Shown: positions 1 through 61,771, numbered from the stretch's first letter. The stretch is 61,771 bases of DNA from an uncultured Gammaproteobacteria bacterium (GCA_947258425.1 CAMYIG010000002.1:3154-64924); one strand, 5' to 3'. Numbers and translations: made by a program. The notes: generated from the sequence alone by a model not told the origin.

Positions 1-374
1 ACTGTTAACAGGCGGTCGACCCCCACTGAGGTAATCATATCGGCAATGACCCGCGCACTGATCGGGACACGCGCTGAACGTGGCCGTCGATCCTGTCGTG
101 AATAGCCAAAATAGGGGATCACCGCGGTGATCCGGTCTGCCGATGAACGTCGAATCGCATCCACCATCACCAGCAGTTCCATCAGATTATCATTGGTCGG
201 CGCGCAAGTGGGCTGCACAATGAATACATCCTTACCACGGACATTCTCCATCACCTCGACCGCCACTTCACCATCGCTAAAGCGGTTTACATTCGCCTTA
301 CCTAGTGGCAGATTCAGGTAGCGTGCAATCGACTGCGCCAGCTGCGGATGGGCATTGCCACTGAAGACCATCAT
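1..374 (-). CDS. prs: Ribose-phosphate pyrophosphokinase, N-terminal part (3' end runs off the window)
   Basis: My own reverse-strand translation starts [79 protein letters not shown]...[12 protein letters not shown], a typical Prs N-terminus. The ATG is the complement of 372-374. It is absent from the ORF track because it is truncated. Confidence 0.9.
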
Positions 375-509
375 CTGGCCATCAGACGCATCATAGCCGC
401 CTGATCTACCGAGCAAACCGAAACGTGATCTGGAATAACCCAAGTTACTTACCTATTGGTTATTAAGTGCGCGACTGACAAACACCACCATCACGACACT
501 TAAAAAAGA

Positions 510-584
510 TGGCTGGGGCGCCAGGATTCGAACCTGGGTATGCTAGGATCAAAACCTAGTGCCTAGCCTCTTGGCGACGCCCCA
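510..584 (-). tRNA. tRNA-Gln (anticodon UUG)
   Basis: The reverse complement folds as a cloverleaf. The acceptor stem is TGGGGCG/CGCCCCA, the anticodon stem CTAGG/CCTAG with loop TTTTGAT (anticodon TTG), and the T arm CCAGG-TTCGAAT-CCTGG. It ends in an encoded GCCA and closely resembles E. coli tRNA-Gln. Confidence 0.9.
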
Positions 585-654
585 TTAATGGCCTGACTAC
601 AGGCCGTAAACACTTCACTTCAACCTACTTGCCGCTACCACCCACTCATCCATG

Positions 655-1506
655 CTAATCCATCATAAAAAGCGGGGAGCGATTCATCCCTTTTGCTACA
701 AAGCCCCGCCACTCATGCGGGAGCTTCTCCAGCACTTGCTGCGCTGCCGCCTGATCGGTAAATGGCGCAAACACACAGGCACCAGTACCACTCATCCGTG
801 CGGGCGCATATTTTAACAGGAAATCCAGCGCCTTAGCTACTGGTGGAAAGCCTTTTTTAACGACTGCCTCGCACACATTGGTGCCCTGCCCAGCAAGAAA
901 GTGCGATATTGTGATGGGATGACAATCGCGTGTCAAATCTGGCGCATTAAAAATCTCAACTGTCGACACCTGGCAGTCGGGTGCGATCACCAGATACCAC
1001 GGCTCTGCAGGCGCCTGCGTTCCATTTAAGGGGGTCAGTAGCTCGCCCACCCCCTCGGCCCACGCCGCCGTACCACGGATAAACACCGGCACATCGGCCC
1101 CCAGCTGTAGGCCCAGCGCCGCCAGTTCATCAATAGAGTAGCCCAGCTCACACAACGCATTGAGCGCAACCAGCGTGGTCGCCGCATTTGAACTGCCACC
1201 ACCCAGCCCGCCGCCCATCGGCAACCGTTTTTCGACCTCGATATCGACCCCCAACGGAGCGCCGCTATGCTGCTGCAATAGTTGCGCGGCCCGCACCACC
1301 AGATCCTGCTGCGCGGGCACACCGGGCAGCTCGGTCACCCGCCGGATTTCGCTATCATCACGCAGCGTAAAGACAAGTTCATCGCCATAATCGAGAAATT
1401 GAAATATCGTCTGCAACTGATGGTAGCCATCGGCGCGACGACCGGTGATATGTAAAAAAAGATTCAGCTTGGCCGGGGCAGGCCAGCGTTCGGGAACGGT
1501 TTTCAT
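655..1506 (-). CDS. ispE: 4-diphosphocytidyl-2-C-methyl-D-erythritol kinase
   Basis: 283-aa ORF with GHMP kinase motifs ([14 protein letters not shown]). It sits in the conserved prs-tRNA-ispE-lolB context. Confidence 0.95.
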
Positions 1507-1508
1507 GA

Positions 1509-2201
1509 TTAGCGCTCCAGCCCCTGACTCACGACAGCCTGCCCTGTACCCGCTGCCGTGGCCACCGACCAGTGATCGATGACAAGCCGCACCCGCAAGT
1601 CTTCACGTGTTAGCACGATCTTTTTAGGCATGTCTAATGACCCGTCATTCCTATAATGCTGATACTCAATCTGCCAGCCCGCCTGGGTTAACCGCTGGAG
1701 TCGCCCCGACGCGTCCAACTTTTTGCGCAGTTCGACACCCGGCATGGGGAGCCCCACCACCCAGTACCGCAGCCCCTCCATCGGCACATGCCAGCCCAGC
1801 TCAACATCGAGCAGGGCCGAAATATCTGCCGCCGTGCGCACCTGATCATCGGGCAGATAGAGTGACGCGCTGAAGCCATCGCCTTTTAGTTGCGCGATGC
1901 GCTGCCCCAACATCGAAGAAAAACTGAGGTCAAACGACTCGGCCTGCTGCTGCCAGCGCAGGCTGGCACTCCATGACTCTGCACTATTCTTTACTGCGAT
2001 ACGACCGCCCATCTCCCAGCCATCCAGCGCGCTTAACTGCGCACGATGCGACGCCCACATCTGCTCCAATACGACGTCATCTAAGGCAGGTGCGGGAGGA
2101 CGCACGGCACAGCCGGCAAGCAACATGAGCGACAAGAGAACAGGCAAGACGCGGGCGCGACGGTTAACCCAGCGCAACCGAATTGAATGACAACACATCA
2201 T
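1509..2201 (-). CDS. lolB: Outer-membrane lipoprotein LolB
   Basis: ORF directly downstream of... rather, adjacent to ispE, with signal peptide and lipobox LLAGC. I place the start at the internal ATG (MMCCHS...), complement of 2199-2201, instead of the longest ORF (2264). Confidence 0.8.
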
Positions 2202-2274
2202 AGATAGAAGAAGGATGGCCCGTTTGAATTGAACAATAGTATTCCCGCTGTCGTCCAGCGGCAACCACTAAACG

Positions 2275-4044
2275 CTACTGTTTGATAAAACGTTCCATCA
2301 CTTTCAGCAGGCGCTTATCGCCCGGCGAAACCTCCAGCGCCTGACGCCATATCTCACGCGCATCCTCGTGCTCACCATTGACCCATAACACCTCACCGAG
2401 GTGCGCCGCCACTTCGGAGTCATGACCGATCTCCAGCGATCTGCGCAGTGTCTTTATCGCTTCATTATATTTACCCAGACGGTAGAGTACCCACCCCATA
2501 CTGTCAAGAATGGCGTTGTCATCGGGACGCAATTCCAATGCCCGCTTGATATAGGCATGCGCCTCCTGATAGCGGTCGGTGCGATCGGCGAGGGTGTAAC
2601 CCAGGGCGTTGAGCGCATCGACATTGTCCGCATCGCGCACAATGATTGAGACCAGATCCTGCTCCGCAAGATCGAGCATATCCAGCCGCTCGGCGACCAT
2701 GGCACGCGCATAGCGCAGCGGCATACTCTCCGGCATCTCCAATAAGGCGTGATTAAAGAGCGCCAGTGCATCTTGATGACGTTCTGCATTGCGCAAGATA
2801 TCCCCTTCCACTAAAAAAACGCGCTGTCGTTCTGCCGGGACGTTGAGCTGCATCGAATGGAGATAGTCTCGCGCCCGCTCAACCTCACCCAATTCCGCTG
2901 TCATCACCGCCTGACGCACGCGCGCCTCTATCAGATTATCGCCACGTACCACAAAACTGTACTGCTCCATCGCCGCTGCGGGGTTTTCACGCAGCTCTTC
3001 CAGCTGTCCCAGATAAAAATAGGCGTCATCATTGCGCAGCCCGGTATCCCGCGCCTGACTGAGATAGTCATAGGCACTATCCTGGTCATCCAGTTGCAAC
3101 GCCAGCAGCCCCAGCGCGAACAGCACATCGACATCACCCGGCGTCTGCTTTATGACAATTTTATACTCGGCAAAGGCCTCTTCGTAATCACGCGAGTCAA
3201 CCAGTTGACGGGCATAGGTGAGACGCAGCAACGTCTCATCAGGCAAGGCATGCACTTTCTGACCGAGAAATTCTGTTGCCGCACTCTTATCCCCTTTGAG
3301 CTGCATAATACGGGTCTGCAACATAATTGCGCTGGGGTTTTCCGGCGCCAGATGGAGACTACGCTTAACCCCGGCATCGGCCTTATCGAGCATATTGGCG
3401 CGCAGTGCGAGGTGTGCATAGGCGTGCCACGCCGCATAATTTTCCTGATGTGCATCGACTAGCCGCTCCATTACCGACAGCGCCGCCTGCAGATCCTGCT
3501 CACGACTCAGCAGTGAGGCCACCAGCATAAAGCCACGTTCATCGTCATCACGCTCTTGCGCCAGCACATATTCCAGATGCTCAAGCGCCGCATCAGGTTT
3601 GCCACTGCGGATATAGGCCGCCGCGATCGCCTGTCGTGCCGCGAGGTTGGCCGGATCGATCTCGACCCAGAGCGTGGCCGCTTGCAGCGCGCTCTGCGAG
3701 TCACGCACAAACACTGCGATGCGGGTCGCTTTGGCCGCCAGACGCGGATCACGCGTTGTCTGTGCGAGACGATAGTAGTGCGTCAACCCCACCGCATAGT
3801 GACCACGCTGCAACGCCGTCTCCGCAACCAACAACTTATATAGGATATCGGGGGTCATCGGCACTGACGGCAATGTCACATTGTATTCTGCTTCTGTGGG
3901 GGCTTCGGCTGCATTCACCGCATCATCACTCACCAGTGCCGACTGTGAAGCGGCCTGCTTCGAGGTCATGGCACAGCCTGTCAACAGCCCCAGAAGGGCA
4001 ATTGAAGACAGCGTTACGCAGATATTTTTAACCGACAAAATCAT
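2275..4044 (-). CDS. TPR-repeat lipoprotein conserved upstream of lolB
   Basis: 589-aa ORF with signal peptide and lipobox LLTGC. Repeated TPR-like helical pairs run throughout. As I recall, Pseudomonas has a TPR protein in this position between hemA and lolB. Confidence 0.8.
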   Translation of the reverse strand: MILSVKNICVTLSSIALLGLLTGCAMTSKQAASQSALVSDDAVNAAEAPTEAEYNVTLPSVPMTPDILYKLLVAETALQRGHYAVGLTHYYRLAQTTRDPRLAAKATRIAVFVRDSQSALQAATLWVEIDPANLAARQAIAAAYIRSGKPDAALEHLEYVLAQERDDDERGFMLVASLLSREQDLQAALSVMERLVDAHQENYAAWHAYAHLALRANMLDKADAGVKRSLHLAPENPSAIMLQTRIMQLKGDKSAATEFLGQKVHALPDETLLRLTYARQLVDSRDYEEAFAEYKIVIKQTPGDVDVLFALGLLALQLDDQDSAYDYLSQARDTGLRNDDAYFYLGQLEELRENPAAAMEQYSFVVRGDNLIEARVRQAVMTAELGEVERARDYLHSMQLNVPAERQRVFLVEGDILRNAERHQDALALFNHALLEMPESMPLRYARAMVAERLDMLDLAEQDLVSIIVRDADNVDALNALGYTLADRTDRYQEAHAYIKRALELRPDDNAILDSMGWVLYRLGKYNEAIKTLRRSLEIGHDSEVAAHLGEVLWVNGEHEDAREIWRQALEVSPGDKRLLKVMERFIKQ

Positions 4045-4236
4045 TCCTTTCGCCCCGCTTGAGATAAATTTTCACCAAAAATCATACAATTTACATACCA
4101 TACGAATAATTAATGGGGACAGCTATGCCATTTTTCCATAAAATCGGTCAACATTCATAGCGTAACAGGTTAATATTAACCTCCCACCACATATATCGGG
4201 TGGTTTAATTTTTTTTGCAGCAACAGTTAGGTAAAC

Positions 4237-5499
4237 ATGGCACTTCTTGCCGTCGGACTCAATCATAAAACCGCCCCTGTTCAGATACGTGAACGGGTAG
4301 CGTTCGCGCCTGACCAGCTGCCGGAGACGCTGCGCAATCTGGCGTCTCAGACGAACATCAGCGAAGCGGCGATCCTCTCTACCTGCAATCGCACAGAGAT
4401 GCTCTGCTGTGTCGATGTTGCAGACAGCGCGATTATTATCGAATGGTTGCGCCAGCACCATCAATTTTCTGAAAACGAACTCAACCCTTATATGTACATT
4501 CACCCGGAGCAGATGGCGGTACGCCATATGTTACGCGTCGCAAGCGGTCTCGATTCGCTGGTGCTCGGTGAGCCACAGATTTTAGGGCAACTCAAAGACG
4601 CCTATTCCACCGCGAGAGAGGCCGGTACCGTCGGCACTCAGCTCAGCAAACTATTTGAGTATACTTTTTCAGTCGCGAAGCAGGTGCGTACCGACACGGC
4701 GATTGGTGCCAGCCCGGTATCCGTTGCCTTCTCTGCGGTCAGTCTCGCGAAACAGATCTTCAGCGACCTCAGCCAACACACTGCGCTGCTGATCGGCGCA
4801 GGTGAAACCATCGAACTCGCGGCACGCCACCTCAAAGAGAGCGGCATCAAACGACTCATCATCGCCAACCGCACCCTCGCCAGGGCAGAGGCGCTGGTCA
4901 AAGAGCTGGAGGGTTACGCGATTACACTCAGCGAGATCCCGGCACATCTGGCTGAGGCCGACATTGTGATCTCATCGACCGCCAGCCAGCTGCCGATTCT
5001 TGGCAAAGGTGCGGTAGAGCGTGCTATCAAGGCGCGCAAACATCAACCGATCCTGATGGTCGATATCGCCGTGCCACGTGACATCGAAGAAGAAGTCGGT
5101 GAGCTGGATGACATCTACCTTTATACCGTTGACGACCTCCAGGAGATCATCGACGAAGGACTACGTTCACGCCAGGAAGCGGCATTGCAGGCCGAAGAGA
5201 TCATCGACACGCAGGTCACCCATTTTATGGGCTGGCTGCGCTCGCTCGATGCGGTATCCACCATTCGCAGCTATCGTAGTAAGATTGATGTGATACGCGA
5301 AGCAGAACTCGACAAGGCCAGACGGATGCTGGCACAGGGCAACGACCCTGAAAAAGTGCTGGCCCAACTGGCCCGCAGCCTCACCAACAAAATCGCCCAC
5401 ACCCCCAGCGCACAGATGAAACAGGCCGGTTTCAATGGCCGCGTCGACCTGCTTGATGCGGCACGTGAACTGCTTGACCTCGACAACCCGGATAGTTAA
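4237..5499 (+). CDS. hemA: Glutamyl-tRNA reductase
   Basis: 420 aa starting [23 protein letters not shown], with STCNRTE containing the catalytic Cys. Followed by prfA. Confidence 0.95.
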
Positions 5500-5502
5500 T
5501 AC

Positions 5503-6585
5503 GTGAAACCCTCAATAGTGCTCAAACTGGAGTCGATCTCTGACCGCATGCAGGAGCTCGAAGCACTGCTGGCAGATCCCGATACCATTAATAATCAGAA
5601 CCGCTTTCGCGAACTGTCGATGGAGTACTCACAGATCACGCCGATTGTTAACTGCTTTCATCGCTATCAGTCTGCGCAGAATGACGTCGCGGCAGCACAA
5701 GAAATGACGCAGGATGACGACGCTGAAATGCGCGCCATGGCCGAAGATGAGATCAGGGCATCACGCGCACAACTGGTCGAAATTGAAAGCGAAATACAGA
5801 CGCTACTACTGCCGGTCGACCCCCACGATAATGCCAATATCTTTCTTGAGATTCGCGCTGGCACCGGTGGCGATGAAGCCGCCATCTTTGCGGGCGACCT
5901 GTTCCGTATGTACTCATACTATGCTGAGATGAATCGCTGGCAGATTGAAGTCATCAGTGCCAATGCTGGCGAACACGGCGGCTATAAAGAGGTCATCGCC
6001 CGCATCACTGGCAAGGGTGTCTATTCAAAGCTAAAATTTGAGTCCGGCGCACACCGTGTACAGCGCGTGCCGGCAACGGAATCACAGGGGCGTATCCACA
6101 CCTCGGCCTGCACCGTCGCCGTGCTCCCTGAGCCCGATGAGATCGAACAGACCGAGATCAACCCCAGTGACCTCAAGATTGACACCTTCCGTGCCTCCGG
6201 TGCGGGCGGGCAGCACGTCAATAAAACCGACTCTGCGATTCGTATCGCCCATATTCCATCAGGCATCATCATCGAATGCCAGGACGAGCGTTCACAACAT
6301 AAAAACCGTGCGCGGGCGATGTCGCTACTGCAGGCAAAGCTGATGGCAGGCGCGCAGGAGAAGCAGGCGGCAGAGACTGCTGAAGCGCGCAAGTCACTGG
6401 TCGGCAGCGGCGATCGTTCGGAACGAATCCGCACCTATAATTTTCCACAGGGCCGCATGACCGATCATCGCATCAACCTGACGCTCTACAAACTGGATGA
6501 AATCATGGCAGGTAATCTGGAGCAGGTGATCAATCCATTGATCAATGAGTATCAGGCAGAACTGCTGGCGGCGTTATCGGAATAA
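5503..6585 (+). CDS. prfA: Peptide chain release factor 1 (GTG start)
   Basis: 360 aa containing the GGQ motif ([14 protein letters not shown]) and the PAT tripeptide ([10 protein letters not shown]). Confidence 0.97.
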
Positions 6586-6622
6586 ACCGTTACCACAGTG
6601 TGCCCTGACTATTCGCCTCGTT

Positions 6623-7474
6623 ATGACTACCATTTGCAACGCACTCAATACGGCCGCCACCACGCTGGCCGCTCGTCATGATGCTGCAATGCTTGAGAGC
6701 GAAATATTACTCGCTTATACATTGGAAAAAACGCGCACCTGGCTATACACCTGGCCCGAGCGTGAACTGACTGCGACACAGCTCACCCGTTTCAATGCGC
6801 TGGTCGAACGGCGCCTACAAGGCGAGCCCTCCGCCTATATCACGGGTGAACGTGAGTTCTGGTCGCTGCCACTTGAGGTGACACCCGACACACTGATTCC
6901 GCGCCCCGAAACTGAGCTACTGATAGAACTCGCGCTTGAACTTATCCCGCAGGATGCGCCATGCAATATTGCAGATCTCGGCACCGGCAGCGGCGCCATT
7001 GCATTAGCACTCGCTAGCGAGCGGCCTTGCAGCCATGTTTGTGCGGTCGATGCTTCTGCGGACGCGCTCGCCGTTGCGGCACGCAACCGCGCCCGTCATG
7101 CGCTTAATAATGTCACACTATGCTGCGGCGACTGGCTCGACCCATTGTCTGAGCAAACCTTTCAGATGATCGTTTCTAACCCGCCGTATATCCGTGAAGA
7201 TGATGCGCATCTCGATCAAGGGGACCTACCGTTCGAACCCCGCAGCGCGTTGGTCGCGACCGATAATGGTCTGGATGATATTCGCAGGATTATTGCCGAT
7301 AGCCGCGCGCGCCTGGTCGCCAATGGCTGGCTGCTGATCGAACATGGCTATGATCAATCCATCGATGTCACACAACTCTTTTCACAACACGGCTATCACA
7401 ATGTCACCGCCCATCGCGATCTCAGTGGACAACCGCGCGTTGTCTCGGGGCAATCCCCCTCCACAATTAAATAA
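6623..7474 (+). CDS. prmC: Release-factor glutamine N5-methyltransferase
   Basis: Contains the SAM motif DLGTGSGAIA and the NPPY motif. I place the start at the ATG at 6623 (MTTICNAL), just after the prfA stop, rather than at the overlapping longest ORF. Confidence 0.9.
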   Translation: MTTICNALNTAATTLAARHDAAMLESEILLAYTLEKTRTWLYTWPERELTATQLTRFNALVERRLQGEPSAYITGEREFWSLPLEVTPDTLIPRPETELLIELALELIPQDAPCNIADLGTGSGAIALALASERPCSHVCAVDASADALAVAARNRARHALNNVTLCCGDWLDPLSEQTFQMIVSNPPYIREDDAHLDQGDLPFEPRSALVATDNGLDDIRRIIADSRARLVANGWLLIEHGYDQSIDVTQLFSQHGYHNVTAHRDLSGQPRVVSGQSPSTIK

Positions 7475-7478
7475 CATA

Positions 7479-7907
7479 ATGACTATACCTAAAAACATCA
7501 CCGAACAGATCAAACTCCCCCGCACACTGATCAACCAACTGATGACCCACTCACAAAGCCGCGAAGGAGAAGAGGTCTGTGGTTTTATTGCCAGTCGTAA
7601 TGGAGTACCGGTTAAAACATACCCGGTCACCAATATCGCTACACCTGTAACCAACCGTTTTGAGATGGAGCCACGGGCACAGATTGATACCATCAGAAAG
7701 ATGCGTGAACAGGGTGAAGAGATCTTTGCAATCTACCACTCGCACCCAACCTCACCTGCCGCACCGTCACAACAAGACATCAATGAGTTTAGTTACCCAG
7801 AGGCGCTGAGTCTGATCATCTCACTCAATACCAAAGGCGTACTGGAGATACGTGCGTATCGTATGCTGGCAAACGGCGCAATTGAGGTAACGATTGAAAC
7901 GACTTAA
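7479..7907 (+). CDS. JAB/MPN (JAMM) domain metalloprotease-like protein
   Basis: About 142 aa from the ATG at 7479, 5 nt after the prmC stop. The JAMM signature is visible: E..CG early on, then HSHPTSPAAPSQQD (H-x-H-x7-S-x2-D). Confidence 0.8.
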   Translation: MTIPKNITEQIKLPRTLINQLMTHSQSREGEEVCGFIASRNGVPVKTYPVTNIATPVTNRFEMEPRAQIDTIRKMREQGEEIFAIYHSHPTSPAAPSQQDINEFSYPEALSLIISLNTKGVLEIRAYRMLANGAIEVTIETT

Positions 7908-7913
7908 CAGTGG

Positions 7914-8105
7914 CTAATCATTTTCGTGCGAAACGATCACAGTTAAGTCACCCTCGCCATCTAACGACACATCAAAGTTGATGGGTCGACAACAAACCTC
8001 ACAGTCTTCAATGTAATTTTGCTGCAGCACTGAACAATCAACCAGCACCTCAATTGACTCACCGCAGTACGGGCACGCTATCGACCTCGATTCAAGTGCA
8101 TTCAT
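7914..8105 (-). CDS. Small CPxCG-type cysteine-rich (zinc-ribbon-like) protein
   Basis: 63 aa with CPYCG...CEVCC, four Cys arranged as two knuckles. It lies 27 nt downstream of the protease gene on the same strand. Confidence 0.65.
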   Translation of the reverse strand: MNALESRSIACPYCGESIEVLVDCSVLQQNYIEDCEVCCRPINFDVSLDGEGDLTVIVSHEND

Positions 8106-8132
8106 CTAACACGGCACACTAATAAGTCTATT

Positions 8133-9251
8133 CTAATCCTCATCATCAACATCCTGTTTTTTTAGATATGCCGAAAACTCTTTAACAACATTATCAATAG
8201 GAATAGCGATACCAAAACCTTCCGAACCAATCGATGCGGTCGACATCAATTTCTGCGTATTGACGCCCAGCACGCGCCCCTCTTCATCAACCAGCGGGCC
8301 ACCACTGTTACCCGGTAAAATCTGAGTATCGGTATAAATACTGTTGTCGCGCTTACTGGTAATAATCCCGGATGTCACAAAATCCTTTAACCCCAGAGGA
8401 CTGCCCATTGCATAGACCTTCATCCCCTGCCCCACTCTACCTATATGGGTAAGATCAATAAACGGTGTGATATGTCCATCCAGTTTAATTAACGCGAGGT
8501 CATGTTCCTTACTTAACTTTATTAATTTGGCCGTTACTTTTGTGCCGCCTTTTAGCGTTACCTTAAATTGACGTGAAAATTTTGCGCTGGCAGACTTAAA
8601 ACTGAAATCAGAGTCCTGACTGGAAAGTTCACGCTTCCGGCTATCGAGCCATTTCTTCCGCTCTCGATAATTTGACTTCATCTTATTCAGGCGCTTTTCA
8701 TAGATATCATACTCTGCGTAGGCCACCTTTTTTTCGCGATCATTATAACGATCAATATCTTTTTTATAATCGCTTAACTCAGCCTCCATATTTTTGAGCT
8801 GCTCAGCCCGCTCAGCCAACTCCCGCTCAGCGACTTTAATTTCAGCCTTCGCTTCGTCAAACTTTTTATCACTCTTTTTCCACGCCTTAAACTCAGTCGG
8901 CCTGACCACATGCTTATTCGTCACAATGTAACCATCATTACTCACAAAAAAACCAGAACCGGCCCCCAAGGATGTCTCTATCGACACCACTGCCAAAGTC
9001 GTTTTTTCGATGGTAGTTGCAGGGTTAAATTTATTGGTTAACTTCTCAGCAAGATTTTTTGATACAGAACTTTTCTTCTTACCTTTATAATTTAACGTTT
9101 CAGTTTTAAGGCCCCCTTTCGGCGGCTTATCGGTAAACTGCCATTTACCATTGGCATCTTTATATTTATAAATTTCAGCCATACTGGGTAATGAAAAAAA
9201 CATTAAGATAGCCCAGCAAATGACTAACGAAACAGGAGGCTTTCTAATCAT
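8133..9251 (-). CDS. Secreted DUF4124-like domain / coiled-coil / trypsin-like (S1) serine protease
   Basis: Signal peptide, then the IYKYKDANGKWQFTDKPP motif. Catalytic residues are recognisable as TNKHVV (His), HDLALIKL (Asp) and GNSGGPL (Ser). A long, highly charged K/E-rich segment lies between the His and Asp. Confidence 0.8.
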   Translation of the reverse strand: MIRKPPVSLVICWAILMFFSLPSMAEIYKYKDANGKWQFTDKPPKGGLKTETLNYKGKKKSSVSKNLAEKLTNKFNPATTIEKTTLAVVSIETSLGAGSGFFVSNDGYIVTNKHVVRPTEFKAWKKSDKKFDEAKAEIKVAERELAERAEQLKNMEAELSDYKKDIDRYNDREKKVAYAEYDIYEKRLNKMKSNYRERKKWLDSRKRELSSQDSDFSFKSASAKFSRQFKVTLKGGTKVTAKLIKLSKEHDLALIKLDGHITPFIDLTHIGRVGQGMKVYAMGSPLGLKDFVTSGIITSKRDNSIYTDTQILPGNSGGPLVDEEGRVLGVNTQKLMSTASIGSEGFGIAIPIDNVVKEFSAYLKKQDVDDED

Positions 9252-9259
9252 GATATTGA

Positions 9260-10243
9260 TTACGATGGTAGAAACTCAATGGGATATGAAACCGTCACTG
9301 TATCAACCTCTTTTTCACCAAAATTAAACTGTTTGATACGTGACAGAATACGACGTTCAAGCTTTGAATTATTGAGTTCACTAGACACAATTTTTACATC
9401 GACAACTTCACCAGAAGGCGCAATCACGATTTCCAGCACGATCAGTCCTTTCAAGCCGGGATCTGTACGACGTTCGCGATTGTAAATCGAAAAGAGCTTA
9501 CTCTTGTTTCGATCAAAGACCATCGTGATCTCTTCTTGACTACGCATGTTTATCTTAGCCTTGAGAATATCTGCCTGCTCAATTTCAAGCGTTGATTCAA
9601 CCTCGGTATGCTGCAAGGCGGCCAGTTCTGTTTGCGTAAGCCCAACATCACTAGAAAAATCTTTTTCGTTCACTCCGCCACTACTCTGGCTAACCTTTGA
9701 CGTCAACAACGACTTACTCACCGTTGCCACTTTATTATGAGAACCTGCTGTCAGTTTTTTTCTCGATTTTGTGGTCAGCACTGTTTTAATATCAGACGTA
9801 TCCATCAAGTCTTCGAGGCCTTTGCTTAACTCCAGCAAACCACTCTTCTGCGCCTTTTCACGCGCTGCCTTTTGCTTATCAGTCAGTGGCTTTTTCTTTT
9901 CCTGCTGTTTTTTAACCAGCTTCTTTTTCAGGCTCTCTTTGGGCTTTTCAACCTTTTTTTCAACCTTGGGCTTAGGTTTTGGTTTAGGCTTGGGCTTGGG
10001 TTTAGGCTTGGGTTTTGGTAACTCTATTTTCTTTGGCTTGGGCACCTGTCCAACAAACTTTGCTATTCGATCGGGTATGACGTGCGCCTTGCGTGCCTCT
10101 TTTGGCACTTCAATCCCCTGAATATAAAACACAATGCCGAACAGTAATGCCAGAAGTACAACGGCAATGATTTTAAATTTACGATCATCATTACGACTAG
10201 TGGTGCCGGCAAGCGCAAGATCTTTATAGGCAATAGCTGTCAT
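9260..10243 (-). CDS. TonB-like energy transducer
   Basis: It has an N-terminal TM helix (IIAVVLLALLFGIVFYI), a (KP)9 plus Lys-rich spacer, and a C-terminal TonB-like domain (LIVLEIVIAPSGEVVDVKIV...VSYPIEF). It directly follows two exbD genes. Confidence 0.8.
   Translation of the reverse strand: MTAIAYKDLALAGTTSRNDDRKFKIIAVVLLALLFGIVFYIQGIEVPKEARKAHVIPDRIAKFVGQVPKPKKIELPKPKPKPKPKPKPKPKPKVEKKVEKPKESLKKKLVKKQQEKKKPLTDKQKAAREKAQKSGLLELSKGLEDLMDTSDIKTVLTTKSRKKLTAGSHNKVATVSKSLLTSKVSQSSGGVNEKDFSSDVGLTQTELAALQHTEVESTLEIEQADILKAKINMRSQEEITMVFDRNKSKLFSIYNRERRTDPGLKGLIVLEIVIAPSGEVVDVKIVSSELNNSKLERRILSRIKQFNFGEKEVDTVTVSYPIEFLPS
9965..10018 (-). repeat. Nine tandem hexanucleotide units (YTTDGG on the + strand) encoding (Lys-Pro)9 of the TonB-like spacer
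   Basis: Read directly from the sequence: cttggg cttagg ttttgg tttagg cttggg cttggg tttagg cttggg ttttgg. Confidence 0.9.
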
Positions 10244-10251
10244 AACACGCT

Positions 10252-10752
10252 TTAGCTCTTAGGCCTGGATTTTTGCACGGCGGCAAAAGATATCCTGGTG
10301 TAGTCAGCTTCACGGCATGTGCTTAGTATTTTACTGAGCACTTCGTAGGGTGTTTTTTGGTCCCCTATGATCGTGACATTACGCGCCTTCTTTTCGACCT
10401 TCGAAAACTGCGATTTACCTGCTTCAAAATTCAACTCCTCCATTAACCCAGGAATCATGGAATCCTCACTCAATGCGACTTCACTAATTGAGGCCACTTT
10501 ACGCCCTTGTACTAAAATATCTCGCCCTGTGATGGTGATAACTAGCGTCTCTTTAGGCGCTACTGCTGAAATTGAGGTGGGCAACTTAACCTCTTTACTA
10601 CTATGCAACTGCTGTACATTGGATGAACTCACTAATAGAAAAAATACCAGTATCGTAAAGATATCCATCAACGAAACAAGATTCAAACCAGGCTGTTTTT
10701 TGCGCTTGTGATGACGATCCATTCGTCTACTACGGCGTGATACTTCTTTCAT
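10252..10752 (-). CDS. exbD: ExbD/TolR family biopolymer transport protein (second copy)
   Basis: 166 aa with a basic N-terminus and a single TM helix (LNLVSLMDIFTILVFFLLV), typical of ExbD/TolR. It overlaps the upstream exbD by 4 nt. Confidence 0.85.
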   Translation of the reverse strand: MKEVSRRSRRMDRHHKRKKQPGLNLVSLMDIFTILVFFLLVSSSNVQQLHSSKEVKLPTSISAVAPKETLVITITGRDILVQGRKVASISEVALSEDSMIPGLMEELNFEAGKSQFSKVEKKARNVTIIGDQKTPYEVLSKILSTCREADYTRISFAAVQKSRPKS

Positions 10753-11267
10753 TGACTAGCCCCCACATCGATACCAGGTGTTGCCACAGCATCACCAATC
10801 GCGATATTGGGGAATAGTTCAACCGTATCAAGTGTAGCCACATTAACAACATCAGCACTTCTGACACGATCCATCACCTGAACCAGCGTCTGATACTCAA
10901 TATTAGGTTCAAGTAGTAATGTAATGTTCTGCTCTTCAGGAAAACGACTCTTAATTTCAACCAGTAATTCACTGAACGCGTTCCAGTCTGTATCGTCTTC
11001 ACTGCGCTCAAAACGCTTAATCACGCCCAGGCGACGATCCTGCACATCAAAACTCTGCTGACGAATCACCAGCTCAAGTTCAAGCTTAACCTTCTCCTCT
11101 TTCTGGGTCTGGGCATTTTTTGATGGAAGGTTAAGTTCTATGACTGTCATCCGCGAAAATACTGCGGTGACCAACAAAAACGGCACCAGAATCACCATCA
11201 AATTCATGAATGCGGTGATGTTAAGTTCTGCGGCTTCTTTGGTATGGTGTCTACGTCTTGTACGCAT
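10749..11267 (-). CDS. exbD: ExbD/TolR family biopolymer transport protein (first copy)
   Basis: 172 aa with the ExbD-like N-terminus ELNITAFMNLMVILVPFLLV. Confidence 0.85.
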   Translation of the reverse strand: MRTRRRHHTKEAAELNITAFMNLMVILVPFLLVTAVFSRMTVIELNLPSKNAQTQKEEKVKLELELVIRQQSFDVQDRRLGVIKRFERSEDDTDWNAFSELLVEIKSRFPEEQNITLLLEPNIEYQTLVQVMDRVRSADVVNVATLDTVELFPNIAIGDAVATPGIDVGASQ

Positions 11268-11372
11268 ATTGATTCCACATCTCTGTTCCGATTCTATCTC
11301 GGCTTTCTATTCAGTCCTGTCTTTCATTTTGCTGCTAACAAGGCTGTCTGCTTGTCACGGTTTCGCTATCTA

Positions 11373-11999
11373 TCAATTATGATCCTGCTCACTCACAATA
11401 TTCAGACACTTGACCGCCACCATCTCCAGCTCATCAACGAGATGCGCTGTTTTCGTCGCTAGAAAAGAGTGTAAAAACAACATGGGAATCGCTGCCATTA
11501 AACCAAATGCGGTGGTATTCATCGCCACTGAAATACTCGCAGAAAGTAGATCTGCCTTTTCGGCTGGGTCGGCTGCCGCAACCGCAGTGAAAGCCTCGAT
11601 TAATCCAATAATAGTGCCCAACAGTCCGAGCAAAGTGGCAATATTTGCGTAGGTTGCCAGATAGTGGGTACGCTGCTCTAGCTGCGGAATGACTTCCATC
11701 ATGCCTTCTTCCATGGCCGTTTCAAGATCACTACGGCGGCGCGTGTGTCCCAGCCGAGAAAAACCATAACTTAACATATGCGCCATGGGTGTTTTGTTTT
11801 GTGAGGTGATTTTTACCGCCTGGTCTAAATCATTCTTTTTCAATAACGGCACAAGGTCAGACCAGATCTTATTTGAATTTCGCTGAGTCGAACTAAGATA
11901 AAGGTAACGTTCCAGTGCGATCGCCATACCCAACGCCAGCACGGCGAGGATAGGATACATAAACGGCCCACCTGTCTGAAAGAAACTTACGACCTCCAT
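11373..11999 (-). CDS. exbB: MotA/TolQ/ExbB proton-channel protein
   Basis: 208 aa with three TM segments. The conserved C-terminal region reads ATLLGLLGTIIGLIEAF...AMNTTAFGL. Confidence 0.9.
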   Translation of the reverse strand: MEVVSFFQTGGPFMYPILAVLALGMAIALERYLYLSSTQRNSNKIWSDLVPLLKKNDLDQAVKITSQNKTPMAHMLSYGFSRLGHTRRRSDLETAMEEGMMEVIPQLEQRTHYLATYANIATLLGLLGTIIGLIEAFTAVAAADPAEKADLLSASISVAMNTTAFGLMAAIPMLFLHSFLATKTAHLVDELEMVAVKCLNIVSEQDHN

Positions 12000-12319
12000 G
12001 ACTCACTCCTTAATAAAATATGCATAACTGTCCTGAAAATTTACCGGGTAACAATACCCATGTATTGGTGACTCCACATCATTCAAACCAGTGCTCCGAG
12101 ATGAGAGCTTGTGATACTAAAACCTCACGTTGGCTGAACATAGTCTAATCTGAAACGCTTAATCAAGAAGTAGTCACGTCGGCTTACTCCCCATCAATTA
12201 AGGTTCTAACGCTCTCATACCTAAATGTCATAATCTATTTTTTATATCGACCATTCACATAGCTCCTGCAATAAAATGCAAAAATAACAATAATTGCTGT
12301 TCTATGAACAAAATACACT

Positions 12320-12643
12320 CTATTGAGGTACTGCGCCTTCTTTATCAATTTCAGGCATTACCGGTTTGATCCGTCTCTCTAACAAGCTATGAAGAATAAT
12401 ATCCTGCTCTTGAACACGATGCTTTGTTACAACTTCCTGCCACGGTACGATATAAAGAATCTGGGGTAATTCTTTGTTACCCCTGATCTGAATCCCATCA
12501 AGATTGATGACATCATTATCCTCAATCACAGCTGTAATCTCTGCTTTACTGAGTGATGATTTTGACTCTTCTGCATTAAGCGGAAAAATCATCAGTGCCA
12601 ATAAAATCATAAACACCCAACGAATATGCTCATTAACTATCAT
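12320..12643 (-). CDS. Small secreted hypothetical protein (107 aa)
   Basis: Has a signal peptide (WVFMILLALMIFPLNAEE). Its ATGA start overlaps the stop of the upstream TPR gene. I recognise no homology. Confidence 0.55.
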   Translation of the reverse strand: MIVNEHIRWVFMILLALMIFPLNAEESKSSLSKAEITAVIEDNDVINLDGIQIRGNKELPQILYIVPWQEVVTKHRVQEQDIILHSLLERRIKPVMPEIDKEGAVPQ

Positions 12644-13260
12644 TCACTCACCTCAGCCGAATTCAGTTGAGACTCAAGTTCACCAAGCCATGCCAATGTT
12701 GCCTTATCTTCATCAACAATCAGTTGAAGATAGCGCCGATAATGATGTACTGCCTTTTCAATATCCTGAAAATAGGTATCATATAATAACGCCAGATTAT
12801 AATGTGTATGCGCATGGTTCTGATCTTTCCCGAGCGCAGCAAGGTAATGCTTCAAAGCCAGAGGCACGTCACTCTTTTTATGAGCAATCAGCCCTAGTAA
12901 GTAATCAGCCACAGCACTCTGCGACTGTAATTCCAGCACTCTTTCAGCAGACTGCTGCGCACGATCCAACTCGCCACGGCGGAAACTAATCAGGCCTAGA
13001 TTCACCCACGGCAACGCAGACTGCGGGTTACGTTGAGCTATTCCGCGCAGCAATTCCTCGGCGACAGACGGTTTATCATTATTAAGCGCGTCAATCACCG
13101 CTGCCATATCCGGTTCAGCAATACCAACTGTAGAACTTTCTTGCGGCGCGCCCTTATCCATTGTATTTTGTGATGTGCCTGCACAGCCTGCCAATATCAG
13201 AACAAACATCACCAGTAGAGGTTTATTCCACATAGGCATCCACCTTAACTTCTCTTGCAT
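12640..13260 (-). CDS. TPR-repeat lipoprotein (about 200 aa)
   Basis: Signal peptide plus lipobox ILAGC, followed by about four TPR-like repeats. The start may be one of the internal Met codons (13239 or 13233). All candidate starts overlap the end of the 934-aa gene. Confidence 0.7.
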   Translation of the reverse strand: MQEKLRWMPMWNKPLLVMFVLILAGCAGTSQNTMDKGAPQESSTVGIAEPDMAAVIDALNNDKPSVAEELLRGIAQRNPQSALPWVNLGLISFRRGELDRAQQSAERVLELQSQSAVADYLLGLIAHKKSDVPLALKHYLAALGKDQNHAHTHYNLALLYDTYFQDIEKAVHHYRRYLQLIVDEDKATLAWLGELESQLNSAEVSE

Positions 13261-16027
13261 AACGTGCTGGAAATATTTTCTTTAGCCGCATAAAACTCTT
13301 TTTCGACCAGTCATTAAAGACCCCTTGATTAATATGTGCCAGGTTCGACTCATATATTTCAATCGCCTTCTCTTCAACCGGAAAGGCAAGATCCTCAAGC
13401 CCAATATCATACTGTTCCATCTCATCTTCATTAAGCCCTACGGGGCGCGCTGAACTCAACACGTCCTGACTAAATCCATAGTACATTTCGGCTATTGAAA
13501 ATAACGATTCCGACATCACTTCTGGACTGTGGTACTCATAGGCAGAGGTAAATAGTTTACGCGCCCAGTCCATGGCATCTTTTTTCTTCTTCAGGTGAAC
13601 TTTAAGTGGCTGTCGGATTTTAAGTTGATCAAACGCTGCCTTTTTTTCACGTCCTAAACGAATCGTTGCCACTGCTGCAATATGATTGGTACGATCACTC
13701 TTCGCCGCAGCATTAATTTGGTGGTCTGCTTTACGAATCTTACTTGCCCAAATATCACCGCGACGACTATCCCCCATTGCATCACTCATGAGCGTAAGTT
13801 TGTTTAAAGCCTCCATATATTGCGGAAATGGTTCCTGATGGTTTTCAACATAATGCTGATAAATTCTAAGCGCGGCAGGCATGTCACTCAAAGATTCATA
13901 CAATTCTGCCGCTTGCCACAACGCAGACATCTTCACTTCATTATCCTTCTCAATATCGTAAACTTCTTCGAGTAACTGCGCGGCATTAGCATGCTGTCTG
14001 GCATTGATATAGGCTACTGATAATATTTTAGTAACATCATCTCGGAGCTCATGCTTAGAATATTGACTACGAAAACGGCCACCGTACTTAATCACCTCTA
14101 GCCACGACTCACTCGACATTGCCAGTGTAATTGCATCATAAAGCCCTTTGGGAGCAATCTCAGACTTCCCAGCAAGTGCAGCAATACGCTCGAATTTTTT
14201 TTGAGCAGCGACATCATTACCTGCTGCTCGCTCAATTTCAGCTTGCTTATAAAGGGCTAATGCCAAGCGGTCTTCCAGTTTTTTCTTTCTTGGATCTCCG
14301 TCGATTAACGACCGGCTCAAATAGAGAAACATCACTTCAGCCTTAGCAAACTTTGACAGGTTAAAATAGGACTCTGCTTTGATCTGTCCAACGTCAAAAC
14401 GAAGATCTCTGCTGTCAACATTATCAAGTAAACTGGCAATATTAATTGCTTGTAAATATTGCTCGCCAGTAAATGCCATCTCTGCGGCACGCAAGATGAT
14501 CCTTGCAGAACGCATATCATTCGGATAAGTCCGCCTAAAGAGCAACGCATATTTAATGTATCGAGAGCCCCACGATGCTTTATTTTTTTCGTCTCTCGAA
14601 TACAGGCGATCAGACAACACTATTGTGGCGTATGCAGCACGTTGATCAACAATATCGCCAAGACTATAGGCAACAAGCTCATAATAACCAATCGCCTTAT
14701 CATAACGCTCTTCCTCAGCCAGCAAATCTGCATAGGCATAATATACCCTGTCTTCCATTGCGTTTTCAGTATAGTGAGCCAGGTAACGTTCATACCACTG
14801 GCTCGCCAACTCAAATGACTTATCCGTAGAAGTAGACTGGTACTGATTATGGTAATAACTAGCGATTGAAAGTATATTGTTACGCAGCAAAGGTTTGATT
14901 TCATTCAATACAGAATGCGGCTTTCCTTTCCAATAGCGAGCAGTGGGATGATAGCGCTGGTAAAAGCTATCTGCTGCCGCATAAAAGTTATCAAAAAATC
15001 CACTACGCTCCCACGTAGTCACTACACGAAACTCCATCTGCGGTAGATAACGCGAGTCAGGGTGGCGAGTGACAAACTGCTTCAATACAGCCACTACGTC
15101 TGTATAACGCTTCTGTCCTAAATAAATATCCGCGAGTCCAGCATAGATATGATAAGCAAAGAGTGATGTTCGTGTATTTCGAAAATAACCTGCCACCGCT
15201 TGATGATCTTCGAGGTATGAAAAATTAAGCGCCATCGCATAGAAATACGCCCTAAAATGCGCGTCTTTTTCCATCTTCCCGCCACGCTCACTATAACGAT
15301 ATGCAGCCGCCACCATCAAATCATCTACTGCTGCCTGATACGCCTGTAATTTAAATTTAGCCCATCCTCGCTTAAAATAAGCCTTTTCAAAAAACACTAA
15401 ATTATCTGGCATATCAATCACGGCACTATAACGTTTTGCCGCATCTTCATAGTCGCCGACTACAAAAGAATCCTCTGCTATTCGAAACTGCGCCTCTAAA
15501 TGAAAACGTGAGCCAGGGTAATTTTGGATTATCTGGTTAAGCGCATCTATCGATTTTTCATGCCGACCGAGTTGACTTGATATCATCGCCACACGATACA
15601 ACACTTCATCATTACTACTGCTATCTGGGTGGTCATGGAGTGACATCTCCAGTAACTGCAAAGTACGCTCTAACCGAGTTCCTTTTAGCTTTTCTCTTTT
15701 CACTTCTATCTGTTCTTCGTTCAGCGGATCGGCGTTAACAGTCGCTTTTTCAAGTTCAGCTTCCAGTTCCAGATCGGCAAGACGACTAATCGCTAGCGAG
15801 CGAAAATAATCACCTTGTTCAACTTGCTGTACATAGGAGGTATAAGCCTGGTAAATGTCGATCGGACCTTGAGCCTCTGTAGCCTCACTCGTTGACACCG
15901 GCAGCTGTTTGACTTTACTTTGCCGCTCGATATCCGACACTGTCAGTTCACGCTGTTTGAAACTACACCCAAAGAGTAAAGCTAAGCACAGGGACAACAT
16001 GATGATTTTTGTGGTATCAATCATCAC
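13223..16027 (-). CDS. Large TPR-repeat lipoprotein (934 aa)
   Basis: Signal peptide plus lipobox LLFGC, then helical repeats of TPR type along the whole length. It overlaps the upstream gene by 11 nt. Confidence 0.75.
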   Translation of the reverse strand: MMIDTTKIIMLSLCLALLFGCSFKQRELTVSDIERQSKVKQLPVSTSEATEAQGPIDIYQAYTSYVQQVEQGDYFRSLAISRLADLELEAELEKATVNADPLNEEQIEVKREKLKGTRLERTLQLLEMSLHDHPDSSSNDEVLYRVAMISSQLGRHEKSIDALNQIIQNYPGSRFHLEAQFRIAEDSFVVGDYEDAAKRYSAVIDMPDNLVFFEKAYFKRGWAKFKLQAYQAAVDDLMVAAAYRYSERGGKMEKDAHFRAYFYAMALNFSYLEDHQAVAGYFRNTRTSLFAYHIYAGLADIYLGQKRYTDVVAVLKQFVTRHPDSRYLPQMEFRVVTTWERSGFFDNFYAAADSFYQRYHPTARYWKGKPHSVLNEIKPLLRNNILSIASYYHNQYQSTSTDKSFELASQWYERYLAHYTENAMEDRVYYAYADLLAEEERYDKAIGYYELVAYSLGDIVDQRAAYATIVLSDRLYSRDEKNKASWGSRYIKYALLFRRTYPNDMRSARIILRAAEMAFTGEQYLQAINIASLLDNVDSRDLRFDVGQIKAESYFNLSKFAKAEVMFLYLSRSLIDGDPRKKKLEDRLALALYKQAEIERAAGNDVAAQKKFERIAALAGKSEIAPKGLYDAITLAMSSESWLEVIKYGGRFRSQYSKHELRDDVTKILSVAYINARQHANAAQLLEEVYDIEKDNEVKMSALWQAAELYESLSDMPAALRIYQHYVENHQEPFPQYMEALNKLTLMSDAMGDSRRGDIWASKIRKADHQINAAAKSDRTNHIAAVATIRLGREKKAAFDQLKIRQPLKVHLKKKKDAMDWARKLFTSAYEYHSPEVMSESLFSIAEMYYGFSQDVLSSARPVGLNEDEMEQYDIGLEDLAFPVEEKAIEIYESNLAHINQGVFNDWSKKSFMRLKKIFPARYAREVKVDAYVE

Positions 16028-17441
16028 GCTTTACGTCCGTATCATGCATCTGTACCAAACCAAAACGTGCTTGACTCAGGTAGCTTTGCAGGTGCTCCCG
16101 TCGCGCTAGCATATAGGCCTTCACCATCGCTTCTACGATGACGGTATAGTCCGCATAAAGCGTTCGGATTCGCTGATGAAAATCACGATCCTTTGCAAAA
16201 TGATCGCTGCGAACAAGAAAAACACCCAGGTTCTTCATATTATCAAATAGCGAACGTGTCTCTGGAAATTCACGGATCAAATTGATATCACTGGCAAGAC
16301 CAAAAATTGATTCGCTCTTAAGATCCTTATTAAGAAAATTATCGACATTTTTAATCCGATCAACATAATAATCCATCGCCTCACTATAGGCTGTCGATGC
16401 AGCCTGAAGACGCCGACTCTTCGCCAAAATATATGCTGATAATAAATAAGACTCATCCACCGCCAGATCAGTCGATTGCTTCGATCGCAATATTGATGCG
16501 TAGTTAAGCGCTCGAGCATATGACGTCTGCTTGGTCGCTGCATAAGCAACCCCTAATAACGCACGAGTAAAATAACGGCTCTTTACTGATATCCGTCCAA
16601 ATGCATCTCGTGCAGCAGGGTATTCTTCATGTTCCAGAAAGTAATAACCCGCCATCAATGTTAGATAGTCTCGTATCTCATTGGGCATCAGCAACGCTTC
16701 ATTCGCCACGTGGGCCTGCAATTGTGTGGCTTGCGCTAAGTCACCGCCCCGGTTCAACTGCGATATCATCCCGTTCAACGTTGCGTATAGCTGATACTCT
16801 GATGCGGGGGTAATTAACTGATAGTGCTCAATTGCTGCGGCATAATCCCCTTCTTGCTGTAACGAAATACCATACATAAGATTATAAAAATCCATATGGG
16901 CAGCTGAGATTTTTTTCTTCGAAATTTGCTGAAGCGCTATAAGACAAAGTTTCCATTCGTTACGTCGAAAATGGAACCTTGCAAACATATAAGCCGTATT
17001 AGTGGCCTGAAACTCTAATCCTGTTTTTTTTACATGCTGATAAAGTTCATTCGCCATCTGCCACTCATTATGATCCAGCATCAACTGGATAAAACTCATA
17101 ATGGCACCTCGCCTAACTTTCTTCAGTACCAGTTCTTTGTTTTGAACAATTTCTGCAATTGCCCTGATCGGTTCATCATTCTCAAGGAATTTACGCACCT
17201 TGATTTCGAACTGTATCGGGCCACCCAACGTCTCAAGGCGCATCGGGCCGCTAACGGTCCCCATGCTGCTTCCTTCTGGGCCGATATAATTTTGATAAAG
17301 TTCAGATGAGAGCGCACGATAACGCTGATCAAGTTGCTTGAGCTCCTCGGCGAGAGGCGGCGATATCTCGGCGCGCGACCACGTTGCAGGCAATAGACAT
17401 ACCAGCAAGAGACAAGTTGTACTCGCTATTTTCGTAATCAT
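16017..17441 (-). CDS. Secreted all-helical (TPR-like) hypothetical protein (474 aa), first gene of the island-1 operon
   Basis: Has a signal peptide (LLLVCLLPATWSRAE). It is a long ORF in an AT-rich region, where random ORFs of this size are unlikely. Confidence 0.65.
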   Translation of the reverse strand: MITKIASTTCLLLVCLLPATWSRAEISPPLAEELKQLDQRYRALSSELYQNYIGPEGSSMGTVSGPMRLETLGGPIQFEIKVRKFLENDEPIRAIAEIVQNKELVLKKVRRGAIMSFIQLMLDHNEWQMANELYQHVKKTGLEFQATNTAYMFARFHFRRNEWKLCLIALQQISKKKISAAHMDFYNLMYGISLQQEGDYAAAIEHYQLITPASEYQLYATLNGMISQLNRGGDLAQATQLQAHVANEALLMPNEIRDYLTLMAGYYFLEHEEYPAARDAFGRISVKSRYFTRALLGVAYAATKQTSYARALNYASILRSKQSTDLAVDESYLLSAYILAKSRRLQAASTAYSEAMDYYVDRIKNVDNFLNKDLKSESIFGLASDINLIREFPETRSLFDNMKNLGVFLVRSDHFAKDRDFHQRIRTLYADYTVIVEAMVKAYMLARREHLQSYLSQARFGLVQMHDTDVKRDD

Positions 17442-17738
17442 TAAATTATCGTAACCATTTCAAGCACACATAGTGCTGAAATATAATTCTCCAGGTAATC
17501 TTTATTCTGGAAGGCGGGCTAGTATTTAATCTAAATAATGAATCCGCTTACCAGTGAGGGATGCCCTCATAAAGCAATTAATGACAGCACTCCACAAAAA
17601 CTTTAACGGCAAACAGTACAAAATAATAAGCGCTTAAACCGAGACAAATATCGCAAAACAGCCCTCCCGGATGGTAAATCCAGTAAACACACGTTGACTT
17701 GCCCAGTGAAATGGCAGCTCACAACCTAAAAAACCGGC

Positions 17739-19172
17739 TTACGCCAGCTTCTGTTTCAACAGTTGATTGACCTGTGCCGGATTGGCCTTACCCTGAGTCT
17801 CCTTCATCACCTGACCCACAAAAAAACCAAATAATTTATCTTTACCCGCGCGGTACTGATCAAGTTGCTGTGGGTTATTGGCAATAATTTCGTCGATAAT
17901 TTTCTCGATCGCGCCGCCATCGGTGACCTGTTTAAGCCCTTTCTGTTCAATAACGGTGTCCGCATCACCCTCACCATTCCACATGCACTCAAACACCTGT
18001 TTTGCGATCTTTCCGGAAATGGTGTTGTCATTGATGCGCTGTAACATCCCACCCAGTAAAGCGGCAGAAACAGGGCTCTCGCCAATTTCTTTACCCGCTT
18101 TATTCAAAGCGCCCAGCAAATCTCCCATCACCCAGTTCGCGGTGCGCTTGGCATCATCACCCGCAATCCTGGCAGCCACCTCAAAGTAATCAGCCAGTTC
18201 ACGGCTCGCCGTCAATACACCTGCCTCATACTCGGCCAGACCAAGTTCACTGATAAAACGCGCCTTCTTTTCATCCGGCAGCTCTGGCAACGTCTTGCGT
18301 ACTGCCTCAATATAGGCCTCATCGAGTTCCAGCGGCAATAGATCCGGATCAGGGAAATAGCGGTAATCAAACGCCTCTTCCTTGGAGCGCATTGAGCGCG
18401 TCTCATCCTTGTCGGAATCATAGAGGCGCGTCTCCTGCACCACCTTGCCACCCCCTTCAATCACATCGATCTGACGCTCGACCTCAATGTTGATCGCGCG
18501 CTCCACAAAGCGGAACGAGTTGAGGTTTTTCAGCTCGGAGCGCGTGCCCAGCGCCTCATGACCCTTGGGGCGGATCGAGACATTCGCATCACAGCGGAAT
18601 GAGCCCTCCTGCATATTGCCGTCGCAGATCTCGAGATACTGCACCAGTGAGTGGATCTTTTTCATGTACGCGACCGCCTCTTTGGCGCTGCGCATGTCGG
18701 GTTCGGAAACAATCTCAAGCAACGGCGTGCCGGCGCGATTGAGATCAATGCCCGTCGAACCGTGGAAATCTTCGTGCAGTGATTTGCCCGCATCTTCTTC
18801 CAGATGGGCGCGCGTGATGCCGATCACTCGCGCAGTCTCACCCTCAACCTGAATCTCCAGCTGTCCCCCTTCAACCACCGGCAGTTCAAACTGGCTGATC
18901 TGATACCCTTTAGGCAGATCGGGATAGAAGTAGTTTTTACGTGCAAACACCGAATGCGGTGAAACGCGCGCGCCCACCGCCAGACCAAACTTGGCGGCCA
19001 TACGCACGGCTTCCTTATTTAATACGGGCAACACACCCGGCAGACCGAGATCAACCGCGCACGCCTGCGTATTCGGCGGTGCGCCATAGGCGGTCGAAGC
19101 CCCGGAAAATATTTTACTTTTAGTGGCCAGCTGAGCGTGAATTTCCAGCCCGATGACAATTTCCCATTCCAT
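17739..19172 (-). CDS. gatB: Asp/Glu-tRNA amidotransferase subunit B
   Basis: 477 aa starting [15 protein letters not shown]. It sits in gatC-gatA-gatB order. Confidence 0.97.
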
Positions 19173-19184
19173 CTTAATCGCCCC

Positions 19185-20648
19185 TCACTTAAATGCTGTT
19201 GGCACTTGCAAGTGCCAGTCGGTCGCCTGCTGATACTTGTGGGCCACATTGAGCAGACGCGACTCATCAAAATAGTTACCAATCAGCTGTAGCCCCACCG
19301 GCAGGCCATCCGCAAAACCCGCTGGAATCGAGGCCGCTGGCAATCCTGCCATATTGACCGCAATGGTATATATATCAGATAGATACATCGTAACCGGGTC
19401 ATCCGCTTTCTCGCCTAGCTTGAAAGCAGTGGTGGGCGCGGTCGGCCCCATGATCACATCGACCGTTTCAAAAGCAGTCCGAAAATCATCACTAATCAGA
19501 CGGCGGATCTTCTGTGCCTTCAGATAATAAGCATCGTAATAACCCGCCGAAAGCACATAAGTGCCGATCATGATGCGGCGCTTCACCTCCGCACCAAAGC
19601 CCTCGCCACGTGAGCGGGTGTAGAGATCAAACAGATCCTGCGGATCATCACAGCGATGGCCAAAACGAACGCCATCGAAACGGGAAAGATTGGTCGAACA
19701 CTCAGCAGGCGCTACAACATAATAAGTCGGCACCGCCAATGCGGTATTGGATAGGCTAATCTCTTTCACGACTGCACCCAGCGCCTCGTACTCCTTGACT
19801 GCTGCATCGATCACACGCGCGACGCGATCATCCAGCCCGCCATCAAAATACTCTTTTGGCAGGCCGATCTTCAGCCCCTCAATGCTATTGTCGAGATTGG
19901 CGCTGTAATCGGGCACTTCACAATCGACGCTGGTCGAATCGCGCTCATCAAAGCCCGCCATCACATTCATCAGCAGTGCCGCATCTTCGGCGCTATAAGT
20001 GATCGGCCCCGCCTGATCGAGACTGGACGCAAAGGCGATCATGCCGAAACGTGATACCCGCCCGTAAGTCGGTTTCAAGCCGGTTAGCCCACAAAGCGCG
20101 GCCGGTTGACGTATCGAGCCCCCGGTATCGGTGCCCGTTGCCGCCGGTGCCAGCCGCGCGGCCACTGCAGAAACTGAGCCTCCCGATGAGCCGCCGGGGA
20201 CCCGCTCGAGATCCCACGGGTTTTTCACCGCGCCGTAGTAACTGGTCTCGTTCGACGAGCCCATCGCAAACTCGTCCATATTGGTTTTACCCAGCATTAC
20301 TGCACCCGCTTCGATAAACTTTGCGGTACAGGTCGACTCATAGGGGGCAATAAAGTTATCCAGCATCTTTGACGCGCAGGTGGTCTTCACCCCCGCGGTA
20401 CAAAAAATGTCTTTATGGGCGATCGGCACGCCGGTCAGCGGCGCGCCATCGCCCGCTTTCAGTCGCCGATCTGCGGCCGCCGCCGCCGCCAGCGCCTGCG
20501 CCTCCGTCATCGTAATAAAGCAGTTCAGCGTGGGGTTGTGCGCTTTGATACGCTCGAGAAACAGCGTCGTCAGCTCGACACTGGAGACCTCCCCACGGTG
20601 CAGCGCAGCACTCAATTGAGCAATGGTTTTAGTATGCATGGCAGTCAT
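19185..20648 (-). CDS. gatA: Glu-tRNA(Gln) amidotransferase subunit A
   Basis: 487 aa with the amidase signature GGSSGGS. Confidence 0.97.
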
Positions 20649-20701
20649 TAAAAAGCTATTGTTGGAATGGATTTAAAGGTTAACAGGCGCAATCAAAACG
20701 A

Positions 20702-20989
20702 TTACTCAATCACTTTCGGCACTAAATAGAGGCCCGACTCAACCTGCGGGGCTAACGCCTGAAAGCGCTCACGCTGATCCACTTCGGTCACCTCATCCGC
20801 ACGCAACCGTTGCGCGGCGTCCAGCGGGTGCGCCATCGGTGCCACATTATCGGTATCGACTTCGCTCATCTGCTCAACCAGACCGAGGATATTCGACAAA
20901 TTGTCCACATACTGGGGCACATCGGCCTCATCGATCTTGAGCCGCGCCAACAGCGCAACCTTGGTAATATCGGACTGATCCACTGACAT
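20702..20989 (-). CDS. gatC: Asp/Glu-tRNA amidotransferase subunit C
   Basis: 95 aa located upstream of gatA, with a typical GatC sequence. Confidence 0.93.
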   Translation of the reverse strand: MSVDQSDITKVALLARLKIDEADVPQYVDNLSNILGLVEQMSEVDTDNVAPMAHPLDAAQRLRADEVTEVDQRERFQALAPQVESGLYLVPKVIE

Positions 20990-21161
20990 AACTTACCCCA
21001 CTCACCCGAACTCTGTTTTCGAACAATATTGCAAAACGACAAGGGGATGGAATTTACCATATTCGAGCCGAATGCTGAAAAATATTCGCCCCACAATCGC
21101 TGTCAAATAGATAATACACAAGCAAAATTAAATTACTGGTAAGATCCGCCGAATAACTTAA

Positions 21162-22286
<1,125 letters not shown>

Positions 22287-22411
22287 CGGTCTCGCTATTC
22301 GTAAATAAACGCGATGAGTAGTACCCGAAAAAAGTAATCGCATGAGCGGGGCGGGGGTGCGATTGTTAACCACTATATTTAAGCCATTGAAGAGCGCCTG
22401 AGAGGTACCCC

Positions 22412-23320
22412 ATAAAACCCCTATTTTCACAAGGGCCGTCCACCACCCTGCGCCTGCTTATTCTGGCAGTTCTCTCCATCACCATGATGGTGATGGATCA
22501 CCGTCAGCAGCATATGGAAACGGTCCGCGGTGTGCTCACTACAGCGATCTACCCCATTCAGTATCTGATCAACCTGCCTGCCGGTGTGGGTGAGTGGCTG
22601 ACAGAATCACTCGCCACCCGCCAGACCCTGATCGAGCAAAATAACAGCCTGCGCGCGCAGCAATTTCTGTTTAATATTCAATTACAAAAGCTTGATGCGC
22701 TAGCGGCGGAAAATATGCGGCTGCGCGCCCTCCTCGACTCATCGATCAATGTCAGAGACCGCGTGCTGATTGCCGAACTACTGTCGGTCGACATGAAACC
22801 CTTCACCCAGCAGGTGGTGATCAGCAAAGGATCGCACCATGATGTCTACCGCGGGCAACCGATTCTGGATGCCAGCGGCATCCTCGGACAGGTGGTTCAC
22901 GTCAGTCCACTCAACAGCACCGCCATGCTGATCACTGACCCCAGCCATGCCTTGCCGGTGCAGGTGAATCGCAACGGCCAGCGCGCCATCGCCATGGGCA
23001 CCGGTGATTCCAATCGCCTCGAACTGCCTCATCTGCCCAACAATGCCGATATCGAAGTCGGTGATCTGCTGGTCACCTCTGGCCTCGGTGGGCGCTTCCC
23101 CCCCGGTTATCCTGCGGCACGCGTGACCGTCGTCATCCGTAACCCCGGACAACCCTTCGCCGAGGTTCAGGCAGAGCCCACAGGCAGACTGGAGAGTGCG
23201 CGCGAAGTGCTATTAGTGTGGAATAACCCGCCCGAGGTCGAGAAGGTAGAAGAACAGACAGCGGCGGAAGCGGAAGCGAGCATTGCCCCTGAAGATGAGA
23301 ACGGAGAGCAGACTCCGTGA
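22412..23320 (+). CDS. mreC: Rod-shape determining protein MreC; the start codon appears non-canonical
   Basis: The first in-frame ATG is at 22484. The frame is open from 22391 and encodes IKPLFSQGPSTTLRLLILAVLSITMM. That matches the conserved MreC N-terminus (MKPIFSRGPS plus TM helix). A GAGG lies about 6 nt upstream of the ATA at 22412. Confidence 0.8.
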   Translation: MKPLFSQGPSTTLRLLILAVLSITMMVMDHRQQHMETVRGVLTTAIYPIQYLINLPAGVGEWLTESLATRQTLIEQNNSLRAQQFLFNIQLQKLDALAAENMRLRALLDSSINVRDRVLIAELLSVDMKPFTQQVVISKGSHHDVYRGQPILDASGILGQVVHVSPLNSTAMLITDPSHALPVQVNRNGQRAIAMGTGDSNRLELPHLPNNADIEVGDLLVTSGLGGRFPPGYPAARVTVVIRNPGQPFAEVQAEPTGRLESAREVLLVWNNPPEVEKVEEQTAAEAEASIAPEDENGEQTP

Positions 23321-23805
23321 TTCATAAAAAGGCACAGGGCAGCGAGATGATCGCCCTCAGTTTTATCGGCGCACTGGCGCTTACAGTCTTTCCCCTGCCC
23401 GACTGGCTTGCGGCCGCCCGCCCCGAATGGGTCTCGCTGGTGCTCATCTACTGGTGCATGGCGCTGCCCAACAGGGTCGGTGTCGGTATCGCCTGGGGGC
23501 TCGGGCTAACGCTCGACGTGCTGCGTGTTGGTCTGTTGGGACAAAATGCCCTCATCCTCGCTATCATCGCCTACATCACACTCAAACTTTACCAGCAACT
23601 GCGTGTCTTTCCGCTATGGCAACAGGCACTGAGTGTCTTTATATTGATCGCCCTCGGTCAGATGCTCACCCTGTGGATTAAAGGCATCAGCGGGCAGCCG
23701 ATCGATTTCTGGACCTACTGGCTACCCTCGTTTAGCAGCATGATTGCATGGCCACTGGTATTCTTCACCTTGCGTGCTTTACGCAGAAAATTCAGAGTCT
23801 CGTAA
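23317..23805 (+). CDS. mreD: Rod-shape determining protein MreD (GTG start overlapping the mreC stop)
   Basis: 162-aa polytopic membrane protein in the mreBCD position. Confidence 0.88.
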   Translation: MIHKKAQGSEMIALSFIGALALTVFPLPDWLAAARPEWVSLVLIYWCMALPNRVGVGIAWGLGLTLDVLRVGLLGQNALILAIIAYITLKLYQQLRVFPLWQQALSVFILIALGQMLTLWIKGISGQPIDFWTYWLPSFSSMIAWPLVFFTLRALRRKFRVS

Positions 23806-23868
23806 ACGTTAACGATGCGATCTTCAATACTCACCCATTCCTCCGATAACAACGGTTGATCGCGACAC

Positions 23869-25722
23869 ATGACCGCACGTCTTCGCATCAAAGATCACAT
23901 CCGCGAGAGCCGCACCTTTAATGAACGTGCAGCGATAGCGCTGGCATTGGTAGTCGTGATGATCTTTGTCATTCTGGCTCGCCTGGTCTACCTGCAGATC
24001 ATCAGCCACGATCACTTCACTACGCTGGCCGAAGATAACCGCGTCAGCATCGTACCCATCCCCCCGACACGCGGTCTAATCTATGATCGCCACGGCATTA
24101 TTCTCGCGCAAAACCTGCCTTCTTTCAGTCTGGAAATTGTACCGGAACGGACCCATGACGTTGATGTCACCATTAGTGAGCTGGCGCAGATTATTGAAAT
24201 CAGCGACGATCACATCAAGAGCTTCAAAAAACAGTCGCAACAAAAAAGCGCCTTCCGCAGCATCCCGTTACGCACGCATCTGAATGATGTTGAGGTGGCT
24301 CGGATCGCGGCCAGTCGTCACCGCTTCCCCGGAGTAGAAATTGAAGCACGACTGGTGCGTGACTATCCATACAGCCACCTCACCGCACACGTCATCGGTT
24401 ATGTCGGTCGCATCAATGTCAATGAACTCCAGAAAGTCGACCCATCAAACTATAGTGCCACCCACCACATCGGCAAACTGGGCGTTGAAAAATTTTACGA
24501 AGATGTACTGCATGGTACTGTCGGTTTTAAAAACATTGAAACCAATGTCGTGGGGCGTGCCATTCGCACCCTAGGGCAGACCGCGCCACTCCCCGGCAAT
24601 AATCTCCATTTAACGCTCGATATCAAGCTCCAGCAAGCGGCCAACAAAGCGCTGGGGAAACATAGAGGCGCCGTGATCGCGATCGACCCACGCAACGGCG
24701 AGATACTGGCGATGGTCAGTAAACCCAGTTACGATCCCAACCCCTTTGTCGTCGGTATCGATTCCAAGAGTTACCGTGCACTACAGGAGAATATCGACAA
24801 ACCCCTTTTTAACCGTACGCTCAAAGGACAATACCCCCCCGGCTCCACCATTAAACCCCTCATCGGTCTCGCCGGTCTCGAAAGTGGCATTACAAAACCC
24901 CATAGCAGCCTCTTCTGTCCCGGCTGGTTTTCACTTAAAGGGGACGATCATAAATATCGTGACTGGAAAAAATTCGGCCACGGCACCACTTCGCTTGAAA
25001 AGGCGATTATCGAATCGTGCGATGTCTTTTTTTATGACCTCTCACTGAACCTCGGCATCGATGCCATGAGCGACTACCTCTCCTACTTCGGTCTGGGTAA
25101 AAAAACCAATGTAGACCTGCCCGGCGAACTCAGCGGCATCCTCCCGTCCAGTCACTGGAAGCGCCAGAAAAAAGGGCTGCCCTGGTACACCGGCGAGACC
25201 CTGATCAGTGGCATCGGGCAGGGCTACAACCTCACCACGCCACTGCAACTCGCCTCGGCCACGGCCACACTCGCGAGTCGCGGCCTCTATTCCCAGCCCC
25301 ACATCGTTCAATCATCGAGCTCAACGCCCAATAGTGAACCACTGCCTGTGGCTCTTAAACAGGAAGACCGTCACCACATCGCAACCGATCATAACTGGGA
25401 ATACATGGTCAACTCGATGGTGAAGGTCGTGCACAGTATTCGCGGCACCGCCCGCGTCATCAGCGAAGACATACCCTTTAAAATCGCCGGTAAGACCGGT
25501 ACGGCGCAGGTCTTTGGAATCAAGCAGGATGAAAAATATGTCAAAGAAGATATTGCAGAACGGCTGCGTGACCACGCCCTGTTTATCGCCTTTGCACCCG
25601 CGGACAAACCTGAGATTGCGATCGCAGTGATCGTTGAAAACGGCGGCAGTGGTGGCTCGGTTGCCGCGCCGGTGGCGCGGAAGGTCATTGACGAATATAT
25701 GGCATCAAAGGCCCCCTCATGA
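23869..25722 (+). CDS. mrdA: Penicillin-binding protein 2 (elongasome transpeptidase)
   Basis: 617 aa with transpeptidase motifs STIKP, SCD (S-x-D variant) and KTGTA. Confidence 0.95.
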   Translation: MTARLRIKDHIRESRTFNERAAIALALVVVMIFVILARLVYLQIISHDHFTTLAEDNRVSIVPIPPTRGLIYDRHGIILAQNLPSFSLEIVPERTHDVDVTISELAQIIEISDDHIKSFKKQSQQKSAFRSIPLRTHLNDVEVARIAASRHRFPGVEIEARLVRDYPYSHLTAHVIGYVGRINVNELQKVDPSNYSATHHIGKLGVEKFYEDVLHGTVGFKNIETNVVGRAIRTLGQTAPLPGNNLHLTLDIKLQQAANKALGKHRGAVIAIDPRNGEILAMVSKPSYDPNPFVVGIDSKSYRALQENIDKPLFNRTLKGQYPPGSTIKPLIGLAGLESGITKPHSSLFCPGWFSLKGDDHKYRDWKKFGHGTTSLEKAIIESCDVFFYDLSLNLGIDAMSDYLSYFGLGKKTNVDLPGELSGILPSSHWKRQKKGLPWYTGETLISGIGQGYNLTTPLQLASATATLASRGLYSQPHIVQSSSSTPNSEPLPVALKQEDRHHIATDHNWEYMVNSMVKVVHSIRGTARVISEDIPFKIAGKTGTAQVFGIKQDEKYVKEDIAERLRDHALFIAFAPADKPEIAIAVIVENGGSGGSVAAPVARKVIDEYMASKAPS

Positions 25723-26855
25723 TCAAGGCCAAAAACAACGAATATACACAGTGGGGCGAGCGCCGCCAGTCACGCATGTTTGTGCGTGGTCTGCACCTCG
25801 ATGTGCCACTACTGATCGGTATTATCATGCTGTCGGCCATTGGACTCGTGATTCTTTACAGCGCCAGCGGACAGAATGACGCCATCATCATGCGCCAGTT
25901 AATGCGCCTGGCGATTGCATTTACGGTGATGCTGGTCGTCGCGCAAATCCCCCCCCACCACATTCAGCTATGGGCCCCCTGGGCCTTTGGCGGGGGTTTG
26001 CTGCTACTCGCCGCGGTGCTGCTGATTGGTGATGAAGGCAAAGGGGCGCAGCGCTGGCTCGATCTGGGCTTCTTCCGCTTTCAGCCCTCGGAGATAATGA
26101 AGCTTGCGGTGCCGATCATGGTGGCGTGGTACTTCGCCGATAACCCGGCCCCGCCCTCGCTCAAGCATATCATTATTTCCTGCCTGCTGATCATCGTGCC
26201 GGTATTATTGATCGCCAAACAACCCGATCTCGGCACCTCGTTATTGATCGCAAGTTCCGGTGTTTTTGTACTGCTGCTCTCGGGCATTCGCTGGAAACAT
26301 GTCAGTGGTTTTATACTGCTCATCGCCACCAGCGCACCGCTACTGTGGTTCAACCTGCATGAGTATCAAAAGGCACGCGTGATGACTTTTCTCAACCCGG
26401 AAAATGATCCACTCGGTGCGGGCTATCACATCATCCAATCAAAAATAGCCATCGGCTCTGGCGGCATCTACGGTAAAGGATGGCTCAACGGTTCGCAATC
26501 TCACCTTGAGTTTTTGCCGGAACGCACCACCGATTTTATCTTCTCCGTCTTCAGTGAAGAGTTTGGTTTTATCGGTATATTCTGCCTGCTACTGCTCTAT
26601 CTCTTCATTGTTGTGCGCGGTCTCTACATCGCAACGCAGGCACAAAGCACCTTCACCCGTCTGCTCGCTGGCAGCTTGATTTTGACTTTTTTCGTCTATA
26701 CTTTCGTTAATATAGGGATGGTCTCCGGGCTGCTGCCCGTAGTGGGGCTACCGCTGCCGTTAATCAGCTATGGCGGTACTTCAATGGTGACGCTGATGGC
26801 CGGCTTTGGCATCCTGATGTCGATACATACCCATCGTCGCCTACTTTCAAATTAA
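25719..26855 (+). CDS. rodA: SEDS peptidoglycan polymerase RodA
   Basis: 378-aa polytopic membrane protein of the FtsW/RodA family. Its ATGA overlaps mrdA. Confidence 0.95.
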   Translation: MIKAKNNEYTQWGERRQSRMFVRGLHLDVPLLIGIIMLSAIGLVILYSASGQNDAIIMRQLMRLAIAFTVMLVVAQIPPHHIQLWAPWAFGGGLLLLAAVLLIGDEGKGAQRWLDLGFFRFQPSEIMKLAVPIMVAWYFADNPAPPSLKHIIISCLLIIVPVLLIAKQPDLGTSLLIASSGVFVLLLSGIRWKHVSGFILLIATSAPLLWFNLHEYQKARVMTFLNPENDPLGAGYHIIQSKIAIGSGGIYGKGWLNGSQSHLEFLPERTTDFIFSVFSEEFGFIGIFCLLLLYLFIVVRGLYIATQAQSTFTRLLAGSLILTFFVYTFVNIGMVSGLLPVVGLPLPLISYGGTSMVTLMAGFGILMSIHTHRRLLSN

Positions 26856-26876
26856 CCCATTGTCTGAGCACAATCG

Positions 26877-27908
26877 ATGATGACTTCAGCACACAATAAA
26901 ACGGTAATGCACATGCTGCTACTCGCGCTGCTACTGTTTATCGCGCCGATCTGTTTTGCAGCGAATACCAGCGTGACAGCACGGGATGACGTACAGCAAT
27001 TCATCGACATGATGGTGAGCAAGCATCAGTTCGAACGCGAAACGCTCACACAGCTTCTCAATGAAGCGGAGCCGCAAGCGGCGATTATCGAGTCAATCAC
27101 CCGCCCCTATGAAAGCAAACCGTGGCACCAATATCGCCCTATCTTTGTAACTCAAAAGCGCATCAAACGTGGCCTTGAGTTTTGGCAAGCGAACAGTGAA
27201 ACATTGATGCGCACCGAACAGCAATACGGTGTTCCGCCTGAAATCATTACTGCAATTATCGGCGTAGAATCATTTTACGGTCAATACAAAGGGCGTTACC
27301 GCGTCCTCGACGCCCTCACCACGCTCGGCTTCGACTACCCCAGGCGCGGCAAATTTTTTCGCAAGGAACTGGAACAATACCTGCTGCTGGCACGCGAAGA
27401 AGGGATCGACCCTCGCAGCGTTAAAGGCTCCTATGCTGGCGCGATGGGACAACCACAGTTCATCTCCAGCAGCTATCGCGAATATGCGGTGGACTTTAGC
27501 GGCGATGGCGTACGTGACCTATGGAACAACACTGAGGATGTGATCGGCAGCGTCGCCAACTATTTTCGGCGTCACGGCTGGCAACAGGGTCAACCCATCG
27601 CTAGCCGAGCACAAATTAACGGTACCCGTTATAAAAAGGCACTCAAAAAAAGTCTTAAGCCGACGATGACGGTGGCGCAATTCAACGCCCATGGGGTAGC
27701 ACTCGATACGACGACCGCTGAAGTCGTGCCCGATGCAATCAAAGCAACACTGATCGAATTGAAAAATGAATCAACCAACGAGTACTGGCTAGGCTACCGC
27801 AACTTCTATGTTATTTCGCGCTATAATCACAGTGCATTGTACTCAATGGCAGTATTTCAGCTTGCGACGGAGCTACGCAAACAGCATGATGCCGCGCGCG
27901 CGAAATAG
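26877..27908 (+). CDS. mltB: Lytic murein transglycosylase B family
   Basis: 343 aa with a signal peptide. MltB/SltB-like motifs are present (IIGVESFYG, AGAMGQPQF). Confidence 0.88.
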   Translation: MMTSAHNKTVMHMLLLALLLFIAPICFAANTSVTARDDVQQFIDMMVSKHQFERETLTQLLNEAEPQAAIIESITRPYESKPWHQYRPIFVTQKRIKRGLEFWQANSETLMRTEQQYGVPPEIITAIIGVESFYGQYKGRYRVLDALTTLGFDYPRRGKFFRKELEQYLLLAREEGIDPRSVKGSYAGAMGQPQFISSSYREYAVDFSGDGVRDLWNNTEDVIGSVANYFRRHGWQQGQPIASRAQINGTRYKKALKKSLKPTMTVAQFNAHGVALDTTTAEVVPDAIKATLIELKNESTNEYWLGYRNFYVISRYNHSALYSMAVFQLATELRKQHDAARAK

Positions 27909-27960
27909 ACTAAACCACTCGTTACCCATACGATATTGATGACGACCCTATTTTTAGACC

Positions 27961-28899
27961 ATGAACTGCTATAAACACTGTCAGATGATCGCACTCACCC
28001 TGCCGCTGTTCCTCAGCGGCTGCGGTAGCCTGCCCACAGGCGGCGGTGGTTTTTTTTCGCGGCAAGACAGCGCGCCGGCACACGCGGTCGATGTCTCCAA
28101 TGTTGTCGATGCAGTTCCGCGGGTTGAACCCCCCAGTCGCTACGGCAACCCTGAGTCGTATGTGGTATTTGGCAAGCGCTACCATGTCAAAAAAAGCAGT
28201 ATTGGCCATGTCGAGCAAGGGGTCGCCTCGTGGTACGGCACCAAATTTCACGGCAAACGCACCTCCAGTGGCGAGCCTTATGACATGCTGGCGATGACCG
28301 CTGCCCATAAAAGCCTGCCACTACCGACCTACGCCGAAGTGACCAATCTGAAAAATGGCCGCAAGATTATCGTCAAGATCAATGATCGCGGCCCTTTTAA
28401 AAACAATCGCATCATCGACCTCTCTTATGCGGCCGCCATCAAGCTCGGGATTACCAGGGCTGGCACCGGATTGGTGGAGGTTCGAGCAATTGACCCATCG
28501 CAGCCACCACAGGCAAAAGCCCAGATACAGCCGCTGGCACCGGTCGTCGCACCCCCCCCGCCCACACTTCGCACGGCACAAGCCCAAACCGCTGTTGTTG
28601 CGAAAGCGGTGCCTTCACCCACGGACAAGCTTCAGCAGATCACGCCGGGGCAGACCACCGCTATCTACTTGCAGGTGGGCGCCTTTGGCAGTCGCATCAA
28701 TGCGGAAAATTTACGCGCCCGTATTCGCGACATTGAGACCCTGCCGGCTTCAAAGGTGAGTGTTACTCAGGGCATTAAATCAGACGCGTCGATATTTCGC
28801 GTCCGCATCGGTCCGATCGATAGTGCTCCTGAGGCCGACCAGGTAATCAAGCGCCTCGCCCAACTCGGCATTGAGAACCCGCACGTCATCATTGACTAA
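27961..28899 (+). CDS. rlpA: Septal-ring lytic transglycosylase RlpA (DPBB plus C-terminal SPOR domain)
   Basis: Has lipobox LSGC and the DPBB motif ASWYGTKFHGKRTSSGEPYD. A Pro/Ala-rich linker leads to a SPOR-like C-terminus (YLQVGAFGSRINAE...FRVRIGP). Confidence 0.92.
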   Translation: MNCYKHCQMIALTLPLFLSGCGSLPTGGGGFFSRQDSAPAHAVDVSNVVDAVPRVEPPSRYGNPESYVVFGKRYHVKKSSIGHVEQGVASWYGTKFHGKRTSSGEPYDMLAMTAAHKSLPLPTYAEVTNLKNGRKIIVKINDRGPFKNNRIIDLSYAAAIKLGITRAGTGLVEVRAIDPSQPPQAKAQIQPLAPVVAPPPPTLRTAQAQTAVVAKAVPSPTDKLQQITPGQTTAIYLQVGAFGSRINAENLRARIRDIETLPASKVSVTQGIKSDASIFRVRIGPIDSAPEADQVIKRLAQLGIENPHVIID

Positions 28900-29024
28900 A
28901 CCGCCACCTGAAACAGGCCTGTATTACACGCCACCGCTGCGCATCTTGAAAAGCCGCAGCCGTGCAATAATTTGGTAGACTATGGGTTGCGATTATTCGC
29001 GTCATTTTGAGGAGAATCTGTTTC

Positions 29025-30272
29025 GTGAGCCACACCACCGATCCAACACCCAGAAATTCTGCATCATATTCTGGCGGGCATCGCGTCTGCTTTTCGACCG
29101 CTCGCGGCCTGCTGGGCCGTCTATTGGGCGGTCCATTGCGAATCTTGACGAGCATCATACTGGCCACCCTGCTACCCCTCAATTTTGCCACCGCAGCAGC
29201 CATGCCGACACCCAACGTCCCTGAAATCGCCGCACGCGGTTACCTGTTGCAGGATTTCAATAGCGGGCAGATCATCGCCGAAAAAAATAGTCACGAACAG
29301 ATGGAACCTGCCAGTCTCACCAAACTGATGACGGCACACATCGTTTTTAGCGAACTACGCGCCGGTAATCTACAGCTCAGCACAGAAGTACTGATCAGCG
29401 AAAAGGCGTGGCGCATGGGTGGCTCACGTATGTTCGTCGAGGTTAACAAACGCGTACCTGTCGAAGACCTGCTAAAAGGAATGATCATTCAGTCGGGCAA
29501 CGACGCCAGTGTCGCACTCGCCGAACATGTCGCGGGCAGTGAAGACGCCTTTGCCTCGCTGATGAATCACCACGCCGAGAAACTCGGCATGCGCAGCACC
29601 CATTTCGTCAACAGTACCGGCATGCCCGATAGCAATCACTACACCACCGCACACGATCTTGCTTTGCTCACCAAGGCGCTGATTACGGAGTTCCCTGAAT
29701 ACTACAAATGGTACTCAATCAAAGAGTTTACCTATAACGACATCCGTCAACACAACCGCAACACACTGCTGTGGCGTGACAAATATGTCGATGGCGTGAA
29801 GACTGGTCACACCGATTCAGCCGGCTTCTGCCTGATCTCATCGGCCCTGCGTGATGACATGCGCCTGGTTTCCGTGGTGCTCGGCACCAAAAGCAAAGAG
29901 GCACGTGCCAAAGAGAGCCAGAAACTACTCAACTACGGCTTTCGTTTTTTTGAAACGCGCCAACTCTATAGTGCCAACAGTCAGCTGACGACTTCCCGTA
30001 TCTGGAAAGGGGCCAGTGAACAGTTGCCCCTTGGGATCACCGATGATCTCTACATCACGATCCCGCGGGGTCGTTATGACAAACTCGACGCATCGATGAA
30101 GATCGATTCACACATCACCGCCCCCACCAGCAAAGGCAGCCAGCACGGTATTGTTGATATTTCACTGGAGGGAGAAACTATCGTCGAGCGTCCACTAGTG
30201 GCACTCCAGGATATCGAAGAAGGCAGTCTGTTTCAGCGACTCTCTGATGAGTTTTCACTACTGTTCGAATAA
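29025..30272 (+). CDS. D-alanyl-D-alanine carboxypeptidase (PBP5/6 family)
   Basis: Motifs SLTKLM (SxxK), SGN and KTGHT are present. The start is uncertain. I favour the GTG at 29025, preceded by GAGGAG, over the TTG at 29007. Confidence 0.88.
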   Translation: MSHTTDPTPRNSASYSGGHRVCFSTARGLLGRLLGGPLRILTSIILATLLPLNFATAAAMPTPNVPEIAARGYLLQDFNSGQIIAEKNSHEQMEPASLTKLMTAHIVFSELRAGNLQLSTEVLISEKAWRMGGSRMFVEVNKRVPVEDLLKGMIIQSGNDASVALAEHVAGSEDAFASLMNHHAEKLGMRSTHFVNSTGMPDSNHYTTAHDLALLTKALITEFPEYYKWYSIKEFTYNDIRQHNRNTLLWRDKYVDGVKTGHTDSAGFCLISSALRDDMRLVSVVLGTKSKEARAKESQKLLNYGFRFFETRQLYSANSQLTTSRIWKGASEQLPLGITDDLYITIPRGRYDKLDASMKIDSHITAPTSKGSQHGIVDISLEGETIVERPLVALQDIEEGSLFQRLSDEFSLLFE

Positions 30273-30278
30273 TTATTT

Positions 30279-31145
30279 ATGTCATCTATTAGCTATTTAA
30301 ACGGTGTTTTTATGCCGGTGAGTGAAGCACGAATCTCACCGCTTGATCGCGGCTTTATCTTTGGTGATGGCATCTATGAAGTGATCCCGGCCTACGGCGG
30401 CAAACTGTTTCGTCTCGATGAACATCTGCGGCGCCTCGCTAATAACCTTACTGCAGTGAAAATGAAACCACCCCTCGCTACCGAAGCGTGGAAGCAGGTA
30501 CTCAACGAAATCGTGTTACGTAACCTGCCCATTCACGGCAGCGAACAGTCGATCTACCTGCAAGTGACTCGCGGCGTGGCAGAGCGCGACCACGGTTTCC
30601 CCGATAGCCACGTTGAACCGACACTGTTCATTATGAGCACGCCGTTAAAAGCGCTGCCTGAATCGATCGCCAGAGAGGGTGTCGCGGCGATCACCCATGA
30701 AGATATTCGCTGGAAAAATTGCCACATTAAATGCACCTCACTGCTGGGTAATATTTTATTGCGCCAACAGGCCTACGATGAACATGCCGTCGAGGCGATC
30801 CTGATTCGCGATGGCGAGGTGACCGAAGGGGCGGCCAGCAATCTCTTTGCGCTCATCGACGGCATTCTGATTACGCCCCCCAAAGGCCCACTGCTACTGC
30901 CCGGCATCACCCGCGACCTGATACTCGAGCTGGCACAGCAGCACAACATCCCGTCATGTGAGGCCTTCATCACCCCCGCACAATTAAAGGATGCGGAAGA
31001 GATCTGGCTCACCAGTTCTACCAAAGAGATCCTGCCGGTCACGACCCTTGATGGGGTCGCGGTGCACAATGGCAAACCCGGTAAAGTCTGGCAACAGATG
31101 ACCCAGCACTATCAACAATATAAACAGCAACTACGTAACGCGTGA
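30279..31145 (+). CDS. Class IV (fold type IV) aminotransferase, D-amino-acid / branched-chain type
   Basis: 288 aa with N-terminal LDRGFIFGDGIYEVIP and the rest typical of D-alanine aminotransferase-like enzymes. Confidence 0.8.
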   Translation: MSSISYLNGVFMPVSEARISPLDRGFIFGDGIYEVIPAYGGKLFRLDEHLRRLANNLTAVKMKPPLATEAWKQVLNEIVLRNLPIHGSEQSIYLQVTRGVAERDHGFPDSHVEPTLFIMSTPLKALPESIAREGVAAITHEDIRWKNCHIKCTSLLGNILLRQQAYDEHAVEAILIRDGEVTEGAASNLFALIDGILITPPKGPLLLPGITRDLILELAQQHNIPSCEAFITPAQLKDAEEIWLTSSTKEILPVTTLDGVAVHNGKPGKVWQQMTQHYQQYKQQLRNA

Positions 31146-31154
31146 CACAAGACT

Positions 31155-31427
31155 ATGAGCGATGAAACAAAAGAGTCACTACTGGAGTTCCCATGCGAGT
31201 TCCCCATCAAGGCGATCGGTAAACATAGCGATGACCTTGACGCGCTCGTCTTCAGCCTGGTGCATAAACATGTACCCGAACTCAGCGAAGGGTCGGTGCG
31301 TACGCGCGCCAGCCGCAAAGGCAACTATGCCGCCATCACCGTGACCTTTACCGCCACCAGTCAGGCGCAACTCGACGCGATCTACTGTGATCTCAGCAGC
31401 TGTGAACAGATCACGATGGTGCTATAA
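31155..31427 (+). CDS. ybeD: YbeD/DUF493 family protein
   Basis: 90 aa containing LEFPCEFPIKAIG. It holds the conserved position upstream of lipB. Confidence 0.88.
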   Translation: MSDETKESLLEFPCEFPIKAIGKHSDDLDALVFSLVHKHVPELSEGSVRTRASRKGNYAAITVTFTATSQAQLDAIYCDLSSCEQITMVL

Positions 31428-31436
31428 CGCTACTTT

Positions 31437-32078
31437 ATGCCGTCGCTAACCCTCCGCATGCTCGGCCACCAGCCCTATGAAGGCTGCTGGCATGCGATGC
31501 AGGCCTTCACCGAAGCACGTAACGAAACGACCGCGGATGAAATCTGGTGCGTCGAACACCCACCGGTATTTACCCTCGGGCGCGCGGGCCGACGTAAGCA
31601 TATCCACCATGTGGGCGATATCCCGATTATCCATGTGGACCGCGGCGGGCAGATCACCTACCACGGGCCGGGGCAGGTGGTGATCTATCTGCTGATCGAT
31701 CTGCGTCGTCGCCAGTGGGGCATTCGTCACCTGGTCTCTCTGATTGAGCAGGCCATCATCGAGATGCTGGCTGCCCACCAGATCAACGCCGCCACAAAAG
31801 AAGGCGCGCCCGGCGTCTACGTCGAAGGGGACAAAATCGCCGCGCTGGGGATGCGGGTTAGAAAAGGGTGTACCTTTCACGGCCTGAGTCTCAACGTCGC
31901 GATGGAGATGGAACCGTTCACACGCATCGACCCCTGTGGCTACCCTGGACTCAATGTGACACAAACCTCCACGTTAAGCGCCCTCAATGATCCCGCACAG
32001 GCAGAAAGGGATCTGCTGGCACATCTGACACACTTGCTTGAATACGATACAATCACCACCTGCCAAACGTTGCCCTGA
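31437..32078 (+). CDS. lipB: Octanoyltransferase
   Basis: 213 aa containing [12 protein letters not shown] and the PCG motif. Confidence 0.95.
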
Positions 32079-32134
32079 TCAATTCCATAGAATCTGCCGC
32101 AACGCTTGAAGACAATCCCCTACTGTAGAGATGC

Positions 32135-33103
32135 ATGCGCGATATGAGCGATCAAAAAACAGCCCCGCCCAAACGCAACCCACTCAAGGGTGAGTCCAAG
32201 GTGTCACGCATCCCGATCAAGATCGAACCGACCGTCAATCCGCTGCGCAAACCAAAATGGATTCGCGCCACCGCCGGCAGCACCCCAAGAGTAGCCGAGC
32301 TAAAAGCGATTCTCAAAGAGAACAAACTGCACACGGTCTGTGAAGAGGCGGCGTGCCCCAATCTCGGTGAATGTTTCAGCCACGGCACGGCCACCTTCAT
32401 GATCATGGGCGACATCTGCACCCGACGCTGTCCTTTCTGCGATGTTGCCCACGGCAAACCAAACCCGCTGGATCAGGATGAGCCGTATAATCTGGCGAAA
32501 ACGATCAAGGCAATGGGACTCGCTTACGTCGTAATCACCTCAGTCGATCGAGATGACCTGCGCGATGGCGGCGCCGCTCATTTTGTCGCCTGTATTCAGG
32601 CAGTGCGAGAACATTCGCCCTCCACTCGCATCGAGGTGCTGGTGCCGGACTTCCGTGGTCGTATGGATCGTGCACTGGAGATCATGACGCAAGCGCCGCC
32701 GGACGTCTTTAACCACAATCTTGAAACCGTGCCGCGCCTCTACAAGCAGGCACGCCCCGGCGCGGATTACCTCTGGTCACTCGACCTGTTACAGAAATTC
32801 AAGGAACAGCACCCCGATGTCCCGACCAAATCAGGCTTGATGCTGGGCCTTGGCGAGACCATCGATGAGATTCATCAGGTGATGTACGACCTGCGCGCAC
32901 ACGACTGCAACATGCTCACCCTCGGGCAATATTTACAACCCAGCAAGTTCCACCTGCCGGTGGCGCGCTACGTTGAACCCGCTGAATTTGATGAACTCGC
33001 CGTCGAGGCCGATGGTATGGGATTTGCCAATGTTGCCAGTGGCCCGATGGTGCGTTCCTCCTACCATGCCGATCTACAGGCGGCAGGAAAATCGGTCAGC
33101 TAA
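32135..33103 (+). CDS. lipA: Lipoyl synthase
   Basis: Radical-SAM CTRRCPFC motif plus the N-terminal [12 protein letters not shown] cluster. The start may instead be the second Met, at 32144. Confidence 0.96.
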
Positions 33104-33259
33104 CGGCTTTCGTCCACGCTCAAAAATCCAAACCTGGCCCGAAAATTGATGAGTCGATGTGATGCCACATTAATTAAGTGGTTTATTACTACTCACTTCT
33201 GATGCATCATTAACCGATGTCATCCCGGCATTTTTTGATTTTCCCAGGAGGGTCAAACC

Positions 33260-33856
33260 ATGAGCCACGCTTTTACCACGCTCCCTAGCAGCACCATCGC
33301 CCCCAACACACTATTGAAGCGCCCGACACAGGCAAGACGTCTCAACGTATCACTCGATGATGACGCGATACTTCTGATGACGGACTTCGAACGCGTTACA
33401 CCGATTACCATTTCAGCGGCGCTTCCGATACAGGTTGCCAACGATAAAATGATCGACTACGGCGTGCGCCTGCTATTCGTCACCGATGGCGACGACATCA
33501 TTCAAGGACTGATCACTGCCAACGATATTCTCGGAGAACGCCCGATCAAACATATCCAGCAGCATGGCGGTAACTTCAATGAAATTATCGTCAGCGATAT
33601 TATGACTCAACAGACTGAGCTTGAAGTGATCGACTTTGACGATCTTAACCGCGCATCAGTAGGCGAGGTCGTTGAAACCATGCGGGCATTCAACCGACAA
33701 CACGCACTGGTCATAGAACAGGAGATGGGACAAAGCTCTATTCGTGGGCTTTTGTCGACAACCCGCATCGGCCAGCAACTCGGTATCGATGTCGCACCGA
33801 CTAACCGCGCGCGTACTTTTCAGGAGCTTGAATCGGTGCTCGTGTCTGCAGCGTAA
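33260..33856 (+). CDS. CBS-domain pair protein
   Basis: 198 aa with two CBS-like modules (VRLLFVTDGDDIIQGLITANDIL; HALVIEQEMGQSSIRGLLSTTRI). Confidence 0.75.
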   Translation: MSHAFTTLPSSTIAPNTLLKRPTQARRLNVSLDDDAILLMTDFERVTPITISAALPIQVANDKMIDYGVRLLFVTDGDDIIQGLITANDILGERPIKHIQQHGGNFNEIIVSDIMTQQTELEVIDFDDLNRASVGEVVETMRAFNRQHALVIEQEMGQSSIRGLLSTTRIGQQLGIDVAPTNRARTFQELESVLVSAA

Positions 33857-33872
33857 AATAGAAACGATAATA

Positions 33873-33918
33873 TTAAGGGCGTGTTAAAAATCGGATTCGA
33901 TTTACAACACGCCCTTAA
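33873..33918. terminator. 13-bp inverted repeat between convergent genes; possible bidirectional terminator
   Basis: ttaagggcgtgtt (33873-33885) pairs with aacacgcccttaa (33906-33918). The right arm overlaps the last codons of the 101-aa ORF. Confidence 0.45.
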
Positions 33919-34207
33919 TCGCATTCAACAGCGTTAAACAGGATTGAGATACCGTGTCGTCACTCGCTTGCGACTCAATCTGCTCAGCATAGATCGCAAC
34001 CTTATCTGATATTCCTTTGCGATTGATTTTATTACCGCTATCGATAATTCTCAGCACATTGTTACCCAATGAAATGATCTTTCGCTGCAACGCCGCTTCA
34101 TTATTTTTATCGACAGTTTCCATCGACTGACTGTGCTGAGATTCAACTGCGCTCACAGCCGCTAAATGACATCGGAGTGTCTCTACTTTATCTTGTACTA
34201 TCGTCAC
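33902..34207 (-). CDS. Hypothetical helical protein (101 aa, GTG start)
   Basis: ORF 11 nt downstream of the His-rich LolA-like gene. It has no signal peptide and no homology I can recognise. Confidence 0.4.
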   Translation of the reverse strand: MTIVQDKVETLRCHLAAVSAVESQHSQSMETVDKNNEAALQRKIISLGNNVLRIIDSGNKINRKGISDKVAIYAEQIESQASDDTVSQSCLTLLNAIKGVL

Positions 34208-34218
34208 TGCAGCGATGC

Positions 34219-35091
34219 CTATCTGAAACGCGCCGACCCCTTATCCAGACTTCTTTTATGAAACAGCCGCTCATTCAATCCGGCATTAATTTTAACATCG
34301 GTCACCTCTAGCACTGTACTCGCCTGCGTCTCAGGCACAACAGCCTCTACTCTCTTCCAGAGCCAGAAATCTTTCTGTTGCTGCCATTCGATTTTCATAT
34401 CGAGCTGCATGTTGTCATCCGCACCATAAAACTGAATACGACTAATGCGCACCCCTTCTTTATCAACCCAGCTCACTCTTCTTGTCGGCGAGGCACTACC
34501 ACCATGATTATGGTGCCCACCATGACTATGGTGTGCCGGCCGGCTGTCGATTAAATAGTGCAGTCGATCATTAAATAGTTTTTCTTCAAGTAAGTTATGG
34601 TGATCAAGCTGCGGTGGGCGCGGCTCAAGATGCTCATGCGTCAGCAGTGAACCGGCAAACTCATCCTCATCATTGGAACCCTCATTATCACGCGGCACAA
34701 TGCGACGTGTCATGCCCAGTTCGGGCAGGTAGATCCACTCATCATTTTTTTCATCACTGCCGATGGGGTGCAGCCAGCCCAAGTAAGCAATGCCCTGACG
34801 CGCAGGCGGTGATTCGGTAAAAAAGATCGCCTTGTTGTCGTAACCATCTTTTCCCTTCATGTCTTTCCACACCATCGTGTAGGCAGCGTGCTGTGTCTTC
34901 TCACCGGGCTGAATAAAACTGAAATTCAGTGTGGCCACCTGATCCGAGACACGTGGGGCCTGATACACTTTTTTCATGATGGCGGTCGCGTCCGGCTCAG
35001 CCGCATACGCGACATTACTCAGCAATAGCAGCATAATACTCATGGGTGTTATCAGATAGTTCACTGGCGACCTCTCTCGTGTTAATGACAC
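34219..35091 (-). CDS. LolA-like outer-membrane lipoprotein-sorting family protein with a His-rich insert
   Basis: Has a signal peptide and the core motif DEWIYLPELGMTRRI...FAGS, shared with the two paralogues at 50.3-52.1 kb. Contains HHSHGGHHNHGG. Confidence 0.75.
   Translation of the reverse strand: MSLTRERSPVNYLITPMSIMLLLLSNVAYAAEPDATAIMKKVYQAPRVSDQVATLNFSFIQPGEKTQHAAYTMVWKDMKGKDGYDNKAIFFTESPPARQGIAYLGWLHPIGSDEKNDEWIYLPELGMTRRIVPRDNEGSNDEDEFAGSLLTHEHLEPRPPQLDHHNLLEEKLFNDRLHYLIDSRPAHHSHGGHHNHGGSASPTRRVSWVDKEGVRISRIQFYGADDNMQLDMKIEWQQQKDFWLWKRVEAVVPETQASTVLEVTDVKINAGLNERLFHKRSLDKGSARFR
34499..34533 (-). repeat. Tandem 18-nt duplication encoding HHSHGG/HHNHGG
   Basis: ccaccatgattatggtg (34499-34515) and ccaccatgactatggtg (34517-34533) differ by one mismatch. 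Confidence 0.85.
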
Positions 35092-35148
35092 ATACTATTT
35101 ATATAGTCGGCCAGGTGGTCATTTCTTACAGCCCGGTCACTTCAAACG

Positions 35149-36363
35149 CTACAATCGTCCGCGCGCATCCAGCATCGAAAAACCGATTAACCCGAGTTCA
35201 ACATCTTTGGTCAGCGCGATCACTTTAAATAACTCTCCCATCTCCTGGGGCATAGTTAACGTTTTCACTGCCTGCGCCTGCATCACCTGCTGCTCATGAG
35301 TAGACTTTTCAGCGACGACGGCCAGCGCATCCATCAGCCCCGCCCCCAAAAGAAAATGCGCCTGCGTGGTGTAACCGGCGACATCGAGCCCGGCATCGAC
35401 GGCACTCTCGGCAATCGCCGTAAAATCGACATGCGCGGTGACATCCTGCAATCCCGGCAGTATCAGTGGATCACTATGCGCCTGATGTTGATAGTGGCAC
35501 ATCACGGTGCCTTCGTTACGCTCTGGAATGTAATACTCGCGCCGTGGGAAACCGTAATCAATCAGCAGTACCAGCCCCTGCTCAAGTATTGCGGCGATAC
35601 TGCGCACCCAGTCTGCCGCGGCAAGATTAATCTCTGATAGATACTCGCTGTCGAATTCCTCGCGACCACATTCATCGATAATATGGGCAACGGCATCTGC
35701 CAGTCTTGCATCACTCAATTCACCATCACACCATGTGAGACGCTCGCCATCCCATGCAACATATCGCTCTACAGGATGTTCGGGATCAAAACGGACAAGG
35801 TGTACTGGCATGGCATCAAGCAGTTCATTGGCCAGCACTACGCCGCGAAAACCTTGCGCTGGCAGGACATCGATCCATTCCACACGCGCCAGCAAATGAG
35901 GTACTTCTTTCTGCAACCGCTCTCGTTGGCGCTGACGTAGGTCTGCGCTTAGGTCAAGGATGTAATAGTGTGCTGGCAGATGCCCCTGCCTTTCCAGTTC
36001 ACGCAAGATTTCACACGCCATTGCGCCTGACCCCGCCCCTACCTCAAGGATATCCATCTCACCATTGCCGGCCATCACCTGCCGACACTGGCGTGCAATA
36101 CAGTGTGAGAAAAGTGGTGAAAGCTCCGGGGCAGTAATGAAGTCACCCGCCGCACCAATTTTATGCGCGCCAGCACTGTAATATCCCAGTCCGGGCGCGT
36201 GCAACACTCGCTCCATGTAACGGGCAAAAGGGATCTTGCCGCCATTGCGTTCGATTTCATCGATGATGGACTGGCCCAGCTGTGCACTATGCGCAACCGT
36301 CTGTTCATCTAGCGTACCCAGCTGTAGCTGTCCCTGTTGAGAATTTGGCCTGTTTTGGTTCAC
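35149..36363 (-). CDS. SAM-dependent methyltransferase, DUF185/COG1565 (MidA/NDUFAF7-like)
   Basis: 404 aa containing GDFITAPELSPLF and ILEVGAGSGAMA. Confidence 0.8.
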   Translation of the reverse strand: MNQNRPNSQQGQLQLGTLDEQTVAHSAQLGQSIIDEIERNGGKIPFARYMERVLHAPGLGYYSAGAHKIGAAGDFITAPELSPLFSHCIARQCRQVMAGNGEMDILEVGAGSGAMACEILRELERQGHLPAHYYILDLSADLRQRQRERLQKEVPHLLARVEWIDVLPAQGFRGVVLANELLDAMPVHLVRFDPEHPVERYVAWDGERLTWCDGELSDARLADAVAHIIDECGREEFDSEYLSEINLAAADWVRSIAAILEQGLVLLIDYGFPRREYYIPERNEGTVMCHYQHQAHSDPLILPGLQDVTAHVDFTAIAESAVDAGLDVAGYTTQAHFLLGAGLMDALAVVAEKSTHEQQVMQAQAVKTLTMPQEMGELFKVIALTKDVELGLIGFSMLDARGRL

Positions 36364-36458
36364 TTTGCTTTATACTCTTGATGGTCGTCGCCCTGAAATT
36401 TCAGGACAGTATCAGGGTTAAGGACGATATTTTAACAGAGTTACAACGAGGAGATGCA

Positions 36459-37214
36459 GTGGGCGAAAATAGCGATAATCTTTCTGGCAAGGTCGCATTG
36501 ATCACCGGTGCGGCGCGACGGGTGGGGGCTGCCATTGCACGTACCTTGCACCGCGAAGGGATGAACCTCGCGCTGCATTACCACACCTCAGATAAAGCGG
36601 CGCGTGCGCTGCAAAAAGAGCTCAACGAAGTCCGCGAAGATTCAGTCGTACTGATTCAGGCTGATCTATTGCAGACCGCTAAACTCGCCTCTGTGGTTAA
36701 AGATACCCTCTCCCGCTGGAAACGGATCGATGTGGTCATCAACAACGCCTCAACCTTTTACCCTACACCCATCGGAAGCGTCACTGAAGCACAATGGGAC
36801 AACCTGCTCGGCACCAATCTAAAAGCGCCGTTCTTCCTCTCGCAGGCAGCCGCGCGCCATCTCAAACAACAGCGCGGCTGTATTATCAATATCGTCGATA
36901 TCCACGGTGATCGTCCCCTCAAGGAACACCCGGTCTACTGTACTGCGAAAGCGGGGCTGGTGATGTTATCCAAGGCGTTAGCGCGAGAACTGGGGCCGGA
37001 GGTACGCGTCAATGCGATCGCGCCCGGCGCGATTATGTGGCCCGAAAAAGGGATCGATGATGTCACCAAAAAGCGCATTCTCTCGCGCACGACGCTCAAA
37101 CGTCAGGGGTCCCCTGATGACATCGCACGTGCGGCACTTTTTTTGATTCGCGATGCCGGCTATATCAGTGGCCAGACGATCGCGGTCGATGGTGGGCGTT
37201 CGCTGAGCGACTAA
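36459..37214 (+). CDS. Short-chain dehydrogenase, pteridine reductase / FolM-like
   Basis: Contains GKVALITGAARRVGAAIA, NNAS and the YCTAK catalytic motif. The GTG start at 36459 is preceded by GAGGAG. The longer track ORF would overlap the divergent methyltransferase gene. Confidence 0.8.
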   Translation: MGENSDNLSGKVALITGAARRVGAAIARTLHREGMNLALHYHTSDKAARALQKELNEVREDSVVLIQADLLQTAKLASVVKDTLSRWKRIDVVINNASTFYPTPIGSVTEAQWDNLLGTNLKAPFFLSQAAARHLKQQRGCIINIVDIHGDRPLKEHPVYCTAKAGLVMLSKALARELGPEVRVNAIAPGAIMWPEKGIDDVTKKRILSRTTLKRQGSPDDIARAALFLIRDAGYISGQTIAVDGGRSLSD

Positions 37215-37217
37215 AGG

Positions 37218-37724
37218 CTACCAGTCGAAAGCGACTGGGGTTAACGCTTGGGACGCCTGATCAAACTGCTGCCACATTTCACGGAAGCTTTTTCCGTTGG
37301 CCGGATGAATCAAGGTACCCGATAGCTCCGCGAGTGGCCGTAACACAAAGGCCTGTTTTTCGATCTCATCACGCGGCAGTTGTAGCTTGCCCTGCTTCAA
37401 TACCACATCATCAAACAGCAGTAGATCGATATCGAGTGTGCGCGGACCAAAACTCGGCAGTGATCGGTCACGCTGGTGTGCATCTTCTATCTGCCGCAGT
37501 GTAACACCCAATAAGTCGATCTCACTGTCGGTCTCAAAATGTGCCACGAGATTATAGAAGGGTTCGCCATCGAAACCGACGGCGGCACTTTCATAGACTG
37601 TCGAGAGCGCTACATCGCCAAAAAGGGCGCGCAACGCGGCAACCCCCGAGCGGATATTGTGCTCACGCTCGACATTACTCCCAATACCAACATGCACCAG
37701 ATGTCCTCGTGACAGCGATGCCAT
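37218..37724 (-). CDS. folK: 6-hydroxymethyl-7,8-dihydropterin pyrophosphokinase
   Basis: 168 aa with HPPK-like sequence (GSN...RTLDIDLLLF). It abuts folB. Confidence 0.9.
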   Translation of the reverse strand: MASLSRGHLVHVGIGSNVEREHNIRSGVAALRALFGDVALSTVYESAAVGFDGEPFYNLVAHFETDSEIDLLGVTLRQIEDAHQRDRSLPSFGPRTLDIDLLLFDDVVLKQGKLQLPRDEIEKQAFVLRPLAELSGTLIHPANGKSFREMWQQFDQASQALTPVAFDW

Positions 37725-38081
37725 TCAGTCTCGAACCCCTCGTTCAATGATCACACCCACACCGCTGGCACCGCGTATCGCACCGACCTTATCAAGCCGC
37801 ACCCGCACCCAGCGCACGTCAAACTCATCAAGAATAATCGCGGCGACCTGTTCCGCCAGTGTTTCAACCAGTTGAAAGCTACTCGCCTCCACAAAACTGA
37901 TGATCCGTTTAGAGACCCCCTTATAATCCAGGGTATCTTCGATCGCATCGCTGGCGGCCGCCTTGCGGATGTCAGTCGCCATATCGAGATCAAAACTGAT
38001 GGTCTGTTTGATTTTCCGTTCCCAATCAAAGATGCCGATGATGGTTTCGATTTTAAGGTCACGCAGGTAGATGATATCCAT
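37725..38081 (-). CDS. folB: Dihydroneopterin aldolase
   Basis: 118 aa starting MDIIYLRDLKIETIIGIFDWER. Confidence 0.92.
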   Translation of the reverse strand: MDIIYLRDLKIETIIGIFDWERKIKQTISFDLDMATDIRKAAASDAIEDTLDYKGVSKRIISFVEASSFQLVETLAEQVAAIILDEFDVRWVRVRLDKVGAIRGASGVGVIIERGVRD

Positions 38082-38186
38082 AATCTGTAGCTGGTAATTA
38101 TTTGTGAAGTTAGTGAATCCGAGGTGCTATGATACAGGCTCTATCAGCAAGATATTCAGTTTAGCAGCATATAAACCAGCGTCACA

Positions 38187-38840
38187 ATGATCATTGCCAC
38201 TATCGCCATCGTCCTCGCCTACCTGATCGGCTCGCTCTCCACAGCGATCATCGCGTGTAAGCTCACCGGTCTGCCAGACCCACGCGGGCAGGGCTCTGGC
38301 AACCCCGGCGCGACCAATGTGCTGCGCTTCGGTGGCAAAAAGATTGCGGTCATCGTACTGCTCGGCGATATGTTAAAAGGCTTGCTACCAGTACTCGCTG
38401 TCAGCGTCATGGGCGCATCACCGCTGCTGATTGCGCTGACCGGCGCCGCCGCCTTTCTTGGGCATCTCTATCCGGTTTTCTTCGGCTTCAAGGGCGGCAA
38501 AGGGGTGGCGACTGCACTCGGCATCATGCTCGCGATCTCATGGCTGGCGGGACTCACGGTGTTGGCGGTATGGCTACTGGTCGCGTTCACACTGCGCTAT
38601 TCATCACTCGCCGCCCTCTGCGCCTCCTTTAGTGCGCCCCTCATCTGCTGGTTCTATCGCCCCGATATCGAAATACTGGTGATGATGATCGCGATGAGTG
38701 CGCTACTGATCTGGCGTCATAAATCCAACATCAGCAATCTGCTGCAAGGCGCTGAATCGAAGATCGGCGCAAAAAAATCTGTAAAACCGACTGTAGATTC
38801 CGCCACAGATCGACCCGATAACCCACCGAATAACCCTTAG
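38187..38840 (+). CDS. plsY: Glycerol-3-phosphate acyltransferase PlsY
   Basis: Polytopic membrane protein containing GSGNPGATNV and FKGGKGVAT. Confidence 0.93.
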   Translation: MIIATIAIVLAYLIGSLSTAIIACKLTGLPDPRGQGSGNPGATNVLRFGGKKIAVIVLLGDMLKGLLPVLAVSVMGASPLLIALTGAAAFLGHLYPVFFGFKGGKGVATALGIMLAISWLAGLTVLAVWLLVAFTLRYSSLAALCASFSAPLICWFYRPDIEILVMMIAMSALLIWRHKSNISNLLQGAESKIGAKKSVKPTVDSATDRPDNPPNNP

Positions 38841-38856
38841 CCCTATACTGCAACGC

Positions 38857-39876
38857 TTATGATAACGCGGCCAGCGTATCGATCGGCCAGCGTGCGCGCG
38901 CTTCGAATCTTGCTGGCTCCCGCTGCCCCGCCTGTAATCGCAGGCACCCCGCATAGGCGATCATCGCGCCATTATCAGTACAAAATTTCAGCCGTGGATA
39001 CGCGACCTGCGCCCGCTCCTTCAGCGCCATCTGATTGAGCCGCTCGCGCAGTGCACTGTTGGCACTCACACCTCCTGCAACGACTAACTGCCAAATGCCC
39101 GTCTCTCGGATGGCGCGCTGACATTTAATCGCCAATGTCTCAACCGCCGCGGTCTGAAAGGCGAGCGCGATATCGGCCCGGGTCTGTTCATCCATCTCAT
39201 TGGCATGTAGCGTATTCATCGCAAAGGTCTTCAGACCGCTAAAACTGAAATCAAGACCGGGGCGATCTGTCATTGGCCGTGGAAATTTAAACCGGGAAGG
39301 ATCGCCCTGTTTGGCAGTCTGTTCCAGTGCCGGTCCACCAGGGTAGCCCAAACCGAGCAGTTTAGCGGTCTTATCAAACGCCTCACCCACGGCGTCATCC
39401 AGTGACTCCCCGATGATCCTGTATTGCCCGACGCCCGTCACCGCGATCAACATCGTATGCCCTCCCGACACCAGCAGCGCGATAAAGGGAAACGACGGCG
39501 GATTCTCCTCCAGCATCGGTGCCAGCAGGTGCCCTTCAAGATGGTGCACGCCGACGGCAGGCACATCCCATCCCCACGCAAGGCTCCGCCCAACGGCAGC
39601 ACCGACCAGCAACGCGCCCACCAGCCCCGGCCCGGCGGTATAAGCGATGCCATCGATCTGCGCTGGCGTGGTCTCTGCCTGCTGCAGCGCCTCACGAATC
39701 AGCGGTAACAGCTTACGCACGTGATCACGTGATGCCAGCTCCGGTACCACACCGCCATATTCGGCGTGCATCGCCACCTGGCTATAGAGCATGTCTGAAA
39801 GCAGACCGTGCTCAGCATCATAGATCGCCACACCGGTCTCATCACAGGACGTTTCAATCCCAAGTACACGCATCAA
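38857..39876 (-). CDS. tsaD: tRNA N6-adenosine threonylcarbamoyltransferase
   Basis: 339 aa starting [19 protein letters not shown], and containing HHLEGH. Confidence 0.96.
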
Positions 39877-39998
39877 ATCACCCTGATTTTGTTAATCACC
39901 ATCATTCTGACATTATAACCAAGCTATGCTTCAGCCGCTTTGTGATTTGCCGAAAAAGAGAGATATACTACGCGTTCTGTATAATTTTCACTGACTTA

Positions 39999-41327
39999 AT
40001 GGCTGATGAGATAACCATGACAAACCTGGCGATCCAGATTAAAGGGCTAACCAAGATTTACCCCCCCGACAACCGGGCCATCGATGCGCTCGACCTTGAG
40101 GTCAAAGAGGGCGAGATCATGGCCCTGCTCGGCCCCAACGGCGCGGGCAAGAGCACCACGATCCGCGCCGCTTCGACCCTGTGCGGCTTTGATGAAGGGA
40201 ACGTGATGATCTCAGGCTTCGATGTCGACACGCACTCATTAGAAGTTAGGCAGTCAATCGGCGTCGTCGCGCAACAGACCGGCATTGATTACTTTCTAAC
40301 CGGTCGCGAGAATATGGTGCTGCAAGGCCATCTCTACCGCATGAAAAAGAGCGACATCGATGCACGTATCACCGAACTTGCGGGCTATTTTGAACTCGAT
40401 AACATGATCGACAATCTGGTGAGCACCTATTCTGGCGGTATGCGCAGAAAACTCGATATCGCGTGCGCCCTGATCCATCGCCCAAAAATCCTGTTTCTGG
40501 ATGAGCCGACACTGGGGCTCGATATCAAAAATCGCAAGATATTATGGAAACACATCGACAAACTCAACAAAGAGTTTGGCTTAACCATTCTGCTCACCAC
40601 GCACTATCTGGAAGAAGCGGACAACCTCTCCCATCAGGTGGCGATCATCAATGGCGGTAAGGTACAGGTGGTCGATACCCCGGACGCGCTGAAGAATAGC
40701 ATTCACGGTGACTCGATTACGGTCACCTTTGATGATGTGGGTAAAAATGAACAGGCGTTCTTTCACCACGCGCAACAACAATCGTATATCAAAGAGACCT
40801 CGTGGGAAGATAACAAGTTACATCTTTACGTCGAAGATGGTGGCGCAAATGTCGCTGCATTAATGGCGGTCGCCGCTGAGAGCGGTGCAAAGATTGTCAA
40901 TCTTTCACTGTCACGCCCCACACTAGATGATGTCTTCCTTAAATATACCGGCACCAGCATTAGCGAAGTCAAAGAAGATGAGGGTGACGAGTGGTGGAAA
41001 CAGTGGGCCGGTAAAGGTGGCAATAGCGGTAAATGGAAGAGCGAATGGGGTACTAACGACGGCGACACTGAAGCAGGTGGCGAAGATGAGTCATGGAAGA
41101 ATAGCGAATGGCTACAAGATGGTGAGCAAGGCAAAAACATGGGCGCCAAAAAAAGAGAAGAAGCCCAATGGCAGCAAACGGCATGGGCTGAAGGAAAACA
41201 GCAGCCTGCCCAGGACGAAAGTAGTAACACCGCTGACAAGCAGGAAGGTCAGCAGTGGGATCAGTCTCAACAGGATGACTGGCAAAATAATGAATGGAAC
41301 AAAAACAAAGATGGCGGAGAGAAATAA
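39999..41327 (+). CDS. ABC transporter ATP-binding protein (DrrA-like) with a 120-aa Trp-rich acidic C-terminal tail
   Basis: Walker A GPNGAGKST, signature YSGGMRRKL and Walker B ILFLDEPT are present. The start is the ATG at 39999 or at 40017. The longer track ORF is an artefact overlapping tsaD. Confidence 0.88.
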   Translation: MADEITMTNLAIQIKGLTKIYPPDNRAIDALDLEVKEGEIMALLGPNGAGKSTTIRAASTLCGFDEGNVMISGFDVDTHSLEVRQSIGVVAQQTGIDYFLTGRENMVLQGHLYRMKKSDIDARITELAGYFELDNMIDNLVSTYSGGMRRKLDIACALIHRPKILFLDEPTLGLDIKNRKILWKHIDKLNKEFGLTILLTTHYLEEADNLSHQVAIINGGKVQVVDTPDALKNSIHGDSITVTFDDVGKNEQAFFHHAQQQSYIKETSWEDNKLHLYVEDGGANVAALMAVAAESGAKIVNLSLSRPTLDDVFLKYTGTSISEVKEDEGDEWWKQWAGKGGNSGKWKSEWGTNDGDTEAGGEDESWKNSEWLQDGEQGKNMGAKKREEAQWQQTAWAEGKQQPAQDESSNTADKQEGQQWDQSQQDDWQNNEWNKNKDGGEK

Positions 41328-41330
41328 TCC

Positions 41331-42083
41331 ATGCTCGTAGATACATGGCATCTATTTAACAAATACATGCGCATCACTATGCGCATGCCGATGTGGACCC
41401 TGTTTACCCTGATCCAGCCACTTATCTGGCTACTGATCTTTGGGCAGTTATTTAAAGACTTTGTTCAGCTCGGCGATCAGGATTACATGGGGTTTATGGT
41501 GCCGGGCATACTGGTGATGACGGTACTATTTGGGTCGTCATGGTCAGGCGTTAGTCTGTTACGCGAAATCACCGCAGGCACGATCGACAAGATGCTGGTG
41601 TCACCCGTATCGCGCATCGCCATCGTGCTCAGCCGCGTACTGCACTCTTCAGCACAGGTGATCGCGCAGGCGTTTGTGATGTTGCTGGTCGCGTGGCTAC
41701 TGGGTGCAACACTCAACATGAACCCCATCTATTTAATGATGGCAATGCTCATTGTCTTTTTACTGGGCGTCGGCTTTGCGGCACTTTCAAATGGCTTCGC
41801 CATCGCATTACAACGAGAAGAACCTCTGGTCATGATCGGTAACCTGATGACACTACCGCTAATCTTCTTTTCATCAGCGCTCGTACCGGAACAGTTCATG
41901 CCGGACTGGATTCAACTTATCTCTGCAGTCAATCCGATCAGCTATGCCGTCGATGCAATTCGCGCGGTGTTAAGTCCCACGCCTGATATGACTGTTTTTG
42001 GACAGGGGCTATTAGTATTGACTATATTTGCAGGCGCTTCACTGACATGGGCAGTGACTGCTTTCAATGCACTCAGAGACTAA
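41331..42083 (+). CDS. ABC-2 type transporter permease
   Basis: 250 aa with about 6 TM segments. It starts 3 nt after the ATPase stop. Confidence 0.85.
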   Translation: MLVDTWHLFNKYMRITMRMPMWTLFTLIQPLIWLLIFGQLFKDFVQLGDQDYMGFMVPGILVMTVLFGSSWSGVSLLREITAGTIDKMLVSPVSRIAIVLSRVLHSSAQVIAQAFVMLLVAWLLGATLNMNPIYLMMAMLIVFLLGVGFAALSNGFAIALQREEPLVMIGNLMTLPLIFFSSALVPEQFMPDWIQLISAVNPISYAVDAIRAVLSPTPDMTVFGQGLLVLTIFAGASLTWAVTAFNALRD

Positions 42084-42095
42084 GCTGTCACCATG

Positions 42096-44834
42096 CTAAA
42101 ACAGCAGATTAAACCCTGTTGTTAACGCATTTCTCTCTGATCCAGCTAATGAGGTACTCTGGAATCGTAACCCAGCAAGAAACTCTTCATTTGTTAGCGT
42201 AGTTATAACGCCAAGATTAGAAATTGATTTAACATAGGCATAGTTAGCAAACACCCTCACCTTTCGGCTCATCCAGTAAGACACCCCGCCAGAAAGATTA
42301 TGTGTGCTGTTTTTCCGGTAACCGAGAAAATTAGTAAATGAGTCACGATTTTCATAACGGGTAATCGTGTACCCATAACTGACATTCCCCGTTATTCCAT
42401 TATTAAATCGATGATCAAATCTCATATTAAGCTGATGGCTACGATAAGCGTAATCGCTCGCTTCTATCTCAGTATTATCATTGCGAACATGATTGTAGCT
42501 CAACCGAACAGATGTTCGGTCACTAATACTCTGACTAATATCGCCGCCCAACCTCAGTGATTCTGAACTAAAAATTTTATTTGTCGCTGAATCAAAATTG
42601 GCCAGTGATGCTGACACAGTAAAGCCTGTCATTATTTTTTCATCTGAGAAAGGGTCAAATAGCTTCCAGAATTTAGCCCTTGTCATTATTTCAGAAAAGA
42701 AAATATCAGTAGAACTACTGCGTTGCTCGGTCAACAAACTTTGCGAAGCCCTTTTCGTATACCCGCCAACAACAGTATAACGTCCCGGTGTAATGGTTGC
42801 CGCCAGACTATTGCTTATGTTTAGAAAATCAAACTGACCCTTATGATAAGTTGAATATGTGGGCGAAGCCGTAAAACGCAGACCGAGGCTATTCTCCATT
42901 TTATATTGATAAGAAAGATTAAATGACATATCTGAGCGAAGCTCTGCTCCACTATTAGCAATCGTATCATCGGCCACAATATTATCGTCGAAGGATATTG
43001 AGTACCCCATGCCTGCAGTTAACCCTTTGATCTTTTTTTCTGTCGCAAACAACCTCGCTTTAATATCATCAGCAATTTTTTCATCAGGATTTTCCTGTAA
43101 AAGCTTACGGTATTCACTGATCGCCTTTTCTTCCTGGTTCAACCGCTCGAATGTACTGGCAATACTCAGGCGCGCACTAAAATTATCAGGTGACAATCTT
43201 ACAACATTTTCATAGGAATCCATCGCCTTTAAAAAGGACTCTTCACGAGTGTAAATAAGCCCCAGATAATAATAGGCAGTCACGTTATCAGGCCTATCAA
43301 CGATCATCTCTTTAAACTCTTTTTCCGCCAATCGAAGTCTGCCATCACTAAAATTTTTCTTTGCCATAACAAGCCGAAGCGACGCGACCAAAGCATCTGC
43401 TTGTTCAATATCAATAGTCAGCATCACGGCACGGGAATAAGCCTGGGCGGCCTCATCAAACTTAATCAGACCCTCTGCAATCGCACCTTTAATTCTAAAA
43501 ATTTGCGCGCTAAAAGGACTCAGCTCTGCCGCCGTAGATATCATTTCATAGGCTTCTTCTTTACGCTTAACCTGCGTATAAAATTGGGCTAATTTAAAAT
43601 AAGCTTCAATATCTTTAGCGTTCTTACTGATTCTGTCTAAGAGAAATGCCTCAACAACCTCCGCTTTTTCTTCTTTAGTCATTTCGCCAAAGAGGTCTTC
43701 ACCACTCATTTCTTCACCACTTATGTCCTTTAGTGTTTTTTCAGCTTCAGCAGCATACTTTGTTCCCTTTCCTTCGACGATCAGTTTTTCTAACAGGTCA
43801 ATCGCCAGGCCGGTCTGTTTCGACATCAAATACAAACCTGCAAGCTGAGATTTTGCCTCGAGATGCCCCGGCGCTAACGTTAATAATTTCTGATAACTCT
43901 CCTCAGCTGGCTTAATCTTACCAAGCTGGCTATAAGAGCGTCCCATCAACATAAGTGCAGGGATGCTATCAGGATTCACTTCGATAACCTCACTGAGGAT
44001 ATCCAGTGCATCCTGATGATTACCACTTGAAGCAATCAGGTTTGCCTCGATAAGCCCCAGTCGCTCTTTTGCCTGCTTTCCACTCGAACTCTCAGGATCG
44101 AACGAAACTACCTTTTCGAGACTTTCAATCGCCTTCGAAAGGTCTCCACGACGCTCATAGATACTTGCCAGGTTCAGATAACTTCCTGCGTGCCCTGGAT
44201 TTTGTTCAAGCACTTTGTTAAATTCGACTTCAGCCTGATCCATTTTTTTTAGAAAGAAATAGCTCAGCCCAAGGCTATATCTCATAGACGGATCATCTGG
44301 GTATTGCTGTACAAGCCGATCAAAAATAGGCACGGCCTTATCAAGGCTGCCACTTCTTGCTAGCTTCGTCGCTGAAAGATAATCTATCTTTTTATTTGCC
44401 AGCAAATAATCCTCCGAACCGGCCACAGCAAGCTCTCGTACTTTCCTGTAGGTTAATATCGCATCGTCATAAAGCGACCTGAACTCATAAGAGTATGCCA
44501 ATGATTTATGATAGCTAATACTTTCAGGCACTAACTCCACAGATCTTTTTAAATGCTCAATACCTTCATGGAAATGACCCATACGAACTAGAATCACACC
44601 TGTTTTTGCGTGCGCTTCAGCGTTGTCTTTATCGATCGCAAGTACTTTTTCAAGCAGTATCAATGCCGTAGAAAAGTCACCTCTTTCAAATTTACTCTGT
44701 ACCTCTCCAAGCAGTTTTGATGTTTGATCTATACCTTTTACAGTGCTCTGATCACCTTCTAATGCAACTGTAACAATAGGAGCCCCTGATAGCACAAAAT
44801 ACAAAAAGAAAATGATCAAGTACCGTATATTCAT
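42096..44834 (-). CDS. Secreted fusion of a long TPR array (about 570 aa) with a C-terminal OM beta-barrel (about 310 aa)
   Basis: Has a signal peptide and many TPR units. From about GLTAGMGYSISF the sequence shows the alternating hydrophobic pattern of amphipathic beta strands. It ends ...TTGFNLLF, with a terminal Phe. Confidence 0.75.
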   Translation of the reverse strand: MNIRYLIIFFLYFVLSGAPIVTVALEGDQSTVKGIDQTSKLLGEVQSKFERGDFSTALILLEKVLAIDKDNAEAHAKTGVILVRMGHFHEGIEHLKRSVELVPESISYHKSLAYSYEFRSLYDDAILTYRKVRELAVAGSEDYLLANKKIDYLSATKLARSGSLDKAVPIFDRLVQQYPDDPSMRYSLGLSYFFLKKMDQAEVEFNKVLEQNPGHAGSYLNLASIYERRGDLSKAIESLEKVVSFDPESSSGKQAKERLGLIEANLIASSGNHQDALDILSEVIEVNPDSIPALMLMGRSYSQLGKIKPAEESYQKLLTLAPGHLEAKSQLAGLYLMSKQTGLAIDLLEKLIVEGKGTKYAAEAEKTLKDISGEEMSGEDLFGEMTKEEKAEVVEAFLLDRISKNAKDIEAYFKLAQFYTQVKRKEEAYEMISTAAELSPFSAQIFRIKGAIAEGLIKFDEAAQAYSRAVMLTIDIEQADALVASLRLVMAKKNFSDGRLRLAEKEFKEMIVDRPDNVTAYYYLGLIYTREESFLKAMDSYENVVRLSPDNFSARLSIASTFERLNQEEKAISEYRKLLQENPDEKIADDIKARLFATEKKIKGLTAGMGYSISFDDNIVADDTIANSGAELRSDMSFNLSYQYKMENSLGLRFTASPTYSTYHKGQFDFLNISNSLAATITPGRYTVVGGYTKRASQSLLTEQRSSSTDIFFSEIMTRAKFWKLFDPFSDEKIMTGFTVSASLANFDSATNKIFSSESLRLGGDISQSISDRTSVRLSYNHVRNDNTEIEASDYAYRSHQLNMRFDHRFNNGITGNVSYGYTITRYENRDSFTNFLGYRKNSTHNLSGGVSYWMSRKVRVFANYAYVKSISNLGVITTLTNEEFLAGLRFQSTSLAGSERNALTTGFNLLF

Positions 44835-44838
44835 ATCA

Positions 44839-45750
44839 TCAATAATAAATATTTATTTTAAACAATGCGTGCCAGCCATTTAGATCAAGCTCCATTTTCC
44901 TGTATCCACCGCCATCTTCATCTGATAAATAACCTAGCTTGCCACTACCATCATTAACACCACCCGTCGGATAGGTAATGGATACGGTATCCTGTGGTTG
45001 AAAATCATTACTTGAATTTGCAGTACCCAGCTCGAATTTATTCAAACCAAAGGCATAACCCAGGTCCAGCCCTAGTGACAACCAGTCACGCATATAAAAC
45101 TCACCACCTATCGCTGGCTGAATCATCAAATGGCCAGTGGCCTGGGTCTCTAGGCGTGTAATTCGCTTAAACGTTTCACCTGGGTTTAGTGAGTCATCAA
45201 ACTCAAACACAAAGCTTTCACGAAAGTCGATATCAAACACTTCATTTAATAAAATACGACTATAAAAAGTGAATCGCTTGTGTCTTTTGACTAAATCTCG
45301 ACGCCACCCGAGGTAGTATTGAAGGTATCCAATACTTGCACGGCGTGTATATACCGTATCGGTGAGTCGCCCCTGAAATGGTAATGTTGTCTTTACACGA
45401 GCAGTGCTCACTCCTTCCCAGGCACTTAAACCGATTACAAAGTGATTTCTTTGGTCAACTTCCATACGAAATTCAATGCCCGCTTCCGTCCCATACGTAA
45501 TCTTTGGAAGTGGATTATCTATATCATATCTAACTTGACGTGGCCCAGCACCGTCCTGAAATAAAAGTTCACCCGATAAAGGTAAGCTTGCGCCGAGCAC
45601 TTTATCATTGATGAGCCCAAGATCTGGACTATGGATACCGAGCATCGGTGATACGCTCCACCTAACTTCGGCCATGGCTGTGCCCATCATCAAAGTAGAA
45701 ATTACAAAGACGAGTAATAAAGGCCCCTTATGAATGAAGAAATTAAGCAA
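44839..45750 (-). CDS. Putative OM beta-barrel protein (303 aa, TTG start 1 nt after the MMPL stop)
   Basis: Signal peptide MMGTAMAEV, alternating beta-strand pattern and an aromatic C-terminus FKINIYY. Confidence 0.65.
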   Translation of the reverse strand: MLNFFIHKGPLLLVFVISTLMMGTAMAEVRWSVSPMLGIHSPDLGLINDKVLGASLPLSGELLFQDGAGPRQVRYDIDNPLPKITYGTEAGIEFRMEVDQRNHFVIGLSAWEGVSTARVKTTLPFQGRLTDTVYTRRASIGYLQYYLGWRRDLVKRHKRFTFYSRILLNEVFDIDFRESFVFEFDDSLNPGETFKRITRLETQATGHLMIQPAIGGEFYMRDWLSLGLDLGYAFGLNKFELGTANSSNDFQPQDTVSITYPTGGVNDGSGKLGYLSDEDGGGYRKMELDLNGWHALFKINIYY

Positions 45751-45751
45751 A

Positions 45752-48250
45752 TCAAACGGCCTTACTTTTAAATCCCGTTTTGATCAGTGTCAGTAAAAGT
45801 GGAAGCAGCACCAGCGCTGCAATACAACTTATTACCATATACACACTCACAAATGCACCGAGTTTAATATGCGGTGGAAATTGCGAAGCAAGTAATATCA
45901 TAAACCCGACCGTGACTACGGCCGCATTATATACAACTGTTTTTCCTACACTTCGCATAGACTCAACTACTGCGTCCTCATGCCCCAACGCCCTCTTCCT
46001 CTCATATCTATATTTATACAAATAATGTACTGCGTAATCGACACCTACGCCAATGGCAACACCAGCAGCGAGTGCGGTCGAAACATCGAGTGGAACACCA
46101 AGAAAGCCGATACCCCCAGCGACCACAAGCGTTGTAGCGGTTACAGGTACGACGGTAAGTAAACCGAGTATGAATGAACGAAACAGTAATATGGCAATTA
46201 TCAGGATTCCAATCTTTGATATAAGTACTGCCATTATCTGGCTATCTATTAACAAATCCGCCCAGATATAAGAGTTGTTTGCGGAGCCGGCCATATTAAC
46301 TTTAACATCAAAACCGGCCATCTCTTGTAACACATATTCATTGACCTTCGCTACGATCTCTTTCAGGTACTGTGTCTCATCCGTCTTAATTAAAAATGAA
46401 ATGTTCGCCTGCCGATAATCATAATCGATCACTTCATTTAGCTCATCAGGCCTACCTGATATCGATAACAAATAAAGAAACTCATTAACTTCGGCTTCAG
46501 TATCTGGCATTCGATCGTACTTTGCATCGCCATTATTAAGATTTTTATTGACGCTTTTAAGGTAATCAACAATTGAAATTGAATCGCCAACCAGCGAATG
46601 TCCTTCTACATGTCGCTGCATGCTCTCTATCTTTTTTAGTAACCCCGGTGATTTAAGCGCCCCAGGTTTACTGCCTTCCACTACAACATTCAGAAATATC
46701 GAGCCATCCATTCTTTCATTAATTAAATCATTTGCGATGGAAACGTCGCTTTCTTTATTAAAGTCGCTCATCCAGCTTGAATTAACGTAGATTTTACTAG
46801 CACCAAATGCGGATACAATAAACACAAGCATCGCTACTATAACAATCATTTTATTATTGCGAATTGAAAAATGACCCCAGCTTACAAGTAAGCGTCCAAC
46901 TGTACCATCTTCCTCGTGTACTCTTAATGACCGCTTCTTCTTGAGGTAGTCTCCAACCTTAGGTTTTAGCACTGTCAATATCGATGGCGCTAATAGTACT
47001 GAAAGTAGCCAGCAATAGATTATTCCTATCACAGTAAATAACCCGAACACTTTAAATGGGGGCATTTCTGAAAACATCAGCGCAAGAAAGCCAATCACGG
47101 TTGTTATCGTTGTTGTTATTAATGGTGGCGCTAGCTGAACCATAACACCTGTCACAATTTCACTTGATTTCCCATGCGGATTTTTCAGCACATGATCATA
47201 ATATCGACTCATCACATGCATCGAATCACCTATACCAACGGCAACTAGTATCACGGGTAGCATCGTGGATATCGTGTACATTGGAACATTAAAAAAGGCC
47301 ATGGTTCCCATTGTCCAAATAACAGCACTGGTAATGACAATCATTGGAATAAATACGCCACGCCATGTTCTATAAAATAAATATAACATCGCGCCAAGCG
47401 TCACTAACAGTAAAGGAATCATCACCTGAATATCTTTTAAGGCACTTAAACCTGAAGTAACTTCTATGACTGGACGGCCCGCCATGTATAGCACATCTCC
47501 ATTTTCATCTGCACTGATGACTTTTTCGAGGTTGCCCGGATCCATTCCGACAGGCCATGATTCTTTTTTAGCTTCAACCCCAGTATTGTTTTTATCACTA
47601 ATGTCGCTTTCAGTACCATTCCATTCAGATGAATCGCTCCATCCTCCACTCCACTTACTATCCAGCCCACGCTCACTGTCCAGCATCGATTTAATTGCCC
47701 AGTACGTGCTGTACCTATTTGCAATCCCCTCTTTAAGCTTCGCTCGAATTATGGCGACTTTGCCATCTTCTGAAATAATATTACCCACAAAAAGATCTGC
47801 ATTTCGCTCAATTGAATCGCGTACTTGTTCAAATTCTTCTGGTGTTTCTGGAATCATTTCCATGACCCGCACTGAACCAAGCGTCTCTTCATCACCACTA
47901 AATGCACTCGCCGTAGAAATAGACATAACATCTATCACACGATTAGCCGCAACACCGGGTAGTTTCGCGACCTTTTCAGTAATTCGTTTAACACGCCTAA
48001 GAGTTTCAGCGTTGTACACACCCTTTTCTTCATTGACAATCGCAATCATAATGGCGTTTTTTACACCAAATGTATCCGCCACTATCTCATCATAGATGAT
48101 GGCATGATGCCCTTTTGGTAGATAAACACGTGCATCAGTTTCCCACTGCAATTTATCTATCTGCATTGCGCAGAACAGTGTAAATACCATCAATGCAATT
48201 ATTATTATCTTAGGGTAGCCAATGACGTACCCATATAATTTATGCCACAT
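45752..48250 (-). CDS. MMPL / HAE3-type RND superfamily inner-membrane transporter
   Basis: 832 aa with two blocks of about 6 TM helices, each preceded by a large soluble loop. The N-terminus is typical of MMPL/RND exporters. Confidence 0.82.
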   Translation of the reverse strand: MWHKLYGYVIGYPKIIIIALMVFTLFCAMQIDKLQWETDARVYLPKGHHAIIYDEIVADTFGVKNAIMIAIVNEEKGVYNAETLRRVKRITEKVAKLPGVAANRVIDVMSISTASAFSGDEETLGSVRVMEMIPETPEEFEQVRDSIERNADLFVGNIISEDGKVAIIRAKLKEGIANRYSTYWAIKSMLDSERGLDSKWSGGWSDSSEWNGTESDISDKNNTGVEAKKESWPVGMDPGNLEKVISADENGDVLYMAGRPVIEVTSGLSALKDIQVMIPLLLVTLGAMLYLFYRTWRGVFIPMIVITSAVIWTMGTMAFFNVPMYTISTMLPVILVAVGIGDSMHVMSRYYDHVLKNPHGKSSEIVTGVMVQLAPPLITTTITTVIGFLALMFSEMPPFKVFGLFTVIGIIYCWLLSVLLAPSILTVLKPKVGDYLKKKRSLRVHEEDGTVGRLLVSWGHFSIRNNKMIVIVAMLVFIVSAFGASKIYVNSSWMSDFNKESDVSIANDLINERMDGSIFLNVVVEGSKPGALKSPGLLKKIESMQRHVEGHSLVGDSISIVDYLKSVNKNLNNGDAKYDRMPDTEAEVNEFLYLLSISGRPDELNEVIDYDYRQANISFLIKTDETQYLKEIVAKVNEYVLQEMAGFDVKVNMAGSANNSYIWADLLIDSQIMAVLISKIGILIIAILLFRSFILGLLTVVPVTATTLVVAGGIGFLGVPLDVSTALAAGVAIGVGVDYAVHYLYKYRYERKRALGHEDAVVESMRSVGKTVVYNAAVVTVGFMILLASQFPPHIKLGAFVSVYMVISCIAALVLLPLLLTLIKTGFKSKAV

Positions 48251-48285
48251 ACCTTTCCCTTATCCGCTATTCATTCCAACAGCGA

Positions 48286-49776
48286 TTAAAATGTATATTT
48301 AAACTCCATAAACACTCTGGAGTTATTGTGAAAATTACCAAAAAACTGTGCGTTCTGTACCGTTGTATCAGCAGTTGTACCAAATACCCGTCCTCGCTCA
48401 GCCTCAATACCTATCTTTGATGAGCTGCCATAAAATATATCCATGCCCGTTGCAATCTGAAAATGATCAGTGACATCAAATGTAATTTTAGGTTTTACGT
48501 AACTTTCGCGGGCATTTAGAATATTAATGTAGAGCAGTTGAAAAACCGCTGATTTTTCTGGCATCGGTTTGCGAATAAACAGGGCAAGAGAGGTGTCAAA
48601 CTCATCCTGAAAAAGCACCGGGTCATAATCGATTATGTACCATTGTGCTATTGCCGGGGAGATATCCATTCCCCAAATATTCATATCTATTCCCAATCCC
48701 CAGCGTATGTGTTTTCTTTGCAGTACGCCGTCAGAGTCCAGAAAACCATCACCATCAATATCTGTATCATTCTCCAAACCAAAGAACTTGTCGGGTACGT
48801 ATACGAATTCACCTTTAACAATATTCTCACCAACCGGCGTCACAAACGTCGCCCCGTACATATTTAACCGGGTTACGGTTGGAAAGAAAGTAGGTTCTGA
48901 GGTACTCGCTATTCTTGATGTTCTGAAAACTACAGGAAAATCATCCCACGTGTAGAAATAACTAAGCCCAACTTCGGTGCCTAGAATCTCTTTGGTATAT
49001 CTGATTCCAATTTCAGAGTTTCTTAATTTTTTTGGATCGGGTTTTGTTCTATTTGGCACATCCTGCAGTAGTTCCCATTCTGATCCAAGCGGCGCTGCTT
49101 TATGTAACTTTAAATCTGGTATCCATAAAAATTGCCAGGTCGAAGCCTCTGCATAATAATCTATCTTAGCGCTCCAAAGTGGTATGCGGTAATCAAGTAG
49201 ATCCAGCAGTATCAGCTCCCTAAAATCCATTGGATTTATTTCGTCTGTCAGACGCATGCCTTCCAGCACTCCCCAGACTACAAACTGCTTGCCCAGGCGA
49301 ATATCCATATTATCGGTAAAGATATCCAGATAGAGTTCTCTGATTTCTCCAGCAGGTGAATCTTTTTCTTGTTCAAGGTTATCAACAAAAACAAGCGGCT
49401 GTGACTCATCGCGAACTATGCGTGCTGCGATTGTTTCATAATCAAACAGGTCATACGCATGATCATAATAAGCCCAACCCGAGAAGGTTATCGATGAATT
49501 AGCCGTTGGTGAGTATTGACCACCCAGCGAAAATATATTTCTAATTTTGGTGATTGATCTTGGCTCACGAAATCGATAGGCGGTCTCATTCTTTATATAG
49601 CCATTAAATGTCCAATCATCGATAAAGCTCTTAAAATAGCCATCTTCACTATCCACTTCTTCGGCAGACGCGCACCCTATTGTAAAAGCACTTACTACAT
49701 AGAACAGAATTACAAGCGCCCTAGCTGGTAGGGCGCGACTTAACCTATGCCTTCTTGTGATTTGCATTGTTCGCAT
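48286..49776 (-). CDS. Putative OM beta-barrel protein (496 aa; tentatively DUF1302-like)
   Basis: Signal peptide, extended alternating-strand pattern and the terminal motif EFKYTF. Confidence 0.7.
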   Translation of the reverse strand: MRTMQITRRHRLSRALPARALVILFYVVSAFTIGCASAEEVDSEDGYFKSFIDDWTFNGYIKNETAYRFREPRSITKIRNIFSLGGQYSPTANSSITFSGWAYYDHAYDLFDYETIAARIVRDESQPLVFVDNLEQEKDSPAGEIRELYLDIFTDNMDIRLGKQFVVWGVLEGMRLTDEINPMDFRELILLDLLDYRIPLWSAKIDYYAEASTWQFLWIPDLKLHKAAPLGSEWELLQDVPNRTKPDPKKLRNSEIGIRYTKEILGTEVGLSYFYTWDDFPVVFRTSRIASTSEPTFFPTVTRLNMYGATFVTPVGENIVKGEFVYVPDKFFGLENDTDIDGDGFLDSDGVLQRKHIRWGLGIDMNIWGMDISPAIAQWYIIDYDPVLFQDEFDTSLALFIRKPMPEKSAVFQLLYINILNARESYVKPKITFDVTDHFQIATGMDIFYGSSSKIGIEAERGRVFGTTADTTVQNAQFFGNFHNNSRVFMEFKYTF

Positions 49777-50198
49777 ATAATTACATGGCTCTTACCAGGT
49801 ACCATTCCAAATATAACTTCATCGCCTTTATTCATCTGCTTAGTACAGCAATTGCAGACCACTTCCTTATTTAGCGTCAATTTCTCCCAACCAATGACCT
49901 CCTCGAATACATTCTTTTTCGCTTCTTCGGCCAAACCAGTTCGGTTTACCGCTTTCTCTTGCGTCAAAACCTCGGCATCGATATTTTCAATATAATCGGT
50001 CAATATATTCCTGATTAGAATTGAGACTGGGATTCCAAGTGCCTCTGCCTTCAACAAGATTCTTTCACGCAACACTTTTGGCACGCGCGCACCAAGATAC
50101 TCCTGCTTCCGCTTTTCTGCGGCCGACATCGCTTGCTGACGCATCGCATCCGCTCGTTCTGTCATCATTTCTCTCATACTGTCTCGTTTATTTTCCAT
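49740..50198 (-). CDS. Ribbon-helix-helix (CopG/Arc-like) DNA-binding domain fused to a C-terminal Cys4 zinc-ribbon-like domain
   Basis: 152 aa. RVPKVLRERILLKAEALGIPVSILIRNILTDYI fits a beta-alpha-alpha RHH fold. The C-terminus carries CNCC...CEQC. Its 3' end overlaps the 496-aa gene start by 28-37 nt. Confidence 0.65.
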   Translation of the reverse strand: MENKRDSMREMMTERADAMRQQAMSAAEKRKQEYLGARVPKVLRERILLKAEALGIPVSILIRNILTDYIENIDAEVLTQEKAVNRTGLAEEAKKNVFEEVIGWEKLTLNKEVVCNCCTKQMNKGDEVIFGMVPGKSHVIICEQCKSQEGIG

Positions 50199-50240
50199 TG
50201 CGCCTCCAAACTATTTGTCTTAAAATACCGTGAAGTATCA

Positions 50241-50266
50241 CATTGTATAACAAATGTTATACAATG
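50241..50266. promoter_or_regulatory. Perfect 12-2-12 inverted repeat; candidate operator
   Basis: The sequence is cattgtataaca aa tgttatacaatg. It lies 43-68 nt upstream of the RHH regulator start codon and just downstream of a terminator. Confidence 0.6.
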
Positions 50267-50276
50267 TCAATCGCAA

Positions 50277-50305
50277 ATAAAAAAAGGCCATGTCATAACA
50301 TGGCC
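50277..50305 (-). terminator. Rho-independent terminator after the LolA-like gene pair
   Basis: On the minus strand, GGCCATG-ttatga-CATGGCC is followed by TTTTTTTATTT. Confidence 0.75.
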
Positions 50306-50338
50306 TCTCCATCATAAAAACTCCAACAATATCAGCTG

Positions 50339-51229
50339 CTAATTTCTGCTCTCAATACCTGACTTCAATGTCCTTTTCGAGAACTGACGATCACTTAAGC
50401 CAGAATCTACTTCAACATCGCTCATTTCGAAAGTCGACTTGTGTCGCTCCTGCAGGTCTGTCACCACAACTCGTCGCCACATCCATGCATCCCCCACCTT
50501 CTGCCAATCGAGTAGCTGTTCTTTAAGCAGAACACCCTTACTATCGTAATATGCTATTTTTTTAACCACACACTGCTCCCAGCCAGCGGCATCATCACCC
50601 TTATCGATCCAGAAAAACCTTTTTGAGTACAAGCCACCTTTAGTCCGTGGCGTACTTTCAACCTTATAGAATGACTCCCCACCCAAATCGTCCATACCTT
50701 TATAGAAATGCTGGTCGTCATCTAAGGGACGAAAGCTCACATCCTGATACGTTAAATCGGAATTCAGAAACCGATCGCCAGGATCCCGTATTGTGACTCG
50801 GCGAGTCTTCCTTAACACTGGTAAATAAATCCACTGTTCGGCACTTTTTCCTGATTCCGGCGTAAATGCTGTCCGCATAAATGCCCCACCCTTAGAATCG
50901 GGTGGAAACTCGGTAAATAACATCATTTTTTCAATGACGTTTCCCTTACCCCCATAATCTTTCCAGTAGCGTCGATAAATACTTTTCTTTTTGTTACCAC
51001 TAGCATCTTCAAGGGTAACCGTAAATGTTGATGTCTGATCTTTACCTGCAAACTTATAGGCACACTGACTGATCAGCTCTTTACCCGTTAAAACACCCGA
51101 TAAATTCGTCTCTTCAGCCTTAATTTCAGATACAAAAAGAGAGGTGACTAATGCCATTATCACGATGGAATAATTTATATTATTCCATCTGTCATTATTA
51201 CTTACCAATAAAGAATTAAGATTTATCAT
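50339..51229 (-). CDS. LolA-like outer-membrane lipoprotein-sorting family protein (paralogue 2)
   Basis: Contains EQWIYLPVLRKTRRVTIRDPGDRFLNSDLTYQDV and has a signal-like N-terminus. The start is taken at the ATG at 51229 (MINLNS...), which avoids overlap with the upstream gene. Confidence 0.78.
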   Translation of the reverse strand: MINLNSLLVSNNDRWNNINYSIVIMALVTSLFVSEIKAEETNLSGVLTGKELISQCAYKFAGKDQTSTFTVTLEDASGNKKKSIYRRYWKDYGGKGNVIEKMMLFTEFPPDSKGGAFMRTAFTPESGKSAEQWIYLPVLRKTRRVTIRDPGDRFLNSDLTYQDVSFRPLDDDQHFYKGMDDLGGESFYKVESTPRTKGGLYSKRFFWIDKGDDAAGWEQCVVKKIAYYDSKGVLLKEQLLDWQKVGDAWMWRRVVVTDLQERHKSTFEMSDVEVDSGLSDRQFSKRTLKSGIESRN

Positions 51230-51254
51230 AAACCACTTACCTTGATCATTCTTT

Positions 51255-52109
51255 TTACTTACCCAGAGCTCTCGGCCCAACCCGCAGTGTTCTTGCCGAA
51301 AATAAACTATCGTCTAATCCAACATTAACCTCAACATCACTCACTACAAATATAGATACATGACCTGTTAATACATTTCTAACCAATACACGATCCCAAA
51401 TCCAGGCGCCTTTAACCTGCTGCCATTTATTAAACTGTACTTTTGCGAGATTCCCTTCTTTCGTATAATAGTCGATACGCGCACTTACACAAGCTTCAGG
51501 GGCTTCTCCCTTCAAAAACCATTGAACACGCTTGCCGTAAATGCTTTTTCCAACTGGAATGCTTTCTACCTGATAGAACTCTAATCCCTGCACTTTCTTA
51601 ACCCCAAGAAAACGGTGATTATCAGCAGTCACCAAGCGCTGCCCAACATCGGCATATGAAAGATCAGAATTTAAAAAACTATCAGCAGGGTCGCGAATAG
51701 AAACTCTTCGTATTTTTTTTAGTAATGGAAGATAGATCCACTGATCGGCTTCTTTCTCAGATACTCCAGTATAGGACACTCGCATAAATGAAGAACCAAC
51801 GGCATCTGGTGGATACTCAGTAAAGAGCAACATTTTATCAAATACACCATCAACGCCACCGTAACTCTTCCAGTAGCGATGATAGACACTACGTTTTTCT
51901 GTCCCCTGCTGTGGATTCTGAAGAATTACTGTTAATTTAGAGCGCTGATCACTGCCTGCATTTTTAATCGCGCAATTAGCAACAATACTCTCTGCAGATA
52001 TATCAGGCCTTTCTTCAGCTACTACCATACAAGTAGGCAATAAAAACATATAACTCAAAACATAAGTTATCGCTCTAATGCGTACTTTCTTAATTTTGCC
52101 TGCCATCAT
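51255..52109 (-). CDS. LolA-like outer-membrane lipoprotein-sorting family protein (paralogue 1)
   Basis: Has a signal peptide and contains DQWIYLPLLKKIRRVSIRDPADSFLNSDLSYADV. It is clearly paralogous to the next gene. Confidence 0.8.
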   Translation of the reverse strand: MMAGKIKKVRIRAITYVLSYMFLLPTCMVVAEERPDISAESIVANCAIKNAGSDQRSKLTVILQNPQQGTEKRSVYHRYWKSYGGVDGVFDKMLLFTEYPPDAVGSSFMRVSYTGVSEKEADQWIYLPLLKKIRRVSIRDPADSFLNSDLSYADVGQRLVTADNHRFLGVKKVQGLEFYQVESIPVGKSIYGKRVQWFLKGEAPEACVSARIDYYTKEGNLAKVQFNKWQQVKGAWIWDRVLVRNVLTGHVSIFVVSDVEVNVGLDDSLFSARTLRVGPRALGK

Positions 52110-52180
52110 GATTTCATCATCCTATCTACTCATCAGATAATTTATATCACTAACACGGAACTGATAACACAAATAATTAA

Positions 52181-52212
52181 ACCAAAATAAAAAGGGGCCC
52201 GGAGGCCCCTTT
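52181..52212 (-). terminator. Rho-independent terminator after the secreted-protein gene
   Basis: A 9-bp stem, aaaggggcc / ggccccttt, closes a 4-nt loop. On the minus strand it is followed by UUAUUUUGGU. Confidence 0.8.
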
Positions 52213-52240
52213 AACAATCACTAAATTTAAGTGATTTAGA

Positions 52241-53233
52241 TTACGGTAAGACTGGTGCAGTACCAAAATTACCCGCATCCCAAGCAAACGGCGATGCAGT
52301 GACATCAGTTGAGCTGGTTGAAAAAGTACTAATAACAGCTCCATCAGTAACGTCATTAACGCTTTCAAAACCAAATGTTGATGTTCCAAGTCCGCCTAAA
52401 CCAACTCGTTGACCTAACCATGCGACCATTACATCGTCAGTGGCTGCCCATGTCGCAGTACCACCGGTACCAGGAGATGTAGCATTAGGCTGAAGTGTGA
52501 GCGTACCTGCACTTGTCATTAGATCGCCACTGCGCTGTCTAATAACAAAACGCTGAAAGTCATTACCTGGCGCACTTACTGTTGGATCACTCATTCCTAC
52601 ATCCTGAGTCATATCCATTGTTTTACCGGTAGCAAGTCCAGCACCGTCAAGATTAACCCCTAAGCTGAATGTGTTTTCAAAATCATCCTCTGTCTGTGTC
52701 GCGCCAGGTGCGCCAATGGCCACACCTGTGCCGCCATTATTACGAAAGGTCTGGTCAATTTGCAGATCTGCGAAACCAACACCTTTATCAGCCCAAGTAC
52801 CAATCGCTAATTCAGATGTTGCGTTAAAAAGATCTCCGGTTCCATCATTAGGATCATCCCTCATCGTCTGTAAACCAGCGATACCATTGCTGCTACCGGA
52901 CATCTGGATAAAAGTGATATCAGAAAAAGCTAGCGTTGTGACATTGGTGTTAGAAGCACTAACGTCAGCTGGTGCTAGCGGATCGATAATCACGGTCTGA
53001 ATAAAGGTATCAGCGCCCACAGTAACTTCCTGCTGCAAAAAACCTTCACCGTCAATCAAAATCTTACAGGTAGCCCCGCCCCCAGTAGGACAGCCAACAA
53101 GCGTTCCCGTTGTATTTGCTAACACCTCAATGCCGGTAAACCCCGGTCCTGCTGCCATTGCACTACTGATCGGAAGCAGTGCTGCTGCCGCCCCAACCAT
53201 TGCTAAACTCTTAACTACATTACGAATTTTCAT
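52241..53233 (-). CDS. Secreted Gly/Thr/Asp-rich protein of unknown function (330 aa)
   Basis: The ATG at 53233 is preceded by AGGGGG. Signal peptide is MKIRNVVKSLAMVGAAAALLPISSAMAA. There are only two Cys (CPTGGGATC) and no family I can recognise. Confidence 0.7.
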   Translation of the reverse strand: MKIRNVVKSLAMVGAAAALLPISSAMAAGPGFTGIEVLANTTGTLVGCPTGGGATCKILIDGEGFLQQEVTVGADTFIQTVIIDPLAPADVSASNTNVTTLAFSDITFIQMSGSSNGIAGLQTMRDDPNDGTGDLFNATSELAIGTWADKGVGFADLQIDQTFRNNGGTGVAIGAPGATQTEDDFENTFSLGVNLDGAGLATGKTMDMTQDVGMSDPTVSAPGNDFQRFVIRQRSGDLMTSAGTLTLQPNATSPGTGGTATWAATDDVMVAWLGQRVGLGGLGTSTFGFESVNDVTDGAVISTFSTSSTDVTASPFAWDAGNFGTAPVLP

Positions 53234-53589
53234 ATCAAACCCCCTGTTATTTGGAAGCAATTGTCTTACACAAGCCCTTGCCTGTCTTCCTATGGCACGG
53301 TTGCTTGCAAGTTTACGGACAAAAGCTTCCATCTATATCCGCACATTTAAAATCTTTTTTATGCTGCGCTATTTATAGCAACAGACACATTCCGTGTCAA
53401 CACCTGACCTATCTACTACTTTGCAGTGAAGCCGCTAATTCCGTTGATTTGCAACAGAAATTTATTTTACGAGGCCAATCACTCCATTCAATACACTGAC
53501 GTTCCATACATTTATATCGGCCACATCAAATAGAACCTTTAGGATAAACGTGGCTTACCGTAAAACGCTATCCAATAAAACAGTATAAA

Positions 53590-54222
53590 TCAAATCCTAT
53601 TAAGATATACAATATTATTTTGTCTCTCACCAAAATCAACGGCAGATGACGAGGCATAGTCGATCCTTAGCTGGCGATAGCCAATAAGCGGCATTTTCAA
53701 CGCCTCTGCCATCATCACTCGGATCGGGCCAACATGGGCGACTATCACGACTGTTTTGCCTGCGTGAGACGCTAAAGCCGTATTTACACCAATTCTAACT
53801 CTGGCCAGTAAACCCCCTATTGTTTCCCCGCCTTTTGGGGCGAAATTAAGCGGATCCTCTTTCCAGGCGCGATACCCCTCCGGGTAATTTTTTTCAACCT
53901 CATCAAAATAGAGCCCATCCCATTCACCAAATCGTCGCTCCAAAAAGGCGTCATTAGTAATGATTTCACCACCATTTTTTTCCACGACTGCCTTAGCGGT
54001 CATCTGTGTGCGCTGCGTAGGACTAGCGTAGATTGCATCAATTGAGACATTCGATAACCGCATAGCAGCTGCCTCAGCCTGCGCTATCCCGGCCGTATTC
54101 AGCGGAGGGGACTCTCTGTCATCGCAATAAAGACGATCCAGTGGAAAATCGGTCTCCCCATGGCGGACAAATATAATTCGCGTACTTTGCTCTTTTTCTC
54201 TCATCAGGCCCGGCCCTTTCAT
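53590..54222 (-). CDS. Histidine phosphatase family protein (phosphoglycerate mutase-like)
   Basis: Contains the RHGETD motif and a second catalytic His in VAHVGPIR. The start may be the internal Met at 54204. Confidence 0.8.
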   Translation of the reverse strand: MKGPGLMREKEQSTRIIFVRHGETDFPLDRLYCDDRESPPLNTAGIAQAEAAAMRLSNVSIDAIYASPTQRTQMTAKAVVEKNGGEIITNDAFLERRFGEWDGLYFDEVEKNYPEGYRAWKEDPLNFAPKGGETIGGLLARVRIGVNTALASHAGKTVVIVAHVGPIRVMMAEALKMPLIGYRQLRIDYASSSAVDFGERQNNIVYLNRI

Positions 54223-54246
54223 CTAACACTCATTTAAGCCAACGAA

Positions 54247-54277
54247 AAGGCCCGAGTGATCATCTCACGCAGGCCTT
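54247..54277 (-). terminator. Imperfect hairpin downstream of moaE
   Basis: aaggcccgagtga ... tcacgcaggcctt forms a 13-bp stem with 2 mismatches. The U-tract is weak. Confidence 0.35.
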
Positions 54278-54311
54278 GTAATCAAATCAATTAAATTTAG
54301 TCAGCGGGAAT

Positions 54312-54782
54312 TTAAGCTGATTTCAAACGGCTTTTGGCTGCACCCGGGTCTTCTGAATTATGCTCTACCCAATGTTTTTTTCCTTCAGTCGTCACTTCAC
54401 ACTTCCAGAAAGGGGCGCGCTCTTTTAAATAGTTGATCACATAACGACAGGCATCAAATGCTGCGGCGCGATGAGCAGACCATACCGCCACCAACACGAT
54501 CGGGTCGGATGGGTAGACATCACCGGCACGATGCACCACTAATACATCCATGACATCCCAGCCCTCCATTGCCTCCTGGCAGACCTGCTCGATATGCTTT
54601 TCAGTCATCCCCGGATAATAATCCAGATTCATCGCAGTGACATCTTCACCATCATTAAAATCGCGCATCGTGCCCACAAAACTGACCACGCCACCATGCT
54701 TGCCTGATTCTAATTCAGTGGTTTCATGGTGCGTGATCGCCTGATATGGATCAAGTTTGTCCGTCTGAACAACCACTTTCAT
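54312..54782 (-). CDS. moaE: Molybdopterin synthase catalytic subunit
   Basis: 156 aa with MoaE-like sequence (GGVVSFVGTMRD...APFWK). Confidence 0.92.
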   Translation of the reverse strand: MKVVVQTDKLDPYQAITHHETTELESGKHGGVVSFVGTMRDFNDGEDVTAMNLDYYPGMTEKHIEQVCQEAMEGWDVMDVLVVHRAGDVYPSDPIVLVAVWSAHRAAAFDACRYVINYLKERAPFWKCEVTTEGKKHWVEHNSEDPGAAKSRLKSA

Positions 54783-54787
54783 CTTCT

Positions 54788-55021
54788 TTAACCTCCAGTC
54801 ACGGGCGGAAAAAAGGCCACTTCATCACCGCCTTTTAATGCTTGATTCAGATCTGTGTATTCCTTGTTGACGGCAACCAGGATATTACTGGGCATCGGCT
54901 CAGAAGACACTTTCGCCCAAACGACGGCGACAGTGGCTGCCGGCTGATCAAGCGTCACTTTATCGCTGGTGCGCCCCATACGTTCACGAAGACTAGCAAA
55001 AAACTTTACGTCAATTTCCAT
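54788..55021 (-). CDS. moaD: Molybdopterin synthase sulfur-carrier subunit
   Basis: About 77 aa from MEIDVKFFASLRE and ending ...FFPPVTGG directly at the stop codon. Confidence 0.9.
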   Translation of the reverse strand: MEIDVKFFASLRERMGRTSDKVTLDQPAATVAVVWAKVSSEPMPSNILVAVNKEYTDLNQALKGGDEVAFFPPVTGG

Positions 55022-55040
55022 AATTCCCTCATTCAAACAA

Positions 55041-55523
55041 TTATGCAGTACGTCGCCACGAGCCAGACTTACCGCCCGATTTAGACAACAGCCCGATATC
55101 AGTCATCATCATGCCGCGGTCTACCGCCTTACACATATCATAAATCGTCAGTAGCGCGACCTGTACCGCGGTCAATGTCTCCATCTCGACGCCGGTGTTT
55201 CCCTTGCATCGCACGACTGCCTTGCAATAAACCGAATTATTTTCAGGCTCAGGGGTCAGCTCAACATCAACCGCTGTAATCATAATAGGATGACAAAGCG
55301 GCACCAGGTCTGGCGTCTTCTTTGCGCCCATAATTCCGGCAACACGCGCGATGCCAAGCACATCACCTTTCTTATGATCACCGGCCATAATTTTCTTCAG
55401 GGTCTCAGGCTCCATGAAAATCCGCCCTTCAGCAATACCCTCACGCACCGTAATATCCTTTGCACCCACATCCACCATATGTGCCTCACCGGCAGCATTA
55501 AAATGTGTTAACTCATCACCCAT
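55041..55523 (-). CDS. moaC: Cyclic pyranopterin monophosphate synthase
   Basis: 160 aa starting [18 protein letters not shown] and containing PLCHP. Confidence 0.95.
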
Positions 55524-55574
55524 GATTATTCTCTCTAGAAATATTTATTGATATAAAAATAAACCCGGCTTTTA

Positions 55575-56678
55575 TCAGCCGCCAATCTGCGTCATGCTCG
55601 TACGACTCTTACCAATATCACCCACATCGACTTTCTTCTCAGACGACTGTTTTTTAGCTTCAAAACCATCACGATGCTTTTCACCAAACGCCTTACGAAA
55701 CAAACTAACGATATCTTCTTCAGTACTGCCTTCAGCACGGAGCACCGCTCTCAAATCAAATTCATCGTCAGAATAGAGGCAATTACGAATCTTTCCATCA
55801 GAGGTCAAACGAATTCGCGAGCAGTTACCGCAAAGACTACGAGTGAAGGCAGGGATGACCGCAATCTTGCCCATGTAACCCGGCGCCTGAAAAATGTGAT
55901 GCTCGGTACGGGTACCTGAAGCGGTCTTGATGCCAGGATAAAAACCTTCAATTTGATCCACCAGATTGGCTGCGCTGGCAAAATGCTCGCCAGACTCCCA
56001 AATTTGGTGCGCATCAAAAGGCATAAATTCGATAAATCGCACTGTTATCCGCTGATCTTTGGTCATTTCACAGAAATCGTGCAACTCATCTTCATTGAAA
56101 CCGCGCATTAATACGATGTTAACCTTCACCGTAGGAATACCAATATCCTGCGCGACTCGAATGCTCTCCAGCACCTGAGCAAGCCCGGTGCGACGCGTAA
56201 TCGTCTCAAACTTCTCTTCAGTGAGTGAATCCAGACTGATGTTAACACCGGTTAAGCCAGCCTTTAGGAGATCCTCTGCGTACTTGGGGAACAGCAGGCC
56301 ATTCGTCGTTAAATGTACTGCTTTCACACCCGGGGTATTGGCCGTATTGGCGATGATATCGACGATATCTTTACGCACCAAAGGTTCGCCACCGGTATAA
56401 CGAACCTTGCGAACCCCCATTTTGGCCAACGTCTCGACAGTGCGTTGAATTTCAGGGGTCGTGATCACTGCGCTTTTTTCCTGTAACGCGACGCCCTCTT
56501 CCGGCATGCAGTAGGTACAACGAAGGTTACATTTTTCTGTGACTGCGATTCTTACGTAATCGAAGGTTCGACCAAAACGGTCTTGCAAGGGCGGCAAAAG
56601 GGGGAAAGCAGCATTCGCAGGGGTACTCGTCGAAGATTCACTATATGATTTATTACGATGCAAAGATTTATCCAACAC
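55575..56678 (-). CDS. moaA: GTP 3',8-cyclase (radical SAM)
   Basis: Contains the CNLRCTYC cluster and the C-terminal CGNCSRIRLT cluster, and ends in GG. The probable start is the GTG at 56678, preceded by GGAGA. The track ORF starts at an upstream TTG (56702). Confidence 0.92.
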   Translation of the reverse strand: MLDKSLHRNKSYSESSTSTPANAAFPLLPPLQDRFGRTFDYVRIAVTEKCNLRCTYCMPEEGVALQEKSAVITTPEIQRTVETLAKMGVRKVRYTGGEPLVRKDIVDIIANTANTPGVKAVHLTTNGLLFPKYAEDLLKAGLTGVNISLDSLTEEKFETITRRTGLAQVLESIRVAQDIGIPTVKVNIVLMRGFNEDELHDFCEMTKDQRITVRFIEFMPFDAHQIWESGEHFASAANLVDQIEGFYPGIKTASGTRTEHHIFQAPGYMGKIAVIPAFTRSLCGNCSRIRLTSDGKIRNCLYSDDEFDLRAVLRAEGSTEEDIVSLFRKAFGEKHRDGFEAKKQSSEKKVDVGDIGKSRTSMTQIGG

Positions 56679-57231
56679 GTCTATTCTCCCCAAACACTGC
56701 AATTATTATTGCTGAACTATGTAGACTAAAAATAACCGACTACTTTAATCGGATATGCACTAATTTTCCACTGCCTGATAGCAGCATCTTCAACCTGCAA
56801 TTTAGGTGCGACAACTTTTTCTTGCGCACTTCATATAAAAACTTTTGAAGAGAAAATCCATTTAGGCTTCATAACATCACAGGGATACCACAAAATACAT
56901 TCGACTGACTCATGCCACACTCAAACCTCGCCAGCCCACTGACTTCCAGCACAGCGTGAAATACTAGCATGAAAACCTTGCTGCGCTCCAATAACTATAT
57001 CGCTCATTCAAAACAAAGCTTTAGCCGATACAGAATAATGATGCTAGCGTCGATTACCACTGCTGACAAAGAATTTTTATAACTATCATTCACTTAAATA
57101 TATATTCTGGCGACATTCATCTGCCGTAGAAACTTGCATATTTGATCAGACGCTGCTATCAATTGCGCTTCCATGCTATCTTTAGCTCAAATAAAATCTC
57201 CCATAAATAACAGATAGATAATTAAATACCT

Positions 57232-58164
57232 ATGAACGATATCAAATACCATCAAGGACAGTGGACACAGAAACCCGCGATGGAAATCGCCCGTTCGCAC
57301 GGTCCAACCGCCACCTACAATGGCAAAATCTATGTCTTTGGCGGCGGCGGTCCCAACTTCAAAAGCCTCAATTCCACCACTATTTTTGATCCCCAGCAAA
57401 ATAGCTGGTCCTCAGGAAAAGCGATGCCAACCCTGCGCTCAGGGGCGATTGCGACTACCGTTGGTGATGCAATCTATATTATTGGCGGTGGCTTCAAAAA
57501 GCCCGATGGTAACTTTCAATTTCTCCACACCACTGAAATTTATCATCCAAAAACAGATAGTTGGGAGCTAGGCCCCGATATGCTGATGCCCCATGATTAC
57601 CCCGCTGGCGCACTGTATGACAACCACATCTACATCCTTGGTGGTCACCACCCGGATGCCACCCTGTCTGGCCCCAAGACCGATCCCGGCTTTGATTTTT
57701 GCGAACGCCTCAACCTTACCACGCTCGAATGGGAGCAGATCAGCCCACTGCCCACCCCCCGCTTCGCACTCGATGCAGTGGTAATGAACCAGCGTATTTT
57801 AACCATGGGCGGTGTCGCCTTTACCCCTGAAGGCTTCAATAATTTCGATCACATTGAAGCCTTCAATCCCGCCAATGGCGAATGGAGCCTCGATAGCCTC
57901 AAGCTCCCGTGGACCGCGGCCGGCCTGGGTTCCATCATGGTGGATGACACGCCCTTTATTTTTGGTGGCTATAGTGGTGACGGCATCTGTGACCACGCCG
58001 CCTGCTACGATGCCAAAACAGCTACCTGGCACCTGCTGCCCCCCATGCCCGCGCCATTGGCCGCAATGGGCGTCGCTCACATCGATCGCACCATCTATCT
58101 GATCGGCGGCTGGGCAGACGACGGCCGCACCCCACTCAGCAGCGTCACTGCCTATACATATTAA
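57232..58164 (+). CDS. Kelch-repeat beta-propeller protein with no signal peptide
   Basis: Six repeats are marked by IYVFGG, IYIIGG, IYILGG, ILTMGG, PFIFGG and IYLIGG, each followed by a W-containing strand. Confidence 0.82.
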   Translation: MNDIKYHQGQWTQKPAMEIARSHGPTATYNGKIYVFGGGGPNFKSLNSTTIFDPQQNSWSSGKAMPTLRSGAIATTVGDAIYIIGGGFKKPDGNFQFLHTTEIYHPKTDSWELGPDMLMPHDYPAGALYDNHIYILGGHHPDATLSGPKTDPGFDFCERLNLTTLEWEQISPLPTPRFALDAVVMNQRILTMGGVAFTPEGFNNFDHIEAFNPANGEWSLDSLKLPWTAAGLGSIMVDDTPFIFGGYSGDGICDHAACYDAKTATWHLLPPMPAPLAAMGVAHIDRTIYLIGGWADDGRTPLSSVTAYTY

Positions 58165-58183
58165 TGGTAGATACAGCTAATAA

Positions 58184-58936
58184 ATGGATGACCAACAGCT
58201 TGAACGCTACAGCCGCCATGTCCTGCTACCTGAAATCGATATTTCAGGACAGACGCGGCTGCAACAATCAAAAGTCCTGATCATTGGTGCGGGCGGCCTC
58301 GGTTCGCCCGCCGCGATCTACCTCGCCAGCAGCGGCGTCGGGCAGATCACCCTCTGTGATGATGACAACGTCGATCTCAGCAATCTACAACGCCAGATCG
58401 CACATAATAGTTCAAGTGTTGGGCAAAACAAGGCTGTTTCAGCCCGTAAAACACTGCTGGCGCTCAATCCCGAGATCACTGTCACCGCACTCACACAGCG
58501 TTTAAGTGGTGAATCCCTGCAAACTGCAGTTAGCGAAGCCGATGCGGTACTCGATGCCAGCGACAACTTTGCCACCCGCTTTATGCTCAACGATGCCTGC
58601 GTCAAGGCACGCACACCCCTCATCTCAGGGGCCGTCATTCGACTCTCAGGGCAGATCTGCGTCTTTCGCAACGATGACGGCAACAGCCCTTGCTACCGCT
58701 GCCTCTACGACGAATCCGCCCTCGCTGACGAAGAAAACTGTGCCCAAAGCGGTGTTTTTGCACCACTCACTGGCATCATCGGCAGCATGATGGCCGCCGA
58801 AACCCTCAAACTGCTGGTGCCTTTTGGCAAACCACTCGACACTCGACTGCTCCTGCTGAATGCCAACACTATGGAATGGCGTCGCCTGCAACGGCAAAAA
58901 GACCCCGCCTGCCAGACCTGCGCATCAAAGCGCTAA
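58184..58936 (+). CDS. moeB: Molybdopterin-synthase adenylyltransferase (ThiF/MoeB E1-like)
   Basis: Starts ERYSRHVLLPEI and contains GAGGLGSP and two CxxC pairs (CYRC, CQTC). Confidence 0.88.
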   Translation: MDDQQLERYSRHVLLPEIDISGQTRLQQSKVLIIGAGGLGSPAAIYLASSGVGQITLCDDDNVDLSNLQRQIAHNSSSVGQNKAVSARKTLLALNPEITVTALTQRLSGESLQTAVSEADAVLDASDNFATRFMLNDACVKARTPLISGAVIRLSGQICVFRNDDGNSPCYRCLYDESALADEENCAQSGVFAPLTGIIGSMMAAETLKLLVPFGKPLDTRLLLLNANTMEWRRLQRQKDPACQTCASKR

Positions 58937-59084
58937 AGATCCCCCACAATGACCCGAAAACCTGATGCCAATGCGTGACCAGCGCTGCCATCGATACCCC
59001 CGCGCTTTACAACCCCCCCACCACAGGGGTAGAATTCGCGGTTCGCTGTTTTCAGCCAAACCATTCATTAAATGAGGAAAGTAA

Positions 59085-59303
59085 ATGCCTGCTGTTCGTT
59101 TGAGAGAAAATGAGCCTTTCGAGGTTGCAGTCCGTCGCTTCAAGCGCATCTGTGAAAAAACCGGAATCATCTCTGAAGTGCGTCGCCGTGAATTCTACGA
59201 AAAGCCAACCGCTGTGCGCAAACGCAAAGCTGCTGCTGCCGTTAAGAGACAACAGAAAAAAACCTATAGCGAAAAGATGCGCACCGTTCGCGCCCCTTAC
59301 TAA
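59085..59303 (+). CDS. rpsU: 30S ribosomal protein S21
   Basis: 72-aa ORF starting [42 protein letters not shown]. Confidence 0.97.
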
Positions 59304-59321
59304 GCGAAATACAAGCCAGCC

Positions 59322-59774
59322 ATGGCCAGCACGCTACAACAGCGCCTCACCGATGACATGAAAACCGCCATGCGCAGCAAAGATGCGCATCGGCTGGGGG
59401 TCATTCGTTTGATCCGCGCCGCTATCAAGCAGCGTGAAGTCGATGAGCGCATCGAGCTGGATGACAGCCAGATACTCGCGATTCTCGACAAGATGAACAA
59501 GCAGCGTCGCGACTCCATCGAGCAGTACACCAAGGGTGACCGCCCTGAACTGGCCGAAAAAGAGCAGGCTGAAATTGAGATCATCAGCCACTATCTGCCA
59601 CCGGCACTGAGCGAAGCAGAACTCGAGACAATGATCAGCGAAGCCATCACCACCAGCGGCGCCAGCTCTGCCAAAGAGATGGGCAAAGTGATCGGCCTGT
59701 TAAAAAACAAGCTGCAAGGCCGTGCCGACATGGGCGCCGTCAGCGCACAGATCAAAGCCAGACTTGGCGCTTAG
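59322..59774 (+). CDS. GatB/YqeY domain protein
   Basis: 150 aa starting LQQRLTDDMKTAMRSKD. It holds the usual position between rpsU and dnaG in many gammaproteobacteria. Confidence 0.88.
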   Translation: MASTLQQRLTDDMKTAMRSKDAHRLGVIRLIRAAIKQREVDERIELDDSQILAILDKMNKQRRDSIEQYTKGDRPELAEKEQAEIEIISHYLPPALSEAELETMISEAITTSGASSAKEMGKVIGLLKNKLQGRADMGAVSAQIKARLGA

Positions 59775-59853
59775 CCATCGACCTTTCACGTCGCGACCGT
59801 CAGTTCCACTGACAACGCTGACGGCCACCACCCCTTAGCGATACAATCACACG

Positions 59854-61614
59854 ATGGCTGGCAAAATTCCGCAGCAATTCATCGACGAGCTTCTCGCACG
59901 GGTCGACATCGTCGATCTCATCGATGCGCAGGTGCCGCTCAAAAAGGCGGGGCGCAATCACTCCGCCTGCTGTCCGTTTCACGATGAAAAGACCCCCTCC
60001 TTTACCGTCAGTCAGGAAAAACAGTTCTATCACTGCTTCGGCTGTGGCGCGCACGGCACCGCCATCGGTTTTCTAATGGAATATGAGCGACTCGACTTTC
60101 TCGACGCGGTGCGCGACCTCGCGGCACTTGTCGGCATGGAGATTCCGCAAGGCAGTTACACCGCTAGTCAGGGGCAAAACGATAGCAAACCGCTCTACGA
60201 ACTGATGGAGCAGACCGCCAGTTTTTATCGCCAGCAACTCAAAGAGCACCCCAAAGGCAAGCAGGCGATCGATTACCTCAAAGCACGCAGCCTCAGCGGC
60301 GAGACCGCTGTCGAGTTTGGTATCGGCTACGCCCCACCGGGGTGGGATACGCTGCAAAAAAAGTTCGGCGATGACCACACAGCGGCACTCGCCTCCACCG
60401 GGATGCTGATCAAAAAAGATCACGGCGGCCACTACGACCGCTTTCGCGAGCGCATCATGTTTCCGATCCGCGACTCACGCGGGCGCGTCATCGGCTTCGG
60501 CGGACGCGTCATGGGCGACGACACCCCCAAGTATCTCAACTCGCCCGAAACCCCGATCTTTCACAAAGGCAAGGCGCTCTACGGCCTGTTTGAGGCACGT
60601 CAGGCAGAACGTAATATCCAACGCCTGCTGATTGTCGAAGGGTACATGGATGTAGTAATGCTGGCACAGCACGGCATCCGCTACGCCGTCGCGACCCTCG
60701 GCACCGCCACCACCGTTGAACATCTGGAGCTGATGTTCCGCACCACCAGCGAGGTCGTCTTCTGTTTCGACGGCGACCGTGCCGGACGCGAAGCCGCCAC
60801 TCGCGCACTCGAAAACACGCTGCCGGTGATGCAGGCGGGACGACAGGCGCGCTTCATGTTTCTGCCCGATGGCGAAGACCCCGATTCACTGGTGCAAAAA
60901 GAGGGCAAGGAGGCGCTCGAAGCACGCATCGACGACGCCGCGCCGCTGTCCACCTATCTCTACGAGCACCTCGCTAAACAGGTCGATATGAGCAGTATCG
61001 ACGGTCAGGCACGTCTCGTTGAACTGGCGCGCCCTCATCTCAAAAAACTGCCTGCAGGTGTTTTTAAGCACATGATGGTAACCCGCCTTGCCGAGATCGC
61101 TCACATGGAAGAACGTACGCTGAGCCGCCTGCTGGACAGCAATGAGCCCGTCGCGACCGCAGCTGTTTCCCGGCCACCGTCGCGCCAGTCACGCAATAAA
61201 CGAGGCAAACAGCCCTCGCTCGTACGCCAGGCGATCACGCTCCTGTTAAACAACCCTGCATTGGGTCAACTCGAGCAAGAGCCGCAACGATTCGCCTCAC
61301 TGAATGCGCCCGGCATCACATTATTAATCGAATTACTTGAAATGTTGAGAACCAGCCCACATCTTAGTACAGGTGCGGTTCTAGAACGCTGGCGAGATCG
61401 CGAAGAAAGCCGCTATCTAGCCAAGTTAATACAGCAGGAACACCTGGTCGCCAATGACCACCAGGAACAGGAATTTAGCGACCTACTACAGCAACTCTAC
61501 CGCCAGCACATCGCTCAACGCATTGAGTTTCTATGTAACAAACCGGCAGCTGAACACAGTGACGCGGAGAAAGCAGAGCTACAGCATCTGTTTAAACAAA
61601 AGTCGGGCATTTAG
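59854..61614 (+). CDS. dnaG: DNA primase
   Basis: 586 aa with the zinc-binding CCPFHDEKTPSF...CFGC motif and a Toprim region (EGYMDV...DGDRAG). Confidence 0.97.
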   Translation: MAGKIPQQFIDELLARVDIVDLIDAQVPLKKAGRNHSACCPFHDEKTPSFTVSQEKQFYHCFGCGAHGTAIGFLMEYERLDFLDAVRDLAALVGMEIPQGSYTASQGQNDSKPLYELMEQTASFYRQQLKEHPKGKQAIDYLKARSLSGETAVEFGIGYAPPGWDTLQKKFGDDHTAALASTGMLIKKDHGGHYDRFRERIMFPIRDSRGRVIGFGGRVMGDDTPKYLNSPETPIFHKGKALYGLFEARQAERNIQRLLIVEGYMDVVMLAQHGIRYAVATLGTATTVEHLELMFRTTSEVVFCFDGDRAGREAATRALENTLPVMQAGRQARFMFLPDGEDPDSLVQKEGKEALEARIDDAAPLSTYLYEHLAKQVDMSSIDGQARLVELARPHLKKLPAGVFKHMMVTRLAEIAHMEERTLSRLLDSNEPVATAAVSRPPSRQSRNKRGKQPSLVRQAITLLLNNPALGQLEQEPQRFASLNAPGITLLIELLEMLRTSPHLSTGAVLERWRDREESRYLAKLIQQEHLVANDHQEQEFSDLLQQLYRQHIAQRIEFLCNKPAAEHSDAEKAELQHLFKQKSGI

Positions 61615-61738
61615 CCGTTAATTTGGTCGGCCAGCGGCCAATGAGCATTTTTCGGGGTTCTCAGAACCTACAGAAATGTTATAGAATAGCTGGCTATTTT
61701 TTGCTCACGCATATTGTATGAAGGAAGGCTCACGCCAC

Positions 61739-61771
61739 ATGAAACAAGCACAGCAGCAATCTCAACTCAAG
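61739..61771 (+). CDS. rpoD: RNA polymerase sigma factor RpoD, first 11 codons (runs off the window)
   Basis: MKQAQQQSQLK resembles the RpoD N-terminus (..QSQLK). It occupies the canonical rpsU-dnaG-rpoD position. Confidence 0.7.
   Translation, partial: MKQAQQQSQLK

Follow-up and report, generated by a model that had tools for sequence, protein, structure and literature searches.

A probable stand-alone Agl/Glt core complex operon in an uncultured gammaproteobacterium, with nearest relatives embedded in type VI secretion clusters

The genome fragment analyzed here, 61,771 nucleotides (61.8 kb) from an uncultured Gammaproteobacteria bacterium and hereafter called the window, contains a bona fide operon of eight genes (genes 1-8, positions 9260-17441, minus strand) that probably encodes a proton-driven machine of the cell envelope. 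They likely belong, as a stand-alone cluster, to the Agl/Glt "core complex" family and encode an envelope-spanning machine powered by the proton motive force (PMF) and not a nutrient importer. An Agl/Glt-like core had been proposed in an earlier note made from the sequence alone; as stated, the proposal is not novel, because the architecture was already published and has been known since 2011 (Luciano et al., 2011; PLoS Genet 7:e1002268, PMC3169522). The new finding is that the nearest relatives of the operon are embedded in type VI secretion system (T6SS) gene clusters, of which no published report was found in the literature. These relatives provide a testable lead to the job of the machine.

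Organization of the locus

All nine minus-strand ORFs of the region 8133-17441 proposed in the earlier note are present with the same coordinates. The junctions, in gene order, are -11, -38, -4, +320, +105, -4, +8, and +8 nt (negative values are overlaps), so that the description of the genes as a chain stands as to order, overlaps, and the 320- and 105-nt spacers, while two 8-nt gaps were found instead of the single one described. The -11 and -38 overlaps are set by the choice of start codons; in the public annotation of this DNA, the starts chosen give 933 aa for gene 2 and 197 aa for gene 3, which makes both overlaps shorter.

The cluster is uninterrupted between a small JAB-domain ORF, located downstream of prfA/prmC, and gatBA. 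The reported AT shift is borne out: the segment 14401-14460 has exactly 30% GC, and the GC content of the whole cluster, 43.5%, is about 11 points lower than that of the flanks (54-55%), with GC3 values of 0.36-0.50 in the cluster vs. 0.57-0.62 in the flanks. All window ORFs of at least 580 aa were scanned and encode TPR, PBP2, ABC, DnaG, and RND proteins; none is a TonB-dependent receptor, in agreement with what had been claimed. The conserved unit comprises only eight of the nine genes, gene 9 being outside it.

The TPR half

Gene 1 (16017-17441, minus strand) occupies the GltC position and encodes a 474-aa exported all-alpha TPR-superhelix protein with a signal-peptide-like N-terminus devoid of a lipobox. 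The protein itself has no match in Pfam or NCBIfam; its relatives (57-60% identity) match TPR families above the cut-off. The AF2 model (pLDDT 81) is a helical-repeat solenoid ending in a long C-terminal helix (residues 421-466), for which the Foldseek matches are TPR superhelices. At 76 of the 81 loci, a gene 1 homologue is the immediate neighbor of gene 2, and natural gene 1-gene 2 fusions of 1400-1550 aa were found. Putative homology of gene 1 to the proteins at the GltC position of distant clusters is indistinguishable from generic TPR similarity: profile comparison of gene 1 gave 95% with L085_733 and 48% with L086_550, and the unrelated TPR genes 2 and 3 did no worse (75-92%).

Gene 2 (13223-16027, minus strand) encodes a 934-aa (or 933-aa) TPR lipoprotein, the GltD-like central scaffold, and gene 3 (12640-13260, minus strand) a 206-aa (or 197-aa) GltE-like TPR lipoprotein. 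Their lipoboxes, LLFGC with Ser at +2 and ILAGC with Ala at +2, respectively, both without Asp at +2, are kept in 67 of 79 and 56 of 70 homologues. Both proteins match TPR families of Pfam. A stretch of gene 2 (residues 143-205) is similar to the CpoB/YbgF TPR (3e-16, 60 bits, below the 90-bit cut-off), and gene 3 matches the NCBIfam GltE model (E=1.4e-8) with 34 bits vs. the 225-bit cut-off. The TPR proteins did not reach NCBIfam cut-offs for CpoB/YbgF, BamD, or other characterized TPR families, which disfavors an alternative raised earlier, namely that they belong to a family with a defined role. Relatives of gene 2 are numerous: a survey of 185,579 species genomes gave at least 593, and 3063 representative clusters were matched at E<=1e-30. 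Its homologues include the second gene of complete clusters of the same layout (L080, 32% identity; L086, P0024, 7e-53; L085, P0028, 4e-36) and a Marinobacter protein (P0026, 1e-45), and the gene 3 family HMM matches the 156-aa TPR gene found at the same position in L086 (8.6e-25).

Gene 4 (12320-12643, minus strand) encodes a 107-aa exported small protein, also with a signal-peptide-like N-terminus without a lipobox and without a match in Pfam or NCBIfam. Its family HMM picks out the small gene in the equivalent place in L080 (6e-11), L085 (6e-6), and L086 (3e-5), other small ORFs being unmatched. The earlier comparison of this protein with GltF was ruled non-demonstrable, as GltF is confined to Myxococcales and Bdellovibrionales (Luciano et al., 2011); gene 4 corresponds instead to the "additional gene" of the core complex, which lies at this position and has no homologue in Myxococcales (Luciano et al., 2011).

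The motor half

Gene 5 (11373-11999, minus strand) encodes a 208-aa AglR-like stator subunit of the MotA/TolQ/ExbB family (Pfam MotA_ExbB, 1.1e-27), the only MotA_ExbB protein of the cluster. All NCBIfam scores are far below the cut-offs (TolQ, 69 vs. 221 bits; ExbB, 46 vs. 206; exbB2, TIGR02805, 37 vs. 135), and the protein is equidistant from the solved structures of TolQ (35.8 bits) and ExbB (34.5 bits).

Genes 6 (10749-11267, minus strand, 172 aa) and 7 (10252-10752, minus strand, 166 aa) encode two ExbD/TolR paralogues (Pfam ExbD, 5.9e-18 and 5.1e-17). In the former, Asn replaces the transmembrane Asp of ExbD/TolR; this FMNLM motif holds in eight of nine aligned clusters, the paralogue 1 of the distant L085 having Cys at this site. 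In the latter the Asp is kept within a conserved LMDIF motif, in nine of nine. The asymmetry of the pair, conserved across the nine clusters, parallels the AglQ/AglS heterodimer modeled in M. xanthus. The best NCBIfam model for both proteins is TolR (37 vs. 127 bits), followed by ExbD models (26-29 vs. 123-216), including ExbD_2 (TIGR02804, 29 vs. 123), and neither protein reaches the cut-off of any canonical equivalog model. Comparison with the Vibrio TonB2 system (TtpB/TtpC/ExbB2/ExbD2/TonB2/TtpD), recommended in the earlier note, indicated that the cluster is not of that type: the exbB2 and ExbD_2 cut-offs are not reached, and the cluster encodes no large TtpC-type MotA_ExbB protein.

Gene 8 (9260-10243, minus strand) encodes a 327-aa GltG-like TonB-type transducer consisting of a cytoplasmic N-terminus of about 20 residues, one transmembrane helix (residues 19-42 of the AF2 model), a (PK)n/Lys-rich linker, and a C-terminal domain (residues 230-327, pLDDT about 90) with the TonB-CTD fold. 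The protein passes the NCBIfam model NF033768, "AgmX/PglI C-terminal domain" (71 bits vs. the 40-bit cut-off), and fails Pfam TonB_C (22.8 vs. 24.6), TonB_N being likewise weak. It also matches the GltJ (5.9e-11, 42 vs. 450 bits) and GltG (1.9e-9, 37 vs. 650 bits) models; as expected, the equivalog cut-offs for GltG, GltJ, and GltE are not reached, because the window proteins are much shorter. In Foldseek, TonB C-terminal domains match best, the top one being 6sly (1.8e-4), the entry reported for GltJ (PMC11761067); TolA C-terminal domains are among the weaker matches, below the TonB ones, and the V. anguillarum TonB2 CTD is a weak match of rank 12. No FHA domain was matched in Pfam. The transmembrane helix lacks the His of the SHLS motif of TonB/TolA, and therefore the coupling may differ. 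Homologues of gene 8 number at least 1352, several of them named AgmX/PglI C-terminal domain protein by PGAP.

Membership in the core complex family

The earlier note stated that a reduced core of the Agl/Glt machinery had been observed in non-gliding proteobacteria. This core is real: Luciano et al. (2011) described a complex of Group B genes in the order gltC-gltD-gltE-[extra small gene]-aglR-aglQ-aglS-gltG, with unknown function, in non-gliding gamma- and betaproteobacteria and Geobacter, the carriers including Marinobacter, Hahella, Cellvibrio, Saccharophagus, Teredinibacter, Shewanella frigidimarina, Thioalkalivibrio, and Methylibium. Genes 1-8, all on one strand, match it in order and size. 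Their products of 474/934/206/107/208/172/166/327 aa compare with 584/933/197/-/221/170/165/334 aa in Hahella (HCH_02626-34), 634/941/243/-/217/170/163/371 aa in Methylibium, and 550/939/162/-/221/176/162/321 aa in Marinobacter (PMC3169522). The cluster thus combines a single TolQ/ExbB-family protein with two distinct TolR/ExbD-family proteins, a GltG-type transmembrane protein whose linker is proline-rich and whose TonB-like C-terminal domain is of the AgmX/PglI type, and GltD-type and GltE-type TPR proteins homologous to those of other core clusters, with a small gene preceding the motor. The link to Agl/Glt is drawn from the NCBIfam Glt models, which stand in for the M. xanthus proteins, from the published table, and from the shared layout.

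The layout recurs in distant lineages. Complete eight-gene clusters with unrelated neighbors were found in L004-L006, L080, L085, L086, and L087, none of them beside a TonB-dependent receptor, in agreement with the earlier view that the machine is not a nutrient-uptake TonB system. Like the published core complexes, the cluster also bears signs of horizontal transfer, here the GC offset of 11 points. It differs from them in the shorter gene 1 product (474 aa vs. 550-690), the protease gene appended in the window lineage, the 320-nt spacer that separates the two halves and contains a conserved block, and a nearest relationship to T6SS-embedded copies, which were not described by Luciano et al. 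(2011).

Type VI secretion clusters in the nearest relatives

In the nearest relatives outside the window's clade, a break after gene 4 separates the TPR genes from exbB and the rest of the motor, and each half is located within or beside T6SS genes. Of the 58 loci whose flanks are long enough, 46 have the TPR half directly after clpV; of the twelve others, five belong to the window's own clade (L002-L006) and four (L014, L022, L038, and L043) have vgrG in the flanks, which in L022, the one examined, is part of an hcp-vgrG-PAAR island. The motor half follows tssM-tagF-pppA-ppkA in all four sampled homologues, and in L010 and L082 both halves are on one contig, flanking one T6SS cluster. Hosts of the embedded version are Cellvibrionaceae, Kangiellaceae, Psychromonas, and siboglinid-symbiont and vent gammaproteobacteria. 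It has the same eight proteins, the same Asp/Asn asymmetry of the ExbD pair, and the same lipoproteins; its TPR half, however, is the tail of tssBCEFG-clpV or stands beside hcp-vgrG-PAAR, and its motor half is the tail of tssM-tagF-pppA-ppkA, whereas the window copy is contiguous and lies among housekeeping genes, adjoining neither set.

The window clade and the T6SS-linked motors form one group in 100 of 100 NJ bootstraps, and in the gene 2 tree the window clade is sister to the T6SS-linked copies; all trees were built by NJ, and monophyly of the T6SS-linked motors themselves is not clear (34/100). The window ExbB is 67-71% identical to T6SS-linked copies vs. 43-63% to other stand-alone copies; for genes 2 and 8, identity to the embedded copies is 33-41% and 40-51%, respectively. 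In one metagenome-assembled genome, D96SM.bin.20, a window-type cluster (L006) coexists with a T6SS-linked TPR module (L066). Within the 61.8-kb window, tblastn (E<=1e-3) with tssB, C, E, F, G, and M, clpV, vgrG, hcp, tagF, ppkA, and DUF2169 queries found no T6SS gene; a T6SS role for the window copy is an extrapolation.

Proposed mechanism and alternative readings

By analogy with TolQR/ExbBD and with the modeled AglR5QS-GltG-GltD complex of M. xanthus, the inner-membrane ring of the AglR-like ExbB/TolQ-family protein would enclose a heterodimer of the two TolR/ExbD-like proteins, of which only one would carry the proton-binding Asp. Proton flow may then be converted into a conformational or rotary stroke, transmitted to the single transmembrane helix of the GltG-like protein. 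The Pro-Lys/Lys-rich linker of this protein would span the periplasm, and its TonB-type C-terminal domain would dock on a TPR scaffold probably anchored in the outer membrane, comprising the GltD-like 934-aa and GltE-like 206-aa lipoproteins, the 474-aa TPR superhelix in the GltC position, and the 107-aa protein as an adaptor. Our best guess as to the output is a role of the scaffold, at the outer membrane, in controlling or positioning a different envelope structure; the closest relatives of both halves sit in T6SS clusters, by tagF-pppA-ppkA and after clpV.

A specific version of this output, which does not contradict the main explanation, is that the operon is an accessory of a T6SS encoded elsewhere in the genome, its motor and TPR scaffold sensing envelope contact or damage, or positioning or inserting the T6SS membrane complex. 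We consider this possible but rather improbable. The embedding of both halves of the nearest relatives, the position of the motor after the TagF/PppA/PpkA activation genes, the common group with T6SS-linked motors, the ExbB identities, and the joint presence of both cluster types in D96SM.bin.20 all speak for it; however, the two types in that genome look like separate paralogous systems, the window copy stands apart from T6SS genes, window-type clusters adjoin gatAB (in the window, L004-L006, and L087), and the stand-alone layout is the usual one in many other lineages, where it was described without a T6SS link (PMC3169522). A second Tol-Pal-like system that stabilizes or constricts the outer membrane, with gene 8 as TolA and gene 2 as a CpoB/YbgF-like partner, is unlikely. 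The stator superfamily is the same, and the HMM scores place the window proteins slightly closer to TolQ/TolR than to ExbB/ExbD; both systems have a long-linker transducer, a TPR partner (cf. the CpoB-like repeats of gene 2), and a presumed outer-membrane target other than a transporter, and TolA domains do appear in the fold search. Yet the cut-offs of all Tol equivalog models are missed by wide margins (TolA, 22 vs. 59 bits, in addition to the TolQ and TolR values given above), TolB, Pal, and YbgC are not encoded in the cluster, the TolR-like subunits are of two different kinds, the transducer domain resembles that of TonB more than that of TolA, and a distinct eight-gene layout is conserved.

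Even less probable is an ordinary TonB-ExbB-ExbD energizer serving receptors encoded elsewhere, with the TPR genes as unrelated neighbors. The Pfam assignments (MotA_ExbB, ExbD, weak TonB_C/TonB_N), the TonB-CTD fold of gene 8, and the name "energy transducer TonB" given to homologues by some sources would fit such a reading, but the ExbB, ExbD, and TonB equivalog cut-offs are all missed, TPR genes accompany the motor in all complete clusters, including those of distant lineages, receptors are lacking both in the window and at the related loci, the paired ExbD paralogues keep their asymmetry, and gene 8 satisfies the AgmX/PglI-specific model in preference to TonB_C. We give hardly any credence to a Myxococcus-type machine for gliding motility or for the spore coat (Nfs-like), although the core parts are homologous to Agl/Glt. 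The M. xanthus Agl-Glt and Agl-Nfs systems share with the cluster a TolQR-type stator, a heteromeric TolR-like pair, an AgmX/PglI-type TonB-like transducer, and GltD/E-type TPR lipoproteins that are probably the periplasmic docking scaffold (a model, PMC11761067). In contrast, the nine-gene cluster does not encode the full gliding machinery: the Group A parts GltA, B, F, H, I, J, and K, necessary for motility (Luciano et al., 2011), are absent from it, and with them the GltA/B/H outer-membrane barrels, the GltK/CglB adhesin, and the cytoplasmic GltI/GltJ/AglZ platform, while the core alone is insufficient for motility (PMC3169522). Moreover, GltG has an FHA domain and a long cytoplasmic part, both missing from gene 8, and the TPR lipoproteins are much shorter (934 vs. 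about 1200 aa, 206 vs. about 470 aa), with equivalog cut-offs not reached.

Spacer and protease

The 320-nt spacer between the TPR and motor halves (12000-12319, minus strand) is a candidate internal promoter or leader. It is alignable across five relatives. Around 12235-12259 it has a conserved block, TGAATGGTCGATATAAAAAA, and in addition it contains a weakly supported hairpin with a T-run at 12045-12060; Rfam gave no match. The gene 4/exbB junction in which it lies is the split point of the cluster in the T6SS-linked relatives.

Gene 9 (8133-9251, minus strand) had been counted as an operon member, but the comparison places it outside the conserved unit: a protease gene comes after gene 8 both here and in L087, and is absent from this position in L004-L006, L080, L085, and L086. 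It is a lineage-specific addition, a passenger or an accessory. Its product, 372 aa, is an exported protein with DUF4124 and an S1C serine protease domain (Pfam Trypsin_2; HtrA-like, no PDZ), having the triad H114/D251/S316, with the His and the Asp separated by a coiled-coil insert of some 110 aa.

Gene Organization and Composition

The window contains all nine minus-strand genes announced in the earlier note, running from position 17441 down to 8133. Genes 1-4 (16017-17441, 13223-16027, 12640-13260 and 12320-12643) form a TPR half, gene 5 (exbB, 11373-11999), genes 6 and 7 (exbD, 10749-11267 and 10252-10752) and gene 8 (gltG-like, 9260-10243) form a motor half, and gene 9 (8133-9251) encodes a protease. 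The successive junctions from gene 1 to gene 9 measure -11, -38, -4, +320, +105, -4, +8, and +8 nt. A public gene call on identical DNA (MAG GCA_945787585.1, contig CALZIG010000114) uses later starts, yielding 933 aa for gene 2 and 197 aa for gene 3. The GC content of the segment is 43.5% vs. 54-55% in the flanks, and its GC3 is 0.36-0.50 vs. 0.57-0.62; the AT shift described previously was confirmed (30% GC in 14401-14460). The absence of TonB-dependent receptors from the window also held, all ORFs of at least 580 aa being assigned to other families (TPR protein, PBP2, ABC ATPase, DnaG or RND transporter). Scans across the cluster yielded promoters (22 vs. 20.9 expected) and terminators (11 vs. 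8.0 expected) at chance level, and no Rfam match was found in the cluster. A small plus-strand ORF for a Prok-JAB (JAB/MPN) protein (7344-7907), with an intermediate GC content of 48%, separates prmC from the low-GC cluster, and may mark the edge of the low-GC island.

The gene 9 product contains Pfam domains DUF4124 and Trypsin_2 and no PDZ domain. About 110 residues of coiled coil, matched by NCBIfam SMC-like models, are inserted between the catalytic residues His114 and Asp251; an exact sequence look-up of the protease returned no record. Only the window and the closely related locus L087 have gene 9 next to gene 8. Hence, the run of nine genes that had been taken for one operon is real, but the protease falls outside the conserved unit, as the remaining complete clusters have no such gene downstream of gene 8.

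The only long spacer in the cluster separates gene 4 from exbB. On the minus strand, it contains a conserved block, TGAATGGTCGATATAAAAAA, at approximately 12235-12259, unchanged across five relatives (protein identity about 70%), and a hairpin with a T-run (12045-12060) some 45 nt ahead of the exbB start. These elements could represent an internal promoter or a leader for the motor half. The spacer had no Rfam match, and consensus folding with covariation gave a weak signal (three sequences).

Relation to the Published Core Complex

A reduced core in non-gliding proteobacteria, mentioned in the earlier note, was described by Luciano et al. (2011; PMC3169522) as the core complex gltC-gltD-gltE-small gene-aglR-aglQ-aglS-gltG, found in several Gammaproteobacteria, one betaproteobacterium, Geobacter, and Fibrobacter. 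According to these authors, its function is unknown and it is insufficient for motility; they argued that understanding it would clarify the working and evolution of the Myxococcus motility machine (PMC3169522). The window cluster matches the orders and sizes in their Table S3 gene for gene. From gltC to gltG, the window proteins are 474/934/206/107/208/172/166/327 aa long, and the counterparts, with a dash at the small-gene position, are 584/933/197/-/221/170/165/334 in Hahella, 634/941/243/-/217/170/163/371 in Methylibium, and 550/939/162/-/221/176/162/321 in Marinobacter (PMC3169522).

Complete clusters were also recovered from other genomes. Loci L004-L006 and L087 are close (gene 2 identity 68-72%) and have the gatAB neighbor, as in the window; L080 has the layout of the window at 32% gene 2 identity; L086 (550/931/156/116/214/171/164/327 aa) and L085 (733/1346/111/212/206/170/331 aa) are further examples. 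No receptors were found beside any of these clusters, and, across distances, their neighbors are mutually unrelated. Family HMMs link the genes at equal positions (8.6e-25 for gene 3, 6e-11 to 3e-5 for gene 4). Gene 2 has a large family: species-representative genomes contain at least 593 relatives, and 3063 representative clusters match at E<=1e-30; the gene 2 loci considered here are the 80 closest of these at least 593 relatives, and the protein homologs are the best 120 listed.

Putative TPR Scaffold

Proteins encoded by genes 2 and 3 contain TPR repeats (Pfam) and lipoboxes, LLFGC followed by S and ILAGC followed by A, respectively. The lipobox is kept in 67 of 79 gene 2 homologs and 56 of 70 gene 3 homologs, and the residue at position +2 is never Asp, which, by the E. 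coli Lol rule, suggests that both are outer-membrane lipoproteins. Residues 143-205 of the gene 2 product resemble the TolA-binding TPR of CpoB/YbgF (60 bits, below the cut-off). Genes 1 and 4 had no Pfam match. TPR models matched relatives of gene 1 (57-60% identity) above the cut-off, and the predicted structure of the gene 1 product (pLDDT 81) is a TPR superhelix with a long helix at its end. By HMM and hhalign, a link of gene 1 to GltC was indistinguishable from generic TPR similarity, which scored equally high in the control. Gene 4 encodes a small protein with a predicted export signal and no family match.

Several proteins of 1400-1550 aa (P0224, P0226, P0246, P0250, P0293, P0317, and others) have a full gene 2 homolog as their C-terminal part. 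In P0224 and P0246, the two that were compared, the N-terminal segment of about 620 aa is colinear with gene 1 and has its C-terminal YL.QAR.GL motif as well. The corresponding gene 1 motif, YLSQ(A/S)RFGL, is common to L080 and the fusion proteins, and absent from L086 and L085. Judging from these alignments, some of the long proteins are natural fusions of genes 1 and 2, which supports a physical partnership of the two products.

Stator and Transducer

Gene 5 encodes a protein of the Pfam family MotA_ExbB, and genes 6 and 7 each encode an ExbD domain. Scored with equivalog models, the gene 5 product obtained 69 bits for TolQ (cut-off 221), 46 for ExbB (206), and 37 for exbB2 (135), and it is equidistant from the solved structures of TolQ (35.8 bits) and ExbB (34.5 bits); genes 6 and 7 reached at most 37 bits with TolR (cut-off 127), and lower values still with ExbD models. 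These scores place the motor in the TolQR/ExbBD superfamily, outside every canonical system. The key transmembrane position is occupied by Asn in gene 6 (FMNLM) and Asp in gene 7 (LMDIF). All nine aligned clusters, T6SS-linked and distant ones among them, show this asymmetry (in the distant L085, the gene 6 residue is Cys). This suggests that the TolR-like pair is heteromeric, with a single proton-binding residue. In Myxococcus, structural modeling predicts an AglQ/AglS heterodimer within an AglR pentamer (PMC11761067).

The gene 8 product passed the NCBIfam model for the C-terminal domain of AgmX/PglI (GltJ/GltG) with 71 bits against a cut-off of 40, and failed Pfam TonB_C (22.8 vs. 24.6), matches to TonB_C/TonB_N being weak. 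In its AlphaFold model, the transmembrane helix (residues 19-42), which contains no His, and the C-terminal domain (230-327, pLDDT about 90) are predicted with confidence, and the Pro-Lys/Lys-rich linker between them is disordered. Sequence comparison with PDB gave no match for gene 8, and the fold search alone identified TonB C-terminal domains, the best being 6sly; the same entry was reported for the GltJ domain (PMC11761067). Unlike M. xanthus GltG, the gene 8 product has a cytoplasmic part of only about 20 residues, and therefore lacks the FHA domain.

The AgmX/PglI match, together with the layout and protein sizes, supports the proposal of an Agl/Glt-core-like envelope machine. This architecture has been known since 2011, and the window adds one more member, from an uncultured gammaproteobacterial clade, with eight genes in a clean layout, a conserved, probably heteromeric stator with one Asp, and a transducer with the TonB-CTD fold.

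Type VI Secretion Context of Relatives

Outside the window clade, nearly all of the best 80 gene 2 loci have no ExbB, ExbD or gene 8 within 10 kb. Among the 58 loci with enough upstream sequence, genes 1-4 lie directly 3' of tssB-tssC-tssE-tssF-tssG-(small)-clpV in 46, with a median gap of 73 nt between clpV and gene 1. The other 12 include five loci of the window clade (L002-L006) and four with vgrG in the flanks (L014, L022, L038, and L043); L022, the sole one of the four examined, carries an hcp-vgrG-PAAR island. The motor half ends the array tssM-tagF-pppA-ppkA(FGE-sulfatase)-small ORF-exbB-exbD-exbD-gltG-like at all four sampled gene 8 homologs (40-44% identity), from a gamma MAG, Teredinibacter sp. 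KSP-S5-2, the Galathealinum endosymbiont, and a vent metagenome. PpkA of the T6SS-linked clusters has a C-terminal FGE-sulfatase domain. On contig JANQRI010000048, which carries L010 and L082, a single T6SS cluster lies between the two halves, each of which forms the far end of one of its two divergent arms. The split point in the T6SS-linked versions is between gene 4 and exbB, the site of the 320-nt spacer in the window. The small ORFs preceding exbB in the T6SS arms were rejected as gene 4 homologs (family HMM and control).

The arrangement of a GltC/D/E-like TPR module after clpV and a motor after tssM-tagF-pppA-ppkA was observed in many gammaproteobacterial T6SS clusters (L008-L078, e.g., L017, 203-13600; L019, 4557-13762; L051, 5702-13325; and L082, L084, L088, L089). 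Two-partner-secretion genes (TPS/ShlB-type, 2092-aa exoprotein) are located beyond the T6SS-linked motor or vgrG island in L082 (13119-20948) and L022 (18995-20881), and may be coincidental contact-dependent-inhibition neighbors.

The gene 2 neighbor-joining (NJ) tree places the window clade and the T6SS-linked group as sisters. The concatenated motor NJ tree unites the window clade and T6SS-linked motors in one group (100/100 bootstraps), to the exclusion of other stand-alone clusters; the monophyly of the T6SS-linked motors alone is not clear (34/100). One genome, MAG D96SM.bin.20 (JAKISP01), has a window-type eight-gene cluster (L006) as well as a TPR module linked to T6SS (L066), so the stand-alone and T6SS-linked types coexist, apparently as paralogous systems.

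The window itself contains no T6SS genes. A second low-GC island on the minus strand (42096-57000, 43.0% GC) encodes another envelope system, with a 912-aa TPR protein, a 303-aa protein without matches, an 832-aa RND/MMPL transporter, DUF1302, and two LolA_like/DUF1329 proteins; on these families, it was rejected as a T6SS or a partner of the eight-gene cluster, no link to which was detected. The full-text literature searched contained no T6SS link to Agl/Glt or ExbBD-TonB-like accessory genes, which does not prove novelty, and searches for locus tags of the published core clusters found nothing relevant.

Proposed Mechanism and Role

The analysis shows which parts are present, their folds and lipoprotein signals, and how far they are conserved; stoichiometry, docking, localization, and energization are deduced from TolQR/ExbBD structures and the M. 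xanthus model. In the reading with the best support, a stator driven by the proton-motive force (PMF), composed of a gene 5 ring and a gene 6/7 heterodimer, would drive the gene 8 transducer, whose TonB-type domain would engage the outer-membrane-anchored TPR scaffold of genes 2, 3, 1, and 4. As regards output, the most concrete hypothesis is that the system controls or positions another trans-envelope machine or senses the envelope on its behalf, as the closest relatives are embedded in T6SS clusters beside the genes of threonine-phosphorylation activation; for the window copy, this would be an extrapolation.

A wider reading, which we consider possible and rather doubtful, is that the Agl/Glt core complex of non-gliding bacteria assists other envelope-spanning machines, namely T6SS, as an accessory engine. 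In dozens of gammaproteobacterial lineages, the two halves close the two arms of a T6SS cluster, the motor coming straight after the TagF/PppA/PpkA activation genes, and the stand-alone window cluster is of the same clade. In that case, a TolQR/TonB-like motor powered by the PMF would, with its TPR scaffold at the outer membrane, sense contact or position and activate T6SS firing; several machines would derive from this ancestral engine, the Myxococcus focal-adhesion motor among them. The T6SS embedding also hints that motors of the TolQR/ExbBD type are power units that can be reused and attached to various envelope machines. It offers a lead on the role of the core complex in bacteria that do not glide, in which T6SS assembly, localization or firing may depend on the motor and scaffold. 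The nearest relatives of both halves are integral parts of T6SS clusters in culturable genera, among them Teredinibacter, Cellvibrio, Agarilytica, and Aliikangiella.

Follow-up and report, generated by a model that had tools for sequence, protein, structure and literature searches.

An eight-gene envelope cluster of uncultured marine Gammaproteobacteria is related to DUF1302/LolA-superfamily/HAE3 RND cassettes

What is the role of a compact block of cell-envelope genes set among housekeeping genes, and does it encode an undescribed system, as the initial annotation proposed? The block occupies positions 42096-53233 of the window (the whole 61,771-nt stretch of DNA that was analysed), and all of its ORFs lie on the minus strand, in the order g8, g7, g6, g5, g4, g3, g2, g1 (Table 1). 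The annotated ORFs were all confirmed at their coordinates, but the genes number eight rather than nine. The eight-gene cluster is real and is conserved in uncultured marine Gammaproteobacteria.

Table 1. Genes and transcription signals of the block, in window coordinates
Feature	Position	Strand	Basis or description
Promoter-like site upstream of g8	53372..53400	-	TTGACA, 17 nt, TATAAA; identified by direct reading
g8, secreted 330-aa acidic Gly/Thr-rich beta protein, own transcription unit	52241..53233	-	Signal peptide, AF2
Intrinsic terminator after g8 (g8/g7 gap)	52191..52212	-	9-bp stem, 6 GC pairs, then TTATTTTGG
g7, periplasmic LolA_like protein, 284 aa	51255..52109	-	PF17131, PDB matches, signal peptide
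g6, second LolA_like paralogue, 313 aa (TTG 51280) or 296 aa (ATG 51229)	50339..51280	-	PF17131
Intrinsic terminator after g6 (g6/g5 gap)	50281..50310	-	13-bp stem, then T-run
Promoter of the g5-g4-g3-g2-g1 operon (g6/g5 gap)	50242..50270	-	TTGACA, 17 nt, TACAAT; 11/12 positions match, near-consensus
Putative g5 operator, 28-nt perfect palindrome	50240..50267	-	ACATTGTATAACATTTGTTATACAATGT; 13-bp arms
g5, 152-aa cytoplasmic protein, predicted ribbon-helix-helix (RHH) + C4 zinc ribbon	49740..50198	-	Motif, four Cys, weak family matches
g4, DUF1302-like outer-membrane barrel, 496 aa	48286..49776	-	PF06980, signal peptide, terminal F
g3, RND-superfamily transporter, HAE3/MMPL type, 832 aa	45752..48250	-	MMPL, TIGR00921, TM layout
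g2, 303-aa outer-membrane beta-barrel, rare unnamed family	44839..45750	-	AF2 model, Foldseek
g1, 912-aa protein: signal peptide, ~570 aa TPR, C-terminal barrel of ~320 aa (roughly 42096-43070)	42096..44834	-	TPR families, BBP2_2, terminal F

The genes g4, g3, g2 and g1 are tightly packed, with successive spacers of 35 nt (48251-48285), 1 nt (45751) and 4 nt (44835-44838), and the g5 and g4 genes overlap by 37 nt (49740-49776); these short spacers and the overlap indicate co-transcription. The nearly spacer-free run that had been described holds for these genes, but not for the 131-nt gap between g8 and g7 or the 140-nt gap between g6 and g5, both of which contain a strong intrinsic terminator, and the second a promoter as well. 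The eight genes are thus organized in three transcription units, not in one spacer-free operon. The promoter scan passed over the promoter-like site in front of g8 because the second hexamer of this site ends in A.

The block is AT-rich, as had been noted (41-47% GC compared to 50-59% in the flanks; by position along the window, 41-44% over 42-54 kb compared to 51-57% on either side), and the drop falls mainly at third codon positions and synonymous sites, with a GC3 of 32-45% in the cluster compared to 58-68% in the flanking TsaD, PlsY, ABC and gatAB genes. We considered recent transfer as the cause of the low GC and rejected it, because relatives with 35-55% protein identity show the dip at the same chromosomal site.

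The family assignments of the initial annotation mostly stood. The transporter g3 matched MMPL (2.4e-29) and the sterol-sensing domain (2e-11), and its best NCBIfam model is the HAE3 model TIGR00921 (4.4e-73; 246 bits, where the subfamily cut-off is 352). Its hydropathy profile has ~12 TM segments and two large loops, and it retains the Asp residues in GIGD (339-342) and GVDY (736-739), the TM4-like and TM10-like motifs. The two LolA-like proteins are indeed paralogues, since g6 is ~46-51% identical to g7 orthologues, and both matched PF17131 (9.5e-40 for g6; 3.6e-36 for g7). Both are short PF17131 proteins whose matches to DUF1329 (PF07044) span only ~100 residues each, at 38 bits for g6 (above the gathering score of 23.1) and 22.5 bits for g7 (just under it). 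The g7 protein has a signal peptide and a pI of 9.5, and its PDB matches are 9tp6_A (2e-28), 4z48 and 3bk5. We rejected the canonical Lol pathway (LolA/LolB, PF03548/PF03550, with LolCDE and lipoprotein cargo), since g6 and g7 match PF17131 rather than LolA, LolCDE genes are not present, and neither g8 nor g4 has a conserved lipobox.

The folds of all three predicted outer-membrane barrels, one of them fused to a TPR region, were likewise supported, and each protein ends in an aromatic residue (...NLLF, ...NIYY, ...KYTF). We found that g4 matched DUF1302 (PF06980) at 2e-15 (57.2 bits; gathering score 23.2), and that it is not a lipoprotein, because its N-terminal Cys is not conserved. The g2 protein matched no Pfam or NCBIfam model, but its AF2 model is confidently all-beta (pLDDT 89, pTM 0.79), and its Foldseek matches in the PDB were exclusively outer-membrane barrels (OmpT/Pla, OmpA, OprG, OpcA and FadL), with probabilities up to 1.0, yet TM scores of only 0.2-0.4. 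Its family comprises only 99 representative clusters among 1.84e9, and its gene always lies directly after a DUF1302-like or RND gene in related loci. The g1 protein matched many TPR families, and its C-terminal 324 aa matched BBP2_2 (6.8e-8, above the gathering score) as well as Porin_4; hhalign found no relationship between g1 and g2 (probability 2%).

The secreted g8 protein, described as belonging to no known family, has a signal peptide (...SSAMA/AGPGF), a pI of 4.05 and no Pfam or NCBIfam match. Its homologues, only 34 among 5.8e9 proteins, share an invariant mature N-terminus, (A/G)GPGF, and an invariant Cys pair (C48/C56), and remote g8-like proteins are encoded in two further related loci, L056 and L053 (hhalign probability 98%). 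The AF2 model of g8 is weak (pLDDT 66) and all-beta, and had no PDB fold match.

The assignment of g5 as an RHH/zinc-ribbon regulator held in part. In its family, the motif KRKEEYLGARVPK.LRE...IPVSILIRN is conserved and four Cys are invariant; 17 of 18 members matched CopG_antitoxin, but all of these matches are below the gathering score (best E 3e-4), and the RHH_5, Arc and RHH_1 models gave similarly weak, sub-threshold matches to a few homologues. No signal peptide was found. The palindrome upstream of g5 extends from the last two bases of the -35 hexamer through the -10 hexamer of the g5-g1 operon promoter, and its core can be written GTATAAC-N4-GTTATAC. The core pattern with a spacing of N(0-8) occurs once in the window, compared to 0 expected. 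Moreover, each of 20 related loci has it exactly once, just ahead of g5 in every case, and g5 itself is only 39-72% identical across these loci. Given this conservation, the palindrome is probably the operator of g5. A palindromic operator that overlaps its own promoter is a feature of RHH repressors (CopG/Arc/MetJ), and g5 with its putative operator has this arrangement; g5 is probably an autoregulator.

The block recurs with the same gene order in 84 related loci, all from uncultured organisms and most of them at the same chromosomal site, down to ~30% protein identity (g2). The DUF1302-like and g2 barrels occur together in 59 of the 59 assessable loci that carry g2, and are the only invariant pair. 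The RND gene was found in 58 of 73 related loci (absent in 15), a LolA-like gene in 37 of 46 (absent in 9) and the TPR-barrel gene in 45 of 53 (absent in 8), which does not fit the idea of nine fixed parts centred on the RND pump. Variants that lack the RND gene retain the barrels, the LolA-like gene and g8. Since the RND and LolA-like genes are each missing from some loci, a relay from the inner to the outer membrane cannot be the invariant function of the block. Gene content, folds and families, co-conservation, transcription signals and the conserved putative operator are established.

We compared the block with known systems, and the likeness to DUF1302/DUF1329/RND clusters was borne out. 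The core of the block has its relatives in the DUF1302/DUF1329/BNR/RND cassettes (AmeABCD), whose mutants show phenotypes although no mechanism is known; compared to these cassettes, the block has four extra parts. The block does not belong to an undescribed kind of system, since phenotypes of such DUF1302/LolA-superfamily/HAE3 RND cassettes have been published: loss of ameABCD results in lower monoterpene tolerance and higher Nile Red accumulation (PMC6394551); cofitness links the DUF1302, DUF1329, BNR and RND genes of Shewanella, Kangiella and Pseudomonas (bioRxiv 10.1101/072470); and in P. putida, growth on Tween 20 and butyl stearate depends on the DUF1302 and DUF1329 genes together with the BNR and RND genes (bioRxiv 10.1101/2020.07.04.188060; PMC10866462). 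AlphaFold co-folding predicted DUF1302-DUF1329 and DUF1329-BNR-RND complexes (PMC10866462; ipTM 0.84 in PMC13499233). Another published relative is a fused MMPL/LolA-like protein of Thalassolituus that is up 42-fold on C28 alkane (PMC6304351). Both the AmeABCD type (Castellaniella defragrans) and the block encode a DUF1302 barrel, a LolA-superfamily protein and an HAE3-type (COG1033) RND pump together, neither includes a membrane-fusion protein or a TolC-type channel, and both have a dedicated regulator nearby, which is LuxR-type in Pseudomonas and here a predicted RHH/zinc-ribbon protein with a conserved palindromic putative operator. In contrast, the BNR/Ycf48-like propeller (COG4447) of the AmeABCD type had no match in any of the eight block proteins; the only propeller nearby, a Kelch protein (57232-58164), is encoded on the opposite strand and is unrelated to the block. 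The carrier also differs, being a duplicated short PF17131 protein of ~250 aa instead of a ~450-aa DUF1329 protein. Furthermore, the block adds an always-present 303-aa barrel of a new family, a TPR-barrel fusion and secreted g8, and its RND pump is dispensable in some lineages.

Two other known systems resemble the block in part. HpnN, an HAE3 RND protein from the same branch, is the best solved-structure match of g3 (1e-12) and transports a lipid in the inner-to-outer-membrane direction, but it acts without dedicated periplasmic or outer-membrane partners. A hopanoid HpnN locus is excluded, as g3 scored far under the model cut-offs (TIGR03480, 83.8 bits compared to 751.85; NF052374, 38.6 bits compared to 1100) and no hpn or shc genes occur in the flanks. 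In the aryl-polyene and Thalassolituus TOL_3187 pairs, a LolA-like module is likewise coupled to an MMPL-type RND protein, and the hydrophobic molecule that they handle is destined for the outer membrane. Unlike the block, these pairs lie in biosynthetic clusters or are fused in one protein, and partners of the DUF1302-like, g2 or TPR-barrel kind are absent.

We consider it about an even call that the block represents an AmeABCD-type cassette in a form specific to its lineage and works as the following relay, in which we infer the direction of transport, the class of substrate, the physical contacts and what g8 does. Driven by protons, the RND protein g3 would pick up a molecule, hydrophobic or amphiphilic, in the inner membrane or the periplasm, and soluble g7 and g6 would shield it as it crosses the periplasm. 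An outer-membrane assembly based on g4 and g2 would receive the molecule and pass it into or across the outer membrane; the TPR domain of g1 would offer a docking scaffold on the periplasmic side, and the barrel of g1 a third pore. With a strong promoter-like site and a terminator of its own, g8 may be a further partner or a cargo of the outer-membrane part, and g5, by binding the palindrome in its own promoter, would repress g5-g4-g3-g2-g1 until some signal arrives. As had been stated, a profile-based family search found no biosynthetic enzyme among the eight genes, and neither a biosynthetic nor a catabolic gene lies in the block or adjoining it; hence there is no clue to the substrate.

Transport in the opposite direction is unlikely but deserves weight. 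If the block were an uptake system, the g4, g2 and g1 barrels would let in a nutrient of low solubility (for example, long-chain esters, alkanes or lipids), and the LolA_like proteins would carry it inward, with the RND protein as an optional helper. The growth phenotype of P. putida described above is consistent with this idea, as are the retention of barrels, LolA-like gene and g8 in RND-less variants and the induction of the Thalassolituus fusion protein on C28 alkane (PMC6304351). FadL and TodX are also among the fold matches of g2, but with TM scores of only 0.14-0.19. Moreover, RND transporters are known for export, and here the g3 gene lies within the operon of the barrels, separated by 1 and 35 nt from the genes next to it; the lack of catabolic genes nearby and the housekeeping character of the flanks also argue against uptake.

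Slightly less probable still is the idea that g1, g4 and g2 bring g8 to the cell surface as a cargo, in the manner of Slam (type XI) secretion, with the LolA_like proteins as chaperones. Slam and g1 both join an N-terminal TPR region to a C-terminal outer-membrane barrel in one polypeptide, and in both cases a secreted-protein gene lies within the locus. Of 40 assessable loci, 32 have g8-like genes together with the barrels, and among them are variants that lack RND and LolA-like genes, such as L053. Furthermore, a strong promoter-like site and a terminator belong to g8 alone; like surface proteins, it is acidic and rich in Gly and Thr, and it is the fastest-diverging member (58-70% identity compared to 78-84% for the RND protein in close relatives). 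However, the TPR_Slam match of g1 (9e-14) is a generic TPR signal, and its barrel falls short of SlipAM (DUF560, PF04575; 18.3-18.9 bits, gathering score 22), with weak matches in 4 of 24 g1 homologues. As a cargo, g8 has no lipobox, and its weak model contains no recognisable TbpB-type C-terminal domain and matches no TbpB- or hemophilin-like cargo domain; in L056-type loci g8 is present and g1 absent. The block also has barrels, LolA-like proteins and an RND pump beyond the Slam set, and a pump with LolA-fold carriers suggests lipid-like ligands, not proteins.

An exopolysaccharide exporter of the PgaA/BcsC/PelB kind, with g1 as the polymer porin, is very improbable. These proteins share with g1 a periplasmic TPR scaffold fused to a C-terminal outer-membrane barrel; the g1 barrel matches BBP2_2, PrsT (PEP-CTERM system) is the second-best NCBIfam match of its TPR part, and AlgE is closest to the DUF1302 barrel in published models (PMC13499233). 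Nevertheless, neither the block nor the DNA next to it, in the window or in the related loci, includes a gene for a glycosyltransferase, a polysaccharide synthase or a polymer-modifying enzyme, and the family models score far under their cut-offs (PGA_TPR_OMP, TIGR03939, 49.4 bits compared to 366.65; PrsT, 153 compared to 312). It is just as doubtful that the genes are neighbours by conserved synteny only, without joint action and with low GC marking a tolerated foreign island: the block does lie at one fixed site amid housekeeping genes and several members were gained or lost between lineages, but the 1-35-nt spacers and the overlap point to co-transcription, and in distant loci with other flanks (L015, L053, L056, L073) the DUF1302-like and g2 genes are still clustered, usually with g8, LolA-like or TPR-barrel genes.

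What is new in the block, relative to the known DUF1302/LolA-superfamily/HAE3 RND cassettes, is its accessory set and a probable regulator with its putative operator.

The envelope gene cluster at positions 42096-53233 of the window, here called the block, contains eight open reading frames, all on the minus strand and numbered g1 to g8 from the downstream end, rather than the nine genes of the initial annotation. The ORF coordinates bore out the claimed spacers of 4, 1 and 35 nt, as well as the claimed overlap, which is between g5 and g4. The block is also AT-rich, as had been claimed, with a GC content of 41-44% compared to 51-57% around it, and this deficit lies mostly in third codon positions (GC3 of 32-45%, compared to 58-68% in the TsaD, PlsY, ABC and gatAB genes). 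The block is not a single operon, contrary to what a near-spacerless run had implied: intrinsic terminators follow g8 and g6, and a promoter precedes g5. Thus, the terminators and promoters delimit three units: g8 alone; g7-g6; and g5-g4-g3-g2-g1.

Features of the block and its surroundings, in window coordinates
Feature	Description	Length	Position	Strand
g1	TPR repeats and C-terminal barrel	912 aa	42096-44834	minus
g2	barrel without known family	303 aa	44839-45750	minus
g3	RND transporter	832 aa	45752-48250	minus
g4	DUF1302-like barrel	496 aa	48286-49776	minus
g5	RHH/zinc-ribbon protein	152 aa	49740-50198	minus
g6	LolA_like protein		50339-51280 (alternatively to 51229)	minus
g7	LolA_like protein		51255-52109	minus
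g8	secreted, family-less protein	330 aa	52241-53233	minus
Terminator after g8	intrinsic, strong		52212-52191	minus
Terminator after g6	intrinsic, strong		50310-50281	minus
Promoter before g5	near-consensus sigma-70: TTGACA, 17 nt, TACAAT		50270-50242	minus
Site upstream of g8	TTGACA-17-TATAAA, read from sequence		53400-53372	minus
Putative operator	perfect palindrome	28 nt	50240-50267
ABC transporter genes	DrrA-like ATPase and ABC-2 permease		39519-42083	plus
Phosphatase gene	His_Phos_1		53590-54222	minus
Kelch gene	Kelch-repeat beta-propeller	310 aa	57232-58164	plus
Second low-GC island	GC3 40-50%		8133-17441	minus

The initial parts list proved right, based on profile matches for g1, g3, g4, g6 and g7 and on a structural model for g2. 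With 57 bits, g4 scored above the DUF1302 threshold; the idea that it is a lipoprotein was ruled out, since its N-terminal Cys is not conserved. In g1, ~570 aa of TPR repeats precede a barrel of ~320 aa that matches BBP2_2 above threshold as well as other barrel families, with a SlipAM match below threshold; a homologue search with this barrel found just 4 proteins and added nothing. The g1 orthologues of two close relatives, L001 (13363-16830) and L006 (13390-16830), are ~1150 aa long and have extra internal TPR repeats. The g2 model is all-beta and confident (pLDDT 89, pTM 0.79), and its fold matches in the PDB are exclusively outer-membrane barrels, with high probability and low TM score; the g2 family is a rare one, making up only 99 of 1.84 billion representative clusters. 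We rejected g2 as a paralogue of the g1 barrel (hhalign probability 2%), and its status as a DUF1302 fragment is unsupported, with zero Pfam matches even at an E-value of 10. The C-terminal residue is F in g1 and g4 and Y in g2, and g8 ends in VLP. NCBIfam has no name for the g1 barrel, g2, g4, g5, g6 or g8, and sequence-profile searches of the PDB with alignments of g8, g2, the g1 barrel and g5 yielded nothing significant.

Profile searches placed g3 in the RND superfamily, HAE3/MMPL type, with matches to MMPL (2.4e-29) and to the sterol-sensing domain, and with a TIGR00921 match (4.4e-73) that is under that model's cut-off. The closest solved structure is HpnN (1e-12), and the hydropathy profile has the usual 12 helices and two loops, with the Asp retained in the GIGD and GVDY motifs. 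Both g6 and g7 are PF17131 LolA_like proteins (1e-39 and 4e-36, respectively) with partial matches to DUF1329, and with 9tp6, 4z48 and 3bk5 as relatives of solved structure. In the more distant genomes of loci L008-L011, the region ~9 kb downstream of the block (~20.8-22.1 kb) contains an extra LolA_like gene with ~32% identity to g7.

The acidic g8 protein (pI 4.05) has a signal peptide and a high content of Gly and Thr. It belongs to no family, and a set of 5.8 billion proteins contains just 34 homologues; a Cys pair and the mature N-terminus (A/G)GPGF are invariant, and distant g8-like proteins were confirmed with hhalign (probability 98%). The g8 model is all-beta but weak (pLDDT 66), and a fold search with it found no match, with every hit at chance level (E values of 0.3 and higher). 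In public annotations, g8 and two close homologues are called as proteins of 358-363 aa that begin at an upstream ATG (52241-53332 in the window); this N-terminal extension is not conserved, and the start backed by the alignment is that at 53233 (MKIRN...). The phosphatase gene is the immediate upstream neighbor of g8, in the same orientation, and it keeps this position in the distant loci L012, L034, L035, L059 and L061, even where the moa genes have been replaced.

The g5 protein lacks a signal peptide and has a conserved segment, KRKEEYLGARVPK.LRE...IPVSILIRN, and four invariant Cys; 17 of 18 homologues gave weak CopG, RHH or Arc matches. Within the g5-operon promoter lies the palindrome ACATTGTATAACATTTGTTATACAATGT, which begins with the final two bases of the -35 hexamer and takes in the -10 hexamer. 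In the window, the palindrome core GTATAAC-N(0-8)-GTTATAC is present once, against a chance expectation of none; each of 20 related loci also has exactly one copy, which always lies 55-75 nt before g5, although the g5 proteins of these loci are only 39-72% identical. No second copy was found before g8 or g7 with up to 3 mismatches allowed. We infer from this layout, which matches that expected of an autoregulating RHH repressor, that g5 probably binds the palindrome.

A genome scan with g3 yielded 11 loci, all from uncultured Gammaproteobacteria. Six of these (RND 78-84% identical) have all eight genes in the same order with the same flanks, and the other five (RND ~54% identical) have a distant g8 and just one LolA-like gene. 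Another 67 loci came from a metagenome scan with the g2 alignment, and 6 more from look-ups of two g2 homologues; all loci were mapped by tblastn and our own HMMs, with counts for each position taken from assessable loci only. These counts describe the sample and are not a test because the loci are phylogenetically non-independent: g2 is found with a DUF1302-like gene in 59/59 loci, RND in 58/73, a downstream TPR-barrel in 45/53, LolA-like in 37/46, g5 in 35/47 and g8-like in 32/40. The block does recur elsewhere and is a real observation, beyond chance, but the unity of the machine had been overstated, given the counts for RND, LolA-like and TPR-barrel genes. Five variant layouts were seen: g8, LolA, g5, DUF1302, g2, g1, without RND (L012, L034-L042); g8, LolA, DUF1302, RND, g2, without g5 or g1 and followed by large SBBP/DUF11/CARDB proteins (L056-L074); g5, DUF1302, RND, g2, g1, without adjacent LolA or g8 (L071-L079); TPR-barrel, LolA, DUF1302, g2 (L015); and g8, DUF1302, g2 with giant TPR-barrels (L053, L073). 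In one group of loci, seen in L060 (11063-18795) and L067 (7363-14913), three secreted proteins replace the TPR-barrel downstream of g2: a 909-aa DUF7948+SBBP+DUF11 protein, a family-less 381-aa protein and a 1213-aa CARDB+SBBP protein.

The block has His-phosphatase and moa genes at one end and ABC-2, TsaD and PlsY at the other, and both these flanks and the GC dip are retained down to ~35% g2 identity. Thus, the block is old and vertically inherited; we rejected recent horizontal transfer as the source of its low GC, since the dip and flank synteny persist at 35-55% protein identity. The carriers are uncultured Gammaproteobacteria of sediments and hydrothermal vents. L012 (GCA_050182315.1, JBFXCI010000008.1) is labelled Nitrospiraceae, a bin label that may be wrong: its flanks follow the gammaproteobacterial window order (His-phosphatase, block, ABC-2, TsaD, PlsY), and its proteins are 50-76% identical to those of the window.

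The ABC ATPase and ABC-2 permease genes, which converge on g1, adjoin the block in 38/48 assessable loci, with identities of 93-99% in close relatives and 60-76% in distant ones; the 602-aa ATPase ORF call overlaps tsaD on the opposite strand, and thus its true start is probably later. We considered this transporter as a possible inner-membrane partner in RND-less loci; it is far better conserved than the block (93-99% in close relatives), has housekeeping neighbors and is absent from distant loci such as L015, and we provisionally treat it as synteny. The second low-GC island encodes a trypsin-like protease with DUF4124, two ExbD, one ExbB, TPR proteins of 206 and 934 aa, and unnamed proteins of 327 and 474 aa. 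Since this is another envelope module, both low-GC islands in the window are envelope gene sets. The Kelch gene is flanked by moaA and a ThiF/MoeB-like gene; its propeller does not belong to the BNR/Ycf48 type, and nothing evident connects it with the block.

The likeness to DUF1302/DUF1329/RND clusters that had been noted holds, and with it the claim of novelty proves overstated, since cassettes of this kind are already published as the AmeABCD type. These consist of DUF1302, DUF1329 (LolA superfamily), a BNR/Ycf48-like propeller and an HAE3 RND, of which the block shares three of four; it lacks the propeller, its carrier is a short PF17131 protein, and it adds g2, g1, g8, and g5 with its putative operator. 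AmeABCD of Castellaniella is required for monoterpene tolerance and decreases Nile Red accumulation (PMC6394551); in Shewanella, Kangiella and Pseudomonas, the DUF1302, DUF1329, BNR and RND genes show cofitness (bioRxiv 10.1101/072470); and P. putida requires its cassette genes on Tween 20 and butyl stearate (bioRxiv 10.1101/2020.07.04.188060; PMC10866462). Co-folding predicts DUF1302-DUF1329 and DUF1329-BNR-RND complexes (PMC10866462), and according to a 2026 paper DUF1302 has neither a solved structure nor a direct function, and these cassettes have no known mechanism (PMC13499233). In searches of the literature on TP0789, on LolA-like proteins with MMPL and on HAE3 lipid transport, no characterised system of the make-up of the block turned up.

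We favor, with about an even chance of being right, a route that takes a hydrophobic or amphiphilic molecule across the envelope, in which g3 would extract the molecule, g7 and g6 would carry it onward, and an outer-membrane assembly of g4, g2 and g1 would take delivery, with g5 repressing its own operon. Against this route, pump and carrier are optional across lineages, and there is no clue to the substrate. Uptake of hydrophobic nutrients is an unlikely alternative. We consider it rather unlikely that the barrels display or secrete g8, although g8 co-occurs with them, carries its own strong expression signals and diverges fast. It is quite improbable that the DUF1302-like barrel, the 303-aa barrel and g8 form an outer-membrane machine, so far unrecognised, for putting g8 on the cell surface or anchoring it in the outer membrane; g8, which is fast-evolving and acidic and has an invariant mature N-terminus, may be abundant, and here the LolA_like carriers, RND pump and TPR-barrel would be exchangeable add-ons. 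Polysaccharide export and mere synteny of neighbors are both very improbable, and in membership tests the block did not qualify as an HpnN, Slam, PgaA/BcsC or canonical Lol system.

Because the carriers are uncultured, direct benefits will stay limited as long as there is no cultured carrier or heterologous system; g5 and its putative operator are a clean pair that could be studied in vitro or serve to identify the inducing signal and, through it, the substrate. With the block come three protein families without a name: g8, the 303-aa barrel and the RHH/zinc-ribbon regulator. DUF1302/LolA-superfamily/RND cassettes are common across Gram-negative bacteria, with mutant phenotypes in solvent tolerance and fatty ester use, and the block reveals that their parts are separable, such that the barrel pair persists without pump or carrier. 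If the two barrels and g8 do form a machine of their own, this would be a new protein-display route rather than a lipid pump.
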